Source: a virus. Taken from it: a stretch of 61,754 nt of DNA. The notes under the pieces were generated by a model. That model saw only the letters and a list, made by a program, of their open reading frames with translations. It was not told where the DNA came from and ran no database searches. This document shows positions 1 through 61,754 of the stretch, piece after piece (position 1 is the first letter of the stretch; each line of letters opens with the position of its first letter). A program made the translations under genes and the position numbers. The stretch is taken from IMG/VR virus record IMGVR_UViG_3300044983_000045, positions 1-61,754 of that record; one strand, written 5' to 3'.

Positions 1-127
1 ATTACGACACTGACGCCGCCGGCCGCGATTACTGGGTTTGCGACATCGGCCAAGCAGGACACGCTGCAGACGTCCGTCGATGCCATCAATACGAAGACTC
101 CTGCGCTCGGTCAAGCGCTGGCGGCGG
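1..127. repeat. Terminal redundancy: bases 1-127 are identical to 61628-61754 (circular-assembly overlap; unit genome 61,627 nt)
   Basis: Direct comparison of both ends (attacgacactgacgccgccggccgcgattactggg...caagcgctggcggcgg). The overlap lies inside an ORF and keeps its frame. Confidence 0.9.
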
Positions 128-987
128 CGTCGGTTCCCGTCATTCTTCCGTCGGCAACGATCACGACGCTGACGCCACCAGCGGCGATCACTGGATTTGC
201 GCTCGAGGCCGGACACGCTGCCACAATCGACACCAGCACCGCGGCAACTGCGGCCGTCGCTGGCACGACAGCCGGCGCGAAAGTTGTCACGGATGCCAAC
301 GGCACACTTCAGCAATATCTCCGCGGCATCGTCACGTTCCTCGCGAATGCCCTTGGAGCGGGTACCGCAGCCGCGGCGAACCGCGTCACGTTGGCTTCAG
401 ACGATCCGGCTGTGGCGACGCTCGGTGCGACCACTGGCGCCGCAGTCATCACCGACGCGAACGGGACGATTCAGCAGTACCTCCGCGGCATCGTCAAGCT
501 CCTGATCACCTCCGGCACGATCATCCTTGGCGCGGGCGCGAACCTGATCGGCTACGTCGGGTTCAAGAGCACATACGCCGGCAAGGTCGCGCTCACGACG
601 ACGAACTTCGACACTTTGGCAAACGGCTCGGGCTGGCAGTCGGTCGGGATCGCGTTCAGTGGGGCGCGTGACGCGCATTTCTGGCTCAAGACGCAATCCA
701 CTGGGACAGCGTATGTGGATTTCTATCTCGCGTCCAAACTGTCCAATGGCACGGGGTACACCGATGCCGCCACGGGGACAGAAGGCACATTCACCGCAGC
801 GAACCGCTTAAATTCGCGCTACCTAGGTTCGGTCCGCGTCAACAATGGCGCTGGCTCTGGTTTCTTCGCCCTCAGCGACATTTTTGGCAGCGCCATCCCG
901 GCGAACGGCGCACTCATTGCGATCAATAACGCGGGTGCGGCGATCACGACGGGAACCACCACCTTTGAATACGAACTGGTGAACTAA
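1..987 (+). CDS. Tail-fibre-like repeat protein, 3' part (5' part is 61280..61754; joined gene 1335 nt / 444 codons)
   Basis: Frame 1 is open from base 1 to TAA 985-987 and joins in frame, through the 127-nt overlap, to the ATG at 61280. It has 53-aa tandem repeats (TLTPPAAITGFA.SAKQDT.QTS...I..KTPALGQALAAASVPVILPSATIT). A second diverged repeat, V[VI]TDANGT[LI]QQYLRGIV, is at 283-333 and 445-495. The C-terminal beta-rich domain is fibre-like. Confidence 0.65.
   Translation: MTTLTPPAAITGFATSAKQDTLQTSVDAINTKTPALGQALAAASVPVILPSATITTLTPPAAITGFALEAGHAATIDTSTAATAAVAGTTAGAKVVTDANGTLQQYLRGIVTFLANALGAGTAAAANRVTLASDDPAVATLGATTGAAVITDANGTIQQYLRGIVKLLITSGTIILGAGANLIGYVGFKSTYAGKVALTTTNFDTLANGSGWQSVGIAFSGARDAHFWLKTQSTGTAYVDFYLASKLSNGTGYTDAATGTEGTFTAANRLNSRYLGSVRVNNGAGSGFFALSDIFGSAIPANGALIAINNAGAAITTGTTTFEYELVN
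4..205 (+). repeat. 159-bp (53-codon) in-frame tandem repeat, copy 2 and the start of a degenerate copy 3 (copy 1 is at 61472-61630)
   Basis: ACGAC(A/G/T)CT(G/A)ACGCC(G/A)CC recurs at 61472, 61631 (=4) and 163. Copies are about 70% identical at nucleotide level. Confidence 0.8.
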
Positions 988-1439
988 TGGCTTTTACCTC
1001 TTCGGCACTCGCGACGGAACTCACGACGGACCCGACGGCGCTCGGCTACGCCGCCACCGTGGCATCAGGCGCAGACCAGGCAACGGCCGACATCATCAAT
1101 CTGGCGCGCGTCGCCATTCAGATCAAACGCTCGGACATTACCCCGAGTGAAATCTTCCACGCCCTCGATCTCGTGGACTTAGTGACATCGCCGACCGCGA
1201 CCGTGAACAGTTACATGGAATCGCTGTTGACGGCGCCGTTTCCCATTCGGCTGATCAACGACGACGGCAGTTCCACGCCGGTCCAAACCAATGTGCTGAC
1301 GTTGTTGAAGACGGGTAGCACGGGCACTAAGACTCGGCTGGCGGCGCTCCAAACGCGAGCGGGGTCCCGTGCGGAGTTTCTGTGGGGCGCCGGATTCATT
1401 GTCACGGCGGGGATGGTCGCCACGGCGCTACGAGGATGA
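987..1439 (+). CDS. Hypothetical protein (virion-associated by position)
   Basis: 150-aa ORF. Its ATG overlaps the upstream TAA (taATGg) and its stop overlaps the next ATG (ATGA). Confidence 0.55.
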   Translation: MAFTSSALATELTTDPTALGYAATVASGADQATADIINLARVAIQIKRSDITPSEIFHALDLVDLVTSPTATVNSYMESLLTAPFPIRLINDDGSSTPVQTNVLTLLKTGSTGTKTRLAALQTRAGSRAEFLWGAGFIVTAGMVATALRG

Positions 1440-2140
1440 TCCCGAACGCTCTCAAATTCGGTGTCAACGCCACGGACAAGGTTGACTGCGGCGCGTTCGC
1501 GGCGATTAGTGTCCCAGCAGCCGCGACGTGGGCGGCGTGGTTCATGCCGACCGCTCAGGCTGATGCGGCGCATCGTCTCATCGCGAAGGGCACGATGCAG
1601 ATGTCGTACGCCAACGCCTCGAATAACCGTGTGGTGTTTGAGGCGCCTCGTGCGACGACCTTCATCCGGGCGCTCGCTGAGGCCGCGAGCTTCAGTGTGA
1701 ACTGGGCAACCCATCTGGGCACGCCAGTCTTCATGGCAGGGACACTGGATCTGGCGAGCGGGCTGCCTAAACTCTACATGGGCGACCTACTGACGCCCGC
1801 CAGCGAACCTAGTGCCTACGTCACACAAACACTGGGCAGCGGGGCAGGCACGGACACGACCGGGAACAATTTGACGCTCGGTGGCATCGGCTCAGTCCCG
1901 CTCAAGGGCTCGTACTTTTGGGCCTACGTCGCGACGGCGGTCTACGACCTGGGGGAGATTCAGCGGCTGCAATTTAACCCTCATCAGAACTACCGCAATT
2001 GTGCGGGACGGTGGCGGCTCGGCGCGAACGGTACCGGGTTGGTCTTGGACGACTCGGGCAACGGCAATAAGGGCACGATCACCGGAGCGGTCCCGACCAG
2101 TGACAACCTGCCGCGTGTCGGACATCGGAGAGTCGCGTGA
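1436..2140 (+). CDS. Concanavalin/LamG-like jelly-roll domain protein (putative fibre- or receptor-associated)
   Basis: ATG 1436 is coupled to the upstream stop. The N-terminus (NALKFGVNATDKVDCG...WAAWFMP...HRLIAKG...) and the ending LYMGD...GSYFWAYVATAVYDLGEIQRLQFNP resemble LamG laminin-G-like domains. Fold call is by eye only. Confidence 0.45.
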   Translation: MIPNALKFGVNATDKVDCGAFAAISVPAAATWAAWFMPTAQADAAHRLIAKGTMQMSYANASNNRVVFEAPRATTFIRALAEAASFSVNWATHLGTPVFMAGTLDLASGLPKLYMGDLLTPASEPSAYVTQTLGSGAGTDTTGNNLTLGGIGSVPLKGSYFWAYVATAVYDLGEIQRLQFNPHQNYRNCAGRWRLGANGTGLVLDDSGNGNKGTITGAVPTSDNLPRVGHRRVA

Positions 2141-2325
2141 GCCTGCTGCTCCTGTTCTCGGGACGTGGGACGGCGGCACCGACGGGAACGCCAGTCCATA
2201 TCGCGGAAGCGAACGCGTGGCCGTTGAGCACGGTCACTGAATCGGCGTGGCGTGTGGGTGATGCGACCGCCTACCCGTCCAACAGCGTCTCGGCCCAATC
2301 GTGGGACAAGGACACCGAGTCATGA
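2137..2325 (+). CDS. Hypothetical small protein
   Basis: 62-aa ORF with a GTG start overlapping the upstream TGA (GTGA); its stop overlaps the next ATG. Confidence 0.4.
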   Translation: MSLLLLFSGRGTAAPTGTPVHIAEANAWPLSTVTESAWRVGDATAYPSNSVSAQSWDKDTES

Positions 2326-2666
2326 GCCGAGCCAGTCCGTCTTTTGAGTTCGTGAAAGGGGAAGACGCCCAGATCACCTGGACGGTCTACACCACGGAAG
2401 CGAAGACCGCCGTACAGGACATTACAGGGTGGACGTTCGCACTGAAGGTGAAGCGGAAGCCCAACGATGCAGATCCTTCGCTGATCACGCCGACCATTAC
2501 GATCATCTCGGCGGCGGCCGGCACGGTCAAGACGGTGTTTGCCGCAGCCGATACCGCCTCGCTCAATGGGGACTATACGTACAGCTTCTGGCGCACGAAC
2601 GCGGGATCGGTGACATGCCTGGCGTTGGGTGGAAATATCGCCTTTTTGGACAGCACGCAATCGTGA
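2322..2666 (+). CDS. Hypothetical beta-sandwich-like protein
   Basis: ATG 2322 overlaps the upstream TGA. Alternating beta-strand pattern (FEFVKGEDAQITWTVY...WTFALKVKRK...GTVKTVFAAADTASL.GDYTYSFW). Confidence 0.5.
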   Translation: MSRASPSFEFVKGEDAQITWTVYTTEAKTAVQDITGWTFALKVKRKPNDADPSLITPTITIISAAAGTVKTVFAAADTASLNGDYTYSFWRTNAGSVTCLALGGNIAFLDSTQS

Positions 2667-2716
2667 CGTAGTTCGGTAGTTAGCATCGATCGCGGTGGAT
2701 TCCGCAGAAACCGTAT

Positions 2717-3694
2717 ATGCACACCATCGTCACCGGCGGCGCCGGATTCATTGGCTCACATCTTGTCGAACGACTCCTAAACGATGGTCACACCGTCACG
2801 GTGGTGGACGACCTCTCGTCAGGATCGCGTCGGACCATCGCTCCACATCGCCACCGTATTCGCTTCGTCGCTGGTGACATGGGCAAGCTCTGGGGTTATC
2901 AACGCATCGACATAATGGCGTGCGATTGGTGCTTCCATTTAGCCGCGAAGGCCGACATCGTGCCGTCCATCGAGAAGCCGTGGGATTACCATCACGCGAA
3001 CGTCACTGGCACCGTGGCGGCGCTTCAATATGCGAGAGCCTGCGGCGTGAACCGGTTCATCTATGCGGCGTCGTCATCCTGCTACGGCCTCGCCACAGTC
3101 TTCCCAACACCTGAAGACGCGCCGATCGCTCCGCAGTATCCCTATGCCCTGACGAAGTGGGTTGGGGAACAGTATGCGCTCCACTGGATGCAGGTCTACG
3201 GACTGCCGGTTGTCTCGCTGCGGTTGTTCAATGTCTTCGGTCCGCGCCAACGGACGGCCGGCACGTACGGTGCGGTCATGGGCGTGTTCTTAGCGCAAAA
3301 GGCCAACGGCCAACCACTGACGATTATTGGGGATGGGACGCAGACCCGCGACTTCACGTACGTCACAGACGTGGTGGATGCGATGGTCAAGGCGGCTGAG
3401 TCAGACATCACGGGCGTGTTTAATGTCGGCAGCGGCAGCACGCATTCAGTGGACGAACTCGCCACCCTCATCGGTGGAGATCGCATCTCCATCCCGAAGC
3501 GACCCGGTGAACCGGATTGCACGTTTGCCGACACGCGGAAGATTCGACAGGCACTTGACTGGGTGCCTCGTGTGCCCTTCGCGGAGGGTGTGCGGACCAT
3601 GCTCGAGCGGTTGGACGACTGGGCCGCAGCTCCCGTGTGGACGCCGGAGACGATTGCGGTGTCGACAGCCGCTTGGCATCGGTATCTCGGATGA
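2717..3694 (+). CDS. NAD-dependent nucleotide-sugar epimerase/dehydratase (extended SDR)
   Basis: N-terminal Rossmann motif TGGAGFIGSHL, catalytic YALTK (YxxxK), and RLFNVFGPRQ typical of the UDP-sugar 4-epimerase / 4,6-dehydratase / decarboxylase family. Confidence 0.85.
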   Translation: MHTIVTGGAGFIGSHLVERLLNDGHTVTVVDDLSSGSRRTIAPHRHRIRFVAGDMGKLWGYQRIDIMACDWCFHLAAKADIVPSIEKPWDYHHANVTGTVAALQYARACGVNRFIYAASSSCYGLATVFPTPEDAPIAPQYPYALTKWVGEQYALHWMQVYGLPVVSLRLFNVFGPRQRTAGTYGAVMGVFLAQKANGQPLTIIGDGTQTRDFTYVTDVVDAMVKAAESDITGVFNVGSGSTHSVDELATLIGGDRISIPKRPGEPDCTFADTRKIRQALDWVPRVPFAEGVRTMLERLDDWAAAPVWTPETIAVSTAAWHRYLG

Positions 3695-5016
3695 GGGTCG
3701 TCCAGGCGCACGGCTGCTTCGATCTGTTGCACTTGGGCCATATCCGCCATCTGCAAGCCGCGAAGGCCGCCGGGGACTATCTGGTGGTCACGGTGACGGC
3801 GGATCGGTTCGTCCGCAAGGGGCCTGGTCGTCCAGCCTTTACCGCGTGTGAACGGATGGAGGCGTTGCGCGGGTTGGGCTGTGTCGATGAAGTCCAACTG
3901 TCAGACAGTCCGACGGCGGCCGATGCGATTCGGCGCATCCGTCCGGCGGCCTTCGTGAAGGGGTCGGACTACTCAGAAGCGTCGCTCGATGCAGGCGAGC
4001 GGAACGCGTTGCAGGAGGTCGGCGGACAACTTGTGATTACCCAGACCGAGAAGTGGAGCTCCACCGCCCTATTGCAGCCGCGGCCAGATGTGTCTGACGA
4101 GATTCGGGCCTATCTTTCTGGTCTGAATGTGTCGGCTGATGCGGTCATCGGATGGCTGGAGAAGGCCCGCGCCTTGAACGTCGTGGTGATCGGGGACGCG
4201 ATCCTCGACGACTACCACTACGTCGAAGTGTTAGGGAAAGCCGGGAAAGAGCCGATCCTGGCCGCGCAGTTCAAACGCTCCGAACAGTTTAACGGCGGAG
4301 CGTATGCCGTGGCATCGCACGCTCAAGCCTGTAGTGAGCATGTGACGACAAGGAGCGGGCCAGCGGTCGTGAAACGCCGGTTCATCGAGACGTACCCGTT
4401 TCAGAAATTATTTGAAGTCTACGACATGGACGAAGCGGCGTCCGCCCAAGCCGGAGACGCTGCGGCCCGTGTCTCGCTCGCTGATGCGGACCTGCTCATC
4501 GTGGCGGACTACGGCCACGGGTTCGTGACGCCATCCTTGCTTGAGCGCATCCAGCAGGACGCGCGGTTCCTCGCGGTCAACGTCCAAGCCAACGCCGGCA
4601 ACCACGGCTACCACACGATCAGCAAGTACCGACGTGCCGACTTCATCTCGCTGTCAGAACGCGAGCTCAGGCTGGATGCGCGGGACCAGACAACGCGTGT
4701 CGATCAATTGATGGCTGATGCCGCCTCGACACGTCAGAGCACCGTGCTCGTCACGCGTGGGGCGCATGGTTGTCAAGCCATTCGGCGCGGTCAGATCGTG
4801 GATGCGCCGGCCTTGGCCAGTCATACGGTGGATCGTGTCGGTGCCGGGGATGCCGTGTTCGCGGTGGCAGCGTGTTGTGCGGCCGTCGGAATGCCGCTAG
4901 AACTGCTGACGTTCGTCGCCGCAGTGGTGGGCACGCTGGCTGTGGGCATCGTCGGGAACGCCCGCTACATCGAACGGGACGTCCTGTATCGAGAGATTAC
5001 GCGGTGGCTCAGATGA
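3691..5016 (+). CDS. Bifunctional sugar-phosphate nucleotidyltransferase (cytidylyltransferase-like, N-terminal) + PfkB-family sugar kinase (C-terminal). HldE/RfaE-like with reversed domain order
   Basis: ATG 3691 overlaps the upstream TGA. The N-terminus GCFDLLHLGHIRHL is the HxGH nucleotidyltransferase motif. The C-terminus DRVGAGDAVFA is the PfkB kinase signature. Confidence 0.75.
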   Translation: MRVVQAHGCFDLLHLGHIRHLQAAKAAGDYLVVTVTADRFVRKGPGRPAFTACERMEALRGLGCVDEVQLSDSPTAADAIRRIRPAAFVKGSDYSEASLDAGERNALQEVGGQLVITQTEKWSSTALLQPRPDVSDEIRAYLSGLNVSADAVIGWLEKARALNVVVIGDAILDDYHYVEVLGKAGKEPILAAQFKRSEQFNGGAYAVASHAQACSEHVTTRSGPAVVKRRFIETYPFQKLFEVYDMDEAASAQAGDAAARVSLADADLLIVADYGHGFVTPSLLERIQQDARFLAVNVQANAGNHGYHTISKYRRADFISLSERELRLDARDQTTRVDQLMADAASTRQSTVLVTRGAHGCQAIRRGQIVDAPALASHTVDRVGAGDAVFAVAACCAAVGMPLELLTFVAAVVGTLAVGIVGNARYIERDVLYREITRWLR

Positions 5017-5567
5017 CGGCTGCGGCATACGTGACCGCCCTCGGCGCGTGTATGTCGTCGGCGGTCTCTGGTCCGATCGTGTCGCTCGACGAGTCGATCG
5101 AGTGGCTGTGCGATGCCTTGCGACAGGTCCGTCTGTCCGGTGGCACCGTCCATCTGATCGGCAACGGTGGGAGCGCGTCCGTCGTGGCGCACGTGCAGAA
5201 CGACCTCGTCAAAGCCTGCGGGATTCGGGCGATGGTACATCAGGACGTCCCATTGTTGACTGCCTACGCGAACGACCGCGGGTATCAGCATGGCTATGCG
5301 AACGCGCTGGCTCTCTGGGTTGGCTCTCGCGACGTGCTGATTGCAGTGAGTAGTTCGGGGGAGTCGCAGAACATCTGGAACTCCGCAGAGCTTGCGAATA
5401 ACGCAGGCGCGACCGTCGTGACCTTCACCGGATTCTTACCGAAGAACACGTTACGAGAGATGGGGCACCTGAACTTCTACGTCCCATCCTCGAATTATGG
5501 ACATGTCGAATTGACACACGCGGCCCTGCTGCATTGCCTGACTGATCGGTTGGCTCATGCTGGATGA
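5013..5567 (+). CDS. gmhA: SIS-domain sedoheptulose-7-phosphate isomerase (GmhA-like)
   Basis: ATG 5013 overlaps the upstream TGA. Motifs VHLIGNGGSASVVAH...LIAVSSSGESQN...VVTFTG are typical of GmhA/DiaA SIS proteins. Confidence 0.75.
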   Translation: MTAAAYVTALGACMSSAVSGPIVSLDESIEWLCDALRQVRLSGGTVHLIGNGGSASVVAHVQNDLVKACGIRAMVHQDVPLLTAYANDRGYQHGYANALALWVGSRDVLIAVSSSGESQNIWNSAELANNAGATVVTFTGFLPKNTLREMGHLNFYVPSSNYGHVELTHAALLHCLTDRLAHAG

Positions 5568-6321
5568 ACGCTCGAAACATCTCCGCCGGCAGATCATCCG
5601 GGCGCTCGTCGGCGGGGGACGTGGGCATGTCGGCCCCTCGTTCTCGCTGGTCGAGATCATGCGCGTGCTCTATGACGACGTGATCCGATCAGAAGACATT
5701 GTGATTCTTTCGAAGGGGCACGGCTGTCTGGCGCAATACGTGATGCTGGTGGAGAAAGGGTTGATCGATGCCAAAGAACTCGACCGGTTCTGCCGGGAAG
5801 GGGCGCTCCTCGGTGGGCACCCTGAGCATCACATTCCAGGGATTACGGCGTCTACGGGCAGTCTTGGGCACGGACTCAGTCTCGGAATTGGATTCGCTCT
5901 TACGCAGCGAATGTGCGGCACTGGCCGCACGTTTGTCGTGGTGGGCGACGGAGAAATCAATGAAGGCTCGGTCTGGGAAGCGGCCCTCTGTGCCGGAAAG
6001 CATCGACTGCACAATCTTACGGTCATCATCGACTACAACAAGCGGCAGTCGTACGGGCCGACGGACGAAGTCCAGCCGCTCGAACCGTTGACCGACAAAT
6101 GGCGAGCCTTCGGGTTCATGCCGTGGGCGGTCGACGGCCACCATGTTGAGGCATTGCGACTCGGCTTCTCCGTCCTCTCGTACGGGGAACCGCGTGCGCT
6201 CATTTGCGACACCGTCAAAGGCAAGGGCGTCGCTGAGGTCGAGAACCATCCCTTCTGGCATCACAAGGACAACTTCACGGCCGAAGACGGCGCGAGACTG
6301 ACGGCGGCACTCGATGCGTAA
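5557..6321 (+). CDS. Transketolase, N-terminal (ThDP/PP-domain) subunit
   Basis: GHVGPSFSLVEI...LSKGHG...GHPE...STGSLGHGLS.G.G...VVVGDGEINEGSVWEA...NLTVIIDYN is the split-transketolase N-terminal section. Confidence 0.85.
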   Translation: MLDERSKHLRRQIIRALVGGGRGHVGPSFSLVEIMRVLYDDVIRSEDIVILSKGHGCLAQYVMLVEKGLIDAKELDRFCREGALLGGHPEHHIPGITASTGSLGHGLSLGIGFALTQRMCGTGRTFVVVGDGEINEGSVWEAALCAGKHRLHNLTVIIDYNKRQSYGPTDEVQPLEPLTDKWRAFGFMPWAVDGHHVEALRLGFSVLSYGEPRALICDTVKGKGVAEVENHPFWHHKDNFTAEDGARLTAALDA

Positions 6322-7219
6322 GACCTGCCTCCGGATGGTCTACGAACTCGCCAAGAAGGACGAACGGATCGTGTTCATCGGGTCCGATCTTGGCGCCGGT
6401 GTGCTGGATGACTTCAAGCGCGAGATGCCGGATCGGTTCTTCATGGAAGGCATCGGCGAAGCGAACATGGTCGGCATGGCGGCCGGGATGGCGCTGGCCG
6501 GCAAGATCGTCTACTGCCACACCATCGCCACGTTCCTGACGCGGAGAGCCTTCGAGCAAGTCTGCATCGACGTCGGGTTGCATCACGCGAACGTCCGGCT
6601 GATTGGGGCTGGCGGTGGAGTGGTGTACGCGCCGCTCGGGCCGACGCATCTCGCGGTGGATGACATCGCGTTGATGCGGACGATTCCAGGGATGACGATC
6701 CTCTCGCCGTGCGACGCGGTGGAGATGGAAGCCCTGATGCCGCAGACGGTCGAACACCAAGGGCCGATCTACATCAGGCTCGGACGCGGCGGAGATCCGG
6801 TCGTGTTTGACGGTAAGACCGTAGCGTTTAATCAGTCCGTGATAATGCGTTGGGGACACGGCGACGTCACGATGTTCGCTACAGGAACCACAGCACAAGT
6901 GGCGCTAAGTGCTGGTAGGAAACTGGATGCCACAGTAGTTCATTGCCCTGTAATGAAGCCGTTCGACAGGCGCTGGGTATCAGGCATGGAGAGTGACGTT
7001 GTGCTGACAGTGGAAGACCACAGCATCATCGGCGGCCTCGGAAGCGCAGTCGCTGAAGTCCTCGCTGAGTCAGGATGGTCAGGCAAGTTCAAGCGAATCG
7101 GCTATCCAGACGTCTTCCCATCAGGCTACGGCACTCAAGATGAGATGCGCGCACGCTACGGCATCTCCGTGGACAACATCGTCAAGACAGTACAGGAGCT
7201 TCGTGGGACAACTCGTTGA
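6314..7219 (+). CDS. Transketolase, C-terminal (pyrimidine-binding) subunit
   Basis: FIGSDLG...FFMEGIGEANMVGMAAGMALAG...GGVVYAPLGPTH..VDDIALMR.IPGMT... is the split-transketolase C-terminal section. It overlaps the N-terminal subunit gene by 8 nt. Confidence 0.85.
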   Translation: MRKTCLRMVYELAKKDERIVFIGSDLGAGVLDDFKREMPDRFFMEGIGEANMVGMAAGMALAGKIVYCHTIATFLTRRAFEQVCIDVGLHHANVRLIGAGGGVVYAPLGPTHLAVDDIALMRTIPGMTILSPCDAVEMEALMPQTVEHQGPIYIRLGRGGDPVVFDGKTVAFNQSVIMRWGHGDVTMFATGTTAQVALSAGRKLDATVVHCPVMKPFDRRWVSGMESDVVLTVEDHSIIGGLGSAVAEVLAESGWSGKFKRIGYPDVFPSGYGTQDEMRARYGISVDNIVKTVQELRGTTR

Positions 7220-7868
7220 ACTCGTCACCCCGCTACACAAGCGGACGACTCGGGACTACCTCGCCAGGATGAACGACGACAAGCCGCATTGCATGGAAGT
7301 AGCCCGAGAATACGGGCGTGAGTATTGGGATGGCGACAGGCGATACGGATACGGCGGCTATCACTACATCCCAGGGTACTGGAAGCCAGTCGCGGAGCAA
7401 CTGATCACGCGCTACGGTCTGACGAACGAGTCTCGTATTCTGGATGTCGGCTGTGGGAAGGCCCATCTCTTGACAGAGATCAAGAAGCTCCTGCCGACCT
7501 GCACGGTGAGAGGGTTCGATGTCTCACAGTACGGCATCAATGACTGCGAGCCGAACGTCCACGGGGCGCTGTCTGTCGGTCGCGCCGAAGACGTGTACCT
7601 GCATCCGGACAAGGTGTTTGATCTCGTGCTGTCGATCAACGTCTTGCACAACCTTAAACGTCACGAACGGGCGCGAGCACTCCGAGAGATTCAACGTGTA
7701 GGAAAGAACGCCTACATCTGCGTTGAAGCGTATCGGAACGCTCTGGAGCAATTTAACCTTCAGTGTTGGGCGCTGACGTGTTGGGCGTTCCAGACCGACG
7801 AGGAATGGATCCACGAGTACCACGAGTACGGCTATACCGGCGATTACGAGTTCATCTTCTTCGAATGA
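7203..7868 (+). CDS. Class I SAM-dependent methyltransferase
   Basis: Motif I ILDVGCGKAHLL and post-I RGFDVS. The start is uncertain: GTG 7203 overlaps the upstream gene end, with alternatives ATG 7140 and ATG 7269. Confidence 0.75.
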   Translation: MGQLVELVTPLHKRTTRDYLARMNDDKPHCMEVAREYGREYWDGDRRYGYGGYHYIPGYWKPVAEQLITRYGLTNESRILDVGCGKAHLLTEIKKLLPTCTVRGFDVSQYGINDCEPNVHGALSVGRAEDVYLHPDKVFDLVLSINVLHNLKRHERARALREIQRVGKNAYICVEAYRNALEQFNLQCWALTCWAFQTDEEWIHEYHEYGYTGDYEFIFFE

Positions 7869-7873
7869 GAACA

Positions 7874-8056
7874 ATGAAACAAAAGCCACAGAACGAGGCT
7901 GAGCGAAACGAACACACTCGGCAGATTGGCATACGTCTGCCTGTCAGCCTCCTTGCGCGACTGGAAGTGATCGCGCACCGTGAGGCGAATGGTGTATCTG
8001 CGGTCCGTAGGCGACTGCTCTCGGCTGCGCTAGAACGTGAGAACAAGGTCGAGTGA
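7874..8056 (+). CDS. Ribbon-helix-helix (CopG/Arc-like) DNA-binding protein embedded in the sugar island
   Basis: 60 aa. QIGIRLPVSLLARLEVIA...GVSAVRRRLLSAAL fits a beta-strand/helix/helix RHH pattern. Its stop overlaps the next GTG start. Confidence 0.6.
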   Translation: MKQKPQNEAERNEHTRQIGIRLPVSLLARLEVIAHREANGVSAVRRRLLSAALERENKVE

Positions 8057-9063
8057 AAGCCGCCATTCTCACGGAGATCGGGAAGCCACTGACGGTCGCG
8101 GACGTGCTTGTGCCGACGCTGGATGTCGGCCAGGTGCTTGTGCGTGTGGACTACGCCGCGATCTGTGGGGCACAACTGAACGAGATCGACGGGGCTAAGG
8201 GGCCGGATAGGTACCTGCCGCATCTGCTCGGACATGAAGGCGTGGGAACCGTGCTCGACGTCGGTCCAGGCGTCACCACGAAGAGTTCATGGGACCGCGT
8301 GATTCTCCACTGGAGGCCATCAGAAGGCATCGCGGCGAGCGGGGCTGTTTATGGCTGGCGTGAGTCTGACAAGCCTGGCATCACGTCCGTTCAGTCCGGG
8401 CCGATGGCGTGCTTCGCGGAACAGTGCATCGTCTCAGAGAACCGCCTGACGCTGCTACCTGACGGCATCGACGCACGCGTGGCGCCGCTGTTCGGCTGTG
8501 CGTTGACCACGGCCTATGGTGTCATGACGAGAGACGCGGACCTGAAGCCTGGACACTCGGTGCTCATCTTCGGGGCTGGAGGGGTTGGTCTGGCGATCGT
8601 GCAGATGGCGGCGCTCGTCAATGCGTATCCGATCCATGTGAAGGATCCGGTAGGGGCCAAGGTTACAGCTGCGATCGAGCGTGGCGCTCAGATCTGCCTT
8701 AGCACCGCATATGACCGCTACGACGTCGTCATCGATACCACGGGGCGGTCCGAGGTGATCCAACACGCCTACGAACTGACGAAGCCGCAGGGCCGCACGA
8801 TCCTCGTCGGTGTGCCGCGTCACGACGATCCGATCACGATTCATTCGCTGCCGTTGCACTTCGGGAAGGTGCTAGCAGGCTCACACGGTGGAGACTCGAA
8901 GCCACACGAAGACATCCCGCGTCTAGCCACGTTGGTACGCGCTGGCCTACTGAATCTGGATGGCCTCGTGACGCATGAGTTTCCACTGGAACAGGTTAAC
9001 GATGCGCTCGACGTCGTGCGGAGCGGTCAAGCAGGACGTGTGTTGTTGAGGATGGGCGCATGA
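8053..9063 (+). CDS. Zinc-type medium-chain alcohol/sugar dehydrogenase (MDR family)
   Basis: MKAAIL...VLVRVDYAAICGAQL...GHEGVGTV (catalytic Zn motif) and FGAGGVGLA (Rossmann). Confidence 0.8.
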   Translation: MKAAILTEIGKPLTVADVLVPTLDVGQVLVRVDYAAICGAQLNEIDGAKGPDRYLPHLLGHEGVGTVLDVGPGVTTKSSWDRVILHWRPSEGIAASGAVYGWRESDKPGITSVQSGPMACFAEQCIVSENRLTLLPDGIDARVAPLFGCALTTAYGVMTRDADLKPGHSVLIFGAGGVGLAIVQMAALVNAYPIHVKDPVGAKVTAAIERGAQICLSTAYDRYDVVIDTTGRSEVIQHAYELTKPQGRTILVGVPRHDDPITIHSLPLHFGKVLAGSHGGDSKPHEDIPRLATLVRAGLLNLDGLVTHEFPLEQVNDALDVVRSGQAGRVLLRMGA

Positions 9064-10025
9064 ATGTATTGGTGACTGGTGGTGCCGGCTACGTAGGCAG
9101 TCTGTTGGTGCCGGCCCTGCTTGAGCGTGGCCACTATGTCACGGTGATGGATTGGTTCCTCTACGGCGATTCGTTGAACGACCATCCCAGGTTGATCAAG
9201 GCGAAGGGCGACATCCGGACGATTAACCCCGCGCTGGTGTCAGGCCATACGGCCGTCATCCACCTCGCCTGCATCTCGAACGATCCGTCCTTTGAGCTCG
9301 ATCGCGGGCTCGGGAAGTCAGTCAACTACGACGCAACAAAGTGGCTCGTTGGGATGGCGAAGGATGCGGGTGTGAAACGGTTCATCTACGCGTCAAGTTC
9401 ATCGGTCTACGGCGTGAAGCCTGACGGTGTCGACGTGACTGAAGACCTCTCGCTTGAGCCGTTGACCGACTACAGCAAGTACAAGGCGCTTGGTGAACAC
9501 GTCGTCTTGAAGGCGCAGTCGAAGCACTTCACCACAACCGTGCTCAGACCGGCCACGCTCTGCGGCTATGCGCCACGGCAGCGGCTGGACCTGATCGTCA
9601 ACATCCTGACCAGCAAGGCGGTGCATGAGCGGGTGATTCCGGTACTCGGAGGCTCACAATCTCGTCCGAATCTCCATGTGGCCGATATGGTGCGCGCCTA
9701 CCTCGCCGTGCTCGACGCGCCAGCGAAACAGGTGGCCGGTCAGACGTTCAACGTCGGCTGTGAGAATGCCACGGTGTTGGAACTCGCGGAACGCGTGCAG
9801 GCCATCACGGGGGGAGCGTTTGTCTTTCGGCCGACGGATGACAAGCGGTCGTACGCGGTGAACAGCGACAAGATCGCCAGCGTGCTTGGTTTCCGTCCTC
9901 AATTCTCGATCGAGGATGCGGTGCGAGATCTCGTGGCCGCGTTTGCGGACGGGAAGGTGCCGAACGCGATGACCGATCCGATCTACTACAACATCAAGCA
10001 GATGCAGACATGTCACATCTCGTAA
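9060..10025 (+). CDS. NAD-dependent nucleotide-sugar epimerase/dehydratase (extended SDR), second copy
   Basis: [12 protein letters not shown]..., SSSSVYG, YSKYK (YxxxK). Confidence 0.8.
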
Positions 10026-10720
10026 TCGTTGGCGGTTCGTCAGGCATCGGGCGCGACACGATTCCGTACATGGAGGGCATGGGCCATCGCGCCACGGCGT
10101 TGCCGAGAGGGACGCGGAACGTCTGCGATGCTGAGTATTTGCGGGACATTGATTCTAAAAATCCCGTGTCCAGCCTGTTGTTCTGTCAACGCTATCGAGG
10201 CGATGATGACGATTGGATCAACGAATGGGCTGTTTCTCTGACGAGGACGAAGGAACTAATTGAATGGAGCGCTGCGAATACGGCGGTGTCCTCCATCGTC
10301 GTGATGGCCTCTGTTGCTGCCGTCTCCGTCGAAGAAGAACAGCCCGTCAGCTACCACGCCTGTAAAGCCGCCCTCGTGGAGATGGTGAAGTACTACGCGG
10401 TGACGCTCGGGCCGAGGCGGATTCGTGTCAATGCCATCATCCCCGGTCTGACGATCAAGCCAGAAGCGCGGGCGTTCTACGACAGCCATCCTGAACTCGA
10501 AGCCACGTACCGAGACATCACACCGCTCGGGCGCATGGGCACCGTGGAAGACCTCGCGCACCTCGTGGACTTCCTGATCTCTGACCGTTCCAGTTATCTG
10601 ACGGGACAGACCATCACGCTCGATGGCGGCATCGGTCTCCGCTCGGCATGGGCGTTGGCGCGACGTGTTTCTCCGGCTCTCCGAGACATTCCGGTGACAC
10701 AACGAAAGGCGGCGAAGTGA
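10010..10720 (+). CDS. Short-chain dehydrogenase/reductase (classical SDR; ketoreductase-like)
   Basis: [18 protein letters not shown] (YxxxK) and a RVNAIIPG...GR.G..EDLA...FL.SD.SSY.TGQ tail. Confidence 0.75.
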
Positions 10721-11910
10721 AGGACTGCGTGCGTGTGACGGCCTGTCGGCTCTGCGATGGTCCACTCGATCTGATCGTCTCATTCACGCCGACACCGTTG
10801 GGCGATCAGTACCTCAAAGAGCCTCAGCCCCAAGCGTGTTATCCGCTGGACCTGATGACCTGCCGATCATGTGGGGCGGTGCAGCTCGCGGACACGGTGA
10901 ACCCTGCAGCGATCTATACGGACTACATCTACACAACATCGATCTCGCCTGGATTGGATGAGCATTTCGACCGCTACGCCGAGTCGGTGCTAGAACGGGT
11001 GAAGCCGAAGCGTGGCGCGTTCGTAGTGGACATCGGCAGTAACGATGGGACGTTGCTCAAGGCGTTCGACAAACGCGGATGCTTCGTGGCTGGCGTTGAA
11101 CCGGCCGAGAGAATCGCTGAATTGGCGAGGGAATCGGACATTCCGACGTATTGCGGATTCTTCGGTCAAGCCTTCGCTGAAGAGATCCTGCAGGGAGAGA
11201 GCCTCGCCGACATCATCACCGCGAATCATGTCATGGCGAACGTGCCTGATCTCCACGACTTTATCAAAGGCGTGAAGACGCTGCTGGCACCGGACGGGAC
11301 GTTCGTCTTCGAGACGGGCTATTGGCCGGCGATCATGCGGAATAGGCTCATCGACACGATCGAGCACGAACACATTCACTACTTCGCTGCGACGCCGTTG
11401 GCGAGTTTTTTCCTCAGTCATGGCTTGACGCTTGGAAGGGTCGAAGAACAGCCAACAAAGGGCGGATCTCTTCGTGGGTATGTCCGGCACGTTGGCGATG
11501 GGCCTGTCTGGACGTCACCACTGCTGGCCGTCACTGAGCGCGCGAGTTTAGACGCTGACCATCAAGCAGCGTTGGCGTGCGAGATTTCCGCATTGCGCTC
11601 AGAGATTGGTTTGTGCGTGGCCACGAAGCCCAAGTCGGAACGGTGGGTCGGCTACGGGGCCGCGGTTGGCTCCACGCTCCTGTGCCATCATTTCGGACTC
11701 GGAGACGTCCTGACCGAGCTCTGGGACGACAACTCCAGCAGACATGGGCTCGTGTCTCCAGGCTTTCATCTTCCCGTCGTGGCGCCGAACAGTTCACAGC
11801 CTGACCGTATCGTCATTTTGGCGTGGCGCTATGCCGACAGGATCATGGCGGCCCATCCAGAGCACGCGGGGAAGTGGATTATCCCATTGCCGTCATTGAG
11901 GTTCACATGA
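10717..11910 (+). CDS. NDP-sugar C-methyltransferase (TylCIII-like, with N-terminal Zn-ribbon)
   Basis: GTG 10717 overlaps the upstream TGA. CRLCDG...CRSCGAVQL Zn-ribbon, then [12 protein letters not shown], then SAM motif [12 protein letters not shown], then a C-terminal extension. This is the architecture of sugar C3/C5 C-methyltransferases. Confidence 0.7.
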
Positions 11911-12902
11911 CCTCACTGCTGGACTTCTACCAACAGCACAACATCTCTCCGGTGCGTCAGGACATCACCGATCTGCCGGCGCACTTCGCACGACGGGCGG
12001 GTCTGTATCGGTCGCTCGGCCTGCCACCGATGGCGGTTAAAGGCAAGACAGTCTTGGAAGTGGGTCCGGGTTCAGGGGAAAACGCGCTCTACACGGTGTC
12101 GTTGAAGCCGCTATTGTATCGGGCTCTGGAGCCGAACAAGACGGCCGCGCAGAAACTGCTTGATCGATTCCCGCCGACACGGACGCCTATAGTCGGGGTC
12201 ATCCATCAACGCGTTGAGGATTTCGACAGGGATCGGCGGTTTGACATCGTGCTTTGTGAAGGCTTGCTCGGCCTCTGCGGCACGGATCCGCGACAGCTTC
12301 TCGAGGCCGTGGCCAAACACGTCGCGCCTGACGGGGTGTTGGTCATCACCTGCATCGACGCGATCTCCGATCATGCGGAAGTTCTGAGACGAGCACAGGC
12401 CCAACAACTCATTGACCGGTCGGCCCCGCTCGCGGACCAAGTGGCCATTCTCAGACCGGTGTTCGCGCCGCACCTCGCCACATTGAAAGGCATGACTCGG
12501 AGCGTGGACGACTGGATCATCGACAACCTGCTGAATCCGGCGTCTATCGGGCCAACGTTCTCGATTCCAGAGGCGTGCGAGGCGTTAGGCGGACGATTCG
12601 ATGTTCTGGGCTGTTCACCACGCTTTCTGATGGATTGGCGCTGGTACAAAGACAGCCCTGCCGGGAATCAGTGGGCGATCGACGCCTACTGGGCACAGGC
12701 GCACAACCTCCTCGACTACCGAAGCATCCGTCCACCCCGCGCAGAGGCCGATAACCGTGCTCTCTTGGCCGGTTATGAGAAATACCGTGAAGAACTACGA
12801 GCCTACGAACATGGTCATGGCAGGCTGCCCAATATAGGAACCATTGATCCTGCGTGGTTTGGTCGTGGCCAGCAGTATCTAAGCTTTGTACGCCATGACT
12901 GA
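11907..12902 (+). CDS. Class I SAM-dependent methyltransferase
   Basis: ATG 11907 overlaps the upstream TGA. Motif I VLEVGPGSGENAL; later FDIVLCEGLL. Confidence 0.7.
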   Translation: MTSLLDFYQQHNISPVRQDITDLPAHFARRAGLYRSLGLPPMAVKGKTVLEVGPGSGENALYTVSLKPLLYRALEPNKTAAQKLLDRFPPTRTPIVGVIHQRVEDFDRDRRFDIVLCEGLLGLCGTDPRQLLEAVAKHVAPDGVLVITCIDAISDHAEVLRRAQAQQLIDRSAPLADQVAILRPVFAPHLATLKGMTRSVDDWIIDNLLNPASIGPTFSIPEACEALGGRFDVLGCSPRFLMDWRWYKDSPAGNQWAIDAYWAQAHNLLDYRSIRPPRAEADNRALLAGYEKYREELRAYEHGHGRLPNIGTIDPAWFGRGQQYLSFVRHD

Positions 12903-13086
12903 CCGCCTATTAGACGTCGCCACGGTGGCACGTCGCTTGGGGGTATCGGATCGCACGGTGCGTTTGTGGATTAGTAAAGGCCTTGTTCCAGAAGCGGTGC
13001 AGACGTTTACTGGTCGACTCAAGATTCCGCTCTCCGCCCTCACTCGCCTACGAAAGACGGAAAAGTCGGTAGCGGATGCGCCCTAA
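12895..13086 (+). CDS. Excisionase/MerR-type helix-turn-helix DNA-binding protein
   Basis: LLDVATVARRLGVSDRTVRLWISKGLVP is a typical excisionase-family HTH. It sits just upstream of the HNH-terminase module. Confidence 0.6.
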   Translation: MTDRLLDVATVARRLGVSDRTVRLWISKGLVPEAVQTFTGRLKIPLSALTRLRKTEKSVADAP

Positions 13087-13122
13087 ACCGCTCAGTTACC
13101 CGCACAATGGACGCATCCACTA

Positions 13123-13602
13123 ATGCGCTACTGCGCTCAGCCTCACTGCACGGTACTGGTGAATAAGGGACGCTGCCCGACCCATGCCAAGCAGGTGGAC
13201 ATCGCCCGTGGTACCGCCCAACAGCGCGGCTATGACTATGCCTGGAGCCAATACAGCGCCCGCTTCAGAGCAGAACACCCTGTGTGTGGGGAGCGCGCAG
13301 ACGGCAGCATGGACCCTGTCAACAGCCGTTGTGTCCAGCGTGGCCTGACGACACCCGCTGAGTGTGTGGACCACACGGTACCGCTCAGATCCGCGCGTTC
13401 ACCAGAAGAACGGGAGCGTCTGAAGTGGGACGCGCGCAATCACATGAGCGCCTGTCTCGAGTGCAATAGCTGGAAGGCCAACACCCTCGAACGCCAACCC
13501 CACGCACCTGAGAGGGGAGGGTGGGTCAAATCCTCAGAGACTGAAGGCATCCAAACCGCTCCGGAGGTCGCCTCGCGTGAGGTTGGAATCAAGACGGCGT
13601 GA
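13123..13602 (+). CDS. HNH endonuclease (terminase-associated)
   Basis: C..C pairs plus VDHTVPL...NHMSACLECNSWKA. Its position immediately 5' of terS/terL matches HK97-like cos phages. Confidence 0.8.
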   Translation: MRYCAQPHCTVLVNKGRCPTHAKQVDIARGTAQQRGYDYAWSQYSARFRAEHPVCGERADGSMDPVNSRCVQRGLTTPAECVDHTVPLRSARSPEERERLKWDARNHMSACLECNSWKANTLERQPHAPERGGWVKSSETEGIQTAPEVASREVGIKTA

Positions 13603-13613
13603 AGGAAATCAAG

Positions 13614-14135
13614 ATGGCCAATGGACACGGAGGGTTACGGGTAGGGGCAGGGAGGAAGGGACGCGGGGCGCGCGTGTTGGCGTTGCATGGCGGTCGGGTC
13701 CGTTCAGAGTCTGCCAAACGTGAGCAAGCGGCGCCTATTGTGCCTCAAGAGCCGGTGAACACACCGGAGGCGCTCTCAGACGCTCAGAAAGCCGTCTGGA
13801 ATGACCTGGCGCCGCACGCGACTAAGGCAGGCACATTGACGCCGGCCACTGCGGTGAGCTTCCAGCGGCTCTGCACGGCCATCGTGAAGCACGCGCGGTG
13901 GGAGGCGCAGATCGCGACGGACGGGGACACCTACCTGAAGGTCACGATCGACGGCGCCGGACAGGAGCACACGGAGGTCAAGGCGCATCCGCTGATTGCG
14001 AAGTCCCAGGCGCTCGACAAGGACATCCGCGGGTGGATGAAGGAGTTCATCATCAGCCCTGTCGGGAAGCCGATCGTGCAGCCGACCAAGGTCGAGGATC
14101 CGTTTGAGGAGTTCACGGGAGCCGGCACGCAGTGA
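13614..14135 (+). CDS. terS: Terminase small subunit (P27 family)
   Basis: LSDAQKAVWNDLAP...TLTPATAVSFQRLC...ARWEAQI...HPLIAKSQALDKDIRGWMKEF. ATG 13614 follows AAGGAA; an alternative GTG start is at 13599. Confidence 0.75.
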   Translation: MANGHGGLRVGAGRKGRGARVLALHGGRVRSESAKREQAAPIVPQEPVNTPEALSDAQKAVWNDLAPHATKAGTLTPATAVSFQRLCTAIVKHARWEAQIATDGDTYLKVTIDGAGQEHTEVKAHPLIAKSQALDKDIRGWMKEFIISPVGKPIVQPTKVEDPFEEFTGAGTQ

Positions 14136-15802
14136 ACCCAGTCGACGACTACGCGCGTGCGGTGGTCGCGGGCGACGTGCCAGCCGGGAAGTACCACCGG
14201 CTCGCCTGTGCTCGGCATCTGAAAGACCGTGCTCGCGAAGCATCCGAGGGTTTCCCGTATCGGTTCGACCTGTCGAAAGCTGAACGGTTTTTTCGTTTTG
14301 CTGAGAAGTTGAAACACTACAAGGGAGAATGGGCAGGGCAATTCATCCAGCTGCGGCCGTACCAGAAGTTCCGCCTCGGGTCGATCTTTGGCTGGGTCCA
14401 TGTCGGGACCGACATGCGACGGTTCCGGAACTCCTACAGCGAGATTCCGAGAAAGAACGGCAAATCGCTCGAAGCAGCCGTTGTGGCGCTCTACCAGACG
14501 TTCTTCGACGGCGAGCCAGGGGCGGAGGGCTACTGCGCGGCGACGAAACGGGACCAAGCCGCCATCGTGTTCAACGACTGTAAGAAACTGGTCCAGTCGT
14601 CAGGGCTCAAGACGCGGATCGCGGTGCAGGTCTCGAACCTCCACCGAGACGATACCGCCTCGAAGCTCGAGCCGCTCGGGGCCGACCACGATTCGACGGA
14701 CGGCTTGAACCCGAACCTGATCATCATTGATGAGATGCACGCGCACAAGAACCGCGGACTCATCGATGTGCTCGAGACGGCGACTGGCGCACGCCGGCAA
14801 CCGCTCGTCTTCAAGATCACGACGGCTGGAGACGATCCGGTCACACCAGGCGGCGATGAACATGACTACGCGTGCAAAGTGCTCGAAGACGTTCTGAAGG
14901 ATGAGAGCTACTTCGCGTTCATTGCCCATGCGGATCCACAGGATGACTGGAAGCTGCCGGCGACGGCGATGAAGGCGAACCCCAACTATGGTGTATCGGT
15001 CAACGCAGAGGATCTGGCGTCGAAAGTCACAAAGGCCACGTCGATGCCGTCGGCCGCGGCCACGTACAAACAGAAACACCTAAACCTCTGGGTGAATGCG
15101 ACCGCGCCGTGTCTATCCGTGGAAGGCTGGCGGAAAGGCCAGAGCGACTGGGAGATTGACGAACTCGAACATGAACCGTGTTTCGTCGGGGTCGACCTCG
15201 CGTCAAAGATCGACCTCTGCGCGGTGTCGTTTGTCTTCCCGCCTGGAGTCGGCCGGCCGAAGTGGCGGATCTTCCAACAGCTCTGGACGCCGGCTGACAC
15301 CCTCATCGACCGAGCGCATCGGGACCGGGCGCCGTATCCAGTGTGGGTCGACCAGGGCTGGTTGATGGCCGTGCCAGGGACATCGATCGATCACGACGTG
15401 GTGAGACAGGCGATTCTTGAACTCCGCGACAAGTTCGACATCCAACAGATTGGGTTCGACCCGTGGCACGCGGATACGCCGATCAAGAACCTTGTGAACG
15501 TCGATGGATTCTCGGAAGAGCAGGTGATCGCGGTGCCGCAGACGTTTGCCGGGATGAGTGGCGCGTGTCTCCGGGTCCAGGCGGACATCCTCGCAGGGGA
15601 CATCGACGCGCGGCGGTGTCCGGTAACGGCGTGGGCCGTGTCTAACACTGTAGGTCAGCGGGACGGGAAGGATAACCTGATGTTCGCGAAGGGTAAGAGC
15701 CGCGGGCGGATCGACCCGGTGATCTCGGCGACGGTGGGGGTGAGTCTGGCGATTCGGCACACGGCGGTGCAGCCGGTGGATACATGGGCGGAATGGCTCT
15801 AG
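14132..15802 (+). CDS. terL: Terminase large subunit
   Basis: 556 aa. FRFAEKLKHYKGEWAGQ...LRPYQKF, Walker-like region, and IIIDEMHAH with a C-terminal nuclease half, as in Terminase_1/HK97-like TerL. Confidence 0.9.
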   Translation: MNPVDDYARAVVAGDVPAGKYHRLACARHLKDRAREASEGFPYRFDLSKAERFFRFAEKLKHYKGEWAGQFIQLRPYQKFRLGSIFGWVHVGTDMRRFRNSYSEIPRKNGKSLEAAVVALYQTFFDGEPGAEGYCAATKRDQAAIVFNDCKKLVQSSGLKTRIAVQVSNLHRDDTASKLEPLGADHDSTDGLNPNLIIIDEMHAHKNRGLIDVLETATGARRQPLVFKITTAGDDPVTPGGDEHDYACKVLEDVLKDESYFAFIAHADPQDDWKLPATAMKANPNYGVSVNAEDLASKVTKATSMPSAAATYKQKHLNLWVNATAPCLSVEGWRKGQSDWEIDELEHEPCFVGVDLASKIDLCAVSFVFPPGVGRPKWRIFQQLWTPADTLIDRAHRDRAPYPVWVDQGWLMAVPGTSIDHDVVRQAILELRDKFDIQQIGFDPWHADTPIKNLVNVDGFSEEQVIAVPQTFAGMSGACLRVQADILAGDIDARRCPVTAWAVSNTVGQRDGKDNLMFAKGKSRGRIDPVISATVGVSLAIRHTAVQPVDTWAEWL

Positions 15803-15814
15803 GAGGACGGGTGA

Positions 15815-18580
15815 GTGTCTAACCTGCCAGTGCGTCAGTCCGGCCTCACACGTCTTGAGCGTATCAAGGAGGCGGTGCGGTCCTATTGGCTGGGACCGAT
15901 CATGTCCAGCGACCCACGCGCCAGAGACTTCTTCGGCGGATCGCCCACCAGTACAGGCGTGTCGGTCGATGAGTTCTCCGCGATGAACTACTCGGCCGTC
16001 TATGCCGCGGTGCAGTTGATTTCGTCGCAGGTCGGCAATCTGCCTCTGGTCCTGTACAAGAAGCTACCAGGAGGCGGGAAGACCCGCTACGAGGCGCATC
16101 CGCTCTATCGACTTGTGCATGATCGGCCGAATCCGGAGATGTCGTCACTCGTCTGGCGCGAGAGCCTTCAGGCGCATGTGTTGACGTGGGGCAATCTGTA
16201 TTCGGAGATCGTCCGCAATGGCGAAGGGCGTCCTGTGGCGCTGTGGCCGATTACACCAGACCGAGTGACGCCGTTTCGTCGTGGGTCGGATACCCCGCTC
16301 GAGTATCGCATCGTGAATGGTGACGGGAGCGATGATTTTATCGCCGCCGCCGACATGATCCACGTACCAGGGCTGGGGTTCAACGGGATCATCGGCTATT
16401 CCGTCATCCAGAAAATGCGGGAGTCGATCGGGCTCGGCATGGCCGCGGAGCGCTTCGGTGGCGCGATGTACGGGAACGGTCTGGCCATCGGTGGCGTCGT
16501 GTCCTTTAAAGGCCCGAAGCCGCAAGAACTCTCAGACGCCAACTATCTCGCCTCGCTCAACTCGAAGCATCAAGGCGTGGATCGCGCGCATAGAATCCTC
16601 GCGCTCTACAACGATGCGAAGTACGAGCGGATGAACATTCCGCCGAACGACGCTCAGTTCCTCGAAACGCGGCAATTCCAGGTCGATGAAATTGCACGGT
16701 GGTTCAATCTCCCGCCGCACAAACTCAAAGAACTGATGCGCTCGACGAACAACAACATCGAACACCAGAACCTGGAGTATTACATTGACTGCCTGTCGCC
16801 GTGGCTGGAACGGTGGGAACAGGAACTCTGCGAGAAGCTGATTTCGCCACTAGAGCGGAATCAGCAGGAGATCGAGTTCGTCGCGGACGGCCTCTTGCGC
16901 GGAGATGTGACATCCCGTGGAGAGTTCTACAGTAAGCAATTCAGCATTGCGGGGCTGAAGCCGAACGAGATGCGAGCGAGCGAGAATCGTAACCCGATCG
17001 ATGGCGGGGACGACGCGTTCGTCGCACTGAATCTCATTCCGTTGAAGTTGGCGGTTCCGTATTACGAGGCGTTGATCGATTCGACGAAAGCGAAGGCCGA
17101 AGCGGATCGGCGTCCACCGCCGCCTCCTCCGCCGCCGCCGGGCAATGACCAGAATGCCGGACGGGCGTGGGAAGTGCTTCAGGAGGAACTCGCGACAGCG
17201 CGCCGGATCGCGCAAGAGTTGGAAGACGCCAAGGATCGGGCGGCTGTCGAAAGTGCGTCCGCACTCGCGCGAGAACAGGAAGCACGGAAGGCCGACGTGG
17301 AGCGGCTGACGGCTGAGGCTACCAGGATCGGCCTTGATCTGATGAATGCCGTCCGCGATAGGGGCGTGGTGGTTGAGGAGCGCGATGCGGAGCGCAGCCG
17401 CAACGCTGACCATGCGGCGGCAACCGCGTCGATGGAAGCAGCCGCGGTGGAGCTTCGTGCCCAAATCGCGACGCTGACCACGGAAAGCGAGGCGACACAG
17501 CGCGAACTCGCCACCGCCACGGAACGCATCGCCCTGATCGAAGCCGACTATCAGCGAGTGTGCGGAGAGAAGACGAATCTTGAAGGCTGCGTCACGTCGG
17601 CCGGCCTCACGATCATAGCGCTGGAAACCGAACGCACCGAACTCAAGAGCCAGGCGGAAGGACTCAGTCTCGATGTCGTCAAGGCGCAGCGTGAGACGGC
17701 AGCAGCCGAGGCACGCGCGGCCGAGGTGGAAGTCGGACGGTCAGAGGCGCTGACGCTCGCCGCTGAGACTGCAATCGCACGGGACGAAGCACTGGCGACC
17801 GCTGAGCGGGCTGAGGCAGCCCGCGTGGAATGGCAACAGCAGGCCGAGAGCCTGAAGGCGGCGGCTCAACAGGTCGATAGCGAACGCGCACAGGAACGCG
17901 AGACAGCACTACAGCGCATCGCGGCCTTGGAAGCGGAAGGCCAACGGCTGATCGAGGCGCGGACCCATGCCGATGAAGTAAATCAGGCGACCGTGACGGA
18001 ACTCCGCGGACAGATCGACGCCGTAACGCAGGAAATGGCGTCCACCACGGCGGCGCTGCTTGAGGCGAAGACCGTGATCGGGACGCTGGAGGCGACACGT
18101 GACAGCCAGCGCGCACTCCTGACGGCCTCAGACGAGGCCATCGCGGCTCACACGGCGGTGCGTCAGCAGCTCGAAACACGACTCGCGGAGACACGATTGG
18201 CCATCCGCGGCACCGTCGTTGATGCAGTGAACCGCCTGCTGGCCAAGGAAACGGAACGGGCTCGAAAGGCCCAAGCCTCACCGGAAAAGTTGGGTGCCTG
18301 GATCCATACGTTCTATCCGATCCATGAGGACTTCTGCCGGATCGCTCTGAAGCCGGCGGTGCGTGCATTGTTGATCGCACACGGGTCCGATGTGCCCGTC
18401 GATCGTCTGTTGGACCGAATGGTGCTCGCGCACATCAGCGAGTCGACGCGGCAGTTGCAGGGCGTGCTGCAGGATTCAGACATCGAGAGTCTCCCGCCGG
18501 CGCTGGAACGTCTGCTGCGTCGATGGGAAGCGGAACGGGCGGAATCGTTTGCCGATCGCATTTTAACCGAGGTGGCCTAG
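15815..18580 (+). CDS. Portal protein (HK97 family) with an approximately 500-aa C-terminal coiled-coil extension
   Basis: AGGAGGA lies 8 nt upstream of GTG 15815. The first ~420 aa have portal motifs (VSVDEFSAMNYSAVYAAVQLIS...WFNLPPHKL...). Then come a P10 linker (17117-17146) and a long A/E/R/Q-rich heptad-like region. Confidence 0.85.
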   Translation: MSNLPVRQSGLTRLERIKEAVRSYWLGPIMSSDPRARDFFGGSPTSTGVSVDEFSAMNYSAVYAAVQLISSQVGNLPLVLYKKLPGGGKTRYEAHPLYRLVHDRPNPEMSSLVWRESLQAHVLTWGNLYSEIVRNGEGRPVALWPITPDRVTPFRRGSDTPLEYRIVNGDGSDDFIAAADMIHVPGLGFNGIIGYSVIQKMRESIGLGMAAERFGGAMYGNGLAIGGVVSFKGPKPQELSDANYLASLNSKHQGVDRAHRILALYNDAKYERMNIPPNDAQFLETRQFQVDEIARWFNLPPHKLKELMRSTNNNIEHQNLEYYIDCLSPWLERWEQELCEKLISPLERNQQEIEFVADGLLRGDVTSRGEFYSKQFSIAGLKPNEMRASENRNPIDGGDDAFVALNLIPLKLAVPYYEALIDSTKAKAEADRRPPPPPPPPPGNDQNAGRAWEVLQEELATARRIAQELEDAKDRAAVESASALAREQEARKADVERLTAEATRIGLDLMNAVRDRGVVVEERDAERSRNADHAAATASMEAAAVELRAQIATLTTESEATQRELATATERIALIEADYQRVCGEKTNLEGCVTSAGLTIIALETERTELKSQAEGLSLDVVKAQRETAAAEARAAEVEVGRSEALTLAAETAIARDEALATAERAEAARVEWQQQAESLKAAAQQVDSERAQERETALQRIAALEAEGQRLIEARTHADEVNQATVTELRGQIDAVTQEMASTTAALLEAKTVIGTLEATRDSQRALLTASDEAIAAHTAVRQQLETRLAETRLAIRGTVVDAVNRLLAKETERARKAQASPEKLGAWIHTFYPIHEDFCRIALKPAVRALLIAHGSDVPVDRLLDRMVLAHISESTRQLQGVLQDSDIESLPPALERLLRRWEAERAESFADRILTEVA

Positions 18581-19152
18581 TGGACACTCTTGAACGTCGC
18601 GCCTTCGTCGACTGCCGCGTGGACGCCATCGACAATCGCCGTCTTCGTGGATACGCGATCGTCTTCAACGCCCGAAGCCAGAACCTGGGCGGGTTTCAGG
18701 AAATCATCGCACCAGAGGCGATCGATCGCACGTTCAAGGAAGCGATTGACGTGCGGGCACTGGTGGATCATGAATCGTCCAAGGTGATCGGACGCCTGCG
18801 GGCCGGCACGTTGGACATGAAGAAAGACGGCAAAGGGCTCCGTGTCACCATTGAGCCCGATCCGGACATCAGTTACGCGCGAGACATCATGCTGGCGGTC
18901 AAGCGCGGCGATGTGTCAGGCATGAGCTTCGCGTTCCGCACGATCGAGGACGACTGGAACTACGAAGACGACAACATGCCGCTGCGGACGGTACTCGACA
19001 TGCGGGTGAGCGAGGTGAGCATCGTCACGTTCCCGGCGTATACCCAGACGGACGTCCAGGTCGCGCAGCGTTCCATGCAGGAGTTTGTGGCACACCGCAA
19101 GGGCATGTCTGTCGATTTCGCGCGGAAACTTCATCAAACGAGGTTGGCATGA
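18580..19152 (+). CDS. Prohead maturation protease (HK97 family, S78-like)
   Basis: GTG 18580 overlaps the portal TAG. LRGYAIVFN...GFQEIIAPEA...VRALVDHESSKVIGR...GDVSGMSFAF. Confidence 0.85.
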   Translation: MDTLERRAFVDCRVDAIDNRRLRGYAIVFNARSQNLGGFQEIIAPEAIDRTFKEAIDVRALVDHESSKVIGRLRAGTLDMKKDGKGLRVTIEPDPDISYARDIMLAVKRGDVSGMSFAFRTIEDDWNYEDDNMPLRTVLDMRVSEVSIVTFPAYTQTDVQVAQRSMQEFVAHRKGMSVDFARKLHQTRLA

Positions 19153-19400
19153 GCGACGGCTGGCATCCGATCAGTGACGACGGCGAGCGCATGGTGACCG
19201 CTGCACCGATGGGCTATTCGCTGTATGCCGTGCATGGATCGATCGATCCGACGGCGTCCACGCGACGGTTTCACTGGTCCGGATTCGTGCCAGAGTTCGC
19301 GCACGCCGAGCAGTGGTTGAAGGACGGACAGATCATCGGCGAGATCGTGGAGATCACGGTGACGCCGAAACCGGTGAAGGTCAAGAGTGGGGCGGCGTAG
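19149..19400 (+). CDS. Hypothetical protein
   Basis: 83-aa ORF coupled by ATGA to the protease gene. Confidence 0.5.
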   Translation: MSDGWHPISDDGERMVTAAPMGYSLYAVHGSIDPTASTRRFHWSGFVPEFAHAEQWLKDGQIIGEIVEITVTPKPVKVKSGAA

Positions 19401-20964
19401 TTTCAGCCACGGCGGCACGATTCGGAAGGCGTCTCGCCAGCAGCAACAGGCATGGGTGCCGAAGGTCCGCGATCAGTCGGCCCTGAAGATGACCGCCGAG
19501 ATCCTGCAGGACATCTGGAAGGCGCAAGCGCTCTACGATGCCGGGGACTGGGACGCCTGCGAGCCGGTGATCCGACGACTGCTCAAGGCGGGGTTGACCC
19601 AGCCGCTGACGTATGACGCGCTCGGCAGCGTGGCGCAGTTCCAAGGTCGGATGGACGTCGCGATCGAGTGTTTCCGAAAGGCGCTGTCTGTCGATCCAGG
19701 CTACGTGGAAGCGCGCAACCGGATCATCATGATCCTCGACGCGTTACCAGAGACATCTCCGGTGACCGCAGCACGCGAGCGGGCGAAATGGTGGGCGCAG
19801 CATGGCGCGGATCGGTACGCACGCCGCCGGCCGCCGCTCGGGAGCCGCGATCCGCATCGGCCGATTCGCGTCGGCTATGTGTCAGCGGACTTCCAGTTTC
19901 ACAGCGCCGCGACGGTGTTTCACCGGATCGTCACCGAGCACAGTGAGGGGTTCGTTCCGTATCTCTACTCATCGACGCCGTACACGAAGTACGACCAGAT
20001 CACGAACACCTATCGGGCCATGCCCGGCTGGCGGGATGTGGTGGACTGGCCAGACATTCTCGTCGCCGAGAAGATCCGCGATGACCAGATCGACGTGCTG
20101 GTGGACCTGTCCAACTTCACCGCGCACAATCGGTTGGGTGTCTTTGCGTCTAAGCCAGCGCCGATTCAACTCACGGGGTTCGGATACGCCCTCGCGACCG
20201 GGTTTCCGTGTTTCGATGGCGTGCTAACTGACCGAATCGTGACGCCACCAGGCACGACGGAAGGCGAGCCACCCGTGTATCTTCCATCGGTGATCGACTA
20301 CCAAGGCACTGAAGGACTACCCGAGGCCAACCCGCTGCCGTGCCTGACCGAGCGGCCGACGTTCGGGGTGTTCCAGCGCAGTCTGAAGATCAACGCGCAT
20401 GGGATCCGGCTGTGGGCGCGCGTGCTCGAGCGATTGCCTGAAGCGCGACTGATCATGAAGTCGCACTATTCACCGAGTCTCCAGCAGTGGATCCGTGAGC
20501 AGTTCGGCGCACAGTCGGCCCAAGTCGAGATCCGCGGCGCGACGAGTTCGTACGAGCACAAGTTGATGTATTCCGAGATCGACCTGAACCTTGACCCGTT
20601 CCCGCAAACGGCGGGCGTGTCTGGCTGTGACGGGATCTATATGGGCGTGCCGATGGTTACGCTTCTCGGTGAGCGCGCGATTCAGCGGACGTCGGCGTCA
20701 TTGCTCACGAACTTGGGCCTGACCGACTTCATCACCACGTCTGAGGATGCGTACGTGGACACCGCCGTGGAAAGGGTGACAACGCGGAGAGACGAGCTCG
20801 CGGCGATTCGGCAGACGTTGCGGGCGACGTTGGTCGCCTCACCGATCTGTTTCGGATACACCGAAGCCGTGGAAGCCGTCTATCGTGACCTATGGCACAC
20901 CTATTGTGCGAAGCCGATGACGCTCGCCGATGCTGCCTATCGGCTACAGGAGGCTGTCGCATGA
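19387..20964 (+). CDS. TPR-containing GT41-family glycosyltransferase (O-GlcNAc transferase / SPINDLY-like)
   Basis: N-terminal TPR-like helices (AQALYDAGDWDACEPVIRRLLKAG...ALSVDPGYVEA). Then IRVGYVSADF..HS...DVLVDLS.FT..NRL.VFA.KPAPIQ....GY..TTG...D.....D and PTFGVF....KI, LDPFP..GGVS..D, which are typical GT41 catalytic lobes. The start is uncertain (GTG 19387 or ATG 19489). Confidence 0.75.
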   Translation: MGRRSFSHGGTIRKASRQQQQAWVPKVRDQSALKMTAEILQDIWKAQALYDAGDWDACEPVIRRLLKAGLTQPLTYDALGSVAQFQGRMDVAIECFRKALSVDPGYVEARNRIIMILDALPETSPVTAARERAKWWAQHGADRYARRRPPLGSRDPHRPIRVGYVSADFQFHSAATVFHRIVTEHSEGFVPYLYSSTPYTKYDQITNTYRAMPGWRDVVDWPDILVAEKIRDDQIDVLVDLSNFTAHNRLGVFASKPAPIQLTGFGYALATGFPCFDGVLTDRIVTPPGTTEGEPPVYLPSVIDYQGTEGLPEANPLPCLTERPTFGVFQRSLKINAHGIRLWARVLERLPEARLIMKSHYSPSLQQWIREQFGAQSAQVEIRGATSSYEHKLMYSEIDLNLDPFPQTAGVSGCDGIYMGVPMVTLLGERAIQRTSASLLTNLGLTDFITTSEDAYVDTAVERVTTRRDELAAIRQTLRATLVASPICFGYTEAVEAVYRDLWHTYCAKPMTLADAAYRLQEAVA

Positions 20965-21137
20965 GCCGACCGAAACAGTTTGACGGGCCTCCGATTAGCG
21001 TTCGACTCCCGGCACGCCTTCAGGACGATCTCTGCCGAGAGGCTATACGCCGAGAGATCGACTTAGCCCAGGTGATCCGAGAACGGTTGGGTTTCGTATC
21101 TCAAAACTCCGCCCAAGCCCAAACCTCCGCATACTAG
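20961..21137 (+). CDS. Ribbon-helix-helix (CopG-like) DNA-binding protein
   Basis: 58 aa. PISVRLPARLQDDLCREAIRREIDLAQVIRERL fits an RHH pattern. The ATG overlaps the GT41 stop (ATGA). Confidence 0.55.
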   Translation: MSRPKQFDGPPISVRLPARLQDDLCREAIRREIDLAQVIRERLGFVSQNSAQAQTSAY

Positions 21138-21333
21138 CCTCAGCCAACACAGTGAGCGGCGCACGCTCTCGGCGGTGTCCGAGAGCCACACGCTGCGTAA
21201 AGCCGAAGTGACCTGACGGTGATCGGGCGCTTCCACAACAACGGACTGAACTCGTTTTCAGTTCGTGCGTGGAATGCCGCTAGGTGCCATGTGTCGCCCA
21301 GCCGTTCCTCCGCACGACCCCAGAGGAACGCAC

Positions 21334-22701
21334 ATGACCCGAGTCGAACTGCTCGAAAAGAAAGGACGCTTGGCCAATGAAGCCAAGGAGATCCTGACCG
21401 CGGCCCAGGCCGATGGTCGCGAAACGCTCCGCAAGGAAGAGGAAGACAAGTTCCACGCGATCCACGCCGACATCGAGGCATTGACCAAGCAGGTCAGCAT
21501 CCTCGACAAGCAGGACGAAGTCGAGCGGTCGATCGCCGAACCCGGCAGCCGCCGGAGCGAGCCGAATCAGCTCGAGAGCCAGCGCAGTGCCCAGCCATCC
21601 AGTATCGCCCGTGGCAATCGTGACCAACAGGACGCCATCCGGGGCTGGTTCCTGGCTGGTGCGCCAAGTGCGGGCGCGGTGCCGCAGCACTATCGGGATG
21701 CTGCACGAAGGGTCGGGTTGAACCTCGACAACAAGAGCCTGAACTTCCGTCTGGCCGGCAACAGCCTCCAGTCCCGCACCTCAGACGAGATGCGCGTGTG
21801 GCAGACCCTCCACGACGAAGAGCGCGCGATGGCCGGCCCGCAGTCGACCACAAGCGTCGGCGGCTATTCGATTCAGGACGCCGCGATGCGCGAGGTCGAA
21901 GTCGCGCTCTTGGCCTACGGCGCCATGCGTCGCGCGGGTTGCACCATCATCCGCACGGATACCGGTGGACCGCTGCCGATTCCGACCGTCAACGACACCA
22001 CCAACGTCGGGGCGCTCATCGGTGAAGGTGTGACCGTCGGCACGCAGGACGTCGCGTTCGGCCAGCTCGTGCTGGATGCGTGGAAGTACACCTCGAAGTC
22101 CGTGCTGGTCTCGACCGAACTGATGCAGGACAACTCGGTCAACCTGCCGCAGCTCCTCGGTCGCCTGCTCGGCGAGCGTCTCGGCCGCATCACCAACACG
22201 CACTTCACGACCGGCACCGGCACAGGCCAGCCGAACGGCGTCGTAACGGCGGCCACCTTCACCCAGGCGACGACCGGTAACACCACGAACATCACGCTGA
22301 CCAACCTCGTGGGCCTCTACCACTCGGTCGATCCGGCCTATCGCGACAACGCGAAGTGGATGATGAACGACAACTCGCTGTCGAAGATCAAGCTGCTGAC
22401 CGATTCGCAGGGCCGTCCGCTGTGGCTGCCTGGGCTCGTCGATCGCGCACCTGACACCATTCTTGGTTCGCCGTACGTCATCAACCAGGACATGTCCTCG
22501 ATGACGATCAGCGGGAAGTCGATTCTGTTCGGGGACTTCTCGAAGTACTGGATCCGCGACGTGCGGGACGTGACGCTGCTCCGGCTCGACGAGCGGTTCG
22601 CCGAGTTCCTGCAGGTGGCGTTCCTCGCGTTCATGCGGACGGACGGCGACCTGTTGGACGCCGGCACGCACCCGATCAAGGGCTACCAGAACTCCACGTA
22701 G
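21334..22701 (+). CDS. Major capsid protein (HK97 fold) with N-terminal delta/scaffold-like domain
   Basis: N-terminal coiled segment, then GGYSIQD...LLAYGAMRRAG.TIIRT.TG.PL.IP.V.D...AFGQLVLDAWKY...VSTELMQD...LGERLGRI.N.HFTTGTGTGQP.G. GAGGAA lies upstream of ATG 21334. Confidence 0.9.
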   Translation: MTRVELLEKKGRLANEAKEILTAAQADGRETLRKEEEDKFHAIHADIEALTKQVSILDKQDEVERSIAEPGSRRSEPNQLESQRSAQPSSIARGNRDQQDAIRGWFLAGAPSAGAVPQHYRDAARRVGLNLDNKSLNFRLAGNSLQSRTSDEMRVWQTLHDEERAMAGPQSTTSVGGYSIQDAAMREVEVALLAYGAMRRAGCTIIRTDTGGPLPIPTVNDTTNVGALIGEGVTVGTQDVAFGQLVLDAWKYTSKSVLVSTELMQDNSVNLPQLLGRLLGERLGRITNTHFTTGTGTGQPNGVVTAATFTQATTGNTTNITLTNLVGLYHSVDPAYRDNAKWMMNDNSLSKIKLLTDSQGRPLWLPGLVDRAPDTILGSPYVINQDMSSMTISGKSILFGDFSKYWIRDVRDVTLLRLDERFAEFLQVAFLAFMRTDGDLLDAGTHPIKGYQNST

Positions 22702-22713
22702 TTCGTTCCACGA

Positions 22714-22742
22714 ACGGCGGGTCGGGTATACCGGCCCGTCGT
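22714..22742 (+). terminator. Stem-loop just downstream of the capsid gene (terminator/attenuator candidate)
   Basis: ACGGCGGGTCGG-gtata-CCGGCCCGTCGT forms a 12-bp stem (two G:U pairs), followed by TCCTTC. Confidence 0.4.
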
Positions 22743-22759
22743 TCCTTCAGGAGTCCTCC

Positions 22760-23080
22760 ATGAAAGTCACCATCATTCCTTCCAGCGTGCTCGGCGGGCA
22801 GGGCAGCATCGGATCGGGTTCGCTAAGCGTGCCGAATGCGGCTCCCGGCGTCGGACCGATCAACGGCGAGATGGGAAACGACGACGTCGTGGTCTCGATC
22901 GCGAATCCCGGTAACGACAACTTCAGCAGCGAAGCGGATGAAGCCTTCCCGATGCACCTTGATGGAGGCATTCAGCCGATGGCCACACCCGCGCCGAGTC
23001 CCGTCATGGCGACGCATCCGCCGGGCGGGAACGAACCCATGAGTCAGTACTCCACGCAAGGCCCGATTCCGAAAGGGTGA
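22760..23080 (+). CDS. Hypothetical protein (possible head decoration or accessory protein)
   Basis: 106-aa ORF with CAGGAG 8 nt upstream. Gly/Pro/Ser-rich. Located directly after the capsid gene. Confidence 0.55.
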   Translation: MKVTIIPSSVLGGQGSIGSGSLSVPNAAPGVGPINGEMGNDDVVVSIANPGNDNFSSEADEAFPMHLDGGIQPMATPAPSPVMATHPPGGNEPMSQYSTQGPIPKG

Positions 23081-23083
23081 ACG

Positions 23084-23455
23084 ATGACGCATACGCATAT
23101 CTCGATCACGGAAAAATTCGTGCGGCTCCACGCGCGACGCATCACGCAGAACGGACACGTCGTGCTCTCCACGAATGGCGATCCCCTGCTTGTGGAAGCG
23201 TTCGAAGAGCTCGGATGGGCCGATCCCTACCGGGATCCCGCCGACCTCAAGGCTGAAGCGAAACAGGCCGCTCAGGAGAACGCCGACTTCAAAGCCGAAC
23301 TGAAGCGTGACGCGCATACGGACGCCGAGAAGGCGCACGAGCTTCAAGCCGCCACACTGGAGGCCCCTGAGCAGGCGGTGATGCCAGCGGCTAAGGGCCA
23401 CAAAGCCGACGCAGACGCTGATCATTCCCATCATCGGGTCGGCAGGCATCGCTGA
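23084..23455 (+). CDS. Hypothetical protein
   Basis: 123-aa ORF. Its stop overlaps the next ATG. Confidence 0.5.
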   Translation: MTHTHISITEKFVRLHARRITQNGHVVLSTNGDPLLVEAFEELGWADPYRDPADLKAEAKQAAQENADFKAELKRDAHTDAEKAHELQAATLEAPEQAVMPAAKGHKADADADHSHHRVGRHR

Positions 23456-24096
23456 TGACCTTCCCGGTCGACACGTCCTCGCGCCGGGACGTGTTCGATC
23501 TGCAATGGACGCGGACCGTGGCACCGACGGCGCCCACGATCACGGTGAGCGACCTCAAGGACCACGCGCGTATTACGCAGAGCAATGGGGACTCGACGCT
23601 GCGGAGCTACATCGACGCCGCGACAGACGCGGCTGAGCAGTACATGAACCGCGGCCTCGTAACCCAGACGTGGGCACTGACGCTCCGATGGTTCGCTGAT
23701 GTGATCTGGCTGCCGATGGCGGCGCCGCTGCAAAGCGTCACCACCGTGAAGTACTACGACACGACGGGTGTCCTGCAGACGTTGGCGGCGACCGAATACG
23801 AAGTCGATACGGTCAGTAGACCCGGCCGGATTCTCCGCGGTGCCAACAAGAGTTGGCCGGCGTTACAGAGCGGGAAGCTCGGCGGTCGCGTCGTCATCAC
23901 GTACGTCGTGGGCTGGACCGATCCGGCGCTGGTTCCAGAGCGTATCAAGCAGGGCATCAGGATGTACGTTGCCGCGATGGACTGTGATCGAGAAGGGGCG
24001 GCGGTCCCGGCGGCGTCAGAAGCGTGCTGGAACGATCGCGTCTACCTGATTGAACCGACTCAGACCTGTTACGGGTATTCGCTATGCCCCGTGTAG
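23455..24096 (+). CDS. Head-tail connector / DNA-packaging protein (gp6-like)
   Basis: ITVSDLKDHARITQSNGDSTLRSYIDAATDAAEQYMNRGLVTQTWALTL is the classic gp6-like N-terminal signature. Confidence 0.8.
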   Translation: MTFPVDTSSRRDVFDLQWTRTVAPTAPTITVSDLKDHARITQSNGDSTLRSYIDAATDAAEQYMNRGLVTQTWALTLRWFADVIWLPMAAPLQSVTTVKYYDTTGVLQTLAATEYEVDTVSRPGRILRGANKSWPALQSGKLGGRVVITYVVGWTDPALVPERIKQGIRMYVAAMDCDREGAAVPAASEACWNDRVYLIEPTQTCYGYSLCPV

Positions 24097-24425
24097 GGAA
24101 CTGCAATCCTGGCCGCTTAAATAAGTGGGTCACGTTGTCGCAGTGTCCGCAACTCACGGATGACAGCGATGGGTGGTTCGAGCCGTTGGATCCCGTCGGT
24201 GCGTGGGTCTCGATCAAGCCGACGCTGGCGGCGAACGGACGCACCACGGAACACATCGTCGAGATGCGCCATCACCCACAAGTGTCGGTCGATACGCGGA
24301 TCGTGTACGAAGACTCCGCCAAACCGGTCGGGAAGAGGACGCGGGAACTCTTCGTCAAGGGCGTGCAGAACGTCGATGAGATGAACGACACGCTGGTCCT
24401 GATCTGCGAAGAGGTCGCTCCATAG
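24084..24425 (+). CDS. Head closure / head-tail adaptor protein (SPP1 gp16-like)
   Basis: 113 aa. LNKWVTL...W..VGAWVSIKP...R.V.....RELFVKGVQNVDE.N..LVLICEEV pattern, and position. Confidence 0.65.
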   Translation: MPRVGNCNPGRLNKWVTLSQCPQLTDDSDGWFEPLDPVGAWVSIKPTLAANGRTTEHIVEMRHHPQVSVDTRIVYEDSAKPVGKRTRELFVKGVQNVDEMNDTLVLICEEVAP

Positions 24426-24847
24426 TGGGTGCCAGAGTCGTGTTGAACGGCCTCGACGAACTGCGCGCGCAGTTACGGGCGCTGCCTGAAGACTTGGCGA
24501 CCGAAGCTCAAGAGATTGTCGTCGCCAACGCCAACGCGGCGGCGAACGATATTCGCTCAGGCTATCCGCACGGGCCGACGGGCAATCTACGAAGCCATGT
24601 CACGGTGGCGCAGACGCGTTCACGCGTGACGACGACGGCCAAGGTGAGCAGCCGCGCACCGCACGCCAACATCTTCGAGCGCGGGACCGCAAACCGTGTC
24701 ACGAACAAAGGCTGGAACCGCGGCCGGATGCCACAACCGCCAGCGTCGGAACGGATGATCCCAAAGGTCGCTCGTCAACGCCGGATCATGGTCGAGGCAC
24801 TTAAGGCGCTGGTTCTGCGGCACGGGGCGACCGAGGTCAGCGAATGA
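24425..24847 (+). CDS. HK97 gp10-family neck/tail-completion protein
   Basis: GTG start. LDELRAQLRALPEDLATEAQEIVVANANAAANDIRSGYPHGPTGNLRSHV. Confidence 0.7.
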   Translation: MGARVVLNGLDELRAQLRALPEDLATEAQEIVVANANAAANDIRSGYPHGPTGNLRSHVTVAQTRSRVTTTAKVSSRAPHANIFERGTANRVTNKGWNRGRMPQPPASERMIPKVARQRRIMVEALKALVLRHGATEVSE

Positions 24848-25581
24848 CGCCGACCCTGACGATCGTCGTGCCGACGATTGGCCGTCAGACGCTGGAGACG
24901 ACGCTGGCCTCCATTGCGCGGCAGGATCTGCGGCCAGGCGACCGCGTCGTAGTGGCGTTGGATACCTACCAGGAACCGCATCGGCCTGACGTGGCGGCCC
25001 TCGTCGCGCGCTACGGCTTTGAGCTCTTGCCGGTCGATGGTGGCGTGCATTTCATGGGCAACCCGCAACTCAATGCGGCGATCGCTACCTGTACGACGGA
25101 CTACTTGTGCGCGCTCGGTGATGACGACGTGTATGTCGACGGAGCCATTGCCACGATCCGCGCGAGGCTGAAACCCGGCCGCGCGCTTCTGTTCCAGTTC
25201 TACGCCCCACCCTACTTGGTGGCTGGCGATCCGCGCCGGTTCGTCATGTGGGCCGATCGGAAGTTGCGGGTGGCCAACATCTCCGGGTGCTGCGTCGTCG
25301 CGCCGCGTGAAGCACTTGTGCCGGTCAGCGCTCAGCAGCGGTGCGAGGTGGACTTCGACTGGATCCGAGACATTGTCGCCCAGACCGGTCGCAGGCCGAT
25401 CTGGCTCGAGCAGGTGCTGATCATCGCGCGTCCTGATCTCAGGAACGGGGAGCCCGTGCATCAGGGCGTCGCGACATGCCCTGGCTGTGGGTTCCGTGGG
25501 TTCGTTGAGGACTTCGCGGGCGGGCTCTGCGGAGACTGTGCGCCTGTCGTGATCCGCGAACTGCTGGGAGCCTCCGCGTGA
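24844..25581 (+). CDS. GT2-family (GT-A fold) glycosyltransferase with C-terminal Zn-ribbon
   Basis: LTIVVPTIGRQTLETTLASIARQDLRPGDRVVVALD, DxD-like LGDDDVY, and C-terminal CPGCG...CGDC. The start overlaps the upstream stop. Confidence 0.75.
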   Translation: MTPTLTIVVPTIGRQTLETTLASIARQDLRPGDRVVVALDTYQEPHRPDVAALVARYGFELLPVDGGVHFMGNPQLNAAIATCTTDYLCALGDDDVYVDGAIATIRARLKPGRALLFQFYAPPYLVAGDPRRFVMWADRKLRVANISGCCVVAPREALVPVSAQQRCEVDFDWIRDIVAQTGRRPIWLEQVLIIARPDLRNGEPVHQGVATCPGCGFRGFVEDFAGGLCGDCAPVVIRELLGASA

Positions 25582-26681
25582 CAGTCCGCAAGTTGCGGCT
25601 CCTGCTGTGTCACCCCGGAGCGAGTTGGGCGACCGCGGATATTTTCTGGGGGCTCCTGCACGGTCTGAAGTATCACGACGTCGAGGTCGTACCGTTCCGG
25701 CTCGATCAGCGCTTCGCGGCCTCGCAGTCGTCCTTGTACTGGCTGTGGCGCACGAAGAAGAAGACCGAACCGAATCTGGAGCGGCCCAACGCGGCGGATC
25801 TGAGTTATCACGCCAGCATCGGGGCGCTGGAAATGGCCCTCCGACATCACGTCGATTGTGTCGTGGTGGTCAGCGCCATGCTGCTCCATCCCGACGTGTT
25901 GATCATGATGAAGGAAGCAGGACTGCGCGTCGTGGTCCTGTTCACGGAATCGCCGTACGACTACGACGCCGAGATGCGAGTCGCGAAGATCGTGGATGGG
26001 GGTTGGACGAACGAACGGTGTGTCGTCCGCGCGTTTCGCTCGGTCAATCCGCACTTCGGCTACCTGCCGCACGGCTGGAACCCGCTGGTGCATCGCACCG
26101 ACACGCCGATCGATGACAGCGTGCCGGCGCATGACGTCGTGTTCGTCGGGACTGGCTTTCGAGAACGGTATCGGTTCTTCAACAGCATCGACTGGACCGG
26201 GATCAACCTCGGTCTCTACGGGACATGGGATCCACGTCTGCTGAATAAGCAAGTGCGGGCGTGTCTCCAGAACGGCCCGGTCGCTAACGAACAAGCCGTG
26301 TTGCTCTATCGCCGAGCGAAGGTTGGACTGAATCTCTATCGCACCTCGCAAGGATGGGGATCGCAAGCGCCATCGATCGCCCATGCGGAATCGGTGAATC
26401 CGCGGGCGTATGAACTGGCGGCGTGTGGCACGTTCTGTCTCTCAGATTACCGATCGGAATCGGCGGAAGTCTTCGGCGATCTCGTGCCGATGTTCCGTTC
26501 ACCGATTGAGGCGGCGGCCCTGATCCGGAAATGGCTGGCTGATGAAACTGGCCGTCAGCGGATCGCGGCAGCACTTCCTGCGCGTGTCGCAGAGGCTTCG
26601 TGGATCCACCGCACCAAGACGGTGTTGGGGGATCTGCAACAGCTCCTTTCAGGACGGCCGGAGTTGGCCGTAGGAGCCTAA
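25578..26681 (+). CDS. GT-B glycosyltransferase (CgeB-like / Glyco_trans_1_2)
   Basis: DVVFVGTG...R..FF......INLGLYG..W and the C-terminal NPRAYELAACGTFCLSDYR.E..E.FGDLVPMF.S..EA...I..WL are typical of CgeB/DUF3880-type GT1 proteins. Confidence 0.65.
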   Translation: MTVRKLRLLLCHPGASWATADIFWGLLHGLKYHDVEVVPFRLDQRFAASQSSLYWLWRTKKKTEPNLERPNAADLSYHASIGALEMALRHHVDCVVVVSAMLLHPDVLIMMKEAGLRVVVLFTESPYDYDAEMRVAKIVDGGWTNERCVVRAFRSVNPHFGYLPHGWNPLVHRTDTPIDDSVPAHDVVFVGTGFRERYRFFNSIDWTGINLGLYGTWDPRLLNKQVRACLQNGPVANEQAVLLYRRAKVGLNLYRTSQGWGSQAPSIAHAESVNPRAYELAACGTFCLSDYRSESAEVFGDLVPMFRSPIEAAALIRKWLADETGRQRIAAALPARVAEASWIHRTKTVLGDLQQLLSGRPELAVGA

Positions 26682-26685
26682 TTTC

Positions 26686-27090
26686 ATGTCTGCACATGCC
26701 GGCCGCTCTGGTGCTGTCTATCTGGCGATTGAATCCGCCACAGGCGTCGCCACTTCCACGATCAAGCTCAACGCGTGGACCCTCGATCGCTCGACGGACA
26801 CCTATGACGTCACGTCCTTCGGAGACGCGAACAAGACGTATGTCCAGGGCCTCCCTGACCTGAAAGGCACGATCTCGGGATCGTGGGATGACTCGGAAAC
26901 GAAACCGTTTGCGGGCGCGTCCTCGTCCACGGGCGTCAAGCTCTATCTCTATCCGGACATCACCAATTCGCCGACGAAGTACGCCTACGGCACGGCGTGG
27001 CTGAACGCCTCGATCGAAACGCCAGTCGCCGGCGCGGTCAAGATCACGGCGAACTTCGTCGCGGCAGCGAGCTGGACGGTCAACCTGTAA
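26686..27090 (+). CDS. Major tail (tube) protein
   Basis: 134 aa with AGGAG upstream. G.AVYLAIES....T..IKLNAWTLDRSTDTYDVTSFGD....YV.GL.D..G.ISG.WD is a siphovirus tube-protein pattern. It sits 5' of the chaperone and tape measure genes. Confidence 0.8.
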   Translation: MSAHAGRSGAVYLAIESATGVATSTIKLNAWTLDRSTDTYDVTSFGDANKTYVQGLPDLKGTISGSWDDSETKPFAGASSSTGVKLYLYPDITNSPTKYAYGTAWLNASIETPVAGAVKITANFVAAASWTVNL

Positions 27091-27356
27091 TGAACACGTT
27101 CGTTTTCCGAGGAGAGTCGGCGGAGTTGCGGTGGGGGTATCACACCGCCGCAACGCTCAAGGACTGGGTCTTGACGCCGACGGACGCCTCGAGGTTCTCG
27201 GTGACGGCACAAGTGGTGTCGTCAGACGCGTATCGGGTTTCGCAGCATCCGATCGCGTTTGTGGTCCCACGTCAGGCCGATGCCTGGAAGTGGACCGTGG
27301 AGTCGCTGCAGATCGCGGGCCGAACGATGACGGCATCGCTCAGTCCGCAGGAGTAG
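27090..27356 (+). CDS. Hypothetical tail-module protein
   Basis: ATG 27090 overlaps the upstream TAA. 88 aa. Confidence 0.5.
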   Translation: MNTFVFRGESAELRWGYHTAATLKDWVLTPTDASRFSVTAQVVSSDAYRVSQHPIAFVVPRQADAWKWTVESLQIAGRTMTASLSPQE

Positions 27357-27360
27357 TCAC

Positions 27361-27789
27361 ATGGCGTCTCGTTTTGTCTCCCCGGACGTCGTCCGGTTGC
27401 CACTCACGGATGGTGATTGGATCGATGTCAAGAAACGCCTGAACACCGGCGAACAGCGGCGCATCTTCGCGAAGATGGCGCGCGATATGGTCCCTGGCGA
27501 GAAGGTCAAGCTCGACCCGGAACAGGTCGGGATTGCCAAGGTCTTGGAATATCTGATCGGTTGGTCGTTGACCGACGGCGTGAAGCCGGTGCCGTTGTCG
27601 GCCGCCGCAGTCGGCAACCTCGAAGTCGAGACATTCAACGAAATTCGTGAAGCGATCGAAGCGCACGAAGAAAAGCAAGACGCCATTCGGGAGCAGGAAA
27701 AAAACGAGAAGGCTGGCGGTCCTGCATCGAAACCGACCTCGCCATTGCCATCCGATGCCATTGGCCCTATGACTACGTCGCCCAGTTAG
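27361..27789 (+). CDS. Tail assembly chaperone (gpG-like, zero-frame product)
   Basis: AGGAG upstream. Located between the tube and tape measure genes. Acidic C-terminal region; contains the slippery heptamer. Confidence 0.75.
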   Translation: MASRFVSPDVVRLPLTDGDWIDVKKRLNTGEQRRIFAKMARDMVPGEKVKLDPEQVGIAKVLEYLIGWSLTDGVKPVPLSAAAVGNLEVETFNEIREAIEAHEEKQDAIREQEKNEKAGGPASKPTSPLPSDAIGPMTTSPS

Positions 27790-27851
27790 ACCCTGACGTC
27801 TACGAGATCTTGGTCGCAATGCTGAAGGAATCGGAGACCACGAAGCCCTGA
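27361..27851 (+). CDS. Tail assembly chaperone, -1 frameshift product (gpGT-like; shift at 27699-27705)
   Basis: After A_AAA_AAC the -1 frame is open for 48 codons (REGWRSC...HWPYDYVAQLDPDVYEILVAMLKESETTKP) and ends at TGA 27849-27851, just before the next gene. Confidence 0.6.
27699..27705 (+). promoter_or_regulatory. Programmed -1 ribosomal frameshift slippery heptamer A_AAA_AAC
   Basis: The zero-frame reads G GAA AAA AAC. It fits X_XXY_YYZ in the correct phase, at the conserved position of G/GT chaperone genes. Confidence 0.6.
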
Positions 27852-27870
27852 CAACGGTGTCTAACTAAAG

Positions 27871-28593
27871 ATGGCTACCGACTTAGAAAAGCGCGAGCGC
27901 CAAAAGGCGTACTACCTCGCAAACCGCGACAGGATTATCGCGCGGGTGTGTGAGCGTGCGCGCGAGAAGGCGGCGGAGATCAAGGCGTACAAGCAGGCGT
28001 GGCAGGCGAAGAACGCCGAGCGGATTGCAGCGAAGAAGCGGGTCTATCAAGCCGAGCATCGCGACGACATCTCCGCTTACCACAAGGCGCGATACGCCGC
28101 ATCTCCAGAAGCAGCCAAAGCTCGCTCCATCGCCTACAACAAGGCACACGCAGCCAACGTACGTGCGGCGAATAAAGCCTACCGTAGTGCCAATAAGCAC
28201 AAGATCGCGGCTGCTAAACGCGAGCACCAGGCCGCCAACGCAAAGCGATTGAACGAGATCAGTCGATCGTACTACCGAGAGAACAGGAATGTGCTCAGGC
28301 CAAAGATGAACGCCTATATGAAGGGGTTTCGCCTGAGGCATCCAGAGAAGCACGCTGAAAAGGAAGCGCGCCGAAGAGCTCAGAAGAAGCTGACGCAGGT
28401 CGAGAAGGTCGACTACAGGCAGATCTTGGAGGACTCGCGCGGTTTGTGCGGCATCTGTCGCAAGCCTCTTGATTTGTTCGGCATCGATTTCGACCATATC
28501 GTTCCTTTGGCCCGTGGTGGATCTCACACGCGCCAGAACCTGCAAGCGACGCACTCGTATTGCAACCGCGCTAAAGGCGCAAGGACGGCATGA
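27871..28593 (+). CDS. HNH endonuclease with N-terminal basic helical repeats (free-standing, homing-endonuclease-like)
   Basis: C-terminal CGICRKPL...DFDHIVPLARGGSHTRQNLQATHSYCNRAKG. The N-terminus has reiterated (K/R)AY..AN...I.A.K(R) units. It is inserted between the chaperone and tape measure genes. Confidence 0.8.
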   Translation: MATDLEKRERQKAYYLANRDRIIARVCERAREKAAEIKAYKQAWQAKNAERIAAKKRVYQAEHRDDISAYHKARYAASPEAAKARSIAYNKAHAANVRAANKAYRSANKHKIAAAKREHQAANAKRLNEISRSYYRENRNVLRPKMNAYMKGFRLRHPEKHAEKEARRRAQKKLTQVEKVDYRQILEDSRGLCGICRKPLDLFGIDFDHIVPLARGGSHTRQNLQATHSYCNRAKGARTA

Positions 28594-28596
28594 ACT

Positions 28597-31500
28597 TTGG
28601 CGGTCACCGCAAAATTTAGTGCAGATTTTTCGTCCTTCATCCAAGCCATCGACAAGGCTGAAATCGCGCTCGTCGACTTCGGTAAGGGTGCGGGGAAGGT
28701 CGAATCGTCGCTCAACCGCATGGTTGACAATTTTTCAGGGCGCAAACTGGTGCAAGAGGCGTCTTTGATGACGATCGCGGTGGAGAAGGCCGGAGGTGTC
28801 GCGAAGCTGACGGCACAGGAGATCGAACGGGTCGGCGCGAAGGCGAACGAAGCCGCCGACAAGATGAAGCGGCTGGGCTATGAGGTGCCGGCTGGACTGC
28901 AGAAGCTCGCAGACGAAACGAAAAATGCGTCCGTTGAGACGGACAGCCTTGGTTTGTCGTTTACCAAGTTCGTCGGCGGGCTCGTCACCGCGCAAGCCAT
29001 CCTCGGCGCCATCAAGGGCGTGTTCAACGCGTTCACTGGTGAAATTTCGTCTTCGATCAAAGCGGCTGGCGATGCGGAAAAGGCACATGTCCAACTCGTC
29101 GCCGCGCTGCGCGCCCAAGGGACAGCAGTCCCGAGCGTCATCACTGCGTTTCAGGGTTACGCGACGGCGCTTCAGAAGACGACGATCTATCAGGACGACG
29201 CCGTTGAGAGTGCGGCGGCCCTTCTCGTCACGATCGGCAATGTCATGCCGCGCGATATGGAGAAGGCACTGAAGGCGACGACAAATCTTGCGTCCGGTCT
29301 CGGGATCGATCTGGACTCGGCCGCGCGCACGGTCGCAAAAGCGGCGGAAGGGAACACGACGGCCTTACGGAAGGTCGGCGTGGTCATGGACGACACGAAA
29401 GGCAAGACGCACGACTTCGGCCAAGTGCTCGACGCGATAACGGCGAAGTTCGGCGGGCAGGCGGAAGCGATCGCCGGGACGTATCAGGGGCGCCTAGCGC
29501 AACTCGGAAACACTTGGAACAACGTCGAAGAGTCGATTGGGCGCGTCATCACGCAGAACGCGACCGTACTCAAGGCGATGAACAGTGTCAATACGTTAAT
29601 CGATGAACAGACGGGCGAACTAAACGAAAACGCGACCGCAAATAATCTTGTGTCGACATCGGTGATCGGACTAGTGAAGGTGATGGCCGGGTTAGCACAG
29701 GCTGTCGAGTCAGTCGTGGGTGTATTTGAACCGCTGAATCTGGCTGCAGCGAAATTCGAACGGATCAAGCTGAACCTTTCCGATCCGTTGGGGCAAAGCA
29801 TTGAGGTGAGCGTTAGGCTCAAGGAAGTCAATGCGGACATCGACGCGATGACGGCGAGCATCGCGAAGGGCGGAGATGGCGGAAAGGGCCTAGCCAAGAC
29901 ACTCAACGATCTAGCGGCCAAACTCGAAGAGACCCGCGGTAAGACGGTCGCCCTCTCCGACGTGACCGACGGCGCTGCGAATGCGTGGAATCGTCACACC
30001 GTGGCCGTTCATCAAACGTCAGAAGCCGAGAAGAAATTCGCCGAGGCGATGGCGGAACTCAACTCGGCAGGCGAAGGTTGGCGCGGCACGCTGGACGGCA
30101 TTGACGGCGCCGTTGTGGAGTCGGTCAAGTCTTACATCGCCGCCAATGTCGAGCAGGACAAGCTGGCGACAGCCTTTGGCCTCACGGCCGTTCAGGTGAA
30201 GGCTATTGAATCCGCGTTCAAGGCCGAGAAGGAAGCCGCGAAGGACATTCAGGAGATCCACAACAAGATCGAAGCTGGCCTCTACGGGATACATACCGCC
30301 GTCGCGTTCGTCGATGAATCAGAACTGAAATGGGTCGAGACACAAATTAAGGTCGCCGACGCACTGAAGATGGTCGAGCGGAGTATCCCATCTGCTGTCG
30401 CTGGGTTCTACAGTCTCGGCGGAAGCCTTGAGAATGTTGGCCAGAAATCAACAGAGATCGATCAGATCCGAGTGAAGCTGAAGTTGTTTGAGTCGACGGC
30501 GACAGCGGTCTTTCAGCGATTACCGCAGACGTTGATCGCCGCGTTCACAGGCGGGGGCGGCATCATCGGTGGGCTTAAGGCGTTCGGGACCGATATGGGC
30601 GCAGCGCTCTTTGGACCGAAAGGTGCTTTCGCCAGTGTCACGAAAAGCGCGACGGCTGGTCTGACGAAGCTGTTTGGCAGCACGATCGGCGGGGCGCTCG
30701 GCGCGGCGATTCCCGGTATCGGAGCCCTGATCGGTCCGGCCATCGAAGGGCTCAGTAAACTCTTCGGCAAAATCTTCGGCGGCCCGTCACAGGCTGAACT
30801 CGACGGCCGGAAGCTCGAAGCCTCCTTTGAAGCGCAGTTCGGCAGCTTCCAGAAGATGCTCAACGCGGTCGGAGACGTCTACAAAGCCACAGGCCGCACG
30901 TACGAGATGGCAACGGCCGACGTCAAGGCGCTGCTGGACGCGGAGAAACAGGGCGGCGCCGCTGTCCAGACCGTGCTTGACAAGATCAACGGCGCCTTCA
31001 ACGAACAGGCCCAAGACGCTGCGGACTTGACAGCCGCGATCGAGAAGTACGGATTCACGATCGAACAACTCGGTCCGGCGATGCAGAAGCAGAAGCTGGA
31101 CGATCAAGCGAAGGAGCTCGCGAACTCGTGGCGGCTGTTGGTCGGCTCTGGTATTGACGTCGTGGCCGTCGATCAGAAGATGGCCGCGACGACCTGGGAC
31201 TACCTCCAGATTGCCAAGAAGACGGGGCAGGAAGTGCCGGCGGCGATGAAGCCGATCATCCAGTCGATGCTCGACCAAGGCGTGTTCACCGATGAGGCCG
31301 GGAACAAACTGACCGACATGGCGCAACTCGGGATCAAGTTCTCCGAGACGATGTCGGCCGGGTTCGATCGGGTGGTGGACAAACTCCAGACGTTACTGGA
31401 AGGGCTCGGGCTCGTCCCGAAAGCACTCGACGCGATTCCAAATACGAAGACGATCGACATCGGGTTCAACGTAGCCAACCCACCGAACTATCGCGATGGC

Positions 31501-31875
31501 GACAACTACGCCGCACACGGAGGACTCGTCACTAACACCGGCATCCAGTACCTCGCCGGCGGAGGGAACGTCCTTCGGTGGCGTCCCCGTGGCTCGGACA
31601 CGGTCCCCGCGATGTTGACACCCGGCGAAGGTGTCGTCAGTCGCCGCGGGATGCAGACGCTGGGAGCAGACGGGCTATCGAAGTTGAATGCGGGTGGATC
31701 GGCTGGTGCGCGGACGATCTCATTCGGCGACGTCAACATCATCATCCCGCCAGGCACAAACGTCAACGATCCGCAGGCACTTGCGCTGGTGATTCAGCGC
31801 ATCCTACGCGGTGATGTGGCCGGCACGACGACGGCACTCGAAATCCTTGTCGACCGAAGGATCGCCGCAGCATGA
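28597..31875 (+). CDS. Tape measure protein
   Basis: 1092 aa, helical and Ala/Gly-rich, with a glycine-rich hydrophobic segment (GGGGIIGGLKAFG...GGALGAAIPGIGALIGPAIEG). TTG start directly after the HNH stop. Canonical position. Confidence 0.85.
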   Translation: MAVTAKFSADFSSFIQAIDKAEIALVDFGKGAGKVESSLNRMVDNFSGRKLVQEASLMTIAVEKAGGVAKLTAQEIERVGAKANEAADKMKRLGYEVPAGLQKLADETKNASVETDSLGLSFTKFVGGLVTAQAILGAIKGVFNAFTGEISSSIKAAGDAEKAHVQLVAALRAQGTAVPSVITAFQGYATALQKTTIYQDDAVESAAALLVTIGNVMPRDMEKALKATTNLASGLGIDLDSAARTVAKAAEGNTTALRKVGVVMDDTKGKTHDFGQVLDAITAKFGGQAEAIAGTYQGRLAQLGNTWNNVEESIGRVITQNATVLKAMNSVNTLIDEQTGELNENATANNLVSTSVIGLVKVMAGLAQAVESVVGVFEPLNLAAAKFERIKLNLSDPLGQSIEVSVRLKEVNADIDAMTASIAKGGDGGKGLAKTLNDLAAKLEETRGKTVALSDVTDGAANAWNRHTVAVHQTSEAEKKFAEAMAELNSAGEGWRGTLDGIDGAVVESVKSYIAANVEQDKLATAFGLTAVQVKAIESAFKAEKEAAKDIQEIHNKIEAGLYGIHTAVAFVDESELKWVETQIKVADALKMVERSIPSAVAGFYSLGGSLENVGQKSTEIDQIRVKLKLFESTATAVFQRLPQTLIAAFTGGGGIIGGLKAFGTDMGAALFGPKGAFASVTKSATAGLTKLFGSTIGGALGAAIPGIGALIGPAIEGLSKLFGKIFGGPSQAELDGRKLEASFEAQFGSFQKMLNAVGDVYKATGRTYEMATADVKALLDAEKQGGAAVQTVLDKINGAFNEQAQDAADLTAAIEKYGFTIEQLGPAMQKQKLDDQAKELANSWRLLVGSGIDVVAVDQKMAATTWDYLQIAKKTGQEVPAAMKPIIQSMLDQGVFTDEAGNKLTDMAQLGIKFSETMSAGFDRVVDKLQTLLEGLGLVPKALDAIPNTKTIDIGFNVANPPNYRDGDNYAAHGGLVTNTGIQYLAGGGNVLRWRPRGSDTVPAMLTPGEGVVSRRGMQTLGADGLSKLNAGGSAGARTISFGDVNIIIPPGTNVNDPQALALVIQRILRGDVAGTTTALEILVDRRIAAA

Positions 31876-32723
31876 GTGCCCTCTATAACCTCCCAACGGA
31901 CAACGTTGCTGGGAACGCGACATGGGCAGCCATCGCCAGCGCGGATACGGCCTATCCCGCGTCGAATATCTCCCTACTGACGGACCTCGATCGCGGCAAC
32001 CCGGCGAAGCTCACGATCAAGACGGCCGGTGGCTGGTATGGCAGTTTTGCGTCTTCTCCTGGCGTGCAGATCGTCGTCCTCTGGCATAACGGAGACGCCG
32101 GTCAAACCGTCAAGATCGAGTCCCATACATCGACGCTCTCGAATCCGGTGACGGCGGCGACGATGTCCACGACGCTTACTCTGCCAGCGGTGCGCGAAGA
32201 CGGCTATTTCGTCAAGGTCTTCAAAGACATCACTGGCGTGTCAGGTTATTCGGCGACACATCTTCACTGGAGGATCTACTTCCCGGTATCAGGCGCGAAC
32301 AACACGCAGAACTGGGGACTCAAGGTCTGGATGGGCAGCACCATCCGAACCTTGGATCGGTCGCTGCAATCGCCGACACGCAAACCCGATCAGCATCAGC
32401 GGCTCCATCTGCCGACCGATTACGGCTACTCGTGGCGCTACGACCTCCAAGGCGCTCCGCGTCAACTGAGCGGCACCATTGGGACCAAGAAGGGCACGTC
32501 GTGGGAGAACCTGTTGTCGTGGTATCGGGCATCGAGCGGGTCCGTGAAGCCCATGTTGTTCGTGCCTGACATCTCGGAGAATGACGCATGGATCGCGCAG
32601 TTCGGGGCGACCGGGTCAGGTGTCGGAACGGATCAACTGGACGCCACGATGACCATTCCGAACTACAACCCGATCATCTTCTCCATTGAGGAAGTCACGG
32701 CCGGTGGGCCGGAGTGGACGTAG
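31872..32723 (+). CDS. Distal tail protein candidate
   Basis: 283-aa ORF coupled by ATGA to the tape measure gene. Function assigned by position only. Confidence 0.5.
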   Translation: MSALYNLPTDNVAGNATWAAIASADTAYPASNISLLTDLDRGNPAKLTIKTAGGWYGSFASSPGVQIVVLWHNGDAGQTVKIESHTSTLSNPVTAATMSTTLTLPAVREDGYFVKVFKDITGVSGYSATHLHWRIYFPVSGANNTQNWGLKVWMGSTIRTLDRSLQSPTRKPDQHQRLHLPTDYGYSWRYDLQGAPRQLSGTIGTKKGTSWENLLSWYRASSGSVKPMLFVPDISENDAWIAQFGATGSGVGTDQLDATMTIPNYNPIIFSIEEVTAGGPEWT

Positions 32724-32921
32724 ATGCCGAGCCATCCTGATCGCGTCAGGCGGAACTACGAAGAGTCGAAGCCGTGGCGGTCGAACGATGCCGTAGCGAC
32801 CTTCCGCGCCTCGTTTTCTGAAGATGCGGTCCGCATGATCTTTCACGGGCCACTTTATAGCGGTCCTGACGATGACACGCTGACCGGTGCGTGGCCGGCG
32901 AAGCCTGTGGACGAGATCTGA
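32724..32921 (+). CDS. Hypothetical small protein
   Basis: 65-aa ORF starting immediately after the upstream TAG. Confidence 0.4.
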   Translation: MPSHPDRVRRNYEESKPWRSNDAVATFRASFSEDAVRMIFHGPLYSGPDDDTLTGAWPAKPVDEI

Positions 32922-32922
32922 G

Positions 32923-33708
32923 ATGCCAGCCCAGATCGTCACGAATCGGCAGTTTTGTTCACCCTCTGCGGCGGCGGCGCCGACCGTGGCGGCAGCCGGC
33001 GTCGCGTGGACGAATACCGCAGCGGTGGAGCTCGCGGCGACGACCGATGTCACATGGATCCTCACCGGGTTCAACCTCTGGTCGAACTTCAACGCGGCCG
33101 TGACAATCGACGGCGAAGTCGACTTCCTGACCGGGGCCTCATTGAACGTCGTCATCGGCACGTTCCCATTCCGTGCGAAGGGCGGCGTGCTGCTCTTCTA
33201 CGACGACATCTGGTTCCCGATTGGCATCGACAACCTGAACGGTCGCCACGGGTTCAGGATTCGCACGAGTGGGACGCGTACGGATACGTGGAGCGTCAAG
33301 GCGAAGTATTACAAGAACCCGATCAACGGGCTATACCAAATCACGCGGCAGTTGATGCGCGTCACGTCACCCAGCGCGGTGCCGGTGACCTGTACGTCCG
33401 GTGCGTCCGCGTGGCAGAACGGATCGGCGGTGACGCTGATGGCGTCGGCGGCGTCCGATCTGGTCATCACGCACATGCTGCTGGGGTACGCGTCTAACTC
33501 GCAGATGGAAGTGGATCTGCTGGTGAATTCGGTCGCCGTCTACACCTTCCGGCTTCAGCTCGAGAACCTCGGAGCACCCTATAACTTCGTTCTGCCGAAT
33601 CCGTTCGGCAATGTGGCAGTTGGCGATCTCGTACAGGTCCGTTCACGAGCCAAGACGGGCAGTTCCGACGTCGTCGCGAAGGCGACGTACTTCCATAAAC
33701 CACTATGA
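32923..33708 (+). CDS. Tail/baseplate structural protein with two copies of a ~125-aa beta domain
   Basis: Internal duplication. Both halves end in G.[RL][VF].[VI]R[ST][RS]......[VW].[VA]KA.Y[YF]. It is paralogous to the N-terminus of the next gene. Confidence 0.55.
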   Translation: MPAQIVTNRQFCSPSAAAAPTVAAAGVAWTNTAAVELAATTDVTWILTGFNLWSNFNAAVTIDGEVDFLTGASLNVVIGTFPFRAKGGVLLFYDDIWFPIGIDNLNGRHGFRIRTSGTRTDTWSVKAKYYKNPINGLYQITRQLMRVTSPSAVPVTCTSGASAWQNGSAVTLMASAASDLVITHMLLGYASNSQMEVDLLVNSVAVYTFRLQLENLGAPYNFVLPNPFGNVAVGDLVQVRSRAKTGSSDVVAKATYFHKPL

Positions 33709-36281
33709 GTGTCGTCACTAATAGTGCGTTGCTCTCGGCGCCGGCTGCCGCGGATGCCGTGGCGGTGACGACTGGAGGCTCGGCGTTTGCCTATGGCGCC
33801 TGGGTCGAAGTGCTCGCGGCGACGACTAATCCCGCCGAGATCGCCGGCGTCATCATTACGCCGTCTGGCGGTAGCACCTGGTCAAACGCTCGGCTCGATG
33901 TTGACGTGGGGATCGGGATCTCCGGCCACGAAGTCTCCGTCGACTGTCCCATCCCACTCACTTTAGGTAACAGCGGCGGCCAAGGCAGCACGAAGACGCA
34001 TATGTTGCCGGCGCCGGTCAGGGACAAGATCCCTCTCGGGGCACGCGTGTCACTTCGAACAAGGGGTGACGCTGGTCTGGTCAGTACGACGTTCGCGTTC
34101 GCGCTGCAGTACTTCCAGGGGCTGGATAGCGATCACAGCGTGCCATACGGGACGATCGCCTACCCGACCGCCGCAAGCCCAGTGACCGTGACGCCGAACG
34201 GCACCGCGTGGGTCAACTCAACAAAGCAGGTGCTATCAGCGGCGGTCACGAACGACACGCTGGTGTACGGGCTTGGAGTGTATCCGCCGAACACCTGCTT
34301 CGACTACGAACTCGACATCTTGATCGGCGGCGCTGGAGTAGAGGTCGCCATCGACACATTGTCTGGTCCAGGGCCAGTCAATGGCGGTTTGCTGCAAACA
34401 CTGTTTCTTCCGGCACTGAAGTTAATCGCCGCCGGGACGCGGGTCACTGTGCAGCAACGGTGGAACAGCACGAGCACGAATACGTTCAAGGTCGTTTTGC
34501 TGGCCTACGACGCGCCGGCCGCAGTCGCGCCACCCTCCCCGGCCAACGACTATCCCTGCGGTATAAAGACGCCCGTCTTCTGGGGGGCACTCTCAGCGGC
34601 GGGTAGTGTGTTTCAGTTCAGCTATCAACCGCTCCGTGACGACAGCACGTACTACGGCGGCTACAAAACGCCGCGGCTGTTGACTATGGGGCCGATCACC
34701 AAGGTCGGGAGTGATTGGTTGACGGGCGCGTGGCAAGCGCAGACGGCCATGATGAAACTAGCGGATGCGGATCACTACTTCCGCAATCTCTCACGACCCT
34801 CGCTGATGAATGCGCGGGCGTACTTCTACCTACAGTCCGAAGCCACACGTCTGGCTCAGGGCAATCCGACGCTGCTGTTCCAGGGACCGATCTACGACGA
34901 TCCGATGACGGAGCACCTGACCTACACGGTGCAGGCCAACGACTTCATCAGTGTCGACTACAACCTGTTCAAAGAAGACAAACTGATCCCGCAGCGGACG
35001 ATCGAAGAGGACTTCCCGAATCGACCTGCGTCAAGTATCGGCTTCGGCATTCCGATTATTGGCGGGATCGTCAGTGATGCCGGAGACCCGACACCGAGAG
35101 GCGCGACCAAGGCGATCAACGCTGGTGTCATGTCCATCGGCGGCACGAACTACGTGATCATGATCTGCGCTGGTCATGCCTGCGCTGGTGGCATCATCCA
35201 AGCCTACGACGACGCCGGAGCGGTCCTGACGTGGGGGTCGGACGCCTACGCACCTGGGCAGAGCAACTGGACGACGATCCAGCCGTCCGGGGCGCTGTTC
35301 TTCGACATCAACGGCAACCGCTACACGTTCATCGCGATCCTCGCATCAGGAACACTCGGCACGCGGCTGATGGACCCGACCGATTCAACCGCTGCGGTGT
35401 ATTTCAACGCGAACGGTATGGAGCCAAACGCCGACGGATCGGGAACGGTCATCGTCGACCTCCTAACGCTCTACAAGTACCTGCTGATTCAGCATCTCAT
35501 TCAGGTCTACCGATCTGGCTCGTGGCTCACGACACCGACGTTCCCCTTCTACCCTGGCACGCCTGGAACGACGTCACCCGTGGTCAACGAGGCCAGCTTC
35601 GCGACGGCCAGTACGGTGTCTGGCACCTATCTCGGCGGCGGGTTCCTCGGAGGATTTGTCATCGGGGCAAACGGTCGACGGACGTCGATTCGAGACGTGC
35701 TCAAGGCCGCGAACGTCTCCTGTAACGTCCTGATGGGCATCAACGCGCAATCGCAAATCTTCGTGAAGATGTTCAGTACATCACGGTCGACACTGCTCGG
35801 CTCAGCACGCACGGTCACGGATCGCCGGGACGTGCTGAGCTCGCCTCCGTTCGCGCTGTCGCATCGGTCGGATTGGTTCGCTAATGATCTCGGGTATCAG
35901 TGGAAAGAAAACTACCGAGACGACAACACCGGGCAGTGGGGCGCCAGCGACAGCCAAGGCCATGCGCCATCGAAGGTGAAGTACGGCGTCGTCACGCGTC
36001 GAGAGACGTATCCGTTGATTCGAGATACAGCCACGGCTGCGGCGGTCGCCGGGCAGCGGTTGACGTTTGGTGGGGCGGATCCACCGCAACTCGTGCAGTG
36101 GTCACAGTCGCTCTGCGGACTGGCGAATGATTTACTGGCCGGCGTGCCGATCACGCACTACAGCGGGTCAGGTCCGGCCGGCTGGAGCGCGAACGCGGTG
36201 TGGATGATCGGGCAGACGATAGACCCGGCGACGTGTCGGGTGACGATGACGGGGATCGATGTACAGGGGTTGGTATCGTGA
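33705..36281 (+). CDS. Large tail tip / host-specificity protein
   Basis: 858 aa, coupled by ATGA. The N-terminal ~270 aa repeat the same beta domain twice (GARVSLRTRGDAGLVSTTFAFALQYF; GTRVTVQQRWNSTSTNTFKVVLLAY). The remainder is large and beta-rich. Confidence 0.6.
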   Translation: MSVVTNSALLSAPAAADAVAVTTGGSAFAYGAWVEVLAATTNPAEIAGVIITPSGGSTWSNARLDVDVGIGISGHEVSVDCPIPLTLGNSGGQGSTKTHMLPAPVRDKIPLGARVSLRTRGDAGLVSTTFAFALQYFQGLDSDHSVPYGTIAYPTAASPVTVTPNGTAWVNSTKQVLSAAVTNDTLVYGLGVYPPNTCFDYELDILIGGAGVEVAIDTLSGPGPVNGGLLQTLFLPALKLIAAGTRVTVQQRWNSTSTNTFKVVLLAYDAPAAVAPPSPANDYPCGIKTPVFWGALSAAGSVFQFSYQPLRDDSTYYGGYKTPRLLTMGPITKVGSDWLTGAWQAQTAMMKLADADHYFRNLSRPSLMNARAYFYLQSEATRLAQGNPTLLFQGPIYDDPMTEHLTYTVQANDFISVDYNLFKEDKLIPQRTIEEDFPNRPASSIGFGIPIIGGIVSDAGDPTPRGATKAINAGVMSIGGTNYVIMICAGHACAGGIIQAYDDAGAVLTWGSDAYAPGQSNWTTIQPSGALFFDINGNRYTFIAILASGTLGTRLMDPTDSTAAVYFNANGMEPNADGSGTVIVDLLTLYKYLLIQHLIQVYRSGSWLTTPTFPFYPGTPGTTSPVVNEASFATASTVSGTYLGGGFLGGFVIGANGRRTSIRDVLKAANVSCNVLMGINAQSQIFVKMFSTSRSTLLGSARTVTDRRDVLSSPPFALSHRSDWFANDLGYQWKENYRDDNTGQWGASDSQGHAPSKVKYGVVTRRETYPLIRDTATAAAVAGQRLTFGGADPPQLVQWSQSLCGLANDLLAGVPITHYSGSGPAGWSANAVWMIGQTIDPATCRVTMTGIDVQGLVS

Positions 36282-36434
36282 TCTGATTAGGAAGACCGAA
36301 GCGGGCCGCCGGATCCGGACAAGGGAAACCGGCGACCCTGACCGCAAGTTTCCGCGTGACGAGACGCGGCCTCTCACGGCTGGCGTGAGATTAGCCGATC
36401 TGTTCACCGGACCGTATGGCCTGAAAAGGGACAG

Positions 36435-36815
36435 TTGGCTGATATGTCGAGAGATTCAGGGGACGACGACATGGAGTTCGCGGCCGGCCGGCGCGATTAC
36501 GACATTCGCCTTCGGCGTCTGGAGGATCTCGTCCAGGCGCTGGACAAGATCGTGGCCGTCACGGACGTACGGGTGCAGGGGTTGATGCAGACGTTGGAGT
36601 CCCGGTTCAAAGCCTTCGATCATGGGCAATCGCTGATTCTCTCGAAGCTCAACGAGACATCACCAGTCACCGTGACAACGTCGCTGGCACACCGCATCGA
36701 GAACCTCGAGGAGCTGCGGTCTCAGGCGCAAGGCGCGATCTGGCTGGCGAGAATTATCGGAGCGACGTGGATCGTCGGCGCGGCGGTGTGGATTTACAAG
36801 ATGCTGCACGGATAA
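36435..36815 (+). CDS. Coiled-coil protein with C-terminal transmembrane anchor
   Basis: The C-terminus AIWLARIIGATWIVGAAVWIYKML is a TM helix. The start is uncertain (TTG 36435 or ATG 36444). Confidence 0.5.
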   Translation: MADMSRDSGDDDMEFAAGRRDYDIRLRRLEDLVQALDKIVAVTDVRVQGLMQTLESRFKAFDHGQSLILSKLNETSPVTVTTSLAHRIENLEELRSQAQGAIWLARIIGATWIVGAAVWIYKMLHG

Positions 36816-36818
36816 CAC

Positions 36819-37355
36819 ATGGCTACGGATGCACGCGTGCCCACGTCTGACGGACCGAGTCGCGGCGGATGGTCGCTCGAAACGGCGATTGACTATCTGC
36901 TGGCCGTCATTGGGGAGAAACACGAACACACGCGCACGCTGATCGCGGGGAATGACAAACGGTACGAGGAACGGTTCGCCGCGTCTCAGAAGGCGTTGGA
37001 ACTCGGCCTCGCTGGTCAGAAGTCTGAGATTAGCGCGGCGTTGGCCGCCGCGGATCGCGCGGTGCAGAAAGCGGAGACGGCGACGGAGCGTCGGTTTGAG
37101 GGCGTGAACGAATTTAGAGGCGCACTCGACAGCCAGCAGCGAACCTTAATCACGCGCTCGGAAGTTGACGTCACGGTGAAGGGGCTCGAAGAGAAGATCG
37201 GCAGCATCACGAAGATCATTGACGGTCTTCAGGCGGACTACCGGGAACAACTCTCGGAACGGAAGGGCGTGGTTGGCGGCTGGGGTTATGCGGTCGGAGC
37301 GGCTGGTCTGATTATCGCGCTGGCCTCATTCGGGTTGCGACTGGCGGGGAAGTAA
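36819..37355 (+). CDS. Coiled-coil protein with C-terminal transmembrane anchor
   Basis: 178 aa, helical, with C-terminal GGWGYAVGAAGLIIALASFGLRLAGK. Same architecture as the preceding ORF. Confidence 0.55.
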   Translation: MATDARVPTSDGPSRGGWSLETAIDYLLAVIGEKHEHTRTLIAGNDKRYEERFAASQKALELGLAGQKSEISAALAAADRAVQKAETATERRFEGVNEFRGALDSQQRTLITRSEVDVTVKGLEEKIGSITKIIDGLQADYREQLSERKGVVGGWGYAVGAAGLIIALASFGLRLAGK

Positions 37356-37370
37356 CAAGGAGAACTCACA

Positions 37371-37508
37371 TGCTCACATCGGTCTTTCTACTCGTCCTCG
37401 CGGCGTTCATTGTCACGATTGCCAATGCGGTCGGCAAGGCTCCGCTATGGGTTGCCGTGCTGCTGTTGGTAATGGTGGAACTGTTGCGAGTCGTGCCGGT
37501 CGGGCGAT
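37371..37508 (+). CDS. Small two-TM membrane protein (holin-like candidate; below the ORF-track size cut-off)
   Basis: AAGGAG lies 8 nt upstream of ATG 37371. The 45 aa are MLTSVFLLVLAAFIVTIANAVGKAPLWVAVLLLVMVELLRVVPVGR. Confidence 0.55.
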
Positions 37509-37518
37509 GAAGTGCTGT

Positions 37519-37794
37519 CTAGCGGGGCTCTGGGTCGTTGCGATATTCCGACTCTCCGCGATCAAGCACGAGAGCTCGACTGACCGTGAACGGCTTGGAC
37601 GCATTGTCAGCGCGCTCTGCATGTTCGTGCGGTCCGTACACCGAAGAGCCGTCTCCGTGGAAGTTCAGCGCGACGTCGATCTCTTTCACCTCGGAAGGCG
37701 CGAGGTCTTCGAATCCGTCCTCGTAACCTCGTACAAGCACGCGAAGGTCATCGGGCTTCCGAGCGAGGATGTCGCGCAATTCCTTAACGGTCAT
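37519..37794 (-). CDS. Hypothetical small protein (antisense to the + strand ORF 37505..37929; see findings)
   Basis: MTVKELRDILARKPDDLRVLVRGYEDGFEDL...VALNFHGDGSSVYGPHEH reads like a natural globular protein. The opposite-strand translation is Arg/Cys-rich in this stretch. Confidence 0.45.
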   Translation of the reverse strand: MTVKELRDILARKPDDLRVLVRGYEDGFEDLAPSEVKEIDVALNFHGDGSSVYGPHEHAERADNASKPFTVSRALVLDRGESEYRNDPEPR

Positions 37795-37925
37795 GCGCCG
37801 ATTCTACAACAGGACTCACCTCGGTGCCCCAAATGTGGTGAAGAAAACTTCGGCCTGCATCGCCCAATCGAACGCATCGGTTACGAGTGGTTCTGCAACA
37901 CCTGTTCGCATTCGTGGAGACAACT

Positions 37926-38213
37926 GTGAAATTCACGCGTGACGGCTCGATCTGGCTCGTCCTGTTCATCGGAGGACTGGCCGGGTTTCTCGGCGGTCAC
38001 TTCGACCTGTTGGCGAAAGCCTTTCCAGGCATCAGTGCGGCGTGGGAAGCCCGCGTTGAACTCGTGTCCACCCTCTCTGGCTTCGTTGGAGCCTATCTCC
38101 GTATGAGTCCGGCATCGTTGTCGGCTAGCAACGTCATGGCCTCATCAGAGCACGCAGAAACACTCGGGATTGCGGGCGGGGTAAAGACGCCTGATAAGGA
38201 CGCCAGACTATGA
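37926..38213 (+). CDS. Membrane protein (holin/antiholin candidate)
   Basis: GTG 37926. The N-terminal TM is GSIWLVLFIGGLAGFLGG and a second hydrophobic segment is LVSTLSGFVGAYL. The stop overlaps the next ATG. Confidence 0.5.
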   Translation: MKFTRDGSIWLVLFIGGLAGFLGGHFDLLAKAFPGISAAWEARVELVSTLSGFVGAYLRMSPASLSASNVMASSEHAETLGIAGGVKTPDKDARL

Positions 38214-38671
38214 AAGCTAAGTTCGTCTTCCTCGCGCTGCTGTTCCTGCCGCAGATGGTGTCGTGTCAGACGCTCCAGGTGGAGCCTGTTCCGGATTGGG
38301 CCAGCTATGCGACCGCGGCGGTGAATCCGACCGTCGCGGCGGTCCAGGCGTTCCGCTCAGAGCACCGTTGGTGTCGGCTTGGTCAACTCGGCCTCAGCGA
38401 ACTCGTCGTCAACGGCTCAACGCTGACGTTGAAACACTTCATCCGTTCGGCGCGGCCTTGTCTAGGCTGTCCACCTGACGGATTCCCGTCTGGTCATACA
38501 GCGAATTCGGTCATTGGCATTTCGTCAGGCTGGCAAGTGGGGATGACCTTTCCAGTGAGCACGGCGGGATTGCGAATGGCGGCGCACCGACACACGCCGA
38601 TGCAAGTGCTGACCGGGGCGCTCCTCGGGGCGGGTTCTGAATACGTCGGGCATTTACTGAGGTGTGAGTGA
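38210..38671 (+). CDS. Secreted PAP2-superfamily phosphatase
   Basis: Signal peptide MKAKFVFLALLFLPQMVSC. PAP2 motifs KHFIRSARP (KxxxxxxRP), PSGH and RMAAHRHTPMQ (SRxxxxxHxxxD with D->Q). Confidence 0.7.
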   Translation: MKAKFVFLALLFLPQMVSCQTLQVEPVPDWASYATAAVNPTVAAVQAFRSEHRWCRLGQLGLSELVVNGSTLTLKHFIRSARPCLGCPPDGFPSGHTANSVIGISSGWQVGMTFPVSTAGLRMAAHRHTPMQVLTGALLGAGSEYVGHLLRCE

Positions 38672-38759
38672 TGGCGGAAGGTACAGGAATCGAACCTGTG
38701 CGCGCCGAAGCGCGGCCTCCGGTTAGCAACCGGGCGCGATGCCTCTCTGCCAACCTTCC
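38672..38759 (-). tRNA. tRNA-Ser (anticodon GCT), class II
   Basis: The reverse complement is GGAAGGT-TG-...-CCGG-TTGCTAA-CCGG-[long arm GGCCGCGCTTCGGCGCGC]-ACAGG-TTCGATT-CCTGT-ACCTTCC-G-CCA. Folded by eye, 88 nt with encoded CCA. Confidence 0.8.
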
Positions 38760-38764
38760 GAAAA

Positions 38765-38843
38765 TGGTGCGCGAGGTGGGACTTGAACCCACAAAATCTC
38801 CACGGTCTGAACGTGGCGCCTTTGCCAATTTGACCACTCGCGC
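38765..38843 (-). tRNA. tRNA with anticodon CAG (Leu codon CUG) but a short (7-nt) variable region
   Basis: The reverse complement is GCGCGAG-TG-GTC-AAATTGGCAAA-GGC-G-CCACG-TTCAGAC-CGTGG-AGATTTT-GTGGG-TTCAAGT-CCCAC-CTCGCGC-A-CCA. The D-arm is Leu-type (3 bp, 11-nt loop) with A73. Confidence 0.65.
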
Positions 38844-38852
38844 ATTCGAAGA

Positions 38853-38929
38853 TGGTTCGAACGGTGGGAGTCGAACCCACACTAGACAGGCTCTCAACCT
38901 GTTCCCTCTGCCAATTGGGGTACGTTCGA
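38853..38929 (-). tRNA. tRNA with anticodon GAG (Leu codons CUC/CUU) but a short (5-nt) variable region
   Basis: The reverse complement is TCGAACG-TA-CCCC-AATTGGCAG-AGGG-A-ACAGG-TTGAGAG-CCTGT-CTAGT-GTGGG-TTCGACT-CCCAC-CGTTCGA-A-CCA. It has a U1:A72 pair and A73. Confidence 0.65.
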
Positions 38930-38930
38930 A

Positions 38931-39007
38931 TGGTGGGCCGCGCAGGATTCGAACCTGCACCTGTACCGCTTTTGAGACGGTGGCCTCTGCCGTTGGGCTA
39001 GCGGCCC
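38931..39007 (-). tRNA. tRNA with anticodon CAA (Leu codon UUG) but a short (6-nt) variable region
   Basis: The reverse complement is GGGCCGC-TA-GCCC-AACGGCAG-AGGC-C-ACCGT-CTCAAAA-GCGGT-ACAGGT-GCAGG-TTCGAAT-CCTGC-GCGGCCC-A-CCA. Confidence 0.65.
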
Positions 39008-39021
39008 GACGTATTCAGTTG

Positions 39022-39112
39022 TGGCGGAGAGAGGGAGGATCGAACTCCCAAGAGGTTGGTTACTCGGTGGTTTTCGGGACCACTGGACTTGCCGGCCGTG
39101 TCCAATCTCTCC
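39022..39112 (-). tRNA. tRNA-Ser (anticodon CGA), class II, with C at position 33
   Basis: The reverse complement is GGAGAGA-TT-GGAC-ACGGCCGGCAA-GTCC-A-GTGGT-CCCGAAA-ACCAC-[long arm CGAGTAACCAACCTCTTG]-GGGAG-TTCGATC-CTCCC-TCTCTCC-G-CCA. Confidence 0.7.
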
Positions 39113-39199
39113 GCAAAATTACAGTAAGCGACTGCGCAACTGCAGTCGCACGCTGGAACTTAGCGATGAGAGAAGTCGAAACACAAGGAGCATTTTAGC

Positions 39200-39775
39200 A
39201 TGAATATGCAGTTTGGCGATGCGGACTGGTACGACATGGTCGCGGGCACGATTTTGGCGCTGCACGCGGAGAACGGGTATCCCCCCACGTTACACACGTC
39301 CGGGCACATGTTCTACATGGCGCGTGACGTGCCGGGAACCGATGTCAACGCGCTCCGGGCGTGGCTGTTGACGCAGCCGCGTCCGACACCTGTTCCGCAG
39401 CCTGTGCCTGTCCCTGTGCCAACGCCAACTCCAGTCCCTCCGCCTGCCGGTGGACCGATGCCGAATCGGAAGGACGAGGTGAAGATGATCTGCGATCTGC
39501 ACCCAGAAGCCTTCCCAGAAGGCGACGATGACGCGCTGAACGCCGCGCGACTCAAGCTACTGAGGACAGTCATCATCCCGACGCTGAACGCGCTCGACGG
39601 CGGTCAATGGGGATTACTGATGAAGAAGGACCAAAACGACAAAATCCCCGTGGATATTCTGGTGTGGCGTCCCACAGCGGCGACGGAATACATCGATGTC
39701 ATGAGCGGGACAGGCGCCACATGGCAACATCGGGACAATCCGAACCCGAGTAAGTGGGTCTGGGTCGCGGCCTGA
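39200..39775 (+). CDS. Hypothetical two-domain protein with Pro-rich linker
   Basis: AAGGAG lies upstream of ATG 39200. The linker is PRPTPVPQPVPVPVPTPTPVPPP. No catalytic motif recognised. Confidence 0.55.
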   Translation: MNMQFGDADWYDMVAGTILALHAENGYPPTLHTSGHMFYMARDVPGTDVNALRAWLLTQPRPTPVPQPVPVPVPTPTPVPPPAGGPMPNRKDEVKMICDLHPEAFPEGDDDALNAARLKLLRTVIIPTLNALDGGQWGLLMKKDQNDKIPVDILVWRPTAATEYIDVMSGTGATWQHRDNPNPSKWVWVAA

Positions 39776-39776
39776 T

Positions 39777-39956
39777 TCAGTGGACTCTTGCACCTTCGGG
39801 GAGTGGAGCATTGAACGCGGCTATTTGTAGTTCGCGCTTCACAACTCGGCCACATGCGCGGCATTCAGGCCAGCGGTTCCACATTGGTGATGGGCGACAA
39901 GTTTCAGGCATGAGCGGATCAGGAACGAACGGCTTCTCGCATTCGCAGTATTTCAT
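39777..39956 (-). CDS. Small Cys-rich (zinc-ribbon-like) protein
   Basis: GGAAGGA lies 5 nt upstream of ATG (minus strand) at 39956. MKYCECEKPF...CRPSPMWNRWPECRACGRV. It is convergent with the preceding gene, in a locally lower-GC stretch. Confidence 0.5.
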   Translation of the reverse strand: MKYCECEKPFVPDPLMPETCRPSPMWNRWPECRACGRVVKRELQIAAFNAPLPEGARVH

Positions 39957-40083
39957 CGTGTCCTTCCGCGCAGAGAGCGAGTAGATGGTAACACAGGAAT
40001 GGGTGGGTCGGTTGATGCTGGAACGTCTCGATGCCCCCATCGAGATGATCAGCCGATCCGCTCAGCGTAGGAAGTAGGAACCC

Positions 40084-41547
40084 ATGACAGATCCTCTCGT
40101 ACAGTCCGGCGATCTCGTCTACCAAGGCTCATTCAAACTGCCGAACATCGGCAGCACAGACGCTGAAGGGTTTCCCTACGGCGGGTCTGCGCTGTCCTTT
40201 GATCCGATTCGGCAGTCGCTGTTCCTCGTCGGGTTCGAGCTCGCGCACAAGGTGGCAGAAGTCTCCATCCCGGCACTCGGCGGTGTCGCGACCCTTCTAC
40301 AACCCCTCTCCGATGTCACAGAAGGCGCCCTGCCATCGGTGAATCCCGGCGATCCGAACGGTTCACGCATCGGTGGGTTACTGCCGTGGGGCGCGAAACT
40401 CATCGTCTCGGCCTACGCCTACTACGATGCGAACGGGACGCAAGTGCTGTCGCATTTTGTCTCTGGTCAACCTCTCGCAACGACCGGAGATTTATCGGGA
40501 CCGTTCCAAGTCGGTTCCGCTCCGGTCAAAGCGGGTTACGTGTCGGGCTACATGGGCGTGGTTCCTCCAGCGTGGAGAGCGGCGCTCGGTGGACCAGCGT
40601 TTACCGGAAACTCCGCACTGGCGATTGTGACACGCACGTCCCAAGGGCCAGCGGTCTGCACGTTCGATCCTGACAACATCGGGGTCAAGGTGCCGTGTCC
40701 TGCGACGCCGTTGGTCTACTACGATCCGTTGCATCCGCTCGGCCAGTATTCGATGGCGAATCCGTACTACAACGGATCAACCGAAATCCGCGGCGTCGTG
40801 ATGCCGGAAGGTTCACGGTCGGTGCTGTTCTTCGGTCGGCACGGGATGACGTTCTGCTACGGAGCGGGGACGACGAATCAGGCGCTCGATCAGCAACCTG
40901 TTCCGAACGAACCCGGCGTTCACTACTGCTACGATCCTGAAGATCAATCAAAAGGGACACACGGGTATCCCTACAAAGACTACGTGTGGGCGTATGACGC
41001 CAATGACCTCGCGGCCGTCGTCGCTGGCACGCTGAAGCCGTGGGAACCGAAACCGTACGCGACGTGGGACATCACGTTCCCGACGAAAGGCGCCGGGACA
41101 CACATCAACGGCGCGGCCTACGATCCGGCGACGAATCGACTGTTCCTGAGCCAAGCGAAGGCCGACGGCGACAAACCGCTGATCCATGTGTTCATGGTCG
41201 GATCGGGCACTGTCGTGACGCCGCCGCCACCGCCGCCGCCTGATCCGATTCCCGTGCCGCCGCCGCCGCCACCTCCACCGCCTGTGGTGACGGTGCAGAG
41301 TGCGACGCTGGTTCCGAGAATATGGACGCTCACCGTGACGGATGTTCCCCCGGATTCAACGGGTGGGTGGTCGGTGCAGTTCTATCGGGCGCCGGGGATT
41401 GTGCTTGGTGGGATCGATGCGTCAGGACCGTATACCCGCTCAGCCATTGTGTCGGCGGGCACCTATCTCGTCACGGCTGTGTGGACGAAGGCAGGGCAGC
41501 CGACGGTGACGCGGAGCCCGAAGACGATGGTGTGTCCAACACCGTGA
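40084..41547 (+). CDS. Hypothetical large beta-rich protein with poly-Pro linker and C-terminal Ig-like domain
   Basis: 487 aa. The linker PPPPPPPDPIPVPPPPPPPPP is encoded at 41221-41283. No signal peptide or catalytic motif recognised. Confidence 0.55.
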   Translation: MTDPLVQSGDLVYQGSFKLPNIGSTDAEGFPYGGSALSFDPIRQSLFLVGFELAHKVAEVSIPALGGVATLLQPLSDVTEGALPSVNPGDPNGSRIGGLLPWGAKLIVSAYAYYDANGTQVLSHFVSGQPLATTGDLSGPFQVGSAPVKAGYVSGYMGVVPPAWRAALGGPAFTGNSALAIVTRTSQGPAVCTFDPDNIGVKVPCPATPLVYYDPLHPLGQYSMANPYYNGSTEIRGVVMPEGSRSVLFFGRHGMTFCYGAGTTNQALDQQPVPNEPGVHYCYDPEDQSKGTHGYPYKDYVWAYDANDLAAVVAGTLKPWEPKPYATWDITFPTKGAGTHINGAAYDPATNRLFLSQAKADGDKPLIHVFMVGSGTVVTPPPPPPPDPIPVPPPPPPPPPVVTVQSATLVPRIWTLTVTDVPPDSTGGWSVQFYRAPGIVLGGIDASGPYTRSAIVSAGTYLVTAVWTKAGQPTVTRSPKTMVCPTP

Positions 41548-41726
41548 AAGCGAAGCCGGTCACGCTGTATTGTTCGAGGTGTGAGACGGGGTATATGAGC
41601 CGTGGAGAGCTGCCGACGATTTGTCCTGAATGTCGGTTAGCGCCAAGTTGGACGACAACGCCGCCCTATCGTCTGTCGGTGAATGACCGGAGATTTCTGC
41701 GCCAGCTACACATTGACCCGGCGTAA
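41544..41726 (+). CDS. Small zinc-ribbon protein
   Basis: GTG 41544 overlaps the upstream TGA. CSRCETG...(13)...CPEC. Confidence 0.45.
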   Translation: MKAKPVTLYCSRCETGYMSRGELPTICPECRLAPSWTTTPPYRLSVNDRRFLRQLHIDPA

Positions 41727-41903
41727 GGACCATTCGCTGGAGCGCCAGCTACACCCTCTCAGCGCCCCAGCGGAGGCAGGTGCGTGATCACCGCGATCAT
41801 GGTGGCAAGGATCACCAACCAGAGCAGGATCTGCAACCACAGGCCGGTCTTCACAGTGATTCCGCACGCAGCCGGCGCACGAACCAGCGGCGGTAGGCCG
41901 TTG

Positions 41904-43034
41904 TCATGGGCAGTTCTTCACGAGCCATGCCCTCAGTCTCGGATCGACCGCATCGGCGGGCCATGTCTGCACCTCGCGATCGTGATCGAGCGTACCACGC
42001 GCGCACGGAGCGTACTGCGGCAGAATCGTCCCGAACGTCAACGCAGCCCACACGACCGCCGTCCAGATCCCGATCGCCACAGCCACACGTCGCGGCGCAC
42101 GATGTATGACTTCCGCGAGCAGCCACGCCAGCATCAGGATCAGACCGTGCCAGCGGTTCGGAGCACTCCGCGCGATCAGCGGCAGATTCCACAGAAGCAG
42201 GCAGACGATTGGCGCGACCCACCAACGGCCAGGCGCACGCGCTACGGCGACGCCGACGAGCAGGAGTACTGGAATACCCGCGACGAGGCCGAGCGGACTA
42301 TTCAGCCAGAGGAGCTCGCGCAGGCCGCGCCACCACATCGCGCCGGGATCCGGCACGCCCGGTCCGCCGAGACCGTGGAGAGTGAGCCAACGGACGCCGA
42401 CTGCCGCGACGGCGAGCGCCACCGATCCGATCACCCACCGCCGCGGCCACGACACACCACGCGCCCACCACAGCACGGCCAGCATCGGCGTCAGCATCGC
42501 GCCGTCTTCCTTCAGCAGGATCGCGGCGGTCTGCAACAGTAGGAGCGCACCGACCGCCTGTGGGTTGACCGTCGCCAGCCAGCACGCGCCGGCCACGTCG
42601 AGCAGGAGTAGGAGGTGCATTTGGTTCGTGATCCAGATCGCGCCGGACGTCGCGAACCACGGATGAACGGCCAGGAGGACAGCGGCTGCGGCTGCGGCCA
42701 ACGGCGAGACGCCCGCCGCCGTCCACCATCGCCAGCAGATCCACAGGAGCAGACTATTCAGGCCGATCGAGAGCGCGTGCAATTCTTGGGCGGAGAAGCC
42801 CACGGTCCAAGACCGCAGCGCGAACCAGGCGATCGTGAGCGGGCGATAGTAGGCGTCCTCGATGCCGAACGTGTCCCACGGGCCAGTGAACGCGCGGCCG
42901 ACGTCGGTAAGTGTGTAAATCCGGACGAAGTGATAGTCGTCCCAATCGAAGCCGTAGCTGAGCGTGATGCCGTAGAACAGCCACGGCAGCACCAGCATCA
43001 GCGCTATCAGAAGGGCCGTCGACCAACGTTGCAC
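41904..43034 (-). CDS. Polytopic membrane glycosyltransferase (GT-C fold; ArnT/PMT/Gtr-type-like)
   Basis: About 10 predicted TM helices. The first periplasmic loop has FDWDDYHFV...AYYRPL (acidic DD/DxD-type motif as in GT-C enzymes). The start is uncertain: I use GTG 43034, because the longer ORF to 43247 translates the tRNA fragment. Confidence 0.55.
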   Translation of the reverse strand: MQRWSTALLIALMLVLPWLFYGITLSYGFDWDDYHFVRIYTLTDVGRAFTGPWDTFGIEDAYYRPLTIAWFALRSWTVGFSAQELHALSIGLNSLLLWICWRWWTAAGVSPLAAAAAAVLLAVHPWFATSGAIWITNQMHLLLLLDVAGACWLATVNPQAVGALLLLQTAAILLKEDGAMLTPMLAVLWWARGVSWPRRWVIGSVALAVAAVGVRWLTLHGLGGPGVPDPGAMWWRGLRELLWLNSPLGLVAGIPVLLLVGVAVARAPGRWWVAPIVCLLLWNLPLIARSAPNRWHGLILMLAWLLAEVIHRAPRRVAVAIGIWTAVVWAALTFGTILPQYAPCARGTLDHDREVQTWPADAVDPRLRAWLVKNCP

Positions 43035-43072
43035 TACAGGTAAGGCTATCCCCTTAGCGCGGGAGACTGCGT

Positions 43073-43087
43073 GGGAGACTTTCGCCG
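43073..43087 (+). repeat. 15-nt direct repeat GGGAGACTTTCGCCG, left of the attP core (integrase arm-site candidate); a partial copy GGGAGACT is at 43061-43068
   Basis: An exact second copy is at 43304-43318, on the other side of the tRNA-like core. Confidence 0.45.
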
Positions 43088-43197
43088 GTCTGTGCTGGTC
43101 AATTCCGGTGAGATTCGGACTATAGGCCGTGTCGGTGTTGTGAGCGTCTTTCGGCCGGATCAGGCCGGTATTTGTTGAAGTATTAGCGTTTTTGTGA

Positions 43198-43243
43198 TGG
43201 AGCGGGCTACGGGGATCGAACCCGTGTCCGAGGCTTGGGAAGG
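43198..43243 (-). other. attP core candidate: 3' half of a tRNA-Gly(CCC) gene (anticodon loop to CCA)
   Basis: The reverse complement is TTCCCAA-GCCTC-GGAC-ACGGG-TTCGATC-CCCGT-AGCCCGC-T-CCA. There is no matching 5' half (upstream TTGACC cannot pair with GCCTC). It abuts the integrase stop codon. Confidence 0.6.
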
Positions 43244-44347
43244 TCAAGAGGCTTGCCGTAAGCCGCCGTGTTTGCGCGGTTTACGGTTTTCGGTGGACTT
43301 CTGGGGAGACTTTCGCCGTTGTTCCTGTGCGCGGGCCACGCTGAACGCCTTGGCCGCTGCCTGATCGACCGTCAGATTCGCACCTTCTGCATATCGCGCG
43401 GTCACGGTCGATCCTTCCGCGTGTCCGAGGAACCGCGCCACCGTCGCGAGATCGCGCGTCAGCCGGTAGATTTCACGGCCAAAGCTGTGACGCAGATCAT
43501 AGAGACGGACGCGCGGATCAAGTTTCAGTCGTTTGATGGCTCGTTTGAACGAACGGTTCAACGCTTCAACGGCGAACGTGCCGTAGGCGTTGGCGGTGTC
43601 GAACGCGCGCAACGCTCGGATGCCTTGAACGGTCAGCGGGATCGTCCTGGCGGCGACGCCACGGCCCTTCTTGCGGGCAATGAGCCGGACGCTCGCCCCT
43701 TTGAAGTTCACGTCGTGTGGTGTCAACGCCTGGAGCGCAGCCGGCGACATCCCGGTGTAGGCCAGCACGGCGACACGCAACCGTCCGAGCGCGGGCTTCG
43801 GTACGGCGTCGGGCTTCACGTCCTGCTGTTCGGGCATCACCTCGAGGATTCTGGCGATCGTCCGGTAGTCGATACCGCGAGACTCGGGTTTCGGCACGCG
43901 AGGATTGATTGAGGCACGGACGGGGTTGCGCGCGTGCTTGCCGTCGAGCAGGACGAACAGGGATTGCAGCGCCGTACGTCGCTTGCGAACGGTGACTGGA
44001 GACAGACCGGACGCGAGCCAGCCCTGGAGCACTTGATCGATTTCGGCCGGCGTGATGGAACGGCGTGAGCGGTTGGCTCCGAGTGCGTCGAGCCAGAGCG
44101 CCAGATGTTTTGCCCGCTGCTTGTAGGACGGCATTGCTGAGACGCGGGAGAGGTATTCGGCCACGTCCGCCGCGAACGTCCCTGCCTTTGCGCCGCCGTG
44201 GAGCTGGATCTGATCCTCGCGCCATTCTTTCATCGTGGCGAGTTCGGTGTCGTACTCGAACTGCTTGGTGTAGAGCTTGCCGCGGACACGGATTTCGGCA
44301 CGCCAGCCAGATCGTCGCCGCGTGATCCCGATGACCTTGCGTGCCAT
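43244..44347 (-). CDS. int: Tyrosine integrase
   Basis: N-terminal SAM-like domain, then a C-terminal catalytic domain with LYDLRHSFG...ATVARFLGHAEGSTVTARY (HxxR ... H ... Y). Confidence 0.9.
   Translation of the reverse strand: MARKVIGITRRRSGWRAEIRVRGKLYTKQFEYDTELATMKEWREDQIQLHGGAKAGTFAADVAEYLSRVSAMPSYKQRAKHLALWLDALGANRSRRSITPAEIDQVLQGWLASGLSPVTVRKRRTALQSLFVLLDGKHARNPVRASINPRVPKPESRGIDYRTIARILEVMPEQQDVKPDAVPKPALGRLRVAVLAYTGMSPAALQALTPHDVNFKGASVRLIARKKGRGVAARTIPLTVQGIRALRAFDTANAYGTFAVEALNRSFKRAIKRLKLDPRVRLYDLRHSFGREIYRLTRDLATVARFLGHAEGSTVTARYAEGANLTVDQAAAKAFSVARAQEQRRKSPQKSTENRKPRKHGGLRQAS
43304..43318 (+). repeat. 15-nt direct repeat GGGAGACTTTCGCCG, right of the attP core (inside the int 3' end)
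   Basis: Exact copy of 43073-43087. Confidence 0.45.
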
Positions 44348-44350
44348 CTC

Positions 44351-44713
44351 CTACCAGCCGCGCTGCTTGCCTTCGGCGACCATCGCTTCCAGTTCGGTGT
44401 TGCACGCCTTCGCTGCGGGAACGGTGAGCGGGACGTTCACCCATGCATCGCATCGCCGATGCCAGTCGGCGCGACGCAGTTTAAAGGCCTCAAGGTCAGG
44501 ATCGGGACGAGCAGTCAACGAACTGAGGACGATCACTATAAACCCGACACCCATGACGGCCATGAATGCCGCGCCGATAAATCGTGGCCATGTGTTCTCG
44601 ACAGCATTGCTGACTGGCGCCGATGTCGTCTTATCGGACAAATCGGAACCGCAGTAGCGGCACCTGATCGCTGCGTCCTGGATGTCTTCCGCGCAGAATG
44701 GGCACGCTTTCAT
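44351..44713 (-). CDS. Zinc-ribbon membrane protein
   Basis: GGGAGAAGG lies upstream of ATG (minus strand) at 44713. [25 protein letters not shown], then [21 protein letters not shown]. The stop is 3 nt before the int start. Confidence 0.6.
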
Positions 44714-44738
44714 GGCCTTCTCCCTTACCGGACATGGC

Positions 44739-44951
44739 TCAGCCTGGTTGTTCGTGTTCCTGTTGTTCGGCGCGAGGCAGACGAATGCGTTCCTCGTGGG
44801 CAAATTGCGCCAGCACGCGAAGCACCACGCCGCGGTCGTGCGCCGCCAACATCTGGACATCGTTCACGAGTTGGTTGACGAGTTGTCGCGTGTCGTTCGA
44901 TGGTCTGATCTTCATGCGGGGACGTGGCATAAAGGAGAGGAGGTCGTGCAT
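44739..44951 (-). CDS. Hypothetical small protein (first gene of the int operon)
   Basis: 70-aa ORF with G/C-rich third codon positions, co-directional with and adjacent to the downstream genes. Confidence 0.4.
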
Positions 44952-45033
44952 GGGTGCGCCTTCCTAGTTCAGGGATCCTAACGGAAGGCATAGTGTAAAT
45001 CGATCATCAAGGTTCCGTAACGGATCTAACCAA

Positions 45034-45513
45034 CTATTTTTTGCGACCCTGACGTTTTTTTGGACGAGGCGGTTGCACGGTGCGGGCGTCTGACCGATCA
45101 GACTCTTCCGCGCGTTCGCGTTCTCGCGTCGCTTGGTGCATGTTCCGCATCGTCTGCTCGAAATCTAGCGGAGCCGTGACGGCTTGCGCGGCGAGATCCG
45201 CCTTCACGCGTGCGACGATCGCTTGCATCATCGCGTTGTCGGGTTGCGTCAGTCCCATCGGTACCAGCAGCACATCGGCGATGTCCACCGAGAACACCTC
45301 AGCGATGGACTGCAATTTCCGCGTTTGGGTGTGTTGGCCCTTTTCGATCCGCCCGTACGTCGTCGCCGTCATCTTCGCACGTCGCGCGACGACTTTCTTT
45401 GAGAGCCCGTGTGCGAGACGGAGCCGAGCGATCGCCGGTCCCCACGGTCCTGGCATGGGTGGGAGTATAGCCACCTCTGCTATCTCCTTGGCTCTCATAT
45501 AGTTGCTAGCCAT
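45034..45513 (-). CDS. CI-like repressor (XRE-family HTH)
   Basis: HTH RLAHGLSKKVVARRAKMTATTYGRIEKGQHTQTRKLQSIAEVF. Divergent from the Cro-like gene. The start is ATG 45513 or 45498, both inside the operator region, so the mRNA may be leaderless. Confidence 0.75.
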   Translation of the reverse strand: MASNYMRAKEIAEVAILPPMPGPWGPAIARLRLAHGLSKKVVARRAKMTATTYGRIEKGQHTQTRKLQSIAEVFSVDIADVLLVPMGLTQPDNAMMQAIVARVKADLAAQAVTAPLDFEQTMRNMHQATRERERAEESDRSDARTVQPPRPKKRQGRKK

Positions 45514-45636
45514 CAGTGGTTGAGTATCCCAAAAAGTTGCGGCCTCCTGCAAATAATTTCGCTTTAGCACTTGACGGCATCTCAAATAGTTGCTAGAGTC
45601 GCGTTTACTTGCTATGAAATCACAGAAACTTGCTAG
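45500..45636. promoter_or_regulatory. Immunity-region operator set: reiterated (A/T)(A)(G/C)TTGCTA(G/T) motif
   Basis: TAGTTGCTAG at 45500-45509 and 45587-45596; AACTTGCTAG at 45627-45636; ACTTGCTAT at 45607-45615; weaker AAGTTGCGG at 45534-45542. All lie between the divergent repressor and cro-like genes. Confidence 0.55.
45571..45599 (+). promoter_or_regulatory. Sigma70-like rightward promoter candidate (TTGACG-17 nt-TAGAGT) overlapping an operator
   Basis: The -35 is at 45571-45576 and the -10 at 45594-45599, with exact 17-nt spacing. The ATG of the cro-like gene is 15 nt downstream. Confidence 0.5.
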
Positions 45637-45844
45637 TCGAAACCTCGCCCTCAAGTTCGCGATTCTTGAATCCGGTCGAACGCAGCGCGAGACAGCGAAG
45701 CGTCTACGTATGGATGAGACGCGGTTGAGCAAGATCATTGGCGGGGAAGCCATCGCCTACGAGCGCGAGCGAGAGAAGCTTGCGCAACTGCTCGGGCGTC
45801 CTCAAAGTGAACTGTTCCCGGTGCCTGAGTCGATCGCGTCATGA
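45614..45844 (+). CDS. Cro-like HTH regulator
   Basis: RNLALKFAILESGRTQRETAKRLRMDETRLSKIIGG is an HTH. It is the first gene of the rightward operon. Confidence 0.7.
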   Translation: MKSQKLASRNLALKFAILESGRTQRETAKRLRMDETRLSKIIGGEAIAYEREREKLAQLLGRPQSELFPVPESIAS

Positions 45845-46191
45845 ACCGTCAACAGGCGCTCCAAGCGGTGCCGGCGAATACGGAGCAGTCGGATCGCCGC
45901 GCGCACCTCCCAGCTCGCCGCAGCTATTCGGCCAGCCAGATCATCCATGACCTCGGGATTTCCCGCAGCACCTTCTACGAGTGGAAGCGCTTGAAGCTGA
46001 TGCCGTGGTTGGTCGAGTTGGATACGCCGACCGGACGCGCCGTGCGGTATCAGGCGGAACCGGTAGATCGGTTTTTTGAGAACAAGCGCGGCACGTCGCG
46101 TCACTTCTTCGGATCTCATGCGGTGCAGTCTGTCGTAAACCAATCAGTCCGTCTCCGTCCTACGTTTGGACATAAGGGAGTTCCCCAATGA
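45841..46191 (+). CDS. HTH DNA-binding protein (AlpA/excisionase- or CII-like)
   Basis: YSASQIIHDLGISRSTFYEWKRLKLMP. Coupled by ATGA on both sides. Confidence 0.55.
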   Translation: MNRQQALQAVPANTEQSDRRAHLPARRSYSASQIIHDLGISRSTFYEWKRLKLMPWLVELDTPTGRAVRYQAEPVDRFFENKRGTSRHFFGSHAVQSVVNQSVRLRPTFGHKGVPQ

Positions 46192-46568
46192 TCGTCCCGC
46201 ATTGGTCGGCGTGGCTGTTTCAGGTGGCGATGATCGGTCTCGCCATCGCGAGTGCGTTGTCCGCGATCAGTCTGCACGACATGAACCGCCTGCTCGGTCA
46301 GGCCGTGCGGAAGGCGCTGATCGACGCGGACATTCCCGTCAAGGTCGCGGTCGATGTGATGAAGGTGGACCGCTCACATTTCAACAAAGCCCTGAACGGC
46401 GACGGGTATCGCCATCTGTCGCTGAATCACCTCGTCCGGCTCGGCCCGGAGTTCATGGTCCATCTGACACGACATCTGATGTGGTTGACCGCAGAACATC
46501 GGGTCGCCGAGTTCAAGCAGGAAGTCACCGAGTTGACCGAGCTGGTCCGCGAAAGGAAGCGGGCGTGA
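46188..46568 (+). CDS. Hypothetical protein with N-terminal TM helix
   Basis: 126 aa with WLFQVAMIGLAIASALSAI. Preferred over the overlapping Arg/Gly-rich extension of ORF 46166. Confidence 0.5.
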   Translation: MIVPHWSAWLFQVAMIGLAIASALSAISLHDMNRLLGQAVRKALIDADIPVKVAVDVMKVDRSHFNKALNGDGYRHLSLNHLVRLGPEFMVHLTRHLMWLTAEHRVAEFKQEVTELTELVRERKRA

Positions 46569-47587
46569 TTACGAAATCTATTGCGCTCTCTGACATTCGC
46601 ATCGACGGCGGGACACAAGTGCGCGCAGCCATTGATCAACAGGTCGTCGCGGATTATGCGGAGGCGATGACGAGCGGCGCACAGTTTCCGCCGATCGTCG
46701 TCTTCCACGACGGGAGTCATCATCATCTCGCGGACGGTTTTCACCGCTTCCTCGCGGCGCAGCGGCTTCAGTTCAGAGAATTTGTCGCCGACGTTCGTCC
46801 GGGGACAAAAGAGGACGCCTTGTGGTTCGCACTTGGCGCGAATCGCATCAACGGACATCGGCTGTCGGGCGCAGACAAGAAACACGCGATCTTGCTCGCT
46901 CTTGCCGCGTGGCCTGAGCGGAGTTCCAACCAAATCGCAGAGCAGATCGGTGTCAATGCGGGCTACCTATCCCGCGTGAAGGCTGAGCATAACGTGCAAG
47001 CAACACCTGATGCCCGCGTCGTTGGCAGAGACGGAAAGAGCTATCCGGCGACGAGTCCTAAGCCAATGCGCCAAGAAAGTGCTCAATTTGTAGCCGTCAA
47101 GCAACTTGTGCAGGAGGGGAAGTCGTCCAAGGACATCAAATCGGCAACGGGCGCAGCCGATGGGACGATCGCCAAAGTCCGTAAGTCGCTCGGCCTGACG
47201 GTGCTTGACAAGACTAGGAACGGGATCGCGCAGCGTCGAGAGCGCATCGGTTCAATGGCAGCGGAAGGCTATTCATCGCGGCAGATCGCAGCGGCCATAG
47301 GAATCACAGGCGATCGAGTGCGAGAACTGGCGAGACGGATCGGTGTCGATGTTCACGCTGACAAGGATGTCGGCAAATCGCCGCGCCACAATTCCAACCG
47401 CATCATCGAGCGCATCGTCATGGATGCGGAGAACCTTACCGAAGGCGTTGATTTGATCAAGTTTGCCGAGCTAGATCGAGAACAGCTAACGGACTGGCTG
47501 CGGTCATTGACGCAATCCCGCGACAAGCTCGGATCGTTCATTCGTCGTTTGATGAAGGAGCAACAGCGCAATGGCGAAGCAGCCTAG
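46565..47587 (+). CDS. ParB/sulfiredoxin-like N-terminal domain protein with three C-terminal HTH modules
   Basis: GTG 46565 overlaps the upstream TGA. IALSDIRIDGGTQVR...PPIVVF.DG..HHLADGFHRFLAA is a ParB-like nuclease domain. HTHs: SNQIAEQIGVNAGYLSRV, SSKDIKSATGAADGTIAKV, SSRQIAAAIGITGDRVRELA. Confidence 0.7.
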   Translation: MITKSIALSDIRIDGGTQVRAAIDQQVVADYAEAMTSGAQFPPIVVFHDGSHHHLADGFHRFLAAQRLQFREFVADVRPGTKEDALWFALGANRINGHRLSGADKKHAILLALAAWPERSSNQIAEQIGVNAGYLSRVKAEHNVQATPDARVVGRDGKSYPATSPKPMRQESAQFVAVKQLVQEGKSSKDIKSATGAADGTIAKVRKSLGLTVLDKTRNGIAQRRERIGSMAAEGYSSRQIAAAIGITGDRVRELARRIGVDVHADKDVGKSPRHNSNRIIERIVMDAENLTEGVDLIKFAELDREQLTDWLRSLTQSRDKLGSFIRRLMKEQQRNGEAA

Positions 47588-48380
47588 TCGTCGTCCGTCG
47601 AAGATTCATCCGGTGCCGATCGCGAAGATGCGAATCCCTCCAGCGCTCGTGACACAGCGAGAGTTTCGGAAGGCGCATGGTGATCGCATCGCGGCGGAAC
47701 TCGACCTCAACAAACTCGGCTACCCGATCATCAACCATCGCGACGGCAACTTTTGGGTGTGTGACGGTCAGCACCGGATCTACGCGCTGAAGCAGAACGG
47801 CTTTGATAAGGACGTGCTCGATTGCGAGGTGTTCGAGGATCTGACCGACGCTGAGATGGCGGAAATCTTCCTCGGTCGCGATGACCGCAAGCCGATTCCG
47901 CTGTACGACAAGTTCCATGTTGCCTGCACGGCTGGCCGTCGTCGTGAGCAGGACATTCAGCGAGCCGTGGAGTCCAACGGGCAGAAGATCGCTCGCAGTA
48001 AGGGCGACGGCATTAGTGCGGTCGGCGCTCTGGCGACCGTGTATGACCGCAGCGGCGATGTCGTCCTCGGCCAGGTTGTGCGGACCATCAATCTCGGCTT
48101 CGGCGGTGACCCGCTGGCGTTCGATCGTGCGGTCATCGAAGGACTGGGCCTCGTGTTCAACCGCTACAACGGCAAGACGAACGAAAAGCAACTCGGCGCG
48201 CGGCTGTCGGAACTGCGTCACGGTGCCCGCGAAGTACTGCGTAAAGCCGAGACGATGCGTGAGCGCACGGGCAACCAGAAAAAGCAGTGCGTGGCCGCTG
48301 TCGTCGTGGATGTCTACAACAAGGGGCTCGGTCCTCGTGACGCGCATCGTCTCCCGTCGTGGTGGAAGGAAAGCGCGTAA
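47571..48380 (+). CDS. DGQHR-domain protein (DndB-like / ParB-fold)
   Basis: Contains NFWVCDGQHRIYAL, the hallmark DGQHR motif, with upstream basic region and downstream helical region. Confidence 0.65.
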   Translation: MAKQPSRRPSKIHPVPIAKMRIPPALVTQREFRKAHGDRIAAELDLNKLGYPIINHRDGNFWVCDGQHRIYALKQNGFDKDVLDCEVFEDLTDAEMAEIFLGRDDRKPIPLYDKFHVACTAGRRREQDIQRAVESNGQKIARSKGDGISAVGALATVYDRSGDVVLGQVVRTINLGFGGDPLAFDRAVIEGLGLVFNRYNGKTNEKQLGARLSELRHGAREVLRKAETMRERTGNQKKQCVAAVVVDVYNKGLGPRDAHRLPSWWKESA

Positions 48381-48532
48381 TGCGTGGCGTGCTCGGTGTC
48401 GCGGTATGGGCGGTCGTGCTGGTCTGTGCGGTGCCGTTCGTGTTCGTCGGGTTGTTCTTTCTGTCGATTCACCTCAAACGAAAGGAGCTGAGAGCGTGCG
48501 AACCAAGCGATTCGTCGGAGCATTCCTCGTAG
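48380..48532 (+). CDS. Small membrane peptide candidate
   Basis: The ATG overlaps the upstream TAA. MRGVLGVAVWAVVLVCAVPFVFVGLFFLSIHLKRK... It overlaps the next candidate by 37 nt, so one of the two may be spurious. Confidence 0.3.
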   Translation: MRGVLGVAVWAVVLVCAVPFVFVGLFFLSIHLKRKELRACEPSDSSEHSS

Positions 48533-48621
48533 CCGTGGTGATCGCGCTGGCCTTGGGAAGCCAGTCGGTCGGCGCGGTCTACTTCGAGTGCTGGTATCCC
48601 TGGATGTGTGGACTGTTCTGA
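48496..48621 (+). CDS. Small membrane peptide candidate
   Basis: AAAGGAG lies 7 nt upstream of GTG 48496. VRTKRFVGAFLVAVVIALALGSQSVGAVYFECWYPWMCGLF. Confidence 0.4.
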   Translation: MRTKRFVGAFLVAVVIALALGSQSVGAVYFECWYPWMCGLF

Positions 48622-48630
48622 GGAAACAAC

Positions 48631-48658
48631 GGCCCGGACGCCTAGGAACGTCCGGGCC
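48631..48658 (+). terminator. Perfect 10-bp GC-rich hairpin (terminator candidate, no U-tract)
   Basis: GGCCCGGACG-cctaggaa-CGTCCGGGCC. Confidence 0.45.
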
Positions 48659-48694
48659 GCACACGAAAGCGGGGCGTGAAAGGCGCCCACACCC

Positions 48695-48910
48695 ATGACT
48701 TTAACACACGCCGTCCTCCTCTCTCTGCCGACCGCGTTGGACCTTCGGCACGCCGTGATCGCCTATGGATCCATTCTCGGCTGTGCGGCCTCGCTCTGGC
48801 TCGTGGCGGTCGTCGTCACTTCGATTGCCGATCGGATCAAACAGGCGCGTCTGGAGCATCGGCAGTTCGTTATCAGACGCTTAATGGAAGGTGACGGAGC
48901 GAAGCGATGA
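48695..48910 (+). CDS. Small membrane protein
   Basis: 71 aa. TM GSILGCAASLWLVAVVVTSIA. Confidence 0.45.
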   Translation: MTLTHAVLLSLPTALDLRHAVIAYGSILGCAASLWLVAVVVTSIADRIKQARLEHRQFVIRRLMEGDGAKR

Positions 48911-49215
48911 GCCTCACATCGATCCACCAGGCCGCGGCGCTCGACCAGCTTGCGCGGGATTTGTACGTGAATCGGATGGAGTATCTCGGCCTGCCGATCA
49001 CGCTGTGGCCAGATGTCCCGTTTAATGAGCGGCAAATCTTCGTGGAACTCTCCGCGAGAACGTTACGGATGATGTGTGAACCGTCTGCGGGGACGACGAC
49101 GGATGCACTGTTCCACTTGGCGAATGCGTTGGGACGGGCAGAGATTACGACAGGGCTTCGACAGACACGCCACGACAACGTAATTGGTCGGATACAGCCG
49201 CAGGGGGCCGCGTGA
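48907..49215 (+). CDS. Hypothetical protein
   Basis: 102-aa ORF coupled by ATGA/GTGA on both sides. Confidence 0.5.
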   Translation: MSLTSIHQAAALDQLARDLYVNRMEYLGLPITLWPDVPFNERQIFVELSARTLRMMCEPSAGTTTDALFHLANALGRAEITTGLRQTRHDNVIGRIQPQGAA

Positions 49216-49559
49216 AGGTCGGCGACACGCTGTGGTGTTACGACCCGAACAACCGCGTGTATGCGGCCGGCAGCAGCGCACCGACGGAGCGCGGCTACTG
49301 GCGTCCTCGCGTGATCACTGGCGAAAACAAAGCGAGCTGGCTGTGTGAAGGCTATCTACGTGTCGTCAAGAAGACGATGCGGACAGCGAAGGTCGGAGGG
49401 TTTGGCGGGTATCGCGTGCTCGCATCGCAGCAAGCCGTAGACGACGAAGTGTGGTTACGCGAAAACCGCCACGCCATAGCCCGCGAAGTCGAGATGTTGA
49501 CGAACCACGAGACGCTGAAGCGCATTCACGCCGTGCTATTTCCGCAGGGGGCCGCATGA
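49212..49559 (+). CDS. Hypothetical protein
   Basis: 115-aa ORF coupled to both neighbours. Confidence 0.5.
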   Translation: MKVGDTLWCYDPNNRVYAAGSSAPTERGYWRPRVITGENKASWLCEGYLRVVKKTMRTAKVGGFGGYRVLASQQAVDDEVWLRENRHAIAREVEMLTNHETLKRIHAVLFPQGAA

Positions 49560-50809
49560 CCGGCGACGAGATGTTCGGCGCTCCTGTTCCCGGTGAAGCC
49601 GTAGCGTCTCACGGACCCTACGAAAACATCGCAGGCGGTCAGGCACGACGGCACTGGAAGCGAGACGCCCGGAACAAGTGGTACGACGCAGATGTAGTGC
49701 AGAAGGAGCAGACGATGAGCACGACGCCAGCCGAAGCAGAAATCGTACACGACGCACCGCCGGTCGCACTGGCGCGAGTCGAGCGGAGTGCCGTGTTGCT
49801 CACGCCCGTCATGGACGTTCGCACGGCGATGGCGCGGCTCCAAGAGTTTCAAGCCTTCTGCGCGGAGTACCTCAGCGAATCACACGACGGCGGCAACGAC
49901 GGCGGCGACTACGGGGTGATTCCTGGCACCAAGAAGAAGACGCTGCTGAAGTCCGGCTCGGACAAGCTCTGCGAAGTCTACGGCCTCTATGACGAATATG
50001 CGCTGATTAGCAGCGTGGAAGATTGGGAGCGCGGTCTGTTCGATTACACGCTCAAGTGCCTGCTCAAGAGTCGCCGCGATGACAGCGTGGTCGGCACAGG
50101 CGTGGGTTCGTGCAGCAGCTACGAATCGAAATACCGCTGGCGCGAGATTCAGCGCCTGTGTCCGCAGTGTGGTAAGGCCGCGATCATCAAGGGCAAGGCG
50201 GAGTTTGGCGGCGGGTGGGTGTGCTTCAAGAAGAAGGACGGCTGCGGCGCGAAGTACAGGGACGGCGATACGGTTATCGAGGGGCAGACGGTTGGCCGCA
50301 TCGAGAACACGGACATCATCGACAGCAAGAACACGGTCCTGAAGATGGCGAAGAAGCGGGCCAAGATCGACGCGGTGATTGGTGCGACTCGATCATCGGG
50401 CATCTTCACACAGGACTTAGAAGACCTCACCGCTCCAACCGTACAGGGCGCTCATCCTGTCGCGCCTGTCGGTCTGTCCCCGTCGGTCCCGAACGGTGGA
50501 GATTCGGGACGCTCTGACGAAGGGCCGGATCTCGGTGTAGACATGCCAGCCGGCGCCCGGCGCGTCCTGAAGGTCGGCCCTGGTATCGCCGGCGCGAAAG
50601 CGGAGATCACGTTCAACGCCAACGTCGGCGAGTCGGGACGGTCCACGCTCCTGACCTACAAGCAGTCGATTGCGGACTTCGCCGAGCGGATGGCTGAGAC
50701 GGGTGAGCCGGTGTTTCCGGGTCTGAAGCAGTCGGCGTCAGGTAATTGGCGGCTAGAAGATCTTGTCGGCGTGCCGAAGGCTTTCAACCCCGATACGGAC
50801 GCATTCTGA
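49556..50809 (+). CDS. Putative single-strand annealing/recombination protein with an inserted zinc-ribbon
   Basis: ATG 49556 overlaps the upstream TGA. LLKSGSDKLCEVYGL...GVGSCSS.E.KYRW...NTVLKMAKKRAKIDAVIGA resembles Erf/Rad52-type SSAP cores. The insert is CPQCG...GGWVCFKKKDGCG. Functional call is tentative. Confidence 0.35.
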   Translation: MTGDEMFGAPVPGEAVASHGPYENIAGGQARRHWKRDARNKWYDADVVQKEQTMSTTPAEAEIVHDAPPVALARVERSAVLLTPVMDVRTAMARLQEFQAFCAEYLSESHDGGNDGGDYGVIPGTKKKTLLKSGSDKLCEVYGLYDEYALISSVEDWERGLFDYTLKCLLKSRRDDSVVGTGVGSCSSYESKYRWREIQRLCPQCGKAAIIKGKAEFGGGWVCFKKKDGCGAKYRDGDTVIEGQTVGRIENTDIIDSKNTVLKMAKKRAKIDAVIGATRSSGIFTQDLEDLTAPTVQGAHPVAPVGLSPSVPNGGDSGRSDEGPDLGVDMPAGARRVLKVGPGIAGAKAEITFNANVGESGRSTLLTYKQSIADFAERMAETGEPVFPGLKQSASGNWRLEDLVGVPKAFNPDTDAF

Positions 50810-51063
50810 TGATCCCCCGTCCTGAGTTCGGGAACCGCGACGCTGACATCCTCCTCCGCCTCCGTGAACGGCGAGTGACCGCCATTGCTGACATCGATGA
50901 CGCCCTAGCCGCGCTCGAAGTGCGACGTGTGGAGGAACAGCAGGCCAACGGGCCGCGTGCGTGCTGTGCGGATTGGGCCTTCGTGACGGACTGCGTCGAT
51001 GGGATCGATTCGTGGAAGTGTGGCTGCTGTGATCGTCGGTGGGAGATGCCGTGCGCGAACTGA
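50809..51063 (+). CDS. Small Cys-rich protein
   Basis: 84 aa. CCADW...C......W.CGCCDRRWEMPC. Confidence 0.45.
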   Translation: MIPRPEFGNRDADILLRLRERRVTAIADIDDALAALEVRRVEEQQANGPRACCADWAFVTDCVDGIDSWKCGCCDRRWEMPCAN

Positions 51064-51476
51064 CGTACGAGCGTTTCCAATCTCGCCGTAAGAAACCCGG
51101 TGTTGCGGCCAGGTATCGGGCCAAGCGCCGCCGTGCGAAACAACAAGGCGTTGGTGAAGTTCGCGCCTACGTGTTCGAGCGCGAGAAAGGCATCTGCCGG
51201 TGCTGTGGCTACATGGCGGCCGAGTCGATGCACGAGATCACCTTCCGTAGTCAGGGCGGCTTGGTGTCGCCTGAGAACAGTATCGCGGTGTGCGGTGACG
51301 GCGTTCGCGGCTGTCATGGAAAGCTCCAGCGGCACGAAATTAAAGTCCGCATGGGCTCAAAGCGCAAAGGCGCTGAAGGGTTTCTCGCCTTCTCTGGTGA
51401 CGTGTCGTTGTTTGCTGGCGTTGAGCGCGGTTCTGAACCGGGTAGCGGTCGGATTACCTGCGAGTGGGTGAAGTGA
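51039..51476 (+). CDS. HNH-family nuclease
   Basis: CRCCG....ESMHEITFRSQGG....NSIAVC......CH. An alternative GTG start is at 51051. Confidence 0.6.
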   Translation: MGDAVRELTYERFQSRRKKPGVAARYRAKRRRAKQQGVGEVRAYVFEREKGICRCCGYMAAESMHEITFRSQGGLVSPENSIAVCGDGVRGCHGKLQRHEIKVRMGSKRKGAEGFLAFSGDVSLFAGVERGSEPGSGRITCEWVK

Positions 51477-51646
51477 CGTATTTCGCCCTTCTCGTCCTGG
51501 TGCTCGGCGGGGTGCGCTGGCTGGCGTACTTGGTGAAACGTCGTCGTCGTGATCAGGCGGCGGACTACGTACAGCGGATTCAAGTGCTGAAGTCTGATTC
51601 GCCGCTCGCGCTGCCGGCGATCAAGCCGTTGAAGGGAGTTCGCTGA
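51473..51646 (+). CDS. Small membrane protein
   Basis: The GTG overlaps the upstream TGA. TM YFALLVLVLGGVRWLAYLV followed by KRRRR. Confidence 0.45.
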   Translation: MTYFALLVLVLGGVRWLAYLVKRRRRDQAADYVQRIQVLKSDSPLALPAIKPLKGVR

Positions 51647-51843
51647 TGGCTGACTGGCAACCAATTGAAACAGTGCCGAAGCGGGATGGCGTGGCTATTC
51701 TCGTGCGCGAGCCGAAGAACAATCAGATCCGTATCGTATTTTGGCAAGCCGCGTGGGGTATGTGGCTCTCAGTTCCGGGTCGTATTCAGGTCCGACCGAC
51801 GCACTGGATGCCGCTTCCTGCTTTTCGGACGGAGGCACGCTGA
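51646..51843 (+). CDS. DUF551-like phage protein
   Basis: MADWQPIETVPKRDGVAILV......W.......THWMPLP is the typical DUF551 pattern. Confidence 0.6.
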   Translation: MADWQPIETVPKRDGVAILVREPKNNQIRIVFWQAAWGMWLSVPGRIQVRPTHWMPLPAFRTEAR

Positions 51844-52052
51844 TGCCGTCCTTCCTCATCACGGTCAAGTCTCAGCCTGATGCCGAGTGGAAGATTGCCG
51901 GCTGGGAAGACGATCTGATCGAAGCGAAGACGCAAGCCGGTGCTCTCGTGCAGCGGCCCTACATGGCGGTGATGGCGTGTGTCTCTCAGGTTGGGGGCTC
52001 CGACGCCTCGCCGACGTTCACGCTGAAGTTCCAAGCGAAAGGGCAGGCGTGA
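51843..52052 (+). CDS. Hypothetical small protein
   Basis: 69 aa. ATG 51843 overlaps the upstream TGA. Confidence 0.45.
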   Translation: MPSFLITVKSQPDAEWKIAGWEDDLIEAKTQAGALVQRPYMAVMACVSQVGGSDASPTFTLKFQAKGQA

Positions 52053-52967
52053 GTGGCAGCGTACTACAACGAGATCGACCCGTTCGCCGCGGCATGGCTG
52101 CGGGAACTGATCAAGGCAGGGCTGATCGCAGATGGCGAAGTCGATGAGCGGTCAATCGAACTTGTTCGGCCTGACGACGTGCGAGGATTCGTCCAGTGCC
52201 ATTTCTTCGCCGGCATTGGCGGCTGGAGCCTCGCGCTCAGACTCGCAGGCTGGCCCGATTCTCAGCCAGTCTGGACCGGCTCATGTCCCTGTCAGCCGTT
52301 CTCGTCAGCCGGCACCAAAATTGGCGGGAATGATCCGCGCGACCTTTGGCCTGTCTGGTTCCAGCTCGTCAAAGAGTGCCGCCCTGTCGTCGTCTTTGGT
52401 GAACAAGTTGAAGCAGCGATTGGATATGGATGGCTCGATCGTCTTTGCGATGACCTGGAAGCGGAAGACTACGCCGTCGGGCCGGTTGGTTTACCGGGTC
52501 CATGCGTCGGCTCGTTCGATGCGAGACACCGCTTGTGGTTTGTGGCCGACGCCGGACACGCACACGGGAGGGCGAACAGTTCCGAGCAATTCCGTTTGGT
52601 CGGGCGCGACGGTTCGCAGTCCGAAGGGCCAAAAGCGACAAGTCAGTCTCGAAACGGTCGCACGTTTTGCGACGTGGGCGAGTCCTACCGTCGGAGACAG
52701 CGAACGCGGCGGATCGATCAATCAACAGTCTGGAATGACGCGACCGAGCGGCGCGAAGATTGGTCTGATGTTAATTCATCAGGCGCAACTTTCTGGTCCG
52801 CTGCCGAGTGGATCAACTGCACCGATGGCAAAGCGCGGCCAGTTGAACCCGGCACATTCCCGTTGGCTCATGGGGTATCCAACCGCGTGGGACGACTGCG
52901 CGGCTACGGTAACGCGATCAAGCCGCAAGTCGCGCAAGTCTTCATCGAAGCCTATATGAGCATTTAG
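52053..52967 (+). CDS. DNA (cytosine-5)-methyltransferase, copy 1
   Basis: Motif I FFAGIGG, motif [10 protein letters not shown], motif VI FGEQV, motif [12 protein letters not shown], motif [11 protein letters not shown], all in one 304-codon frame. Confidence 0.8.
52132..52959 (+). CDS. Nested +1-frame ORF inside methyltransferase gene 1 (PTP-motif / ...[17 protein letters not shown] protein; coding status unresolved)
   Basis: 275-codon ORF fully inside 52053..52967. Its translation is not low-complexity: ...[13 protein letters not shown]...[16 protein letters not shown]...[13 protein letters not shown]...[21 protein letters not shown]. Confidence 0.4.
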
Positions 52968-52979
52968 AGAGTAGTGGCT

Positions 52980-53093
52980 ATGAAATATTTCTTCATGTCT
53001 TTGCGCTGCTGGATCACTCACCGGAGATCGTGGATGGTGTGGCGCGAACCATCAATACGGAGGACGTGCCTTAAGTGCGGACGGATGTTCTAG
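52980..53093 (+). CDS. Small ORF candidate
   Basis: 37 aa (MKYFFMSLRCWITHRRSWMVWREPSIRRTCLKCGRMF) with an AT-richer 5' end. Weak. Confidence 0.25.
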   Translation: MKYFFMSLRCWITHRRSWMVWREPSIRRTCLKCGRMF

Positions 53094-53254
53094 TGATTGC
53101 GGAGCATCCGTCGTTGCGGACGGTGATTCGCCGCGAGACGCGCGAGGTGTGCGTTTTGTCGTGCGGGCACGAAGTCGTGCTATGGGACGGATGCAAAGAA
53201 GCGCCAGTCGTGCTCTGTCCGTTTTGTGAAGCCTTACCGTTGGAAGTGGCCTAG
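53093..53254 (+). CDS. Small zinc-ribbon-like ORF candidate
   Basis: GTG 53093 overlaps the upstream TAG. ...CVLSCGHEVVLWDGCKEAPVVLCPFCE. Confidence 0.35.
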   Translation: MIAEHPSLRTVIRRETREVCVLSCGHEVVLWDGCKEAPVVLCPFCEALPLEVA

Positions 53255-53257
53255 ATC

Positions 53258-53551
53258 ATGTCTGAATCCCTCACCCAAGAGATTACCCATCGCACCGGGA
53301 AGCGCAACGACATCATCGCGCTGTTCCAGTCCAAGCCGTTGCAATGGATCGGTGTCCACGAACTCGCGCATGTCGGCGGCTTCGCCTCCTGGCGGACACG
53401 GGTGAGTGAAGCTCGTCAAGTGATCGAAAAAGAGGGCGGATCGCTGAAGTGGAACGAGGACTGCCGGGAGTCAGCCTACATGTTCCTGCCGTACGTTCCG
53501 GTCGCTCGTGCGGCGGATGTTCAGCCTCCCGACCAACCGGCGCTGTTTTAA
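53258..53551 (+). CDS. Hypothetical (winged-helix-like) protein
   Basis: 97 aa. NDIIALFQSKPLQWIGVHELAHVGGFASWRTRVSEARQVIEKEGGSL. Confidence 0.5.
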   Translation: MSESLTQEITHRTGKRNDIIALFQSKPLQWIGVHELAHVGGFASWRTRVSEARQVIEKEGGSLKWNEDCRESAYMFLPYVPVARAADVQPPDQPALF

Positions 53552-53654
53552 GGCTGAAATGCTGAGTGTTTCTGGTAAAATGAGCGGAGTCAGCGAGTGT
53601 GTTCAGCACGCGCTGACCCCTAACCACAATCCCGACACTGGAGGTGTCGCGGTC

Positions 53655-54206
53655 ATGGCTGAAGTTCATTCTATCAGGCGTGTCAGCGTTCGGACTCGCT
53701 TCGAGATTTTCAAGCGCGACAAGTTCACCTGTCGCTACTGTGGTCGCACGTCGCCGGCCGTCGTGCTCGAGATCGACCACATCGTTCCGATCTGTGAAGG
53801 TGGGACGGACGATCCGATCAATCTGGCGGCGTCGTGTTGGGAATGCAACCACGGCAAGTCAGGCGTGCCGCTCTCAGAGACGTTGACTGGAGAAGACCCG
53901 CACGATCGCGCGATTCAACTTCTCGAACGTGAACGCCAGCTCCGCGAGTACAACGCCGTTCTCGCTGAGGCGCGTGAGCGCCGTCTAGACGATGCCTGGG
54001 AACTTATTCGCTACTGGATGAACGACGAGAAGTGCTGCACGTTTAATCGGTCTGAACTCTCGTGGTTGGTGAGCACGCTGGAGTGGTTGCCGTTGGAAAC
54101 CATTCGCGCTTTCATGGATTCCGCGATTCGTGCCGACGCGATTAAGGACTTGCGCTACGTCAAGGGCTGCGTTCGCAACTTTAGAGGCGCCCAAGGGAAT
54201 GGCTAG
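53655..54206 (+). CDS. HNH endonuclease with C-terminal helical domain
   Basis: GGAGGTG lies 10 nt upstream of ATG 53655. RFEIFKRDKFTCRYCGR...LEIDHIVPICEGGTDDPINLAASCWECNHGK. Confidence 0.8.
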   Translation: MAEVHSIRRVSVRTRFEIFKRDKFTCRYCGRTSPAVVLEIDHIVPICEGGTDDPINLAASCWECNHGKSGVPLSETLTGEDPHDRAIQLLERERQLREYNAVLAEARERRLDDAWELIRYWMNDEKCCTFNRSELSWLVSTLEWLPLETIRAFMDSAIRADAIKDLRYVKGCVRNFRGAQGNG

Positions 54207-54873
54207 GATTCGGATGATCAAGCCTGAATTCTTCGACGATCCTGATGTGGCTGACGTATCGCTGGCCGCACGTCTCTGCTTCATTGGGCTGTGGACCCAA
54301 GCCGACCGAGAAGGGCGTCTTGTGGACGACCAGCGCCGGTTGAAGGTGCGTCTGTTCCCTTACGACGACGTAGAAATTGCCGACCTATTAGACGAACTCG
54401 TCGCGAAAGGCATGGTCATCAGTTACCGCGGCGACGATGGACGCGATTACTTGTTCATTCGGAAGTTCTCAAAGCATCAACGCCCGCATCCTAAAGAGCC
54501 GGCGTCAGTTATACCAGTACCACCTAGTAAGACCGTGGCCAGTAACGGCGAGCCGTGTAAAAACATTTCCGACCCGTCGGAATCTGGAGTCTTGAGTCTT
54601 GAGTCTGGGACACGGAATCTGGATCAAAAAGATAAAGCAGCGGCGAGGACGCCGCGTCCGTCCGCTTCGCGTTCGGAGCCGCCGACGGAGAACTTTCGGA
54701 TCATCACGAAGATCGCGCATGAAGCGATCGACATCGAAGGCATCGACGCAGACCTGGGGCAACTCGCGGACGCCGTCAAGAGCCTCTGTGCGATTCGGTC
54801 GATCACCTACAACAGCGACGTGGTTCGGAAGGCTGTCGATTCAGCGCTCGCGCAACGGCGGAAAGCCTCATGA
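54199..54873 (+). CDS. Putative replication-organiser / winged-helix DNA-binding protein
   Basis: IKPEFFDDPDVADVSLAARLCFIGLWTQADREGRL...RLFPYDD...FIRKFSKHQRPH is an N-terminal pattern common in phage replication-region proteins. Function tentative. Confidence 0.35.
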   Translation: MARIRMIKPEFFDDPDVADVSLAARLCFIGLWTQADREGRLVDDQRRLKVRLFPYDDVEIADLLDELVAKGMVISYRGDDGRDYLFIRKFSKHQRPHPKEPASVIPVPPSKTVASNGEPCKNISDPSESGVLSLESGTRNLDQKDKAAARTPRPSASRSEPPTENFRIITKIAHEAIDIEGIDADLGQLADAVKSLCAIRSITYNSDVVRKAVDSALAQRRKAS

Positions 54874-54907
54874 CGGTGGAGCGGTGTGAAGCCTTGGAGC
54901 GCCAAAA

Positions 54908-55108
54908 GTGAAAGATCAGGCCGTGATGTGTGGTTGGCGTTGTCGGAAGTGCGACAAGCAGGGCGAGATGCGCGTATTCAAGTACCGCATGGAGACAGAC
55001 GTTCAGGCGGCTGACCGGATGGCGCGGCAGACGCGCGAGAGGTGCGTGACTGGCTGCGTGTTCAAAGCCGAACCGAAGGGGTGTGAAGCCTTGGAGCGTG
55101 AGCAGTGA
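54908..55108 (+). CDS. Small Cys-rich protein
   Basis: 66 aa. CGWRCRKCDKQG...C..GC. Flanked by 19-nt direct repeats (see findings). Confidence 0.45.
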   Translation: MKDQAVMCGWRCRKCDKQGEMRVFKYRMETDVQAADRMARQTRERCVTGCVFKAEPKGCEALEREQ

Positions 55109-55320
55109 ATAATTCGTACACGCTGAATTCACTGGCGCAATACCTTGGTTGGGGCAATCAGATGTCCGACGAGGCGATCTGGAACTTCGCGATTAAGCGA
55201 GAGCACACGTTGCGAATGGCTCAGAACGCGCTCGAAACACACCTGAGCGATGCGGCCACAGCGGAAGAGGCGTTGCTGGATAGGATCAATTTATTGAAAG
55301 CTGAGCGGTCTACCTCGTGA
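55105..55320 (+). CDS. Hypothetical small protein
   Basis: 71-aa ORF with a GTG start overlapping the upstream TGA. Confidence 0.45.
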   Translation: MNNSYTLNSLAQYLGWGNQMSDEAIWNFAIKREHTLRMAQNALETHLSDAATAEEALLDRINLLKAERSTS

Positions 55321-55505
55321 CGCGTAAGCATGTCCGCGAACGCCAGCAGCGCAACCGCGAGCTCGGGAAGCGAGACCGTGAAGCGCGGTGTCCTGAGTGC
55401 TGGCTACCGCGTGAACGGAACTGTTTTTACGCGCCTTGGTGCTCGCGTCGATGCCAATTGGACGCTGAGGAATACCAGGCCAAGTTGAACGAGGCTAGAC
55501 GCTGA
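55317..55505 (+). CDS. Small zinc-finger protein
   Basis: 62 aa. CPECW.....C....WCSRRC. Confidence 0.45.
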   Translation: MTRKHVRERQQRNRELGKRDREARCPECWLPRERNCFYAPWCSRRCQLDAEEYQAKLNEARR

Positions 55506-55867
55506 TGAGACTGCCCATCGTGACCCGAGAACATGCCATCCACGAAGACGCCAGAGCACATAACGAAGCGCTCTATACCGCCTTTCTCGCAGGGGAATCC
55601 ATTGCGGTTCCTGTTACGCCAGAGTCTGTGCATCAGGTGCAACTGAAAGAGTCTGGGGACTATCGACGGTTTTGGTTAGCGCGAGGGTTTCGGATTCGGA
55701 CGAAACGGAATCGGGAGGCGACGGTGTTGGCGGTGTGGTTGGAACAGATTGCGTCATTGCCCAAGGCGAGTGCAACGCAGGTGCATGATGAACGACGGTG
55801 CGTGACACGGATGCACCGGATGAACCAGTTGATTGCCCTCGATCTCTCCCCAGAAGGACGCGCCTAG
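55505..55867 (+). CDS. Hypothetical protein
   Basis: 120-aa ORF; the ATG overlaps the upstream TGA. Confidence 0.5.
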   Translation: MRLPIVTREHAIHEDARAHNEALYTAFLAGESIAVPVTPESVHQVQLKESGDYRRFWLARGFRIRTKRNREATVLAVWLEQIASLPKASATQVHDERRCVTRMHRMNQLIALDLSPEGRA

Positions 55868-55871
55868 TTCC

Positions 55872-56135
55872 ATGAGCCTCAAACGGTATGCCGCTCGCCG
55901 CGACGAAACCGAAGCCGGGATCGTCAAAGCCCTCCGGCAAGTCGGCGCGCATGTCCTCCGGTTGGACCTGTTCGATCTGTTGGTCCTGTATCGGGGCAAA
56001 GTGTTCATGTTGGACGCCAAGACCGCTAAAGGGCGGGCGACGTTGGCTCAGGAAGCGATGATCGCTGCGGGCTGGCCCCTGACGTATGTCCGAGACGAGA
56101 TCGCCGCTCTCAGGGCTATTGGAGCCGTACGCTGA
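55872..56135 (+). CDS. VRR-NUC / PD-(D/E)xK-type nuclease (resolvase-like)
   Basis: 87 aa. ETEAGIVKALRQVGAHVLRL...DLLVLYRGKVFMLDAKTAKGRATLAQ fits the E...D...(D/E)xK pattern of VRR-NUC. Confidence 0.55.
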   Translation: MSLKRYAARRDETEAGIVKALRQVGAHVLRLDLFDLLVLYRGKVFMLDAKTAKGRATLAQEAMIAAGWPLTYVRDEIAALRAIGAVR

Positions 56136-56362
56136 TGGCGAAGCCGAGCCTGTTCAATGAAGTCCCGCAGATTCCCGATACGGTACGGGATGAGGCGATC
56201 ACGGTCCCGGCCGGCGAGACGGCGTACTGGCTGCTGTTGGACGACGCGACCGTGGAACTCCTGGCGCAAGGGATCTGCTCTGAAGAATTGGCGCGGCGCG
56301 CGTTCGGTATGACCGACTGGAAGCGTGAACATTATCGCAACGAAGCGCGAAGGGTGGGGTAG
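56135..56362 (+). CDS. Hypothetical small protein
   Basis: 75-aa ORF coupled by ATGA. Confidence 0.45.
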   Translation: MAKPSLFNEVPQIPDTVRDEAITVPAGETAYWLLLDDATVELLAQGICSEELARRAFGMTDWKREHYRNEARRVG

Positions 56363-56369
56363 GGGGTTC

Positions 56370-56927
56370 ATGGCTGACCAACGGTTTCAGAAGTTGATCC
56401 AAACGTGGCTGGAGAAGGCGGCCACCGCGCGGCGACTCGCGGCTGAAGCAGACAAGGCTCCCGATCCGGCCGGCAATGCCCACGCCTTTCTCAAAGAGGC
56501 GCGCGTGCGAATCGAACAAGCCATAGAACTCGAAGCGATGCTGGCCTCTCCTGGCTCAGTCCAGTGGGCACGCGAACAGATCCATCAACAACTCAGAGAC
56601 GTGCGAGCCCGGTTGACGGCCACACAGGAAGGCGAAGATTACGATCGTGGGGTCTGCGATGCCTGTAACGAGGCGATCGAACAGTTCAACACCTCTCCTG
56701 GCTCAGTCTCGGATCAGGGGGAGAAGAGGCCGCAGATCAGGCGCTTGGTCTGCAAAAAGTGCGGCCTGGACATCGACGGCACGCTATGTAGCTACGGCTG
56801 CGATCTGGATTTCAAGAGCAGATCAGAGCGACCGCTTGCCGAGATGGAAGTTCGCATCTACGAATTCTTGAGAGCTGAACCCCTCCCTGCGTCTCCTGTC
56901 TCGCCAGCCCAACTGAAGGAGAAGTAA
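56370..56927 (+). CDS. Hypothetical protein (helical N-terminus, Cys-rich C-terminus)
   Basis: 185 aa. CDACN...CKKCG...CSYGC. Ends in the Pro-rich tail PASPVSPAQLKEK. Confidence 0.5.
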   Translation: MADQRFQKLIQTWLEKAATARRLAAEADKAPDPAGNAHAFLKEARVRIEQAIELEAMLASPGSVQWAREQIHQQLRDVRARLTATQEGEDYDRGVCDACNEAIEQFNTSPGSVSDQGEKRPQIRRLVCKKCGLDIDGTLCSYGCDLDFKSRSERPLAEMEVRIYEFLRAEPLPASPVSPAQLKEK

Positions 56928-56930
56928 ATC

Positions 56931-57179
56931 GTGGGAACCAAACTGAAGCCGGGGAAGTTCGACTGCTACGAGAACGCGGCACCAGACGAGCCGATGTTCG
57001 TGCTGTTAGCCCGCGATCCAATGGCGCCAGTCCTTGTCAGGCTGTGGGCCGATCTGCGCGAGCACGCGGCTGGTAATCCGTCGAAGGTGTTCGAAGCGCG
57101 GACGTGCGCGATCGACATGGAAGAATGGCGCCAGAAGCAAATCCGGCCTGTCTCGCCAGCCCAAGGGGAGCCGAAATGA
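56931..57179 (+). CDS. Hypothetical conserved-looking small protein
   Basis: GAAGGAG upstream of the GTG. GKFDCYENAAPDEPMFVLLARDPMAPVLVRLWA. Ends in RPVSPAQGEPK. Confidence 0.5.
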   Translation: MGTKLKPGKFDCYENAAPDEPMFVLLARDPMAPVLVRLWADLREHAAGNPSKVFEARTCAIDMEEWRQKQIRPVSPAQGEPK

Positions 57180-57382
57180 GATCAAGCGCAGCTACCGATC
57201 GAGAAGTTGAGCGTATTCGTAATGTGCTCGGCACGTTGATTTCGTGGATGGCTGGTTCTGCGAACAGTCCTATCTCTCGGTCTGAAGCTGAGAAACTGTT
57301 AGCAAAACTTCAGGAGCCCTCGGAGCCACGTCGAATGACTAAGCCTCAGATGGCTGCTAGGCGGCGCGAAGATTCTGTCTGA
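57176..57382 (+). CDS. Hypothetical small protein
   Basis: 68 aa. AGGGGAG upstream; ATG 57176 overlaps the upstream TGA. Confidence 0.45.
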   Translation: MRSSAATDREVERIRNVLGTLISWMAGSANSPISRSEAEKLLAKLQEPSEPRRMTKPQMAARRREDSV

Positions 57383-57499
57383 AATATCCAGCCCAAGGGG
57401 AGCCACAGAAGACGTAGCCACAAGAAGACAAGAAGAAGATTTATACGCGCCCTCGGAAAGCATGACGACTCAGGTACCGCGATTGCGAACGGGTGATTA

Positions 57500-58480
57500 A
57501 TGGCGCTGACAGTCGGATCGTTGTTCGCAGGAATCGGCGGGTTCGACTTGGGCTTTGAGCGTGCGGGTTTCGAGATTCGGTGGCAGGTTGAGATTGACCC
57601 GTTTTGTCGGGAAGTGCTGGCGAAGCACTGGCCTGACGTGAGGCGTTACGAAGATGTTCGATCCTGTCGCGGTGTGGCTCGAGCGGCATACGGGAAAGAC
57701 TGCGGACCTAGCCACGGACCAGAAAGCGACGTTTGGGAAGATCGCGGATGGACTACGCCCGATGGAGTGGAGCCGGCCAATCGGCCGCACCAACTCTCAG
57801 GCGTCGATGTCATCGTCGGCGGATTCCCCTGCCAGGACATCAGCAGCGCCGGCGCCAAGGCAGGAATAGATGGAGCGCAGTCGGGTCTTTGGTCGGAGAT
57901 GTTCAGATTGGTTCGCGAGATTCGACCCGCCTACCTCGTTGTGGAGAACGTCGCAGACCTCCTTGCTCGGGGACTCGGACGTGTTCTTAGCGATCTGGCC
58001 TCGGTCGGGTATGACGCGGAATGGGACTGCATTCAGGCTGCAGCCATTGGCGCGCCGCATGGCCGTGACCGTCTCTGGCTCATCGCTTATCCCAACACCG
58101 ACGAAGGGCGATGCGAAATCTGCGGCCAATGCCACGGCTCGGCGTCACAAAACGCCGCCGACGGGCATTCACGCCGGCATGACCCTGACCGACTTCGTGC
58201 GAATCTACCCGACGCCGCAAGCGAGACAGAAACAGAACGGGCGCGGCGGCGGCAGGGGAGCCGGCTCAATTTCGAGGGGTGGCGGGTTGATGCTCGACAA
58301 CGTGCTGGGTGGGAAACCGAACCCGATGTTTGTCGAGTGGCTGATGGGGTATGCCCTGGGTTGGACAATGCTCGACTCGCTGCGTTGGGAAACTCTATCG
58401 TCCCGCAGATCGCGGAGTTTCTCGCGCGTCGCATCCTCGAAGCGGAAACCGTAGCAGCGACGGAAGTTACCCGTGCATGA
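57500..58480 (+). CDS. DNA (cytosine-5)-methyltransferase, copy 2
   Basis: Motif I LFAGIGGF, motif IV GGFPCQDIS, motif VI LVVENV, motif VIII GAPHGRDRLWLIA, motif X LGNSIVPQIA, all in one 326-codon frame. The middle (58090-58330) is Arg-rich and low-complexity in this frame. Confidence 0.75.
   Translation: MALTVGSLFAGIGGFDLGFERAGFEIRWQVEIDPFCREVLAKHWPDVRRYEDVRSCRGVARAAYGKDCGPSHGPESDVWEDRGWTTPDGVEPANRPHQLSGVDVIVGGFPCQDISSAGAKAGIDGAQSGLWSEMFRLVREIRPAYLVVENVADLLARGLGRVLSDLASVGYDAEWDCIQAAAIGAPHGRDRLWLIAYPNTDEGRCEICGQCHGSASQNAADGHSRRHDPDRLRANLPDAASETETERARRRQGSRLNFEGWRVDARQRAGWETEPDVCRVADGVCPGLDNARLAALGNSIVPQIAEFLARRILEAETVAATEVTRA
57870..58454 (+). CDS. Nested +1-frame ORF inside methyltransferase gene 2 (PTP-motif / ...NPMFVEWLMGY..GWT protein; coding status unresolved)
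   Basis: 194-codon ORF: ...SLWRTSQTSLL...IWPRSGMTRNGTAFRLQPL...SSLIPTPTKGD...IYPTPQARQ...NPMFVEWLMGYALGWT. The same frame is also open at 57654-57869, separated by one TAG. Confidence 0.4.
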   Translation: MERSRVFGRRCSDWFARFDPPTSLWRTSQTSLLGDSDVFLAIWPRSGMTRNGTAFRLQPLARRMAVTVSGSSLIPTPTKGDAKSAANATARRHKTPPTGIHAGMTLTDFVRIYPTPQARQKQNGRGGGRGAGSISRGGGLMLDNVLGGKPNPMFVEWLMGYALGWTMLDSLRWETLSSRRSRSFSRVASSKRKP

Positions 58481-58589
58481 TCTTCGCGTGTTGCTGGACG
58501 GCAGTGTCGGTGATATACGCGAATAAATCTTCTCGTTCTTTAGCTTTTCTGAGGTATTTATGACTGATCTCGCGCTGGACGGATAGAAG

Positions 58590-58919
58590 ATGAACAAGCT
58601 GATTGCCGACAACCCGCCGAACGATGGTCGTGACTGGGACTGTCAGTGCGCGCGCTGCGGATCTTCGTGCGTGTCTGAAACGTGTGATACCTGCGGCGGG
58701 ACCGGGGTTAACGATTGGGGCGAGGACGATTGGGACTACGGCGGGCCGCAAGCCTGCGATATTTGCGAAGGCGGTGGAGGATGGATGCACTGCTGTTCGT
58801 CTCTAGACTGGTGTGAGGCGCATCCCATTGAGGGGCGAGAGAACACCGGACGCGGCGCTATTGAGTGGTTTGCATTCGACGATGAACCACAGGCCGACGA
58901 CGCGGTAGGTCAGCGTTGA
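58590..58919 (+). CDS. Cys-rich protein with DnaJ-type CxxCxGxG zinc-finger motifs
   Basis: CQCARCGSSC..ETCDTCGGTG....CDICEGGGGWMHCC. Confidence 0.55.
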   Translation: MNKLIADNPPNDGRDWDCQCARCGSSCVSETCDTCGGTGVNDWGEDDWDYGGPQACDICEGGGGWMHCCSSLDWCEAHPIEGRENTGRGAIEWFAFDDEPQADDAVGQR

Positions 58920-58980
58920 CTGAACCCCATTTGACCACGCGCGAAGACTCATCGTCGTGCTTTCGTGTTCAGAGGTATCT

Positions 58981-59574
58981 ATGACTGATCTCGCTCTGGA
59001 CGGAGAGGGAAGGAAGAAACTGGTAGCCAAAGCTACTGAATGGCTGTCGGTGGGCGGGTTCTGGAATCCAGAGATGATGTCAACTCGTCAAATGGCGGAC
59101 CTGATCATGGAACTTCGGGACGCGCTGAAGGCCGTCTGCGACGCGTCGCAACTTGCTGGTCTGGACGGAGAGGGAAGGCTACAAGAGCGAATCGATCGCT
59201 TTCTAGCCAGCAAGGCATGTAGTCGGAATCCTGGTTGCCCGTGGGACGATCGCGCTGACCGTCTGTGCTATCAGTGCGAAGCGCGCGAACTCATCACGCT
59301 GCTATCGGCGCTCTCAGTGCCCGCAGCGCCACCAAGGTCGGAACAGTTTCAGCGTGTGTTGCAGGAGATGGAAGGCGCGGCAGGCCAGTATGGGCTCGGC
59401 GAGACACTGGCGGTCGCGTTGCACAGTTGGGTGCGTCAACTGGAATCACTCACGGTCGCCCCGCCACCGCAGGAAGGCTTCTGCGATTGTCGTTTATTAC
59501 CACCGACGGTTTGTGCTTTGTGCCATCGTCCGAAACAGCCAACGGTCGCGCCGCCACCGCAGGAGCAGTCCTGA
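58981..59574 (+). CDS. Hypothetical protein
   Basis: ATG 58981 follows AGAGG. Internal repeats: LDGEGR twice and TVAPPPQE twice. Confidence 0.5.
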   Translation: MTDLALDGEGRKKLVAKATEWLSVGGFWNPEMMSTRQMADLIMELRDALKAVCDASQLAGLDGEGRLQERIDRFLASKACSRNPGCPWDDRADRLCYQCEARELITLLSALSVPAAPPRSEQFQRVLQEMEGAAGQYGLGETLAVALHSWVRQLESLTVAPPPQEGFCDCRLLPPTVCALCHRPKQPTVAPPPQEQS

Positions 59575-59810
59575 TGAACTTAGATGACGACGATCCGAGT
59601 GTGCTGGGTGCGGGCGATGGTCCATCACCTGTGCCGACGATGGCAGAGGGTGAGAGGGTTTGGAAAGCCGCATACGTGGCTCAGATGATCTTTCGCGGCA
59701 TTCACGTTGATGACGCGCAAGCGTGCTGCAACGCAGGCAGTGTGGACTTGTCATGCGATCCAGCCGAAGCCGCTGACGACGAGTTGGAATATTGGAGCAA
59801 CGATGAGTAG
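59574..59810 (+). CDS. Hypothetical acidic small protein
   Basis: 78 aa. ATG 59574 overlaps the upstream TGA. Confidence 0.45.
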   Translation: MNLDDDDPSVLGAGDGPSPVPTMAEGERVWKAAYVAQMIFRGIHVDDAQACCNAGSVDLSCDPAEAADDELEYWSNDE

Positions 59811-59849
59811 GCCCGCGCCACCGCAGGAGCAGCCGCAGGAGACACCGAA

Positions 59850-60038
59850 ATGAGCGCCTGTAGTCATGTCTGGATCGATCCGACGGTGCCGCCGATTCAG
59901 CGGGCGCCAGTCTCGCCGATTATCGGAACGGGTTCACGCCAGATGCAAGTAGGCACAACCTATATATGCCTAAACTGTAACGCTTCGATCACACCGAAGC
60001 CTCCTGTCTCTGCCCCTCCCGTGCCAAAAGGGGGCTAG
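59850..60038 (+). CDS. Hypothetical small protein
   Basis: GCAGGAG upstream. 62 aa. Ends in SAPPVPKGG. Confidence 0.45.
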   Translation: MSACSHVWIDPTVPPIQRAPVSPIIGTGSRQMQVGTTYICLNCNASITPKPPVSAPPVPKGG

Positions 60039-60042
60039 GCCG

Positions 60043-60240
60043 ATGAAGTCGAGTTGGAGTCATTGTCACGCAGGTATTACTGAGCGAAAGGGCCGGTTCT
60101 ATTTCGATGTCGGTATTGAATACGACACATTGTTCAGCATCGAAATAGATGAATTACAGGTCGCACAGATTTTACTTCGAGGCGCTGAAGCCGATCTTCG
60201 GTCGGCTGCCGCCCCTCCCGTGCCACAGGAGAAACCGTGA
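60043..60240 (+). CDS. Hypothetical small protein
   Basis: AAGGGGG upstream. 65 aa. Ends in AAPPVPQEKP. Confidence 0.45.
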   Translation: MKSSWSHCHAGITERKGRFYFDVGIEYDTLFSIEIDELQVAQILLRGAEADLRSAAAPPVPQEKP

Positions 60241-60542
60241 AGACGAAAGACACGATCACGGTGAAGCCAATGAACGGCGTCAGGGGAATCTACTTTGCCG
60301 TATCGGTTGGGTATGCCCCGATGGGAACCGTCGAAAAACGCTCTGATGGTTATCTGCCGCAAGGTCGCCGGAAGACAGTCGCGACGTTGGAAGAAGCCGC
60401 TCTAGAAACAGTGTGGACGCGAGTCAGACATTCACTCAAAGACGCTGCGGATTGGTCACGGTTGGTGAATGACCGTAAGTTGGATTTGTCGCCCTGTGAT
60501 CTGCTGTCGGCCTCTCCCGTAGACGAGAAGGCACAACTATGA
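60237..60542 (+). CDS. Hypothetical protein
   Basis: AGGAGA upstream of the GTG, which overlaps the upstream TGA. 101 aa. Confidence 0.5.
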   Translation: MKTKDTITVKPMNGVRGIYFAVSVGYAPMGTVEKRSDGYLPQGRRKTVATLEEAALETVWTRVRHSLKDAADWSRLVNDRKLDLSPCDLLSASPVDEKAQL

Positions 60543-60660
60543 GCCTTCCACATGGCCATATCGTGTTTGCGTTGGCAGCGCTCTGGTTGGTGCTGAGGCG
60601 ACGAACTAGGCGAAATAGAAGGCGTTATTGATGGCGGCCGTCCCAGGAAAGGAAGCGTAG

Positions 60661-60927
60661 ATGAGCGCGCGACAGCAACAAGACAACGACGCTGGTGTTC
60701 GCAGGTTTGCTCTCTTCCTCGGCTTAGGCATGGTGTTTACCTGCTGTGTGTCATTGAGTGCGATGCGCGAATCATGGTCACTGCAATCGCTCGAATTCGC
60801 CCTTAGTATGATGGGGGTTCTTTTCTCTGTCCCGATGGGATTACTGCTGTTCTTCCTCGCTACCGACGAGCCAAGACAGCGGCAGAAGTCTTCATCGTCT
60901 GACGTTGCGAGTGCGGATGGCCACTGA
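60661..60927 (+). CDS. Two-TM membrane protein
   Basis: FALFLGLGMVFTCCVSL and MMGVLFSVPMGLLLFFL. Confidence 0.5.
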   Translation: MSARQQQDNDAGVRRFALFLGLGMVFTCCVSLSAMRESWSLQSLEFALSMMGVLFSVPMGLLLFFLATDEPRQRQKSSSSDVASADGH

Positions 60928-61165
60928 TCGTCGCCAGCCGCCGGACGAACGCGCAGAGGCCGAGGCCCATCTAGCCGAAGCTGATCGCGAGCTCGCCCGC
61001 TGTCGCGTGCTCCTGAGTCCGTCAACGATTGCCAAGCGGTTAGGCGTTCACGTCGAAACGGTCCGCGGCTGGATCCGTGACGACAAGATCGAGTATGTGC
61101 GATTGCCAAACGGCTACTACAAAGTCAGCGGCGCGACGTTAGACCATCTGCTCTCAGCGAAATAA
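60917..61165 (+). CDS. Excisionase-family HTH DNA-binding protein
   Basis: LSPSTIAKRLGVHVETVRGWIRDDKIEYVRLPNGYYKVSGATLDHLL is a typical excisionase/MerR-like winged HTH. Confidence 0.6.
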   Translation: MATDRRQPPDERAEAEAHLAEADRELARCRVLLSPSTIAKRLGVHVETVRGWIRDDKIEYVRLPNGYYKVSGATLDHLLSAK

Positions 61166-61279
61166 ACCGCACGGAACCGCACACAACCCACAAGAAGACC
61201 TGATCGGTCCTCCCTCACTATAAAGGCCACGGCTCAGCGGTGTCACGCGTGAGCCCTACCTTTGCCTTATGGCTGAACA

Positions 61280-61754
61280 ATGACGACGCGGAAGGTTCCG
61301 TTCACAGGTACAGGTGATTCGACCGCCGACATTAAGGTCGATCCGGTTGCTGGTGAAGACATCCAGGTCGTCAAACTTGACCTTGGCGGCACGAACCTAA
61401 GCGTCCCGATTGTCGCCGGCCAGCAACTCGCGGCTGGATCGGTCCCGGTCGTTCTGACGGCCGCTCAGGTCACGACTCTAACGCCGCCTGCAGCAATTAC
61501 CGGATACGCGACCAGCGCCAAGCAGGATACCGCGCAGACGTCGTTGACGAGCATCGACGGGAAAACACCAGCGCTCGGCCAGGCGCTGGCCGCGGCCTCA
61601 GTGCCAGTCATTCTGCCCTCAGCGACCATTACGACACTGACGCCGCCGGCCGCGATTACTGGGTTTGCGACATCGGCCAAGCAGGACACGCTGCAGACGT
61701 CCGTCGATGCCATCAATACGAAGACTCCTGCGCTCGGTCAAGCGCTGGCGGCGG
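61280..61754 (+). CDS. Tail-fibre-like repeat protein, 5' part (continues at base 128 of the window via the circular junction)
   Basis: ATG 61280. The frame stays open to the contig end and is in phase with frame 1 at the contig start. Confidence 0.65.
   Translation, partial: MTTRKVPFTGTGDSTADIKVDPVAGEDIQVVKLDLGGTNLSVPIVAGQQLAAGSVPVVLTAAQVTTLTPPAAITGYATSAKQDTAQTSLTSIDGKTPALGQALAAASVPVILPSATITTLTPPAAITGFATSAKQDTLQTSVDAINTKTPALGQALAA
61472..61754 (+). repeat. 159-bp in-frame tandem repeat, copy 1 (61472-61630) and most of copy 2
   Basis: Period measured from ACGACTCTAACGCCGCC (61472) to ACGACACTGACGCCGCC (61631). Confidence 0.8.
61628..61754. repeat. Terminal redundancy, right copy (identical to 1-127)
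   Basis: Exact 127-nt identity with the contig start. Confidence 0.9.

Follow-up and report, generated by a model that had tools for sequence, protein, structure and literature searches.

A TPR-containing GT41 glycosyltransferase gene embedded in the head-assembly operon of an environmental phage suggests virion O-glycosylation

We analyzed a stretch of phage DNA of 61,754 nucleotides (IMG/VR virus record IMGVR_UViG_3300044983_000045, positions 1 to 61,754), hereafter called the window. It represents a circular and complete phage genome that bears three glycosyltransferase (GT) genes and a nucleotide-sugar cassette. Judging from profile matches and predicted fold, one of these genes (19387-20964, + strand) encodes a genuine TPR-GT41 enzyme that belongs to the O-linking OGT/SPINDLY (SPY) branch of the family rather than to the HMW1C branch. 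We consider it probable that this protein is an active cytoplasmic protein O-glycosyltransferase acting on a virion protein, within a larger virion-glycosylation system carried by the phage. In this proposal the activity of GT41, the O-linkage, the acceptor protein and its site and the donor sugar are inferred, and so is the way in which the three glycosyltransferases divide the work; glycosylation of the virion itself is suggested by the gene context. Phage virion glycosylation is reported to have been first shown in 2023, in mycobacteriophages only, in which it alters antibody recognition (Freeman et al. 2023, as summarized in later papers). An OGT-type enzyme in a head module would mean that virion glycosylation arose more than once. 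Our results suggest that, outside the group of mycobacteriophages, there are environmental phages that glycosylate their virions by means of an enzyme type not described before in this role.

The initial annotation had assigned 19387-20964 to the TPR-GT41 glycosyltransferases, and this assignment was borne out. The ORF codes for 525 aa from a GTG start, with a GC3 of 0.77 that is similar to that of the flanking genes. In Pfam, it matched PF13844 (Glyco_transf_41) with an E-value of 7.6e-26 and 90.9 bits, the curated cut-off being 25 bits. A phmmer search of PDB retrieved SPINDLY (4.7e-71), Thermobaculum OGT (8e-45) and human OGT (4e-37), and a profile of the GT41 family gave E-values of 2.8e-113 for Arabidopsis SPY, 2.6e-83 for hOGT and 2.4e-82 for TtOGT. 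The AF2 model of the protein (pLDDT 91.8, pTM 0.89) was compared with known structures using Foldseek and aligned with SPY and TtOGT at a TMq of 0.81-0.83 and an rmsd of 2.5-2.8 (for SPY 8dti and TtOGT 5djs, TMq 0.82, rmsd 2.5 and E-values of 1e-33 to 1e-37). All of the top 50 matches, without exception, were SPY or OGT. Reference structures for this group are the SPINDLY protein O-fucosyltransferase (7Y4I, 8DTF-8DTI), T. terrenum OGT (5DJS) and XcOGT from Xanthomonas (2VSN). In the model, residues 1-21 are predicted to be disordered and precede a TPR-like region of three helical hairpins (residues 37-145; 19495-19821, + strand), made of helices 37-52/55-67, 73-85/89-102 and 107-119/125-145. 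Pfam TPR_2/TPR_14 matches fell at residues 75-112, and TPR matches overall spanned residues 47-117. Among 38 homologues, P104, D118 and R132 of the TPR region were invariant, and W135 and W136 nearly so. The GT-B catalytic lobes occupy residues ~156-510 (19852-20916, + strand) and contain D168, H172, S173 and K334.

When aligned with SPY, these four residues correspond to D491, H495, S496 and K665 (K842 in OGT), and all were invariant in the alignment of 38 GT41 homologues, with identity down to 39%. Mutagenesis of SPY has shown that H495, the equivalent of the active-site H558 of OGT, and K665 are essential (PMC9715652). From its residues, the phage GT41 looks catalytically intact. On the donor side, Q407 takes the place of SPY Y744, V411 that of SPY T748/OGT T921, and an invariant R331 that of SPY N662/OGT Q839; the phage protein thus matches neither the UDP-GlcNAc-specific donor residues of OGT nor the GDP-fucose-specific ones of SPY. 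Because its sugar- and phosphate-contacting residues are unlike those of both SPY and OGT, the donor is probably neither GDP-fucose nor UDP-GlcNAc. These differences bear on the donor and not on membership of the GT41 family.

The proposed location of the gene between the prohead protease and capsid genes was confirmed, with one additional ORF. The prohead (S78) maturation protease gene (18523-19152, + strand; PF04586 E=6e-48, phrog_80) is followed by a small ORF of 83 aa (19149-19400, + strand; GC3 0.81) whose stop codon overlaps the GT41 start. Homologues of this small protein were confined to the closest relatives, loci L001 and L004, and no family match was obtained in Pfam and PHROG searches. 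On the 3' side of GT41, the RHH gene and the capsid gene were found in the order initially described. The gene of the RHH-like protein (58 aa; 20961-21137, + strand) has its ATG start in an ATGA overlap with the stop codon of GT41, behind a GGAGG ribosome-binding site. It showed weak profile matches to two RHH proteins, VapB26 (0.0012) and ORF56 (0.0036), and its L001 orthologue matched PF01402. A C-terminal Q-T-S tail is conserved in this protein, the Q-T being invariant. Homologues were also present in the GT41-free relatives L142, L143, L145, L147 and L148, a distribution by which the RHH-like gene appears as a resident of the protease-capsid slot and which ruled it out as part of a GT41 cassette. 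The start and stop codons of GT41 both overlap those of adjacent genes, and our scan of 18.4-27.2 kb found no promoter-like site and no terminator-like site on the + strand, the sole terminator-like hairpin lying on the minus strand (21387-21369). By this layout, GT41 is embedded in the head-assembly operon, as the initial annotation had it, and predicted to be translationally coupled to it. The genome also has four tRNAs, all located outside the operon (Rfam scan). Downstream of the capsid gene, an ORF previously described as Ser/Thr/Pro-rich (106 aa; 22760-23080, + strand) does exist and looks coding (GC3 0.74), its composition being mainly Gly/Pro/Ser (S+T 15%). It is an insertion peculiar to the present genome, with no phmmer or tblastx counterpart at any related locus and no family match, and its suggested role as a conserved substrate was rejected because homologues are absent from all related loci.

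Adjacency of GT41 and capsid genes, which had been proposed for comparison among related phages, proved to be recurrent. Out of 41 viral contigs (GT41 identity of at least 32%), 33 have GT41 next to a protease or capsid gene, across four unrelated capsid families, refuting the notion that homologues are never linked to structural genes. The order protease, GT41, capsid was observed in L001-L015, L020, L031/32 and L034, with GT41 identity down to 34%, and the position of the gene was conserved over a range of 93% to 34% identity. In the SU10-like/phrog_9953, phrog_283 and phrog_1005 families, GT41 follows the major head gene at a distance of one to three genes, or about 0.1-1.6 kb. A rough NJ tree placed the head-module GT41s in one clade, separate from the 40 best cellular homologues. 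In L144, the GT41 slot holds instead homologues of the two other glycosyltransferases of the present phage (GT2-like and CgeB-like), and in the cultured Vibrio phage Baybae and Labrenzia phage vB_LagS-V1 the protease gene is directly followed by the capsid gene. By capsid and terminase, the nearest cultured relatives infect Proteobacteria rather than Actinobacteria. The tblastn searches of the three glycosyltransferases against 50,697 GenBank phages, a set that includes mycobacteriophages (Mycobacterium phages were among the TerL matches), returned no homologue of any of them, and no close fold match to the GT41 model was present in BFVD, in keeping with the earlier statement that a GT41 enzyme had not previously been associated with phage virion glycosylation. 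A near-identical phage was sought and none was found, and a single-sequence scan of genomes for related prophages also found nothing. With a profile, the genome scan recovered cellular GT41 homologues only (32-42% identity), and none of the 79 genome loci had related phage markers beside the gene.

The two other glycosyltransferase genes, which like the sugar cassette had gone unnoticed in the initial annotation, belong to the tail module. The first encodes a GT2-like (GT-A) protein of 245 aa (24844-25581, + strand; PF00535 E=3.5e-5, 24.3 bits for a cut-off of 23.3) with a DDD motif that was read by eye in the translation (…CALGDDDVYVDG…). Its orthologues occupy the equivalent position in L001, L002, L007, L009 and L014. 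The second is a CgeB/YkvP-like GT-B enzyme of 367 aa (Glyco_trans_1_2; 25578-26681, + strand; PF13524 E=1.2e-19) whose gene immediately precedes the major tail gene, a position kept in relatives. In L020 and L043, the two genes are fused as one ORF. Sequence relatives of both proteins were searched for in PDB and none was found. Varying sets of glycosyltransferases and methyltransferases fill the slot before the tail tube gene in L142, L144 and L147; in L143, L145, L146 and L148 this slot is empty. The major tail (tube) protein (134 aa; 26686-27090, + strand; phrog_10528, phrog_1407, phrog_9522) is a second candidate acceptor; it contains 24% Ser+Thr, and its C-terminal residue is not Ser/Thr.

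The nucleotide-sugar cassette, all on the + strand, begins with an SDR epimerase/4,6-dehydratase gene (2717-3694; PF01370 4.5e-59) and a fused nucleotidyltransferase and PfkB sugar kinase gene (3637-5016; PF01467 and PF00294) that is HldE-like with a reversed domain order (NCBIfam HldE 7.5e-40, under the curated cut-off). L031 and L034, which are distant relatives, have this pair of genes along with GT41. A split transketolase follows, with N and C subunits (5557-7219; PF00456, PF02779, PF02780; NCBIfam 2.5e-55 and 1.2e-54, both under the cut-off). The last three genes encode a Zn-dependent dehydrogenase (8053-9063; Pfam ADH_N/ADH_zinc_N), a second SDR epimerase/reductase (9060-10025; Pfam Epimerase) and a TylC3-type NDP-sugar C-methyltransferase (10648-11910; Pfam Methyltransf_13/23/14), a trio also located upstream of the terminase gene in L002. 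The Pfam annotation of the genome contained no GmhA- or GmhB-type genes, which are needed for a full heptose pathway. As the NCBIfam matches of the sugar genes were all below the curated cut-offs, a heptose origin of the sugar is put forward here as a hypothesis.

Taken in order, the proposed pathway would start with GT41 being made late in infection, on a transcript common with the head proteins. Its three-repeat TPR domain and conserved linker would hold an extended Ser/Thr segment of a virion protein, most likely the adjacent major capsid protein or some other protein of the head. Equipped with the SPY/OGT-type Asp-His-Ser and Lys, the GT-B lobes would then move the glycosyl group of a nucleotide sugar to a hydroxyl, before or during assembly. 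The GT2-like and CgeB-like enzymes would act on the tail tube, lengthen the glycan, or both, and an unusual nucleotide sugar, which may derive from a heptose, would be provided by the seven-gene cassette. More tentatively, and at somewhat less than even chances in our judgment, a phage-specific GT41 subfamily travels with capsid genes in at least four unrelated lineages and O-glycosylates capsids using phage-made sugars, possibly an ADP/NDP-heptose derivative, the GT2-like and CgeB-like enzymes taking care of tail tubes. As a counterpoint to a virion role, gene adjacency is correlative, and phage structural operons also harbour unrelated morons.

The candidate acceptor next to GT41 is an HK97-type major capsid protein of 455 aa (21334-22701, + strand; PF05065 E=1.4e-57, phrog_10). 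Its ORF opens at 21265, with the likely start at the ATG in position 21334, after an AGAGGAA site. In the close clade, capsid C-termini read GYQNST, QNATA or QQATA, and the cultured phages Baybae and LagSV1, which are free of these glycosyltransferases, end in QNAA/MANA. Across wider relatives, the C-terminal Ser/Thr tracked the glycosyltransferases poorly: the GT41-bearing L031 and L034 end in INAA and the GT-free L148 in YGTQA. Conserved in the close clade and inconsistent beyond it, this feature gave no clear guide to the site of modification. When capsids with and without an accompanying GT41 were compared column by column, a single weak candidate emerged, T234, a column occupied by Ser/Thr in 13 of 13 positive and 2 of 8 negative sequences in a contrast that is phylogenetically confounded. 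The AF2 model of the capsid protein (pLDDT 58, pTM 0.34) was too poor for assessing the surface exposure of the C-terminus or of a Thr-rich loop.

The initial annotation had also drawn attention to N-X-S/T sequons in this protein, opening the way to a reading in which GT41 would add hexoses to Asn in capsid sequons, as N-glycosyltransferases of the HMW1C type do. HMW1C enzymes are classified in GT41 (PMC3012730). The five sequons are indeed present, and three are fairly conserved among 15 capsid sequences (NDT in 12/15, NTT in 9/15 and the C-terminal NST in 9/15), the remaining two being unconserved; the QNATA end of some relatives is a sequon as well. As evidence for N-glycosylation, however, they did not hold up, since five sequons compare with 3.1 ± 1.6 expected by composition (P=0.195, 5000 shuffles), and in close relatives with an equal set of glycosyltransferases the capsid terminates in QQATA and so has no sequon there. 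HMW1C/ApNGT (3Q3E) shares with the phage GT41 its CAZy family and a distantly similar C-terminal lobe and also glycosylates proteins in the cytoplasm, whereas its linkage is to Asn at sequons and it lacks the TPRs found in the phage protein. Compared with the match to SPY, the GT41 family profile matched HMW1C (3q3e) with an E-value of only 7.4e-07 (31 bits), confined to the C-lobe (residues 237-457), and HMW1C was absent from both the single-sequence GT41 search of PDB (E≤0.01) and the top 50 fold matches. HMW1C-type enzymes carry an all-alpha domain in place of TPRs. We regard the HMW1C reading as highly improbable.

Another reading, which we regard as unlikely, is that GT41 is a late effector acting on a non-virion target, either a host protein or a phage regulator such as the RHH-like protein, and that its place in the head operon reflects timing only. 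Modification of a host protein could serve takeover or the blunting of a defence or sensing pathway. OGT and SPY do regulate many intracellular proteins (PMC9715652), cellular homologues are common and phage-linked at none of the 79 loci, our capsid comparisons pinned down no acceptor site, and the RHH-like protein has its invariant C-terminal Q-T motif. Yet the linkage to major head genes recurs in four unrelated capsid families, which would be unexpected for a host-directed effector, and late expression is ill-timed for host takeover. The slot can moreover be filled by another glycosyltransferase pair, whose paralogues adjoin the tail tube gene, and the RHH-like gene also occurs where GT41 is missing. 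The phage is temperate, with an integrase gene (43244-44347) and an HTH repressor-like gene, and its cassette resembles O-antigen or capsule sugar pathways. Phage glycosyltransferases that alter the serotype of the host are well known, according to a review. The three enzymes and the cassette might then remodel the LPS, capsule or S-layer glycan of the host, for lysogenic conversion or superinfection exclusion, and leave the virion unmodified. This we find improbable: by homology, GT41 would be a soluble OGT/SPY-type enzyme of a family that modifies proteins, the glycosyltransferase genes are located within the late structural operon, with codon overlaps, and not beside the integrase gene, and GT41 follows capsid genes across lineages. 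Finally, that L142, L143, L145-L148 and Baybae assemble without GT41 would suit a passenger gene (moron) that does nothing for the phage, or a non-catalytic protein such as a TPR chaperone. We give this very little credence in view of the catalytic residues that are invariant in homologues down to 39% identity, the conserved position of the gene, and the co-occurrence of sugar-pathway genes with GT41.

Among cellular enzymes, Arabidopsis SPY and the bacterial OGT homologues are the closest to GT41. SPY, OGT and the phage protein have in common their family and fold and a domain order in which TPRs precede the GT-B catalytic part. They also share the Ser that positions the acceptor, as well as the His and the Lys that are essential. 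The phage enzyme contains approximately 3 TPRs compared with 11 in SPY and 13.5 in OGT, and TtOGT (529 aa; 5DJS) resembles it in size and TPR number. While cellular SPY and OGT are regulators with many substrates, the phage GT41 is encoded inside a head-assembly operon. The best counterpart in terms of mechanism is FlmG of Caulobacter, in which a TPR domain binds flagellin, a subunit that self-assembles into an extracellular polymer, and a GT-B domain O-glycosylates it in the cytoplasm before assembly, depending on a dedicated nucleotide-sugar pathway (PMC7591256). FlmG is like the proposed phage enzyme in being soluble, with N-terminal TPRs and a C-terminal GT-B domain; it differs in its flagellin substrate, its sugar (pseudaminic acid) and its cellular gene.

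If the more tentative picture of a GT41 subfamily travelling with capsid genes is true, virion glycosylation would be widespread and modular, well beyond phages of Actinobacteria. Swappable glycosyltransferases, tail-module glycosyltransferases and a private sugar pathway would show the trait to be modular and common in uncultured phages. Its likely uses would be masking from proteases, from adsorption sinks or from capsid-sensing bacterial immunity, rather than from antibodies. The locus offers a compact system, with one enzyme and one capsid protein, that could reveal how a three-TPR OGT-like enzyme selects a single structural substrate, which donors GT41 enzymes accept, and the function of a glycan coat for phages that live in soil or water. 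Such enzymes also have potential for the glyco-engineering of phage particles.

Mycobacteriophage glycosyltransferase genes probably lie in a tandem block of their own, away from the structural genes, whereas those of the present phage are found in the head and tail modules. The mycobacteriophage enzymes have no sequence homology to the three described here (tblastn), and the GT41 enzyme with its dedicated nucleotide-sugar cassette sets the present phage apart from those systems. As summarized in later papers, Freeman et al. [quoted passage not shown] These are the two proteins whose genes are adjoined by glycosyltransferase genes in the present phage, a parallel in gene placement. Cluster O mycobacteriophages are reported to carry an O-methyltransferase gene followed by three tandem glycosyltransferase genes, and L147 similarly pairs its glycosyltransferases with an O-methyltransferase.

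We located the 525-aa GT41 enzyme at 19387-20964, within the head operon, as the initial annotation had placed it. The late operon comprises the genes for TerS (13599-14135), TerL (14132-15802), the portal (15815-18580) and an S78 prohead protease (18523-19152), followed by an 83-aa ORF (19149-19400), GT41, a 58-aa RHH-like gene (20961-21137) and the HK97-type major capsid gene (ORF from 21265, probable start ATG at 21334, end at 22701). Connector, head-completion and gp10-like genes then lead to two other glycosyltransferase genes, GT2 (24844-25581) and Glyco_trans_1_2 (25578-26681), the latter directly upstream of the gene for the major tail protein, or tail tube (26686-27090). GT41 overlaps both neighbouring genes, its start codon with the stop of the 83-aa ORF and its stop codon with the start of the RHH gene (ATGA), in front of which lies a GGAGG site. 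A scan of the 18.4-27.2 kb region revealed no sigma-70-like promoter and no plus-strand terminator-like site. With these overlaps, GT41 looks co-transcribed and translationally coupled with the head genes.

The identity of the enzyme is solid. Pfam assigned PF13844 (GT41, E = 7.6e-26) and TPR models to the ORF, and the best solved relative found with phmmer was Arabidopsis SPINDLY (SPY; 4.7e-71, GT41 residues 53-510 against SPY residues 377-848), along with Thermobaculum OGT (8e-45), human OGT (4e-37) and XcOGT. With a profile built from 38 homologues, these matches strengthened to 2.8e-113 (SPINDLY), 2.4e-82 (Thermobaculum OGT) and 2.6e-83 (human OGT). In the confident AlphaFold model obtained from the same alignment (pLDDT 91.8, pTM 0.89), the first 21 residues are disordered, residues 37-145 form three TPR-like hairpins and a Rossmann-type domain of two lobes follows. 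Foldseek superposed this model onto SPY and TtOGT with TM-scores of 0.81-0.83 and an rmsd of ~2.5 Å. The comparisons of profiles and structures called for by the initial annotation thus bore out its GT41 assignment. Residues were then matched through the phmmer alignment to SPY and interpreted with SPY mutagenesis, in which H495 and K665 are essential and S496 positions the acceptor (PMC9715652). GT41 residues D168, H172, S173 and K334, equivalent to SPY D491, H495, S496 and K665 (OGT K842), are invariant across the 38-sequence alignment. In contrast, the sugar and alpha-phosphate contacts are unlike those of both reference enzymes, with Q407 at SPY Y744 and V411 at SPY T748/OGT T921, while R331, which is invariant among the homologues, replaces SPY N662/OGT Q839; within this set of homologues, the three positions are nevertheless invariant or ≥90% conserved. 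We read GT41 as a putatively active enzyme of the OGT/SPY branch that O-glycosylates proteins and probably uses a donor other than UDP-GlcNAc or GDP-fucose.

Approximately 70 metagenomic homologues of GT41 were found (50-93% identity). Three long contigs with homologues at 81, 60 and 62% identity share the gene order of the window, namely protease, GT41, (RHH), capsid, other genes, gp10-like, GT2, Glyco_trans_1_2 and tail. A profile scan of IMG/VR with GT41 returned 57 loci, and local HMM searches placed GT41 after the protease and before the capsid gene in 17 of them, with GT41 identity down to 34-36%. Three other phage lineages have major head proteins that are unrelated (SU10-like/phrog_9953, phrog_283 with a scaffold, and phrog_1005), and in these GT41 was located one to three genes (~0.1-1.6 kb) downstream of the head gene, at least one small gene separating the two in every lineage. 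Altogether, GT41 adjoined head genes in 33 of 41 viral loci sharing ≥32% identity, including the smaller cases L025, L036, L039 and L040, a strongly positive outcome of the test of linkage to structural genes that the initial annotation had set. A quick neighbour-joining tree, which had no support values, grouped the head-module GT41s in one clade apart from the 40 best cellular homologues. Cellular homologues, mostly from Proteobacteria and Planctomycetota, had at most 42% identity, and none of 79 genome loci carrying them had related phage markers. We consider the evolutionary linkage of GT41 to capsid genes to be solid. In the three other capsid lineages, the small genes between the head gene and GT41 include one coding for a conserved protein of 212-251 aa (loci L016-L022, L027, L030 and L043), which matches a 'virion structural protein' family in the SU10-like lineage. 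There, it may serve as a decoration protein and be the actual acceptor. This protein is duplicated in L017 and L019, and other small genes accompany it in L029 and L043.

Comparing the contexts of capsid homologues with 49-55% identity, we observed two variable slots, one in the protease-capsid gap (head slot) and one in the gp10-tail tube gap (tail slot). Neither slot contained a glycosyltransferase in the related contigs L143, L145, L146 and L148. The head slot of L142 was empty and its tail slot contained GT2, a 227-aa ORF, another GT2 and Glyco_trans_1_2, while the tail slot of L147 contained a TylF-type O-methyltransferase, a GT2 homologue and Glyco_trans_1_2. In L144 (a contig of ENA ERZ27252134), homologues of the window's GT2 (1e-44) and Glyco_trans_1_2 (3e-81) replaced GT41 in the head slot (4942-6874), and a second Glyco_trans_1_2 preceded the tail tube gene in the tail slot. 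The L144 head slot is a non-orthologous replacement at a fixed position, and this swap of GT41 for a non-homologous pair beside the capsid gene is the strongest contextual argument that the slot serves capsid modification. The major capsid protein is the most abundant protein of the virion. GT2 and Glyco_trans_1_2 were fused into a single ORF in L020 (14213-16099) and L043 (12154-14058), indicating that the two act jointly; in L043, the same fused-glycosyltransferase/tail-tube module occurs with another capsid family, near which GT41 is located. PF13524, the family of Glyco_trans_1_2, is the CgeB/YkvP family of spore maturation, whose members have been linked to the glycosylation of another protein shell. 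Upstream of its terminase (1-733), the GT41-free contig L145 encodes a protein in which a PF01973 (MptE-like) domain is joined to a methyltransferase, an assignment that comes solely from precomputed Pfam hits. PF01973 is the domain of Maf flagellin glycosyltransferases; if this holds for the L145 protein, it would be another flagellin-glycosyltransferase-like enzyme in the phage group.

The nearest cultured phages, whose capsid protein or terminase is 34-40% identical, include Vibrio phage Baybae, Labrenzia phage vB_LagS-V1, Marinobacter AS1 and Pseudomonas phages. A proteobacterium of the sampled community is the probable host of the phage in the window. Gene order was examined in Baybae and vB_LagS-V1, where the capsid gene directly follows the protease gene and no glycosyltransferase gene precedes the tail gene. 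At the position of GT2 and Glyco_trans_1_2, cultured relatives carry a gene for tail termination or completion; the window showed no recognisable tail-terminator gene of its own.

As to the linkage and the acceptor, the initial annotation had raised N-glycosylation by an HMW1C-type enzyme, pointing to five N-X-S/T sequons in the capsid protein. A count of five is no more than composition would give (P = 0.195), two of the sequons are unique to this phage, and the 38-homologue profile matched the HMW1C-type N-glycosyltransferase 3Q3E at only 7.4e-07, in the C-terminal lobe. Since the count is at chance level and GT41 does not belong to the N-linking branch, the sequon argument fails and N-glycosylation of the capsid is very unlikely. 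The end of the capsid protein recalls the C-terminal O-glycans of mycobacteriophage capsids. It reads GYQNST in all close relatives and QNATA, QQATA or QMAAT in slightly more distant capsids, with a Thr always in the last three residues, and the two cultured glycosyltransferase-free phages end in QNAA or MANA. There are exceptions, as the distant relatives L031 and L034 carry GT41 and end in INAA, and L148 ends in YGTQA, as does the GT41-bearing L015, yet has no glycosyltransferase. In a column-by-column contrast, only T234 (455-aa numbering) was Ser/Thr in 13/13 GT41-linked versus 2/8 unlinked capsids, a weak signal confounded by ancestry. Residues 308-321 of the capsid protein correspond to the loop TFTQATTGNTTNIT and its C-terminus to ...KGYQNST; the quality of its AlphaFold model was too low for use. 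Ser and Thr make up 24% of the tail tube protein. The ORF at 22760-23080, described as Ser/Thr/Pro-rich in the initial annotation, separates the capsid gene from the conserved gene that comes next. It looks coding (GC3 0.74) and specifies a Gly/Pro/Ser-rich protein of 106 aa, but no counterpart was found in any related locus. Being unique to this genome, it is a lineage-specific insertion that cannot be a conserved substrate; it may encode a decoration protein or represent a moron.

Upstream of the terminase, we identified a seven-gene nucleotide-sugar cassette (2717-11910) coding for an SDR epimerase/4,6-dehydratase (2717-3694), a nucleotidyltransferase-PfkB kinase fusion most like the two HldE domains in reversed order (3637-5016), a split transketolase (5557-7219), a Zn-dependent dehydrogenase (8053-9063), a second SDR (9060-10025) and a TylC3-type NDP-sugar C-methyltransferase (10648-11910). 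These assignments hold for enzyme classes only, as every NCBIfam score fell under its curated cut-off. The SDR, nucleotidyltransferase and kinase set also accompanies GT41 in L031 and L034, which have no tail-slot glycosyltransferases, and the dehydrogenase, SDR and C-methyltransferase recur in the related locus L002. A reasonable guess for the product is a heptose-derived or otherwise modified nucleotide sugar, and it goes no further than a guess, since neither a GmhA nor a GmhB equivalent was found.

Phage-encoded virion O-glycosylation is established for mycobacteriophages (Freeman 2023, as described in citing papers), and their glycosyltransferases have no detectable sequence similarity to GT41, GT2 or Glyco_trans_1_2 of the window. 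No GT41 was found in 50,697 GenBank phage records, and literature searches on GT41 or OGT with phage capsids yielded only CAZyme tallies in virome surveys, in agreement with the earlier suggestion that this use of GT41 is new among reported phages. A BFVD fold search with GT41 returned only generic GT-B matches (TM ≤0.44). The best mechanistic analogue is Caulobacter FlmG, in which a TPR domain binds flagellin and a GT-B domain O-glycosylates it in the cytoplasm, with a dedicated sugar pathway (PMC7591256). Virion glycosylation is the best-supported function of GT41 and, from its genomic context, a somewhat probable one. The head-gene linkage (33/41) and the glycosyltransferase swap in L144 support this part of the initial proposal, the N-linked chemistry being the part that did not stand. 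The system would be a case of virion glycosylation, itself a recently discovered type of system, that relies on an OGT/SPY-type enzyme, has modular glycosyltransferase slots in the head and tail regions and brings its own sugar pathway, in a phage group whose nearest cultured relatives infect Proteobacteria.

The conserved RHH-like gene was present immediately upstream of the capsid gene throughout the phage lineage, with or without glycosyltransferases, and is thus a resident of the head slot, GT41 having been inserted between the protease and RHH genes. Its product has an invariant Q-T in the C-terminal tail (QAQTSAY), and a non-coding gap of ~196 nt, similar in the related locus L001, separates the gene from the capsid start. 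It may regulate capsid expression.

An exact repeat of bases 1-127 at 61628-61754 indicates a circularly assembled genome of ~61.6 kb, the window being a complete contig; a third copy, 71% identical, was found at 61469-61595, 159 nt upstream of the end copy. The integrase (43244-44347, minus strand), together with an HTH repressor-like gene and a cytosine DNA methylase, points to a temperate tailed phage. Four tandem tRNA genes are on the minus strand at 38675-39007. An HNH endonuclease gene (27871-28593), absent from the matching position in L001, is inserted between tail-chaperone-like ORFs and the probable tape-measure gene (product of 1092 aa). The portal domain covers only residues 60-391 of the 921-aa portal protein, and the C-terminal ~480 residues start with a ten-proline run followed by a long Ala/Glu/Arg-rich extension, which is probably a coiled-coil and may be scaffold-like. 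The portals of relatives are likewise long (800-918 aa).

Follow-up and report, generated by a model that had tools for sequence, protein, structure and literature searches.

The closest described counterpart of the locus studied here is found in the sporulation operon of Bacillus subtilis, where the glycosyltransferase CgeB has been reported to glycosylate Thr112 of CgeA, a hexameric-ring protein encoded in the same operon, and the family 2 glycosyltransferase (GT2) CgeD has been proposed to extend the CgeA glycan (PMC13577073). The activity of CgeB towards CgeA was weak and was seen as a slight gel shift, and the residues proposed for CgeB are E83, R155, W196 and R238 (PMC13577073). We analysed a window of 61,754 nucleotides of viral DNA, the whole stretch at its full length, in which a GT2-type gene and a CgeB-type gene stand directly upstream of the gene for the major tail (tube) protein (MTP). 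CgeB and the second of the two phage enzymes are both GT-B enzymes of PF13524, the 'YkvP/CgeB glycosyl transferase-like' family, a likeness at the level of the family; in both systems the glycosyltransferase gene has as its neighbour a gene for a small structural protein that forms rings and is the proposed O-glycosylation target, a GT2 extender is proposed, and a shell made of protein would acquire a hydrophilic coat. Unlike the B. subtilis genes, the phage genes belong to a tail module instead of a sporulation operon, and the tail-tube protein is unrelated to CgeA.

In phages, capsid and tail-tube subunits of the mycobacteriophages Che8, Corndog and Myrna carry glycans made by phage-encoded glycosyltransferases, and methyltransferases are also involved in some clusters (Freeman et al. 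2023, as far as it is summarised in PMC11600133 and PMC12619734). The functional outcome that we propose for the window, which is known from its genes alone, is the same, but its glycosyltransferases have no BLAST-level homology to those of mycobacteriophages, its core glycosyltransferase gene is locked to the tube gene within the structural operon, cassettes of its type include radical-SAM/SPASM enzymes, and a SPINDLY-like GT41 enzyme accompanies the capsid gene. To our knowledge, the only phages for which virion glycosylation has been demonstrated so far are a few actinobacteriophages, in which it influences recognition by antibodies. Two further groups of enzymes are relevant for comparison. 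SPINDLY/OGT enzymes (GT41) modify Ser/Thr residues of cytoplasmic proteins, and their TPR plus GT41 architecture is common to a neighbouring gene of the window, not to the GT pair. TarP is a soluble prophage GT-A enzyme acting on wall teichoic acid, and TarP and Gtr-type enzymes, GT-A enzymes of temperate phages, are made in lysogens and are not known to be encoded within a tail operon. TarP matches the GT2 enzyme structurally, but the window pair is without membrane partners in the block and has a fixed linkage to a structural gene.

Two glycosyltransferase genes in the tail module

The gene block, all on the plus strand, begins with an HK97-gp10-like neck/tail-completion gene (24425-24847, 140 aa), which was identified by PF04883 (24.3 bits, cut-off 21.4) and by phrog_5, 'tail completion or Neck1' (8e-14). 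It is followed by the GT2 gene (24844-25581, 245 aa), the product of which is of the family-2 type with a GT-A fold and a C-terminal zinc ribbon, by the CgeB-type, GT1-like gene (25578-26681, 367 aa; GT1 below) and by the MTP gene (26686-27090, 134 aa), which encodes the presumed acceptor. The MTP matched phrog_10528 (3e-9), and also phrog_1407 and phrog_9522, 'major tail protein', and its identity to the protein annotated as MTP in Sinorhizobium phage phi3LM21 is 29.6%. Both neighbours of the pair are identified by profile, as an earlier note on this DNA had placed them, and the coordinates stated for the two ORFs are exact. The third-position GC content (GC3) of 0.79 for GT2 and 0.73 for GT1 is similar to that of other genes of the window.

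The genes are tightly packed, with the gp10 stop and the GT2 start sharing ATGA (24844-24847) and the GT2 stop and the GT1 start sharing GTGA (25578-25581). The GT1 stop codon, TAA, occupies 26679-26681 and the MTP gene begins 4 nt downstream; the Shine-Dalgarno sequence of the tube gene, AGGAG (26672-26676, plus strand, as read from the sequence), lies within the 3' end of GT1, 9 nt 5' of the MTP ATG at 26686. The coupling of both genes to their neighbours that had been claimed is confirmed at the level of the sequence. Since, in addition, a search for promoter-like and terminator-like sites inside the block found none, the GT pair is most likely co-expressed with the tail proteins as part of the late structural operon. 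Neither enzyme has a transmembrane-like segment, consistent with the solubility ascribed to them earlier: the maximum KD19 is 1.25 for GT2 and 1.93 for GT1, and the latter peak falls on a buried Rossmann strand and helix, which contain D, H and P. No membrane partners were found in the block 24425-27090.

The GT1 protein matched PF13524 (Glyco_trans_1_2) over residues 199-350 with 71.1 bits (cut-off 25; E 1.2e-19), and the same domain is present in 120 of the 120 homologues listed. Its model displays a GT-B fold of two Rossmann domains (pLDDT 83.7), for which the structural matches in the PDB were of the GT4 type, GlgM, MshA and BshA, at E values of 1e-10 to 1e-8 (best 1.7e-10), and several of the top matches in the viral structure library BFVD were annotated 'YkvP/CgeB glycosyl transferase-like' (E 1.8e-11 and 7.4e-11). 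Searches of the sequence against PDB chains and against NCBIfam models, equivalogs included, gave no match. About 100 columns of the GT1 alignment are invariant, among them the motif PRAYELAACG; the invariant residues include E124 (in TESPYD), R197, R255, R276 and E279 (in PRAYELAACG), which are candidate counterparts of the residues proposed for CgeB. The assignment of this gene as a CgeB-type GT-B enzyme is upheld by the profile, the model and the structural matches.

For the GT2 protein the profile match is marginal as a single sequence, PF00535 being matched with 24.3 bits (cut-off 23.3; E 3.5e-5) and PF13641 with an E value of 2.7e-5, and most of its 87 homologues have a precomputed PF00535 match; the phage context was the same wherever it was checked. 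An AlphaFold model of high confidence (pLDDT 94, pTM 0.90) displays the GT-A fold with its single Rossmann-like domain, and the top Foldseek matches in the PDB were the WrtF fucosyltransferase (E 1e-11), SpsA and TarP, with TM scores of about 0.6. A DxD-type metal/nucleotide-sugar motif, DDD, is encoded at 25120-25128 (plus strand; D93-D95 in LGDDDVYVDGA), and Gly92, Asp93, Asp94 and Asp95 are invariant across 31 aligned homologues. The zinc ribbon, CxxC-x13-CxxC, is encoded at 25477-25539 (plus strand), and its cysteines, C212, C215, C229 and C232, are nearly invariant in the same alignment. The sequence search of GT2 against PDB chains returned only a spurious match at 0.052, and none of the NCBIfam models matched. 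The description of this gene as a GT-A enzyme with a GDDDV motif and a zinc ribbon is confirmed by the profile and fold searches together with these conserved residues, and both ORFs have now been matched to glycosyltransferase families by profile and by structure. A role of GT2 in glycosyl transfer is predicted from family, fold and motif.

A fixed gene pair and a variable cassette

Relatives of the CgeB-like enzyme were found on 326 IMG/VR contigs, and the family comprises 381 clusters at 50% identity (E<=1e-30). In every one of 75 IMG/VR loci seeded with the MTP a CgeB-like gene is present at most 360 nt upstream of the MTP gene, and in nearly all loci seeded with GT1 that have room downstream no more than 77 nt separate the GT1 stop from the MTP start. 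The two genes still stand together where GT1 identity is as low as 44-47%, and the contigs concerned have been binned to several phyla; a related GT1-MTP pair lies on a 1.35-Mb contig of a Chloroflexia MAG (CAVSNU010000005). GT1 also tops the conservation of the structural module in each relative tabulated: in the five closest, identity is 78-84% for GT1, 72-78% for the MTP, 63-74% for the major capsid protein (MCP) and 38-58% for gp10, and a comparison of GT1 with the MTP over 100 loci gives GT1 the higher conservation in 75. The window's MTP family has the CgeB-like gene as its constant partner. The survey of related phages for glycosyltransferases at this position, which the earlier note had suggested, thus reveals a constant CgeB-like gene before the MTP and a variable GT2.

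Across 67 non-redundant loci the stretch upstream of GT1 differs in content, with a GT-A enzyme in 24, a SAM methyltransferase in 14, a radical SAM/SPASM enzyme in 12 and a cytidylyltransferase in 2; one relative's cassette holds a TagD-like cytidylyltransferase. Such variation is the pattern expected for glycan tailoring. Many relatives have the CgeB-like gene before the MTP without a window-type GT2 by tblastn. The CgeB-like enzyme is the conserved core enzyme of the cassette, and GT2 is an accessory, optional one. Two different GT-A types have been fused to GT1 independently (P0049, L014 and L015 on one side, P0098 and P0101 on the other), and further long forms of GT1 among the representatives carry an N-terminal extension of about 165-200 aa that is consistent with a GT-A fusion. 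The zinc ribbon is missing exactly at the junction of the GT2-GT1 fusion proteins, and a small free-standing zinc-ribbon ORF lies upstream of GT1 in two loci (L023, L025). This hot spot could be a 'serotype' locus that diversifies a glycan coat of the virion, like bacterial O-antigen loci.

A third glycosyltransferase gene, TPR plus GT41 of the SPINDLY/OGT type (19387-20964, plus strand), precedes the capsid gene (21265-22701), the start of which is about 300 nt away. It matched PF13844 with 90.9 bits in addition to TPR profiles, and its structural matches were SPINDLY (7y4i, E 4.7e-71) and the Thermobaculum OGT (5djs, 8e-45), so that it is a genuine SPINDLY/OGT-like protein glycosyltransferase; unlike SPINDLY/OGT it has only about one or two TPRs. 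None of the NCBIfam models matched it. A GT41 gene is found at the same position in five relatives (L003, L012, L013, L015 and L180). One relative (L007) has none between protease and capsid, two (L008/L009) have a paralogous GT2+GT1 pair in the GT41 slot before the capsid gene, and in another (L024) a GT1 paralogue adjoins the capsid gene. A small S/T/P-rich ORF (22760-23080) follows the capsid gene of the window.

A nucleotide-sugar island, the sugar island of the earlier note, is present at 2717-11910 (plus strand) by Pfam and NCBIfam matches, and comprises two SDR epimerase/dehydratases, a split transketolase, a Zn-ADH, a sugar C-methyltransferase and an HldE-like adenylyltransferase and kinase with reversed domain order. 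Its place in a conserved module is unsupported, as no close relatives of its genes were found in the related contigs: a scan of IMG/VR with the HldE-like protein found no relatives, and none of the island genes was found in the relatives' DNA that was examined. A PAP2 phosphatase-family gene lies elsewhere in the window (38210-38671).

Among cultured phages (INPHARED, 50,697 records) tblastn gave no match for GT1 at E<=1 or for GT2 at E<=1e-3; GT41 likewise had no tblastn match in this collection, nor had the 11-kb structural block by megablast. At the sequence level the GT pair thus appears unrelated by BLAST to enzymes of cultured phages, and it would represent a variation on the virion glycosylation already described for phages.

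In phi3LM21 the gene directly 5' of the MTP is annotated 'minor tail protein U', so the two glycosyltransferases of the window occupy the usual slot of the tail terminator. This part of the earlier claim stands, but there is no class-wide substitution of the terminator, since in about one third of the relatives a terminator-like ORF is still present upstream of the cassette. This ORF (c1) is weakly supported as a putative 'terminator-like' gene: it matched RcGTA Rcc01690 (E 0.16) and SPP1 gp17 (E 0.17) in the PDB, and hhalign against the PHROG-confirmed terminator of L025 gave a probability of 1.2%. A profile of these ORFs and three single sequences were used as queries in all six frames of the window with filters off, and no terminator homologue was found, nothing scoring below E 0.38; by sequence, a recognisable terminator seems to be missing from the window's clade only. 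We also considered either GT ORF as a tail terminator of the lambda gpU, SPP1 gp17 or RcGTA g8 type, and rejected this since both have complete glycosyltransferase folds.

Proposed function and rival explanations

Since the CgeB-like gene and the MTP family form an invariant pair, the idea of virion-protein glycosylation is strengthened for the tail tube, as far as genes can tell. We consider it reasonably probable that the soluble GT pair glycosylates the tail tube late in infection and in the cytoplasm, with the CgeB-like enzyme acting first and GT2 extending. The CgeB-type GT-B enzyme would place the first sugar, from a nucleotide sugar, on an exposed Ser/Thr of the MTP before or during polymerisation of the tube, and the GT-A enzyme would then extend it, possibly docked to the GT-B enzyme through its zinc ribbon; the outcome would be a glycan coat over the many copies of the tube subunit, and the head is probably modified in an analogous way by the SPINDLY-like GT41 encoded before the capsid gene. 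We infer the acceptor from gene adjacency alone, in a module with generally conserved gene order; the O-linkage, the order of action and the role of the ribbon are likewise proposals, and the benefit may be surface masking, stability or adsorption. The MTP has an S/T/G-rich insertion at residues ~14-21 that is absent from the phi3LM21 MTP in an alignment at 29% identity, and neither a long Ser/Thr tract nor a C-terminal glycan tail of the kind described for mycobacteriophages is obvious in it. N-glycosylation of the NGT type, suggested by a conserved N-K-T/S in the MTP (FGDxNKTYVQGL), was also considered and set aside, because two members of the family lack the S/T and the GT41 enzyme is SPINDLY/OGT-like and not HMW1C-like.

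The earlier note had suggested that GT41 initiates and the GT pair extends, which the relatives do not support: the CgeB-like enzyme precedes the MTP in relatives without a window-type GT2, in L007 it is present without GT41 as well, and in L008/L009 a GT2+GT1 pair replaces GT41. For these reasons it is more likely, by analogy with what has been proposed for CgeB acting on CgeA (PMC13577073), that the CgeB-like enzyme is itself the protein-directed initiating enzyme. Another virion protein (capsid, tape measure or tail fibres) might serve as acceptor instead of the tube protein, given the GT1 paralogues that adjoin the capsid gene in L008/L009 and L024 and the S/T/P-rich ORF after the window's capsid gene; since the window-type GT1 invariably precedes the MTP gene immediately, while everything upstream varies, we regard this as quite unlikely.

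The phage is temperate (integrase at 43244-44347), and this makes a role of the GT pair on a host glycan conceivable, in which a teichoic-acid, LPS or capsule precursor would be modified at the cytoplasmic face, resulting in superinfection exclusion, receptor masking or lysogenic conversion. The structural matches of GT2 to the prophage wall teichoic acid glycosyltransferase TarP and to TarS, the nucleotide-sugar island and PAP2 gene of the window, and the TagD-like enzyme in one relative's cassette are all in keeping with it. Surface-conversion morons are usually patchy and lie near the lysogeny module, whereas these genes lie within the late structural operon, where stop codons overlap the next start codons and no promoter was found in the block, the pair lacks a membrane segment and a Gtr-like flippase partner, and neither the 75/75 pairing with one tail-tube family nor the top conservation rank would be expected of such a moron; we therefore judge a host-directed role unlikely. 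The same top rank among the relatives tabulated, the constant adjacency to the MTP gene and the lack of a recognisable terminator in the window's clade could instead mean that the CgeB-like protein is mainly a tail morphogenetic factor, a chaperone or capping aid that perhaps compensates for the missing terminator and in which catalysis is secondary or lost. We find this very unlikely, as the motifs of the nucleotide-sugar-binding domain are invariant, the GT-B fold is complete and without similarity to terminators, GT1 is equally conserved in relatives that keep the terminator-like gene, and the methyltransferases, radical SAM enzymes and GT-As that travel with it would have no purpose unless a glycan is made. 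Glycosylation of phage DNA at hypermodified bases as a defence against restriction, as by the T4 alpha/beta-glucosyltransferases, seems most improbable. Phage glycosyltransferases often modify DNA (10.1101/2023.12.21.572611), and T4 beta-glucosyltransferase (1bgt, rank 30), with which GT1 shares the GT-B fold, and a 'DNA beta-glucosyltransferase' are among the lower-ranked structural matches of GT1, but such matches are generic for the GT-B fold and rank far below the GT4/CgeB-like ones, and there is no sequence similarity to the T4 enzymes. Furthermore, no enzyme forming hydroxymethyl-pyrimidines was recognised among the window ORFs scanned, the pair lies in the tail module and not in a replication module, and the strict linkage of GT1 to the MTP would be left unexplained.

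Taking glycosylation of the tail tube as our preferred reading, we may extend it tentatively, and with considerable doubt: in this large uncultured siphophage lineage a dedicated CgeB-type enzyme, co-evolving with the tube protein, would glycosylate the tube as an integral and nearly essential part of tail assembly instead of an optional extra, the terminator would have been lost in the window's clade, and the cassette would act as a glycan 'serotype' locus. If tail-tube glycosylation is true, many environmental phages would have tails coated with glycans, on the scale of the 326 contigs and 381 clusters found here. The enzymes responsible would belong to a family without a known member among cultured phages, and the genes would be arranged as a constant pair of enzyme and substrate plus a tailoring cassette with exchangeable contents. 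Genes of the GT1 type have been labelled in viromes as sporulation 'CgeB' auxiliary metabolic genes (PMC13317609 is an example), and this labelling would be corrected. The gene pair would also provide a simple genomic marker of glycosylated virions, and co-expression of its two genes would make the O-glycosylation of a self-assembling protein tube readily amenable to study.

Two glycosyltransferases in the tail module

The window contains a 61.7-kb temperate siphophage-like genome, with a nucleotide-sugar island (2717-11910), TerS (13599), TerL (14132), a 921-aa portal (15815-18580), an S78 protease (18523), a TPR+GT41 protein (19387-20964), the major capsid protein (MCP, 21265-22701), a gp6-like adaptor (23455), a head-closure protein (24084) and an HK97-gp10-like protein (gp10, 24425-24847). 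The GT2 and GT1 ORFs (24844-25581 and 25578-26681) lie between gp10 and the gene for the 134-aa major tail protein (MTP, 26686-27090), which is followed by two small ORFs at the chaperone position, an HNH endonuclease (27871-28593; PF01844, E 2.5e-10) before the tape-measure gene (28597-31875), the distal tail genes and a minus-strand integrase (43244-44347). No DNA-level similarity to cultured phages was found for the window, and its MCP is at most 42% identical to cultured-phage capsids.

Several further features of the genome were observed. The genome has another HNH gene at 53508-54206. At the place of the window's HNH insertion, most of the relatives examined have a gap of ~50-120 nt between the second small ORF and the start of the tape-measure match. 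The Pfam portal domain spans residues 60-391 only and is followed by a ~530-aa C-terminal extension that is only partly kept in relatives (L008, a related uncultured locus, matches residues 15-410 and 725-919). Five minus-strand tRNA genes (Ser-GCT, Leu-CAG, Leu-GAG, Leu-CAA, Ser-CGA) cluster at 38672-39112, adjoining a PAP2-family gene (38210-38671). The sugar island encodes, at 3637-7219, an HldE-like bifunctional enzyme in reversed order, adenylyltransferase before PfkB kinase, that matches NF008454 at E 7.5e-40, under the model cut-off, and that has no close relative in IMG/VR; together with a split transketolase, it suggests a pathway to nucleotide-activated heptose or a related sugar.

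Both glycosyltransferase ORFs are real, with exactly the boundaries given in the earlier note, and the profile and structure searches it had proposed match both to glycosyltransferase families. GT2 (245 aa) narrowly passes PF00535 (24.3 bits, threshold 23.3), for which most of its 87 homologues carry a precomputed match, and its AlphaFold model (pLDDT 94) matches GT-A enzymes, the WrtF fucosyltransferase (E 1e-11) and then SpsA and TarP; the DDD within LGDDDVYVDGA is invariant among homologues and the four cysteines of the C-terminal CxxC-x13-CxxC ribbon (25477-25539) are nearly so. GT1 (367 aa) matches PF13524 (E 1.2e-19), and its two-domain GT-B model (pLDDT 83.7) matches the GT4-type retaining transferases GlgM, MshA and BshA in the PDB; several of its top matches among viral predicted structures are named 'YkvP/CgeB glycosyl transferase-like'. 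In sequence, fold and motif the two thus belong to the GT2/GT-A and CgeB/YkvP-type GT-B families, and the earlier description of a GT-A enzyme with a DDD motif and Zn ribbon beside a CgeB-type GT-B enzyme holds. So do the claims of solubility, as neither has a membrane-spanning segment, and of translational coupling: gp10 and GT2 overlap at ATGA, GT2 and GT1 at GTGA, and the MTP gene begins 4 nt past the GT1 stop, with AGGAG 9 nt before its start codon. No promoter-like or terminator-like signal was found inside the gp10-GT2-GT1-MTP block.

A fixed gene pair and a variable cassette

Relatives of the two enzymes are abundant and all uncultured. A word-indexed protein search with GT1 returned 1614 homologues, the best 120 of which all carry PF13524 and have 60% identity or more; an exhaustive HMMER search gave 381 clusters (50% identity) at E<=1e-30, and 326 IMG/VR contigs encode a relative. 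The GT2 family is far narrower, with 87 proteins. Close relatives mapped by tblastn share the window's order of gp10, GT2, GT1, MTP, two small ORFs and tape measure, as does an NCBI metagenome contig. In nearly all GT1-seeded loci with room downstream, no more than 77 nt separate the GT1 stop from the start of an MTP homologue, and insertions of 0.7-0.9 kb occur in three loci; conversely, when loci were seeded with the MTP profile and at least 1.2 kb of upstream sequence was available, a GT1-like gene lay within 360 nt upstream in 75 of 75. The GT1-MTP pairing is therefore invariant, and it persists down to 44-47% GT1 identity, with divergent pairs on contigs binned to Actinomycetes, Chloroflexia, Coriobacteriia and Parcubacteria MAGs, on which tblastn detected no window-type GT2. 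Of the structural-module proteins, the GT1-like one is the best conserved in every relative tabulated (78-84% identity to the window in the five closest relatives, against 72-78% for MTP, 63-74% for MCP, 56-60% for GT2 and 38-58% for gp10), and it is more conserved than MTP in 75 of 100 non-redundant loci.

A survey of the gp10-MTP position in related phages, as the earlier note had advised, found GT1 constant before MTP, and the region upstream of it is a variable cassette. Across the gp10-GT1 interval of 67 non-redundant loci, GT-A enzymes occur in 24 (up to three in tandem in L007), a SAM methyltransferase (PF08241) in 14, a radical-SAM/SPASM enzyme in 12, a methyltransferase with a Zn ribbon in three, a cytidylyltransferase in two and a ~139-aa ORF in 24, which in some loci (e.g. 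L060, L088, L101) alone separates gp10 from GT1. The ~360-aa radical-SAM/SPASM enzyme (PF04055, PF13186), an unusual glycosyltransferase companion for a phage tail module, is encoded just upstream of GT1 (e.g. L052 2829-4001) in L036, L037, L045, L049, L050, L052, L059, L074, L075, L083, L093 and L114.

The two enzymes can also be fused. Window-type GT2 is joined to GT1 in the uncultured protein P0049, in L014 (2442-4226) and in L015 (9989-11875), and a different GT-A type in P0098 and P0101; among the 150 best representative clusters, nine are long GT1 forms whose N-terminal extensions of ~165-200 aa are consistent with GT-A fusions. Where window-type GT2 is fused to GT1, its zinc ribbon is absent, exactly at the junction, and a small free-standing Zn-ribbon ORF precedes GT1 in the distant relatives L023 (3090-3308) and L025 (6175-6381); the ribbon may serve for docking.

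The tail terminator slot

The closest cultured relative of the window MTP is that of Sinorhizobium phage phi3LM21, where a 'minor tail protein U' gene lies directly upstream of the MTP gene, so the earlier statement that the glycosyltransferases occupy the terminator's usual slot is correct. Since both are modelled as complete enzyme folds, neither should be a disguised terminator, and no terminator-like gene was found in any frame of the window, at 23455-27090 or elsewhere, or in its nearest relatives. In more distant relatives, the ~139-aa ORF resembles a tail terminator in size and position; the top five PDB matches of its profile include two solved terminators, RcGTA Rcc01690 (E 0.16) and SPP1 gp17 (E 0.17), as weak but collinear, full-length matches, and its positional equivalent in L025 matches a PHROG 'tail terminator' (2.5e-11). 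A terminator-like ORF lies between gp10 and the glyco-cassette in L008 (8780-9211), L014 (2071-2487) and L025 (5224-5604). Because of the 139-aa ORF and L025 matches, the ancestral order was probably gp10, terminator, glyco-cassette, GT1, MTP.

Proposed acceptor of a putative glycan

Bacillus subtilis CgeB, a member of the Pfam family matched by GT1, is reported to transfer a sugar onto an exposed Thr of CgeA, a doughnut-shaped homohexamer by cryo-EM encoded in the same operon; the evidence for activity is a modest in-vitro shift with UDP-glucose, and the GT2 enzyme CgeD is proposed to extend the glycan afterwards (PMC13577073). Tail-tube proteins, too, are small and assemble into rings, and in the window the MTP gene is translationally coupled to that of a CgeB-type enzyme and accompanied by a GT2. 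In some mycobacteriophages, phage-encoded glycosyltransferases glycosylate capsid and tail-tube subunits (Freeman et al. 2023, as summarised in PMC11600133 and PMC12619734). From this analogy and precedent, and beyond the identity of the enzymes and their genomic linkage, we infer that the CgeB-like enzyme would O-glycosylate the tube protein in the cytoplasm late in infection, that GT2 would add a further sugar, perhaps docked via its zinc ribbon, and that the other cassette genes of relatives would methylate or otherwise tailor the glycan. An S/T/G-rich insertion at MTP residues ~14-21 (26725-26748), lacking from the phi3LM21 MTP, which has no linked glycosyltransferase (29%-identity alignment), and varying as IESATGV, STSAGGV and STTGSGT in the GT-linked family, is a candidate glycosylation site, and the conserved T43, S80 and S109 are candidate acceptors; these are leads only.

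The main alternative is that GT2 and GT1 modify host glycans, as a temperate phage might and as soluble prophage GT-A enzymes like TarP do, but against it, the two genes are embedded in a late operon, and GT1 is always paired with a single structural gene and ranks first in conservation. A mainly morphogenetic, non-catalytic GT1 is contradicted by its invariant donor-site motifs and by the tailoring enzymes that accompany it, while glycosylation of DNA has generic fold similarity, and nothing else, in its favour. The acceptor could also be another virion protein.

On the capsid side, the GT41 protein matches SPINDLY (E 4.7e-71) and is encoded upstream of the capsid gene, and it is plausibly a capsid-directed counterpart of the proposed tube-directed enzymes. 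A paralogous GT2+GT1 pair fills the GT41 slot between protease and capsid genes in L008 (2888-4620) and L009 (3681-5413), which suggests that a CgeB-type enzyme can act as a protein-directed initiating enzyme and does not support a division of labour in which GT41 initiates and these two extend; in L024 a GT1-like gene (6479-7531) directly follows the capsid gene. The MCP C-terminus GYQNST(A) (22681-22701) is common to the window, L003, L004 and L012, with GT41 present in all but L004, whose contig ends short of that position; L007, without GT41, ends KYATQA, and L015, with GT41, ends otherwise. This correlation, confounded by phylogeny, is suggestive at most. Directly after the capsid gene, a G/S/P/T-rich 106-aa ORF (22760-23080) with a proline-rich, mucin-like C-terminus and a homologue in L010 only could be a decoration protein and O-glycosylation target.

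Among 50,697 cultured-phage records no BLAST-level homologue of GT2 or GT1 was found. The enzymes thus lie outside the set that glycosylates mycobacteriophage virions, although the system may operate in a similar way. In the papers available for full-text search, no linkage of PF13524 genes to those of phage tail tubes is described, and one virome preprint lists a viral 'CgeB' among auxiliary genes related to sporulation (PMC13317609). The chief interest lies in the invariant pairing of genes for an enzyme and its putative substrate, in its breadth across metagenomes and in a tailoring cassette that appears swappable.

Follow-up and report, generated by a model that had tools for sequence, protein, structure and literature searches.

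A C5-cytosine DNA methyltransferase gene in the 61,754-nucleotide stretch of viral DNA analysed here (IMG/VR virus record IMGVR_UViG_3300044983_000045, referred to as the window) is free of stop codons in its +1 frame over most of its length, which raises the question of whether the same nucleotides encode one protein, two proteins, or a single enzyme read from both frames. The initial annotation of the sequence named three explanations, namely a genuine nested overlapping gene, a mosaic enzyme made by a +1 and then a -1 frameshift, and a recently frame-shifted segment with compensating indels. We think it probable that the locus is a genuine nested pair, most likely encoding the two subunits of a C5-cytosine DNA methyltransferase like M.EcoHK31I. 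The product of the outer frame (frame A) is called alpha and that of the nested frame (frame B) is called beta.

The nested reading frames and their products

The alpha ORF begins with GTG 52053 and its stop codon ends at 52967. The beta ORF, running from ATG 52132 to a stop at 52959, lies wholly inside the alpha gene with an offset of 79 nt, that is, in the +1 frame. Frame B is open from 52126 and contains an alternative ATG at 52144. The ORF coordinates, the Dcm motifs of frame A, including YGNAIKPQ, and the frame-B peptides are all found in the sequence as first annotated. So are the motif pairs on common bases, RLWFVAD (52530-52550) with GLWPTPD (52537-52557) and PLAHGVS (52860-52880) with RWLMGYP (52861-52881). 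The +2 frame of the alpha gene contains 11 stops, compared with the stop-free +1 frame. Among synonymous shuffles of frame A in the window gene, 10% are also stop-free in +1 (P about 0.10), and the open +1 frame in this GC-rich gene, taken alone, is weak evidence. The features of the locus are listed in Table 1.

Table 1. Positions of the methyltransferase ORFs, motifs and constrained segments in the window
Feature	Position	Strand	Remarks
Alpha ORF, frame A; probable C5-cytosine DNA methyltransferase catalytic subunit	52053..52967	+	304 aa
Frame-A-only constraint, A residues 1-96	52053..52340	+	third position of A most variable
Beta ORF, frame B (+1); putative recognition / motif-IX subunit	52132..52959	+	275 aa
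Alpha motif I FFAGIGG, AdoMet-binding loop	52203..52223	+	near-invariant in 103 homologues; aligns to M.HhaI FAGLGG
Alpha motif IV PCQPFS, catalytic cysteine	52287..52304	+	P79, C80, Q81 and P82 invariant; aligns to M.HhaI PCQAFS
Dual-coded segment, A residues 97-168 / B residues about 71-142	52341..52556	+	
Alpha motif VI FGEQV	52395-52409	+	
Alpha motif VIII RHRLWFVA	52524-52547	+	
Beta WPTP	52543-52554	+	inside dual-coded segment
Frame-B-only middle, B residues 145-228 / A residues about 171-254	52564..52815	+	
Beta module WASPTVGD, W-x-[TS]-P type	52675-52698	+	
Beta motif-IX-like element, contains RWLMGYP	52837..52890	+	overlaps alpha residues 262-279
Alpha motif X region YGNAIKPQ	52902..52928	+	G286, N287 and I289 invariant
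Alpha2, second C5-methyltransferase gene	57500..58480	+	326 aa; phrog_363 E=1.4e-72; phrog_116 E=6.5e-53
Beta2, nested +1 ORF	57870..58454	+	194 aa; phrog_1008 E=2.9e-20

Alpha matches the Pfam family PF00145 over profile positions 66-174 (42 bits against a cut-off of 22, E=1e-10) and phrog_363 over its full length (E=2.5e-73). Motifs I, IV, VI and VIII are invariant or near-invariant across 103 homologues, and motifs IV-VIII align with M.HhaI residues 70-170. Motif X is not aligned by the profile HMMs. The AF2 model covers residues 1-170 and a C-terminal helix with pLDDT values mostly above 90, apart from two dips (94-95 for the helix, residues 291-303), and residues 180-242 fall below 50 and are predicted to be disordered. 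The best PDB fold matches of the model are M.HaeIII and M.HhaI, both over only about 164-199 columns, which correspond to the large domain. Between motifs VIII and X, neither the model nor these matches contain a small (target-recognition) domain that is folded, and the alpha sequence there is unalignable among homologues. In the AF2 model, alpha is thus predicted to fold as the large domain only. Motif I (51-57) and motif IV (79-84) are 21 residues apart, compared with about 55 in M.HhaI, and a confidently predicted beta-alpha-beta unit at residues 3-31, including the NEID sequence, precedes motif I.

For beta, the searches of Pfam and NCBIfam do not yield a family match, and the sequence-profile search of the PDB gives 0 matches at E<=10. 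The protein does have relatives, with matches to phrog_1008 (E=1.3e-27) and phrog_31772 (E=1.9e-12), 2,992 homologous proteins in a word-index search and, from a profile search of public data, 30,165 cluster representatives, so that looking for homologues of the frame-B translation returned significant matches by the thousand. Its AF2 model is of low confidence (mean pLDDT 59), with better values of 75-88 for a helix at residues 80-96 and a hairpin at 105-127, and a Foldseek search with this model returned noise only and no fold match. The number of W-x-T-P modules in the beta homologues varies from 2 to at least 10.

Near its C-terminus beta carries an element with four invariant residues (L238, N239, L246 and G248) and with conservation of 90% or more at most of the remaining positions. 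The motif IX consensus of C5 methyltransferases is R.LT.RE.ARLQGFPD, which the beta element resembles, and the two may be equated on pattern and position. The element is not detected by PF00145 or by PDB sequence searches. The statement in the initial annotation that an (E/R)WLMG(F/Y)P..W element occurs in phage methylase-associated proteins is borne out by phrog_1008, which links the window beta, the second beta of the window, gp55 of Paenibacillus phage Tadhana and gp61 of Gordonia phage Float294.

The second methyltransferase gene of the window has a similar layout. Alpha2 shows the canonical motif I at the N-terminus, a low-complexity middle and a motif X of the sequence LGNSIVPQ. The nested beta2 contains the peptides LIPTPTKGDAKS, IYPTPQARQK and KPNPMFVEWLMGYALGWT, and its start context is AGGA-N4-ATG.

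Conservation of the layout and constraint on each frame

The nested pair is found in every homologous locus in which both frames were located, about 150 loci with a GC content of 0.51-0.69. These comprise a set chosen by frame A (78 with frame A located) and a set chosen by frame B (74 with frame B located). In 78/78 loci of the former, the +1 frame runs for 222-353 codons without a stop. In 74/74 loci of the latter, which were selected by frame-B similarity alone, frame A has no stop over the length of frame B. Frame-B stops, which the homologues were checked for, do not occur in any locus with both frames located. The pair is carried by E. coli phage K1H and Salmonella phage epsilon15 and, more distantly, by Tadhana, being annotated as two nested CDS in K1H (ORF29/ORF28) and Tadhana (gp54/gp55) and present without such annotation in epsilon15. 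A plasmid tblastn search for single-chain relatives with an in-frame W-x-T-P region recovered only the nested type. The paper on the Paenibacillus phage annotates both nested ORFs without comment. The label "Mte8-like" on beta ORFs of K1 phages comes from one phage paper and may point to a Swiss-Prot methylase entry.

An accident or artefact, whether a chance GC-rich open frame, an assembly indel or a recent compensated frameshift, has in its favour the shuffling result for the window gene and the origin of the contig from a metagenome assembly. It is hardly credible given that both frames are open in all of the roughly 150 loci over this GC range, that 30,165 frame-B cluster representatives exist, and that frame B has a codon-position selection signature of its own. 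Stop-free +1 frames arise in 0/2000 synonymous shuffles of the K1H gene and at a frequency of 0.0005 for epsilon15, and the open +1 frame in these less GC-rich homologues is decisive evidence. Conservation of the layout between distant phages leads us to reject the reading in which a recent frameshift was followed by compensating indels. The initial impression that frame B is unlike random GC-rich sequence agrees with its own homologues, its own selection signature and its openness in all relatives located.

The constraint on the two frames differs from segment to segment. For A residues 1-96, identity at the third position of frame A is 0.35-0.54, compared with 0.68-0.92 at positions 1 and 2, and the frame-A synonymous codon identity of 0.43-0.47 equals the baseline. 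The beta leader (B residues 1-70) is unconstrained yet stop-free, which by chance has a probability of about 0.37 per locus, with a product of 1e-21 over 46 loci. The dual-coded segment, where alpha motifs VI-VIII lie over a conserved beta peptide (52453-52485) and WPTP, has three about equally conserved codon positions (e.g., 0.70/0.74/0.72) and a frame-A synonymous identity of 0.66-0.67 against the baseline of 0.43-0.47. The pattern of the middle segment is that of frame B. In its W.TP module, variability is highest at the third frame-B position (0.56/0.68/0.41), and the frame-B synonymous identity of 0.45 is at baseline. Frame A contains 0 stops in this segment versus 2.6 expected per locus, with a median per-locus probability of 0.06 (45 loci). 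The RWLMGYP element also follows the frame-B pattern, with an amino-acid identity of 0.86 in frame B versus 0.67 in frame A and a frame-A synonymous identity beneath it of 0.91. At GYGNAI the constraint returns to frame A, and variability peaks once more at the third position of that frame (0.84/0.88/0.61).

Purifying selection leaves a separate signature on each frame, in complementary segments, and some 70 + 30 codons are under constraint from both. The proposed test of frame-A synonymous sites is positive, with codon identity of 0.66-0.91 under the frame-B motifs versus the baseline of 0.43-0.47. The description of the middle third also stands, frame A being low-complexity, unalignable and predicted to be disordered, and frame B carrying conserved modules. 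The description of the gene as "almost fully double-coding" is right in that both frames are open. It goes too far for the constraint, which is dual only at about A residues 97-168 and 246-276, and outside these stretches one frame is constrained and the other merely stop-free.

In Float294, frame A stops just after motif VIII and the +1 frame carries on, giving two consecutive genes (62 and 61), the second of which is in the +1 frame with the recognition domain and motifs IX and X. Float294 gp61 contains LPTP repeats and an LNP..WMMG.P element, the counterpart of the motif-IX-like element of beta, followed about 20 residues later by motif X in frame. Its residues 149-197 align with positions 438-486 of phrog_116, and the alpha-type match lies upstream of these positions.

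The relatives also show signals for an internal start. The positions of their first frame-B ATG are concentrated at A residues 27, 31, 37 and 41. The invariant R33 is encoded by AGG in 40% of the genes, compared with 10% gene-wide, S34 by AGY in 80%, and D37 by GAT in 90% versus 42%, with V38 (GTN) next, and this codon bias results in AAGGAG-N8-ATG in the +1 frame of relatives. The ATG of beta in the window (52132) is a different one, and the Shine-Dalgarno-like AGGG about 10 nt upstream of it is weak. A promoter and terminator scan did not find an internal promoter, and nothing in it exceeded the shuffle expectation.

The order of selection, frames A, B and A, reproduces the canonical motif order, as would be seen if a +1 shift after motif VIII and a -1 shift back before motif X produced a canonical single chain. 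In addition, the continuation of Float294 in the +1 frame after motif VIII means that a +1 junction exists in relatives. We still regard such a single mosaic enzyme as very unlikely, and of the frameshift explanation the order of frame switching is retained and the decoding is not. A mosaic has no need of a frame A that is stop-free through the middle (0 stops versus 2.6 expected; 74/74 loci), or of a frame B that is open for about 110 codons upstream of the shift site, with a conserved start and ribosome-binding-site codon bias. Moreover, about 70 codons (A residues 97-168) are doubly constrained, and RLWFVAD and LWPTPD, which lie on the same bases, can never be part of one chain. Slip sites, which the initial annotation proposed to look for near 52540 and 52840, were not found. 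An X XXY YYZ -1 slippery heptamer between motifs IX and X is present in 0/60 genes, no conserved nucleotide string was found after motif VIII, where the nucleotides are variable, and both frames are stop-free far past the would-be junctions. A chimera of A(1-166), B(143-257) and A(284-304) scores 40.7 bits with PF00145, compared with 42 bits for alpha, and does not extend the match, although this test has low power because the natural in-frame IX-X half of Float294 is also missed by the Pfam and PDB searches. Finally, M.EcoHK31I activity was reconstituted from separately encoded alpha and beta (PMC2836561).

A putative two-subunit methyltransferase

The explanation of a genuine nested overlapping gene is supported by the homologues, the open frames and the frame-specific constraint. 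In this nested pair, ribosomes starting at 52053 would read frame A throughout and produce alpha, consisting of the large domain with motifs I-VIII, a disordered and unconserved linker of about 70 residues, and motif X with the C-terminal helix. An independent internal start in the +1 frame (ATG 52132 or 52144) would give beta, whose translation in this phage we infer. Beta would open with an unconstrained leader of about 70-75 residues, followed by the helix and the TWK..TPSGR hairpin as a possible interface to alpha, by W-x-T-P modules that may recognise the target sequence, and by the motif-IX-like element at its end. The active enzyme would then be a complex of the two, in which the small (recognition) domain missing from alpha comes from beta.

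Beta might instead be real but independent of alpha, for example a DNA-binding, regulatory or anti-restriction protein overprinted on the free linker of a methylase that does not need it. In phage PMG1, beta is intact and annotated, and alpha is damaged, lacking its first approximately 35 residues and any ATG, GTG or TTG start ahead of motif VIII. In two further loci (L080 and L082) a stop replaces the invariant W58 of alpha and beta is intact, and AF2 shows no methylase-like fold for beta. The combination of damaged alpha and intact beta in these three cases could indicate a role of beta on its own. As a general explanation, an independent beta is unlikely, as none of the approximately 150 loci has beta without an alpha-type frame, alpha is without a folded recognition domain, and the terminal element of beta precedes motif X in frame in Float294, whose C-terminal methylase half belongs to the same PHROG family. 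The known M.EcoHK31I also needs both chains (PMC2836561; PMC3404938).

Returning to the two-subunit enzyme, we tentatively suggest, as a possibility held with less than even confidence, that the nested layout is normal for phage C5 methyltransferases of a very large clade, in which beta is the specificity subunit and its expandable W-x-T-P array occupies the reading frame left free by the disordered linker of alpha. If true, duplication of beta modules would change or multiply the target specificity and leave the catalytic subunit untouched, the enzyme would act as a plug-in anti-restriction methylase, possibly a multispecific one, and the published placing of the M.EcoHK31I recognition domain in alpha would need a second look. 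A specificity set by W-x-T-P modules would also provide a handle for predicting or engineering phage methylation specificity.

The nested methylase layout was first shown for M.EcoHK31I, and the comparative data indicate that it occurs widely among phages infecting Proteobacteria and Firmicutes, with a related consecutive +1 split in one phage of Actinobacteria. In the reviews consulted, only M.AquI and M.EcoHK31I are named as two-polypeptide C5 methylases (PMC3404938), and these two were also the only cases that our literature search on nested phage methylase genes brought up. NCBI's PGAP calls alpha only, and metagenome gene callers often choose beta, which is then labelled "hypothetical" and has no Pfam domain. 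Since standard pipelines call one frame only, half of a two-part enzyme may be missed in very many phage genomes, and alpha cloned alone would probably be an inactive enzyme. The locus is also a large, deeply sampled natural case of a long same-strand overlap, and its segment-wise signatures of single- and dual-frame selection can be used for benchmarking overlapping-gene detectors.

Comparison with split methyltransferases and nested phage genes

The closest known system is M.EcoHK31I, a heterodimeric C5-cytosine methyltransferase from E. coli HK31 (Lee, Kam and Shaw 1995, NAR 23:103, as summarised in PMC2836561 and PMC3404938). [quoted passage not shown] We liken the window pair to this enzyme by layout and motif placement. 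In both, beta lies entirely within the alpha gene in another frame; the window alpha likewise has motifs I-VIII and X, with the segment before motif X constrained in frame B, and the dispensable beta N-terminus there has a parallel in the unconstrained beta leader here. The M.EcoHK31I subunits reportedly measure 309 aa (alpha) and 176 aa (beta), which makes alpha close in size (304 aa here) and the window beta longer (275 aa, or 90% of alpha). The pairs also differ in the recognition domain, which is placed in alpha there, whereas here the conserved modular W-x-T-P region is in beta and the variable region of alpha cannot be aligned, shows baseline synonymous constraint and is predicted to be disordered. 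Furthermore, M.EcoHK31I belongs to a restriction-modification system, whereas the window pair is part of a phage replication module, and no restriction gene is found near it. Among the matches of a protein search seeded with K1H ORF28 there was no named EcoHK31I entry.

M.AquI from Agmenellum quadruplicatum (Karreman and de Waard 1990, as summarised in PMC3404938) consists of two polypeptides split in the variable region, with the second subunit following the first and carrying motifs IX and X. This consecutive layout resembles that of Float294 genes 62 and 61, which are distant relatives of the window genes. The window pair is different in that motif X is in the alpha frame, alpha runs past the beta stop, and beta is nested.

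The Bacillus-phage enzymes M.SPRI and M.Phi3TI are multispecific C5 methyltransferases with tandem recognition domains, encoded as single chains in one frame. The window pair, likened to them by modular description only, is also a phage orphan C5 methylase, with a variable region made of a varying number of modules of about 40-50 residues. Unlike in these enzymes, its motifs are split over two frames.

Nested gene pairs on the same strand are known from other phages, including lambda Rz/Rz1 (+1) and phiX174 A/B and D/E. In such pairs the embedded gene overlies a sequence-tolerant part of the host gene, and the products of Rz/Rz1 cooperate. The methylase locus shares with them the whole gene embedded on the same strand in another frame. 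In contrast to these pairs, the two genes here overlap over a far greater length (about 830 nt), with about 100 codons doubly constrained, and their products appear to be parts of one ancestral single-chain enzyme.

Two reading frames in one conserved layout

The initial annotation described a C5-cytosine methyltransferase gene (frame A, alpha) with an ORF nested in its +1 frame (frame B, beta). Both ORFs start and end exactly where it placed them, all of its quoted peptides are found in the translations, and both pairs of motifs said to share nucleotides do overlap. The window, which is an entire 61,754-bp metagenomic contig and looks like a phage, carries the alpha gene between HNH endonuclease genes and upstream of a replication initiator, with no restriction gene adjoining it in this neighborhood. 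Downstream, the HNH endonuclease ORF at 53508-54206 and the replication-initiator ORF at 54130-54873 share about 77 nt, read in different frames, assuming the longest possible starts.

Reading frames, shared motifs and constraint along the nested methyltransferase genes
Feature	Location	Description	Synonymous-codon identity
Frame A (alpha)	GTG 52053 to stop 52967	304 aa	
Frame B (beta)	+1 offset, open from 52126; ATG 52132 and 52144; stop 52959	275 aa	
Shared bases, pair 1	52530-52550 (A); 52537-52557 (B)	RLWFVAD (A); GLWPTPD (B)	
Shared bases, pair 2	52860-52880 (A); 52861-52881 (B)	PLAHGVS (A); RWLMGYP (B)	
Motifs I, IV	A residues 1-96	A varies most at its third codon position, 0.35-0.54 vs 0.68-0.92	frame A, 0.43-0.47 (baseline)
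Motifs VI-VIII; in B SSL.N.L, TWK..TPSGR, WPTP	A 97-168 = B ~71-142	equal conservation at every codon position, e.g., 0.70/0.74/0.72	frame A, 0.66-0.67
Middle	B residues 145-228	frame A does not align; within the W.TP module B varies most at its third codon position, 0.56/0.68/0.41	frame B, 0.45 (baseline)
RWLMGYP-containing element		identity 0.86 in frame B vs 0.67 in frame A	frame A, 0.91
RLRGYGNAI		A once more varies most at its third codon position, 0.84/0.88/0.61	frame A, 0.59
Second C5 methylase gene (alpha2)	57500-58480	different subfamily, canonical N-terminal motif I	
beta2, nested +1 ORF of alpha2	57870-58454	194 aa; phrog_1008, E=3e-20	

For the window gene alone (GC 60%), the open +1 frame is not remarkable, being without stops in 10% of frame-A synonymous-codon permutations, although 11 stops interrupt the +2 frame across this stretch; the case for frame B therefore rests on comparative evidence. 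The nested +1 layout is annotated in E. coli phage K1H as ORF29 (“C-specific methylase”) and ORF28 (“Mte8-like protein”), and Salmonella phage epsilon15 has an unannotated 338-codon +1 ORF inside gp41 (389 aa). Eighty IMG/VR loci were selected for similarity to frame A; frame A was located in 78 of them (GC 0.51-0.69), and in all 78 the +1 frame is open for 222-353 codons, against only 28-160 codons for the +2 frame. In a second set of 80 loci the sole criterion was similarity to frame B, so that an intact frame A was not selected for; frame B was located in 74, and frame A is open across it in all 74. Chance openness of the +1 frame is excluded in the lower-GC relatives, where it stayed open in 0 of 2,000 shuffles for K1H and in a fraction of 0.0005 for epsilon15. 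The layout being conserved across these loci, and given the shuffles, GC-rich noise is ruled out, as the initial annotation had surmised. The conservation of the nested pair in phages and IMG/VR loci likewise leads us to reject an assembly error and a recently frame-shifted segment with compensating indels, the latter being one of the readings first offered.

On a Citrobacter freundii plasmid (NZ_CP032182, 255-1265), PGAP calls alpha only, as “DNA cytosine methyltransferase”, and the beta match in the +1 frame is without annotation. Among the plasmid matches listed with an annotated feature, each of the 21 falls under one CDS of this name.

Frame-specific constraint and the number of protein chains

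For 74 non-identical genes we made two protein alignments, one of frame A and one of frame B, threaded the codons through each, and measured conservation per codon position and synonymous-codon identity among pairs with the same amino acid. Over A residues 1-96 constraint is in frame A only, beta's first ~70 residues being passenger sequence, and A residues 97-168 are truly dual coding. The middle is constrained in frame B only, frame B dominates in the RWLMGYP-containing element, and at RLRGYGNAI constraint is back in frame A. The proposed check of synonymous sites is positive, with frame-A synonymous identity above baseline in both the dual-coded stretch and the RWLMGYP-containing element.

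Constraint passes between the frames in step with the canonical succession of motifs I-VIII, recognition domain, motif IX and motif X, and a mosaic enzyme made by a +1 and then a -1 frameshift, a single chain reading A, then B, then A, is therefore a fair hypothesis. However, frame A is kept open through the otherwise unconstrained middle, with 0 stops against 2.6 expected per locus from the conservative shuffling of frame-B synonymous codons (median per-locus probability 0.06 over 45 loci, and likewise in the frame-B-picked loci). Frame B, in turn, is open for ~75 codons upstream of its first constrained residue (probability ~0.37 per locus; product 1e-21 over 46 loci), and the ~70 dual-coded codons, with RLWFVAD and LWPTPD overlapping, cannot sit in one chain. 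A frameshift signal is also absent: the search for shift-prone sites found no -1 slippery heptamer between motifs IX and X in 60 genes and no conserved nucleotide string after motif VIII. Joining the frames by hand into an A-B-A chimera did not improve the Pfam match, although this is a weak test. The conserved layout, the frame-specific selection and the openness of both frames support the first of the readings offered, a genuine nested overlapping gene with beta as its putative product, and this reading is judged right.

Positions of the first ATG in frame B cluster at A residues 27, 31, 37, and 41. Where this ATG occurs most often, frame A encodes the peptide D-E-R-S-I-E-D-V with unusual codons: the invariant R33 is AGG in 40% of genes versus 10% gene-wide, S34 is AGY in 80%, and D37 is GAT in 90% versus 42% gene-wide, followed by V38 (GTN). 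Jointly, these codon choices spell AAGGAG-N8-ATG in the +1 frame. The window gene is without this site (residue 37 is Leu), and its candidate beta start is ATG 52132, which the codons of D27-G28 create and which is preceded by no more than a weak AGGG.

Homologues, predicted structures and the candidate motif IX element

Searched separately, as had been proposed, each translation has significant homologues of its own. Alpha scores 42 bits against Pfam PF00145, where the cut-off is 22, matches phrog_363 from end to end (E=2.5e-73), and has at least 8,000 homologous proteins in large protein collections. Beta has no match in Pfam or NCBIfam; its PHROG matches are phrog_1008 (E=1.3e-27) and phrog_31772 (E=1.9e-12), both labelled “DNA methyltransferase”. 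A word-index search of the large collections yielded 2,992 beta homologues, none with a Pfam domain and the majority unnamed or “hypothetical”, and a profile built from 81 frame-B sequences matched 30,165 cluster representatives at E<=1e-3, of which 8,868 reach E<=1e-30. As both frames have many database proteins, gene callers have chosen frame A in some contigs and frame B in others.

The AlphaFold2 model of alpha (103-sequence alignment) is a methylase large domain, with pLDDT mostly >90 for residues 1-170 and the helix 291-303 and <50 for residues 180-242. Its best Foldseek PDB matches, M.HaeIII and M.HhaI, span only ~164-199 columns, and a folded recognition domain is therefore predicted to be missing from alpha. 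The beta model (81-sequence alignment) is mostly of low confidence (mean pLDDT 59), except for residues 80-96, a helix, and 105-127, a hairpin (pLDDT 75-88), and a fold-match search found none; such a model is compatible with, and not evidence for, a subunit that folds on its partner. Within alpha residues 1-80 (52053-52290), residues 3-31, in which YYNEID and GEVDERSI are conserved, are confidently predicted to form a strand-helix-strand unit ahead of motif I, and motif I is only 21 residues from the PCQ motif, compared with ~55 in M.HhaI. Together these suggest a local permutation placing motif II/III elements before motif I.

Related methylases bear on the C-terminal element of beta. The Paenibacillus phage Tadhana methylase, ~25% identical and with a canonical N-terminus, has a nested +1 ORF (gp55) with LTWK, three W.TP modules and GQLNPDWVECLMGFPIGW. 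Gordonia phage Float294 (1183-2416) has a consecutive version, in which genes 62 and 61 overlap by 14 nt: gene 62 stops after motif VIII, and gene 61 continues in the +1 frame with LLPTP repeats and LNPKLSEWMMGLPDG, followed ~20 residues on, without a change of frame, by motif X (ILGNGVVPQQA). Window beta, Tadhana gp55 and Float294 gp61 have phrog_1008 in common. In phrog_116, a family of single-chain enzymes, gp61 residues 149-197 align at positions 438-486, downstream of where N-terminal halves of alpha proteins match. From this order and mapping, the beta C-terminal element would be motif IX by position; sequence-profile tools gave no direct confirmation of motif IX in it. The Float294 +1 frame is open from 1337, ~460 nt upstream of the annotated start of gene 61.

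In the window's second pair, beta2 carries LIPTPTKGDAKS, IYPTPQARQK and KPNPMFVEWLMGYALGWT, and its ATG is preceded by AGGA-N4, written with alpha2 codons GGA and ATA, presumably rare ones where genome GC is 60%. Pseudomonas phage PMG1 (NC_016765, 1042-1910) has an intact beta-frame ORF as sole annotation; its alpha frame is free of stops between 1075 and 1910 and keeps motifs I, IV, VI, VIII, and X intact, but the N-terminal ~35 residues are missing and no ATG/GTG/TTG occurs ahead of motif VIII. In two contigs from different metagenomes (L080 and L082, identical to L143/L144), a stop at about 1672 replaces alpha's invariant Trp58 (FFAGIGV*SYAL), and beta is intact and starts farther 5'; possible explanations are that alpha is a pseudogene, that the stop codon is read through, or that beta is useful alone. 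The 499-aa beta-frame protein P0462 has a ~190-residue insertion in its leader, in the beta frame, with a Cys-rich segment (CKRCATEKP...CKACV), which looks like a nuclease or zinc-finger-like domain; alpha must likewise be interrupted by it, between its motifs IV and VI. Betas carry from ~2 W-x-T-P modules (window, K1H) up to ~10 (frame-B alignment; P0392, 572 aa, and P0367, 487 aa), in which case the matching alpha linkers must be hundreds of stop-free, unconstrained codons.

Comparison with M.EcoHK31I

According to PMC3404938, the sole exceptions to monomeric C5 methylases are M.AquI and M.EcoHK31I. [quoted passage not shown] We found no paper on how widespread the nested layout is among phages, and the scale of the family goes beyond the published picture. 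Compared with the published description of M.EcoHK31I, the window gene has this nested layout, agrees in architecture and, judged by its sequence, would be best classed as a nested alpha/beta C5 methyltransferase, a known but rarely discussed kind. In contrast to M.EcoHK31I, however, the variable region of window alpha is unconstrained and the conserved, modular region lies in beta, an indication, also going beyond the published picture, that the recognition modules may reside in beta and not in alpha.
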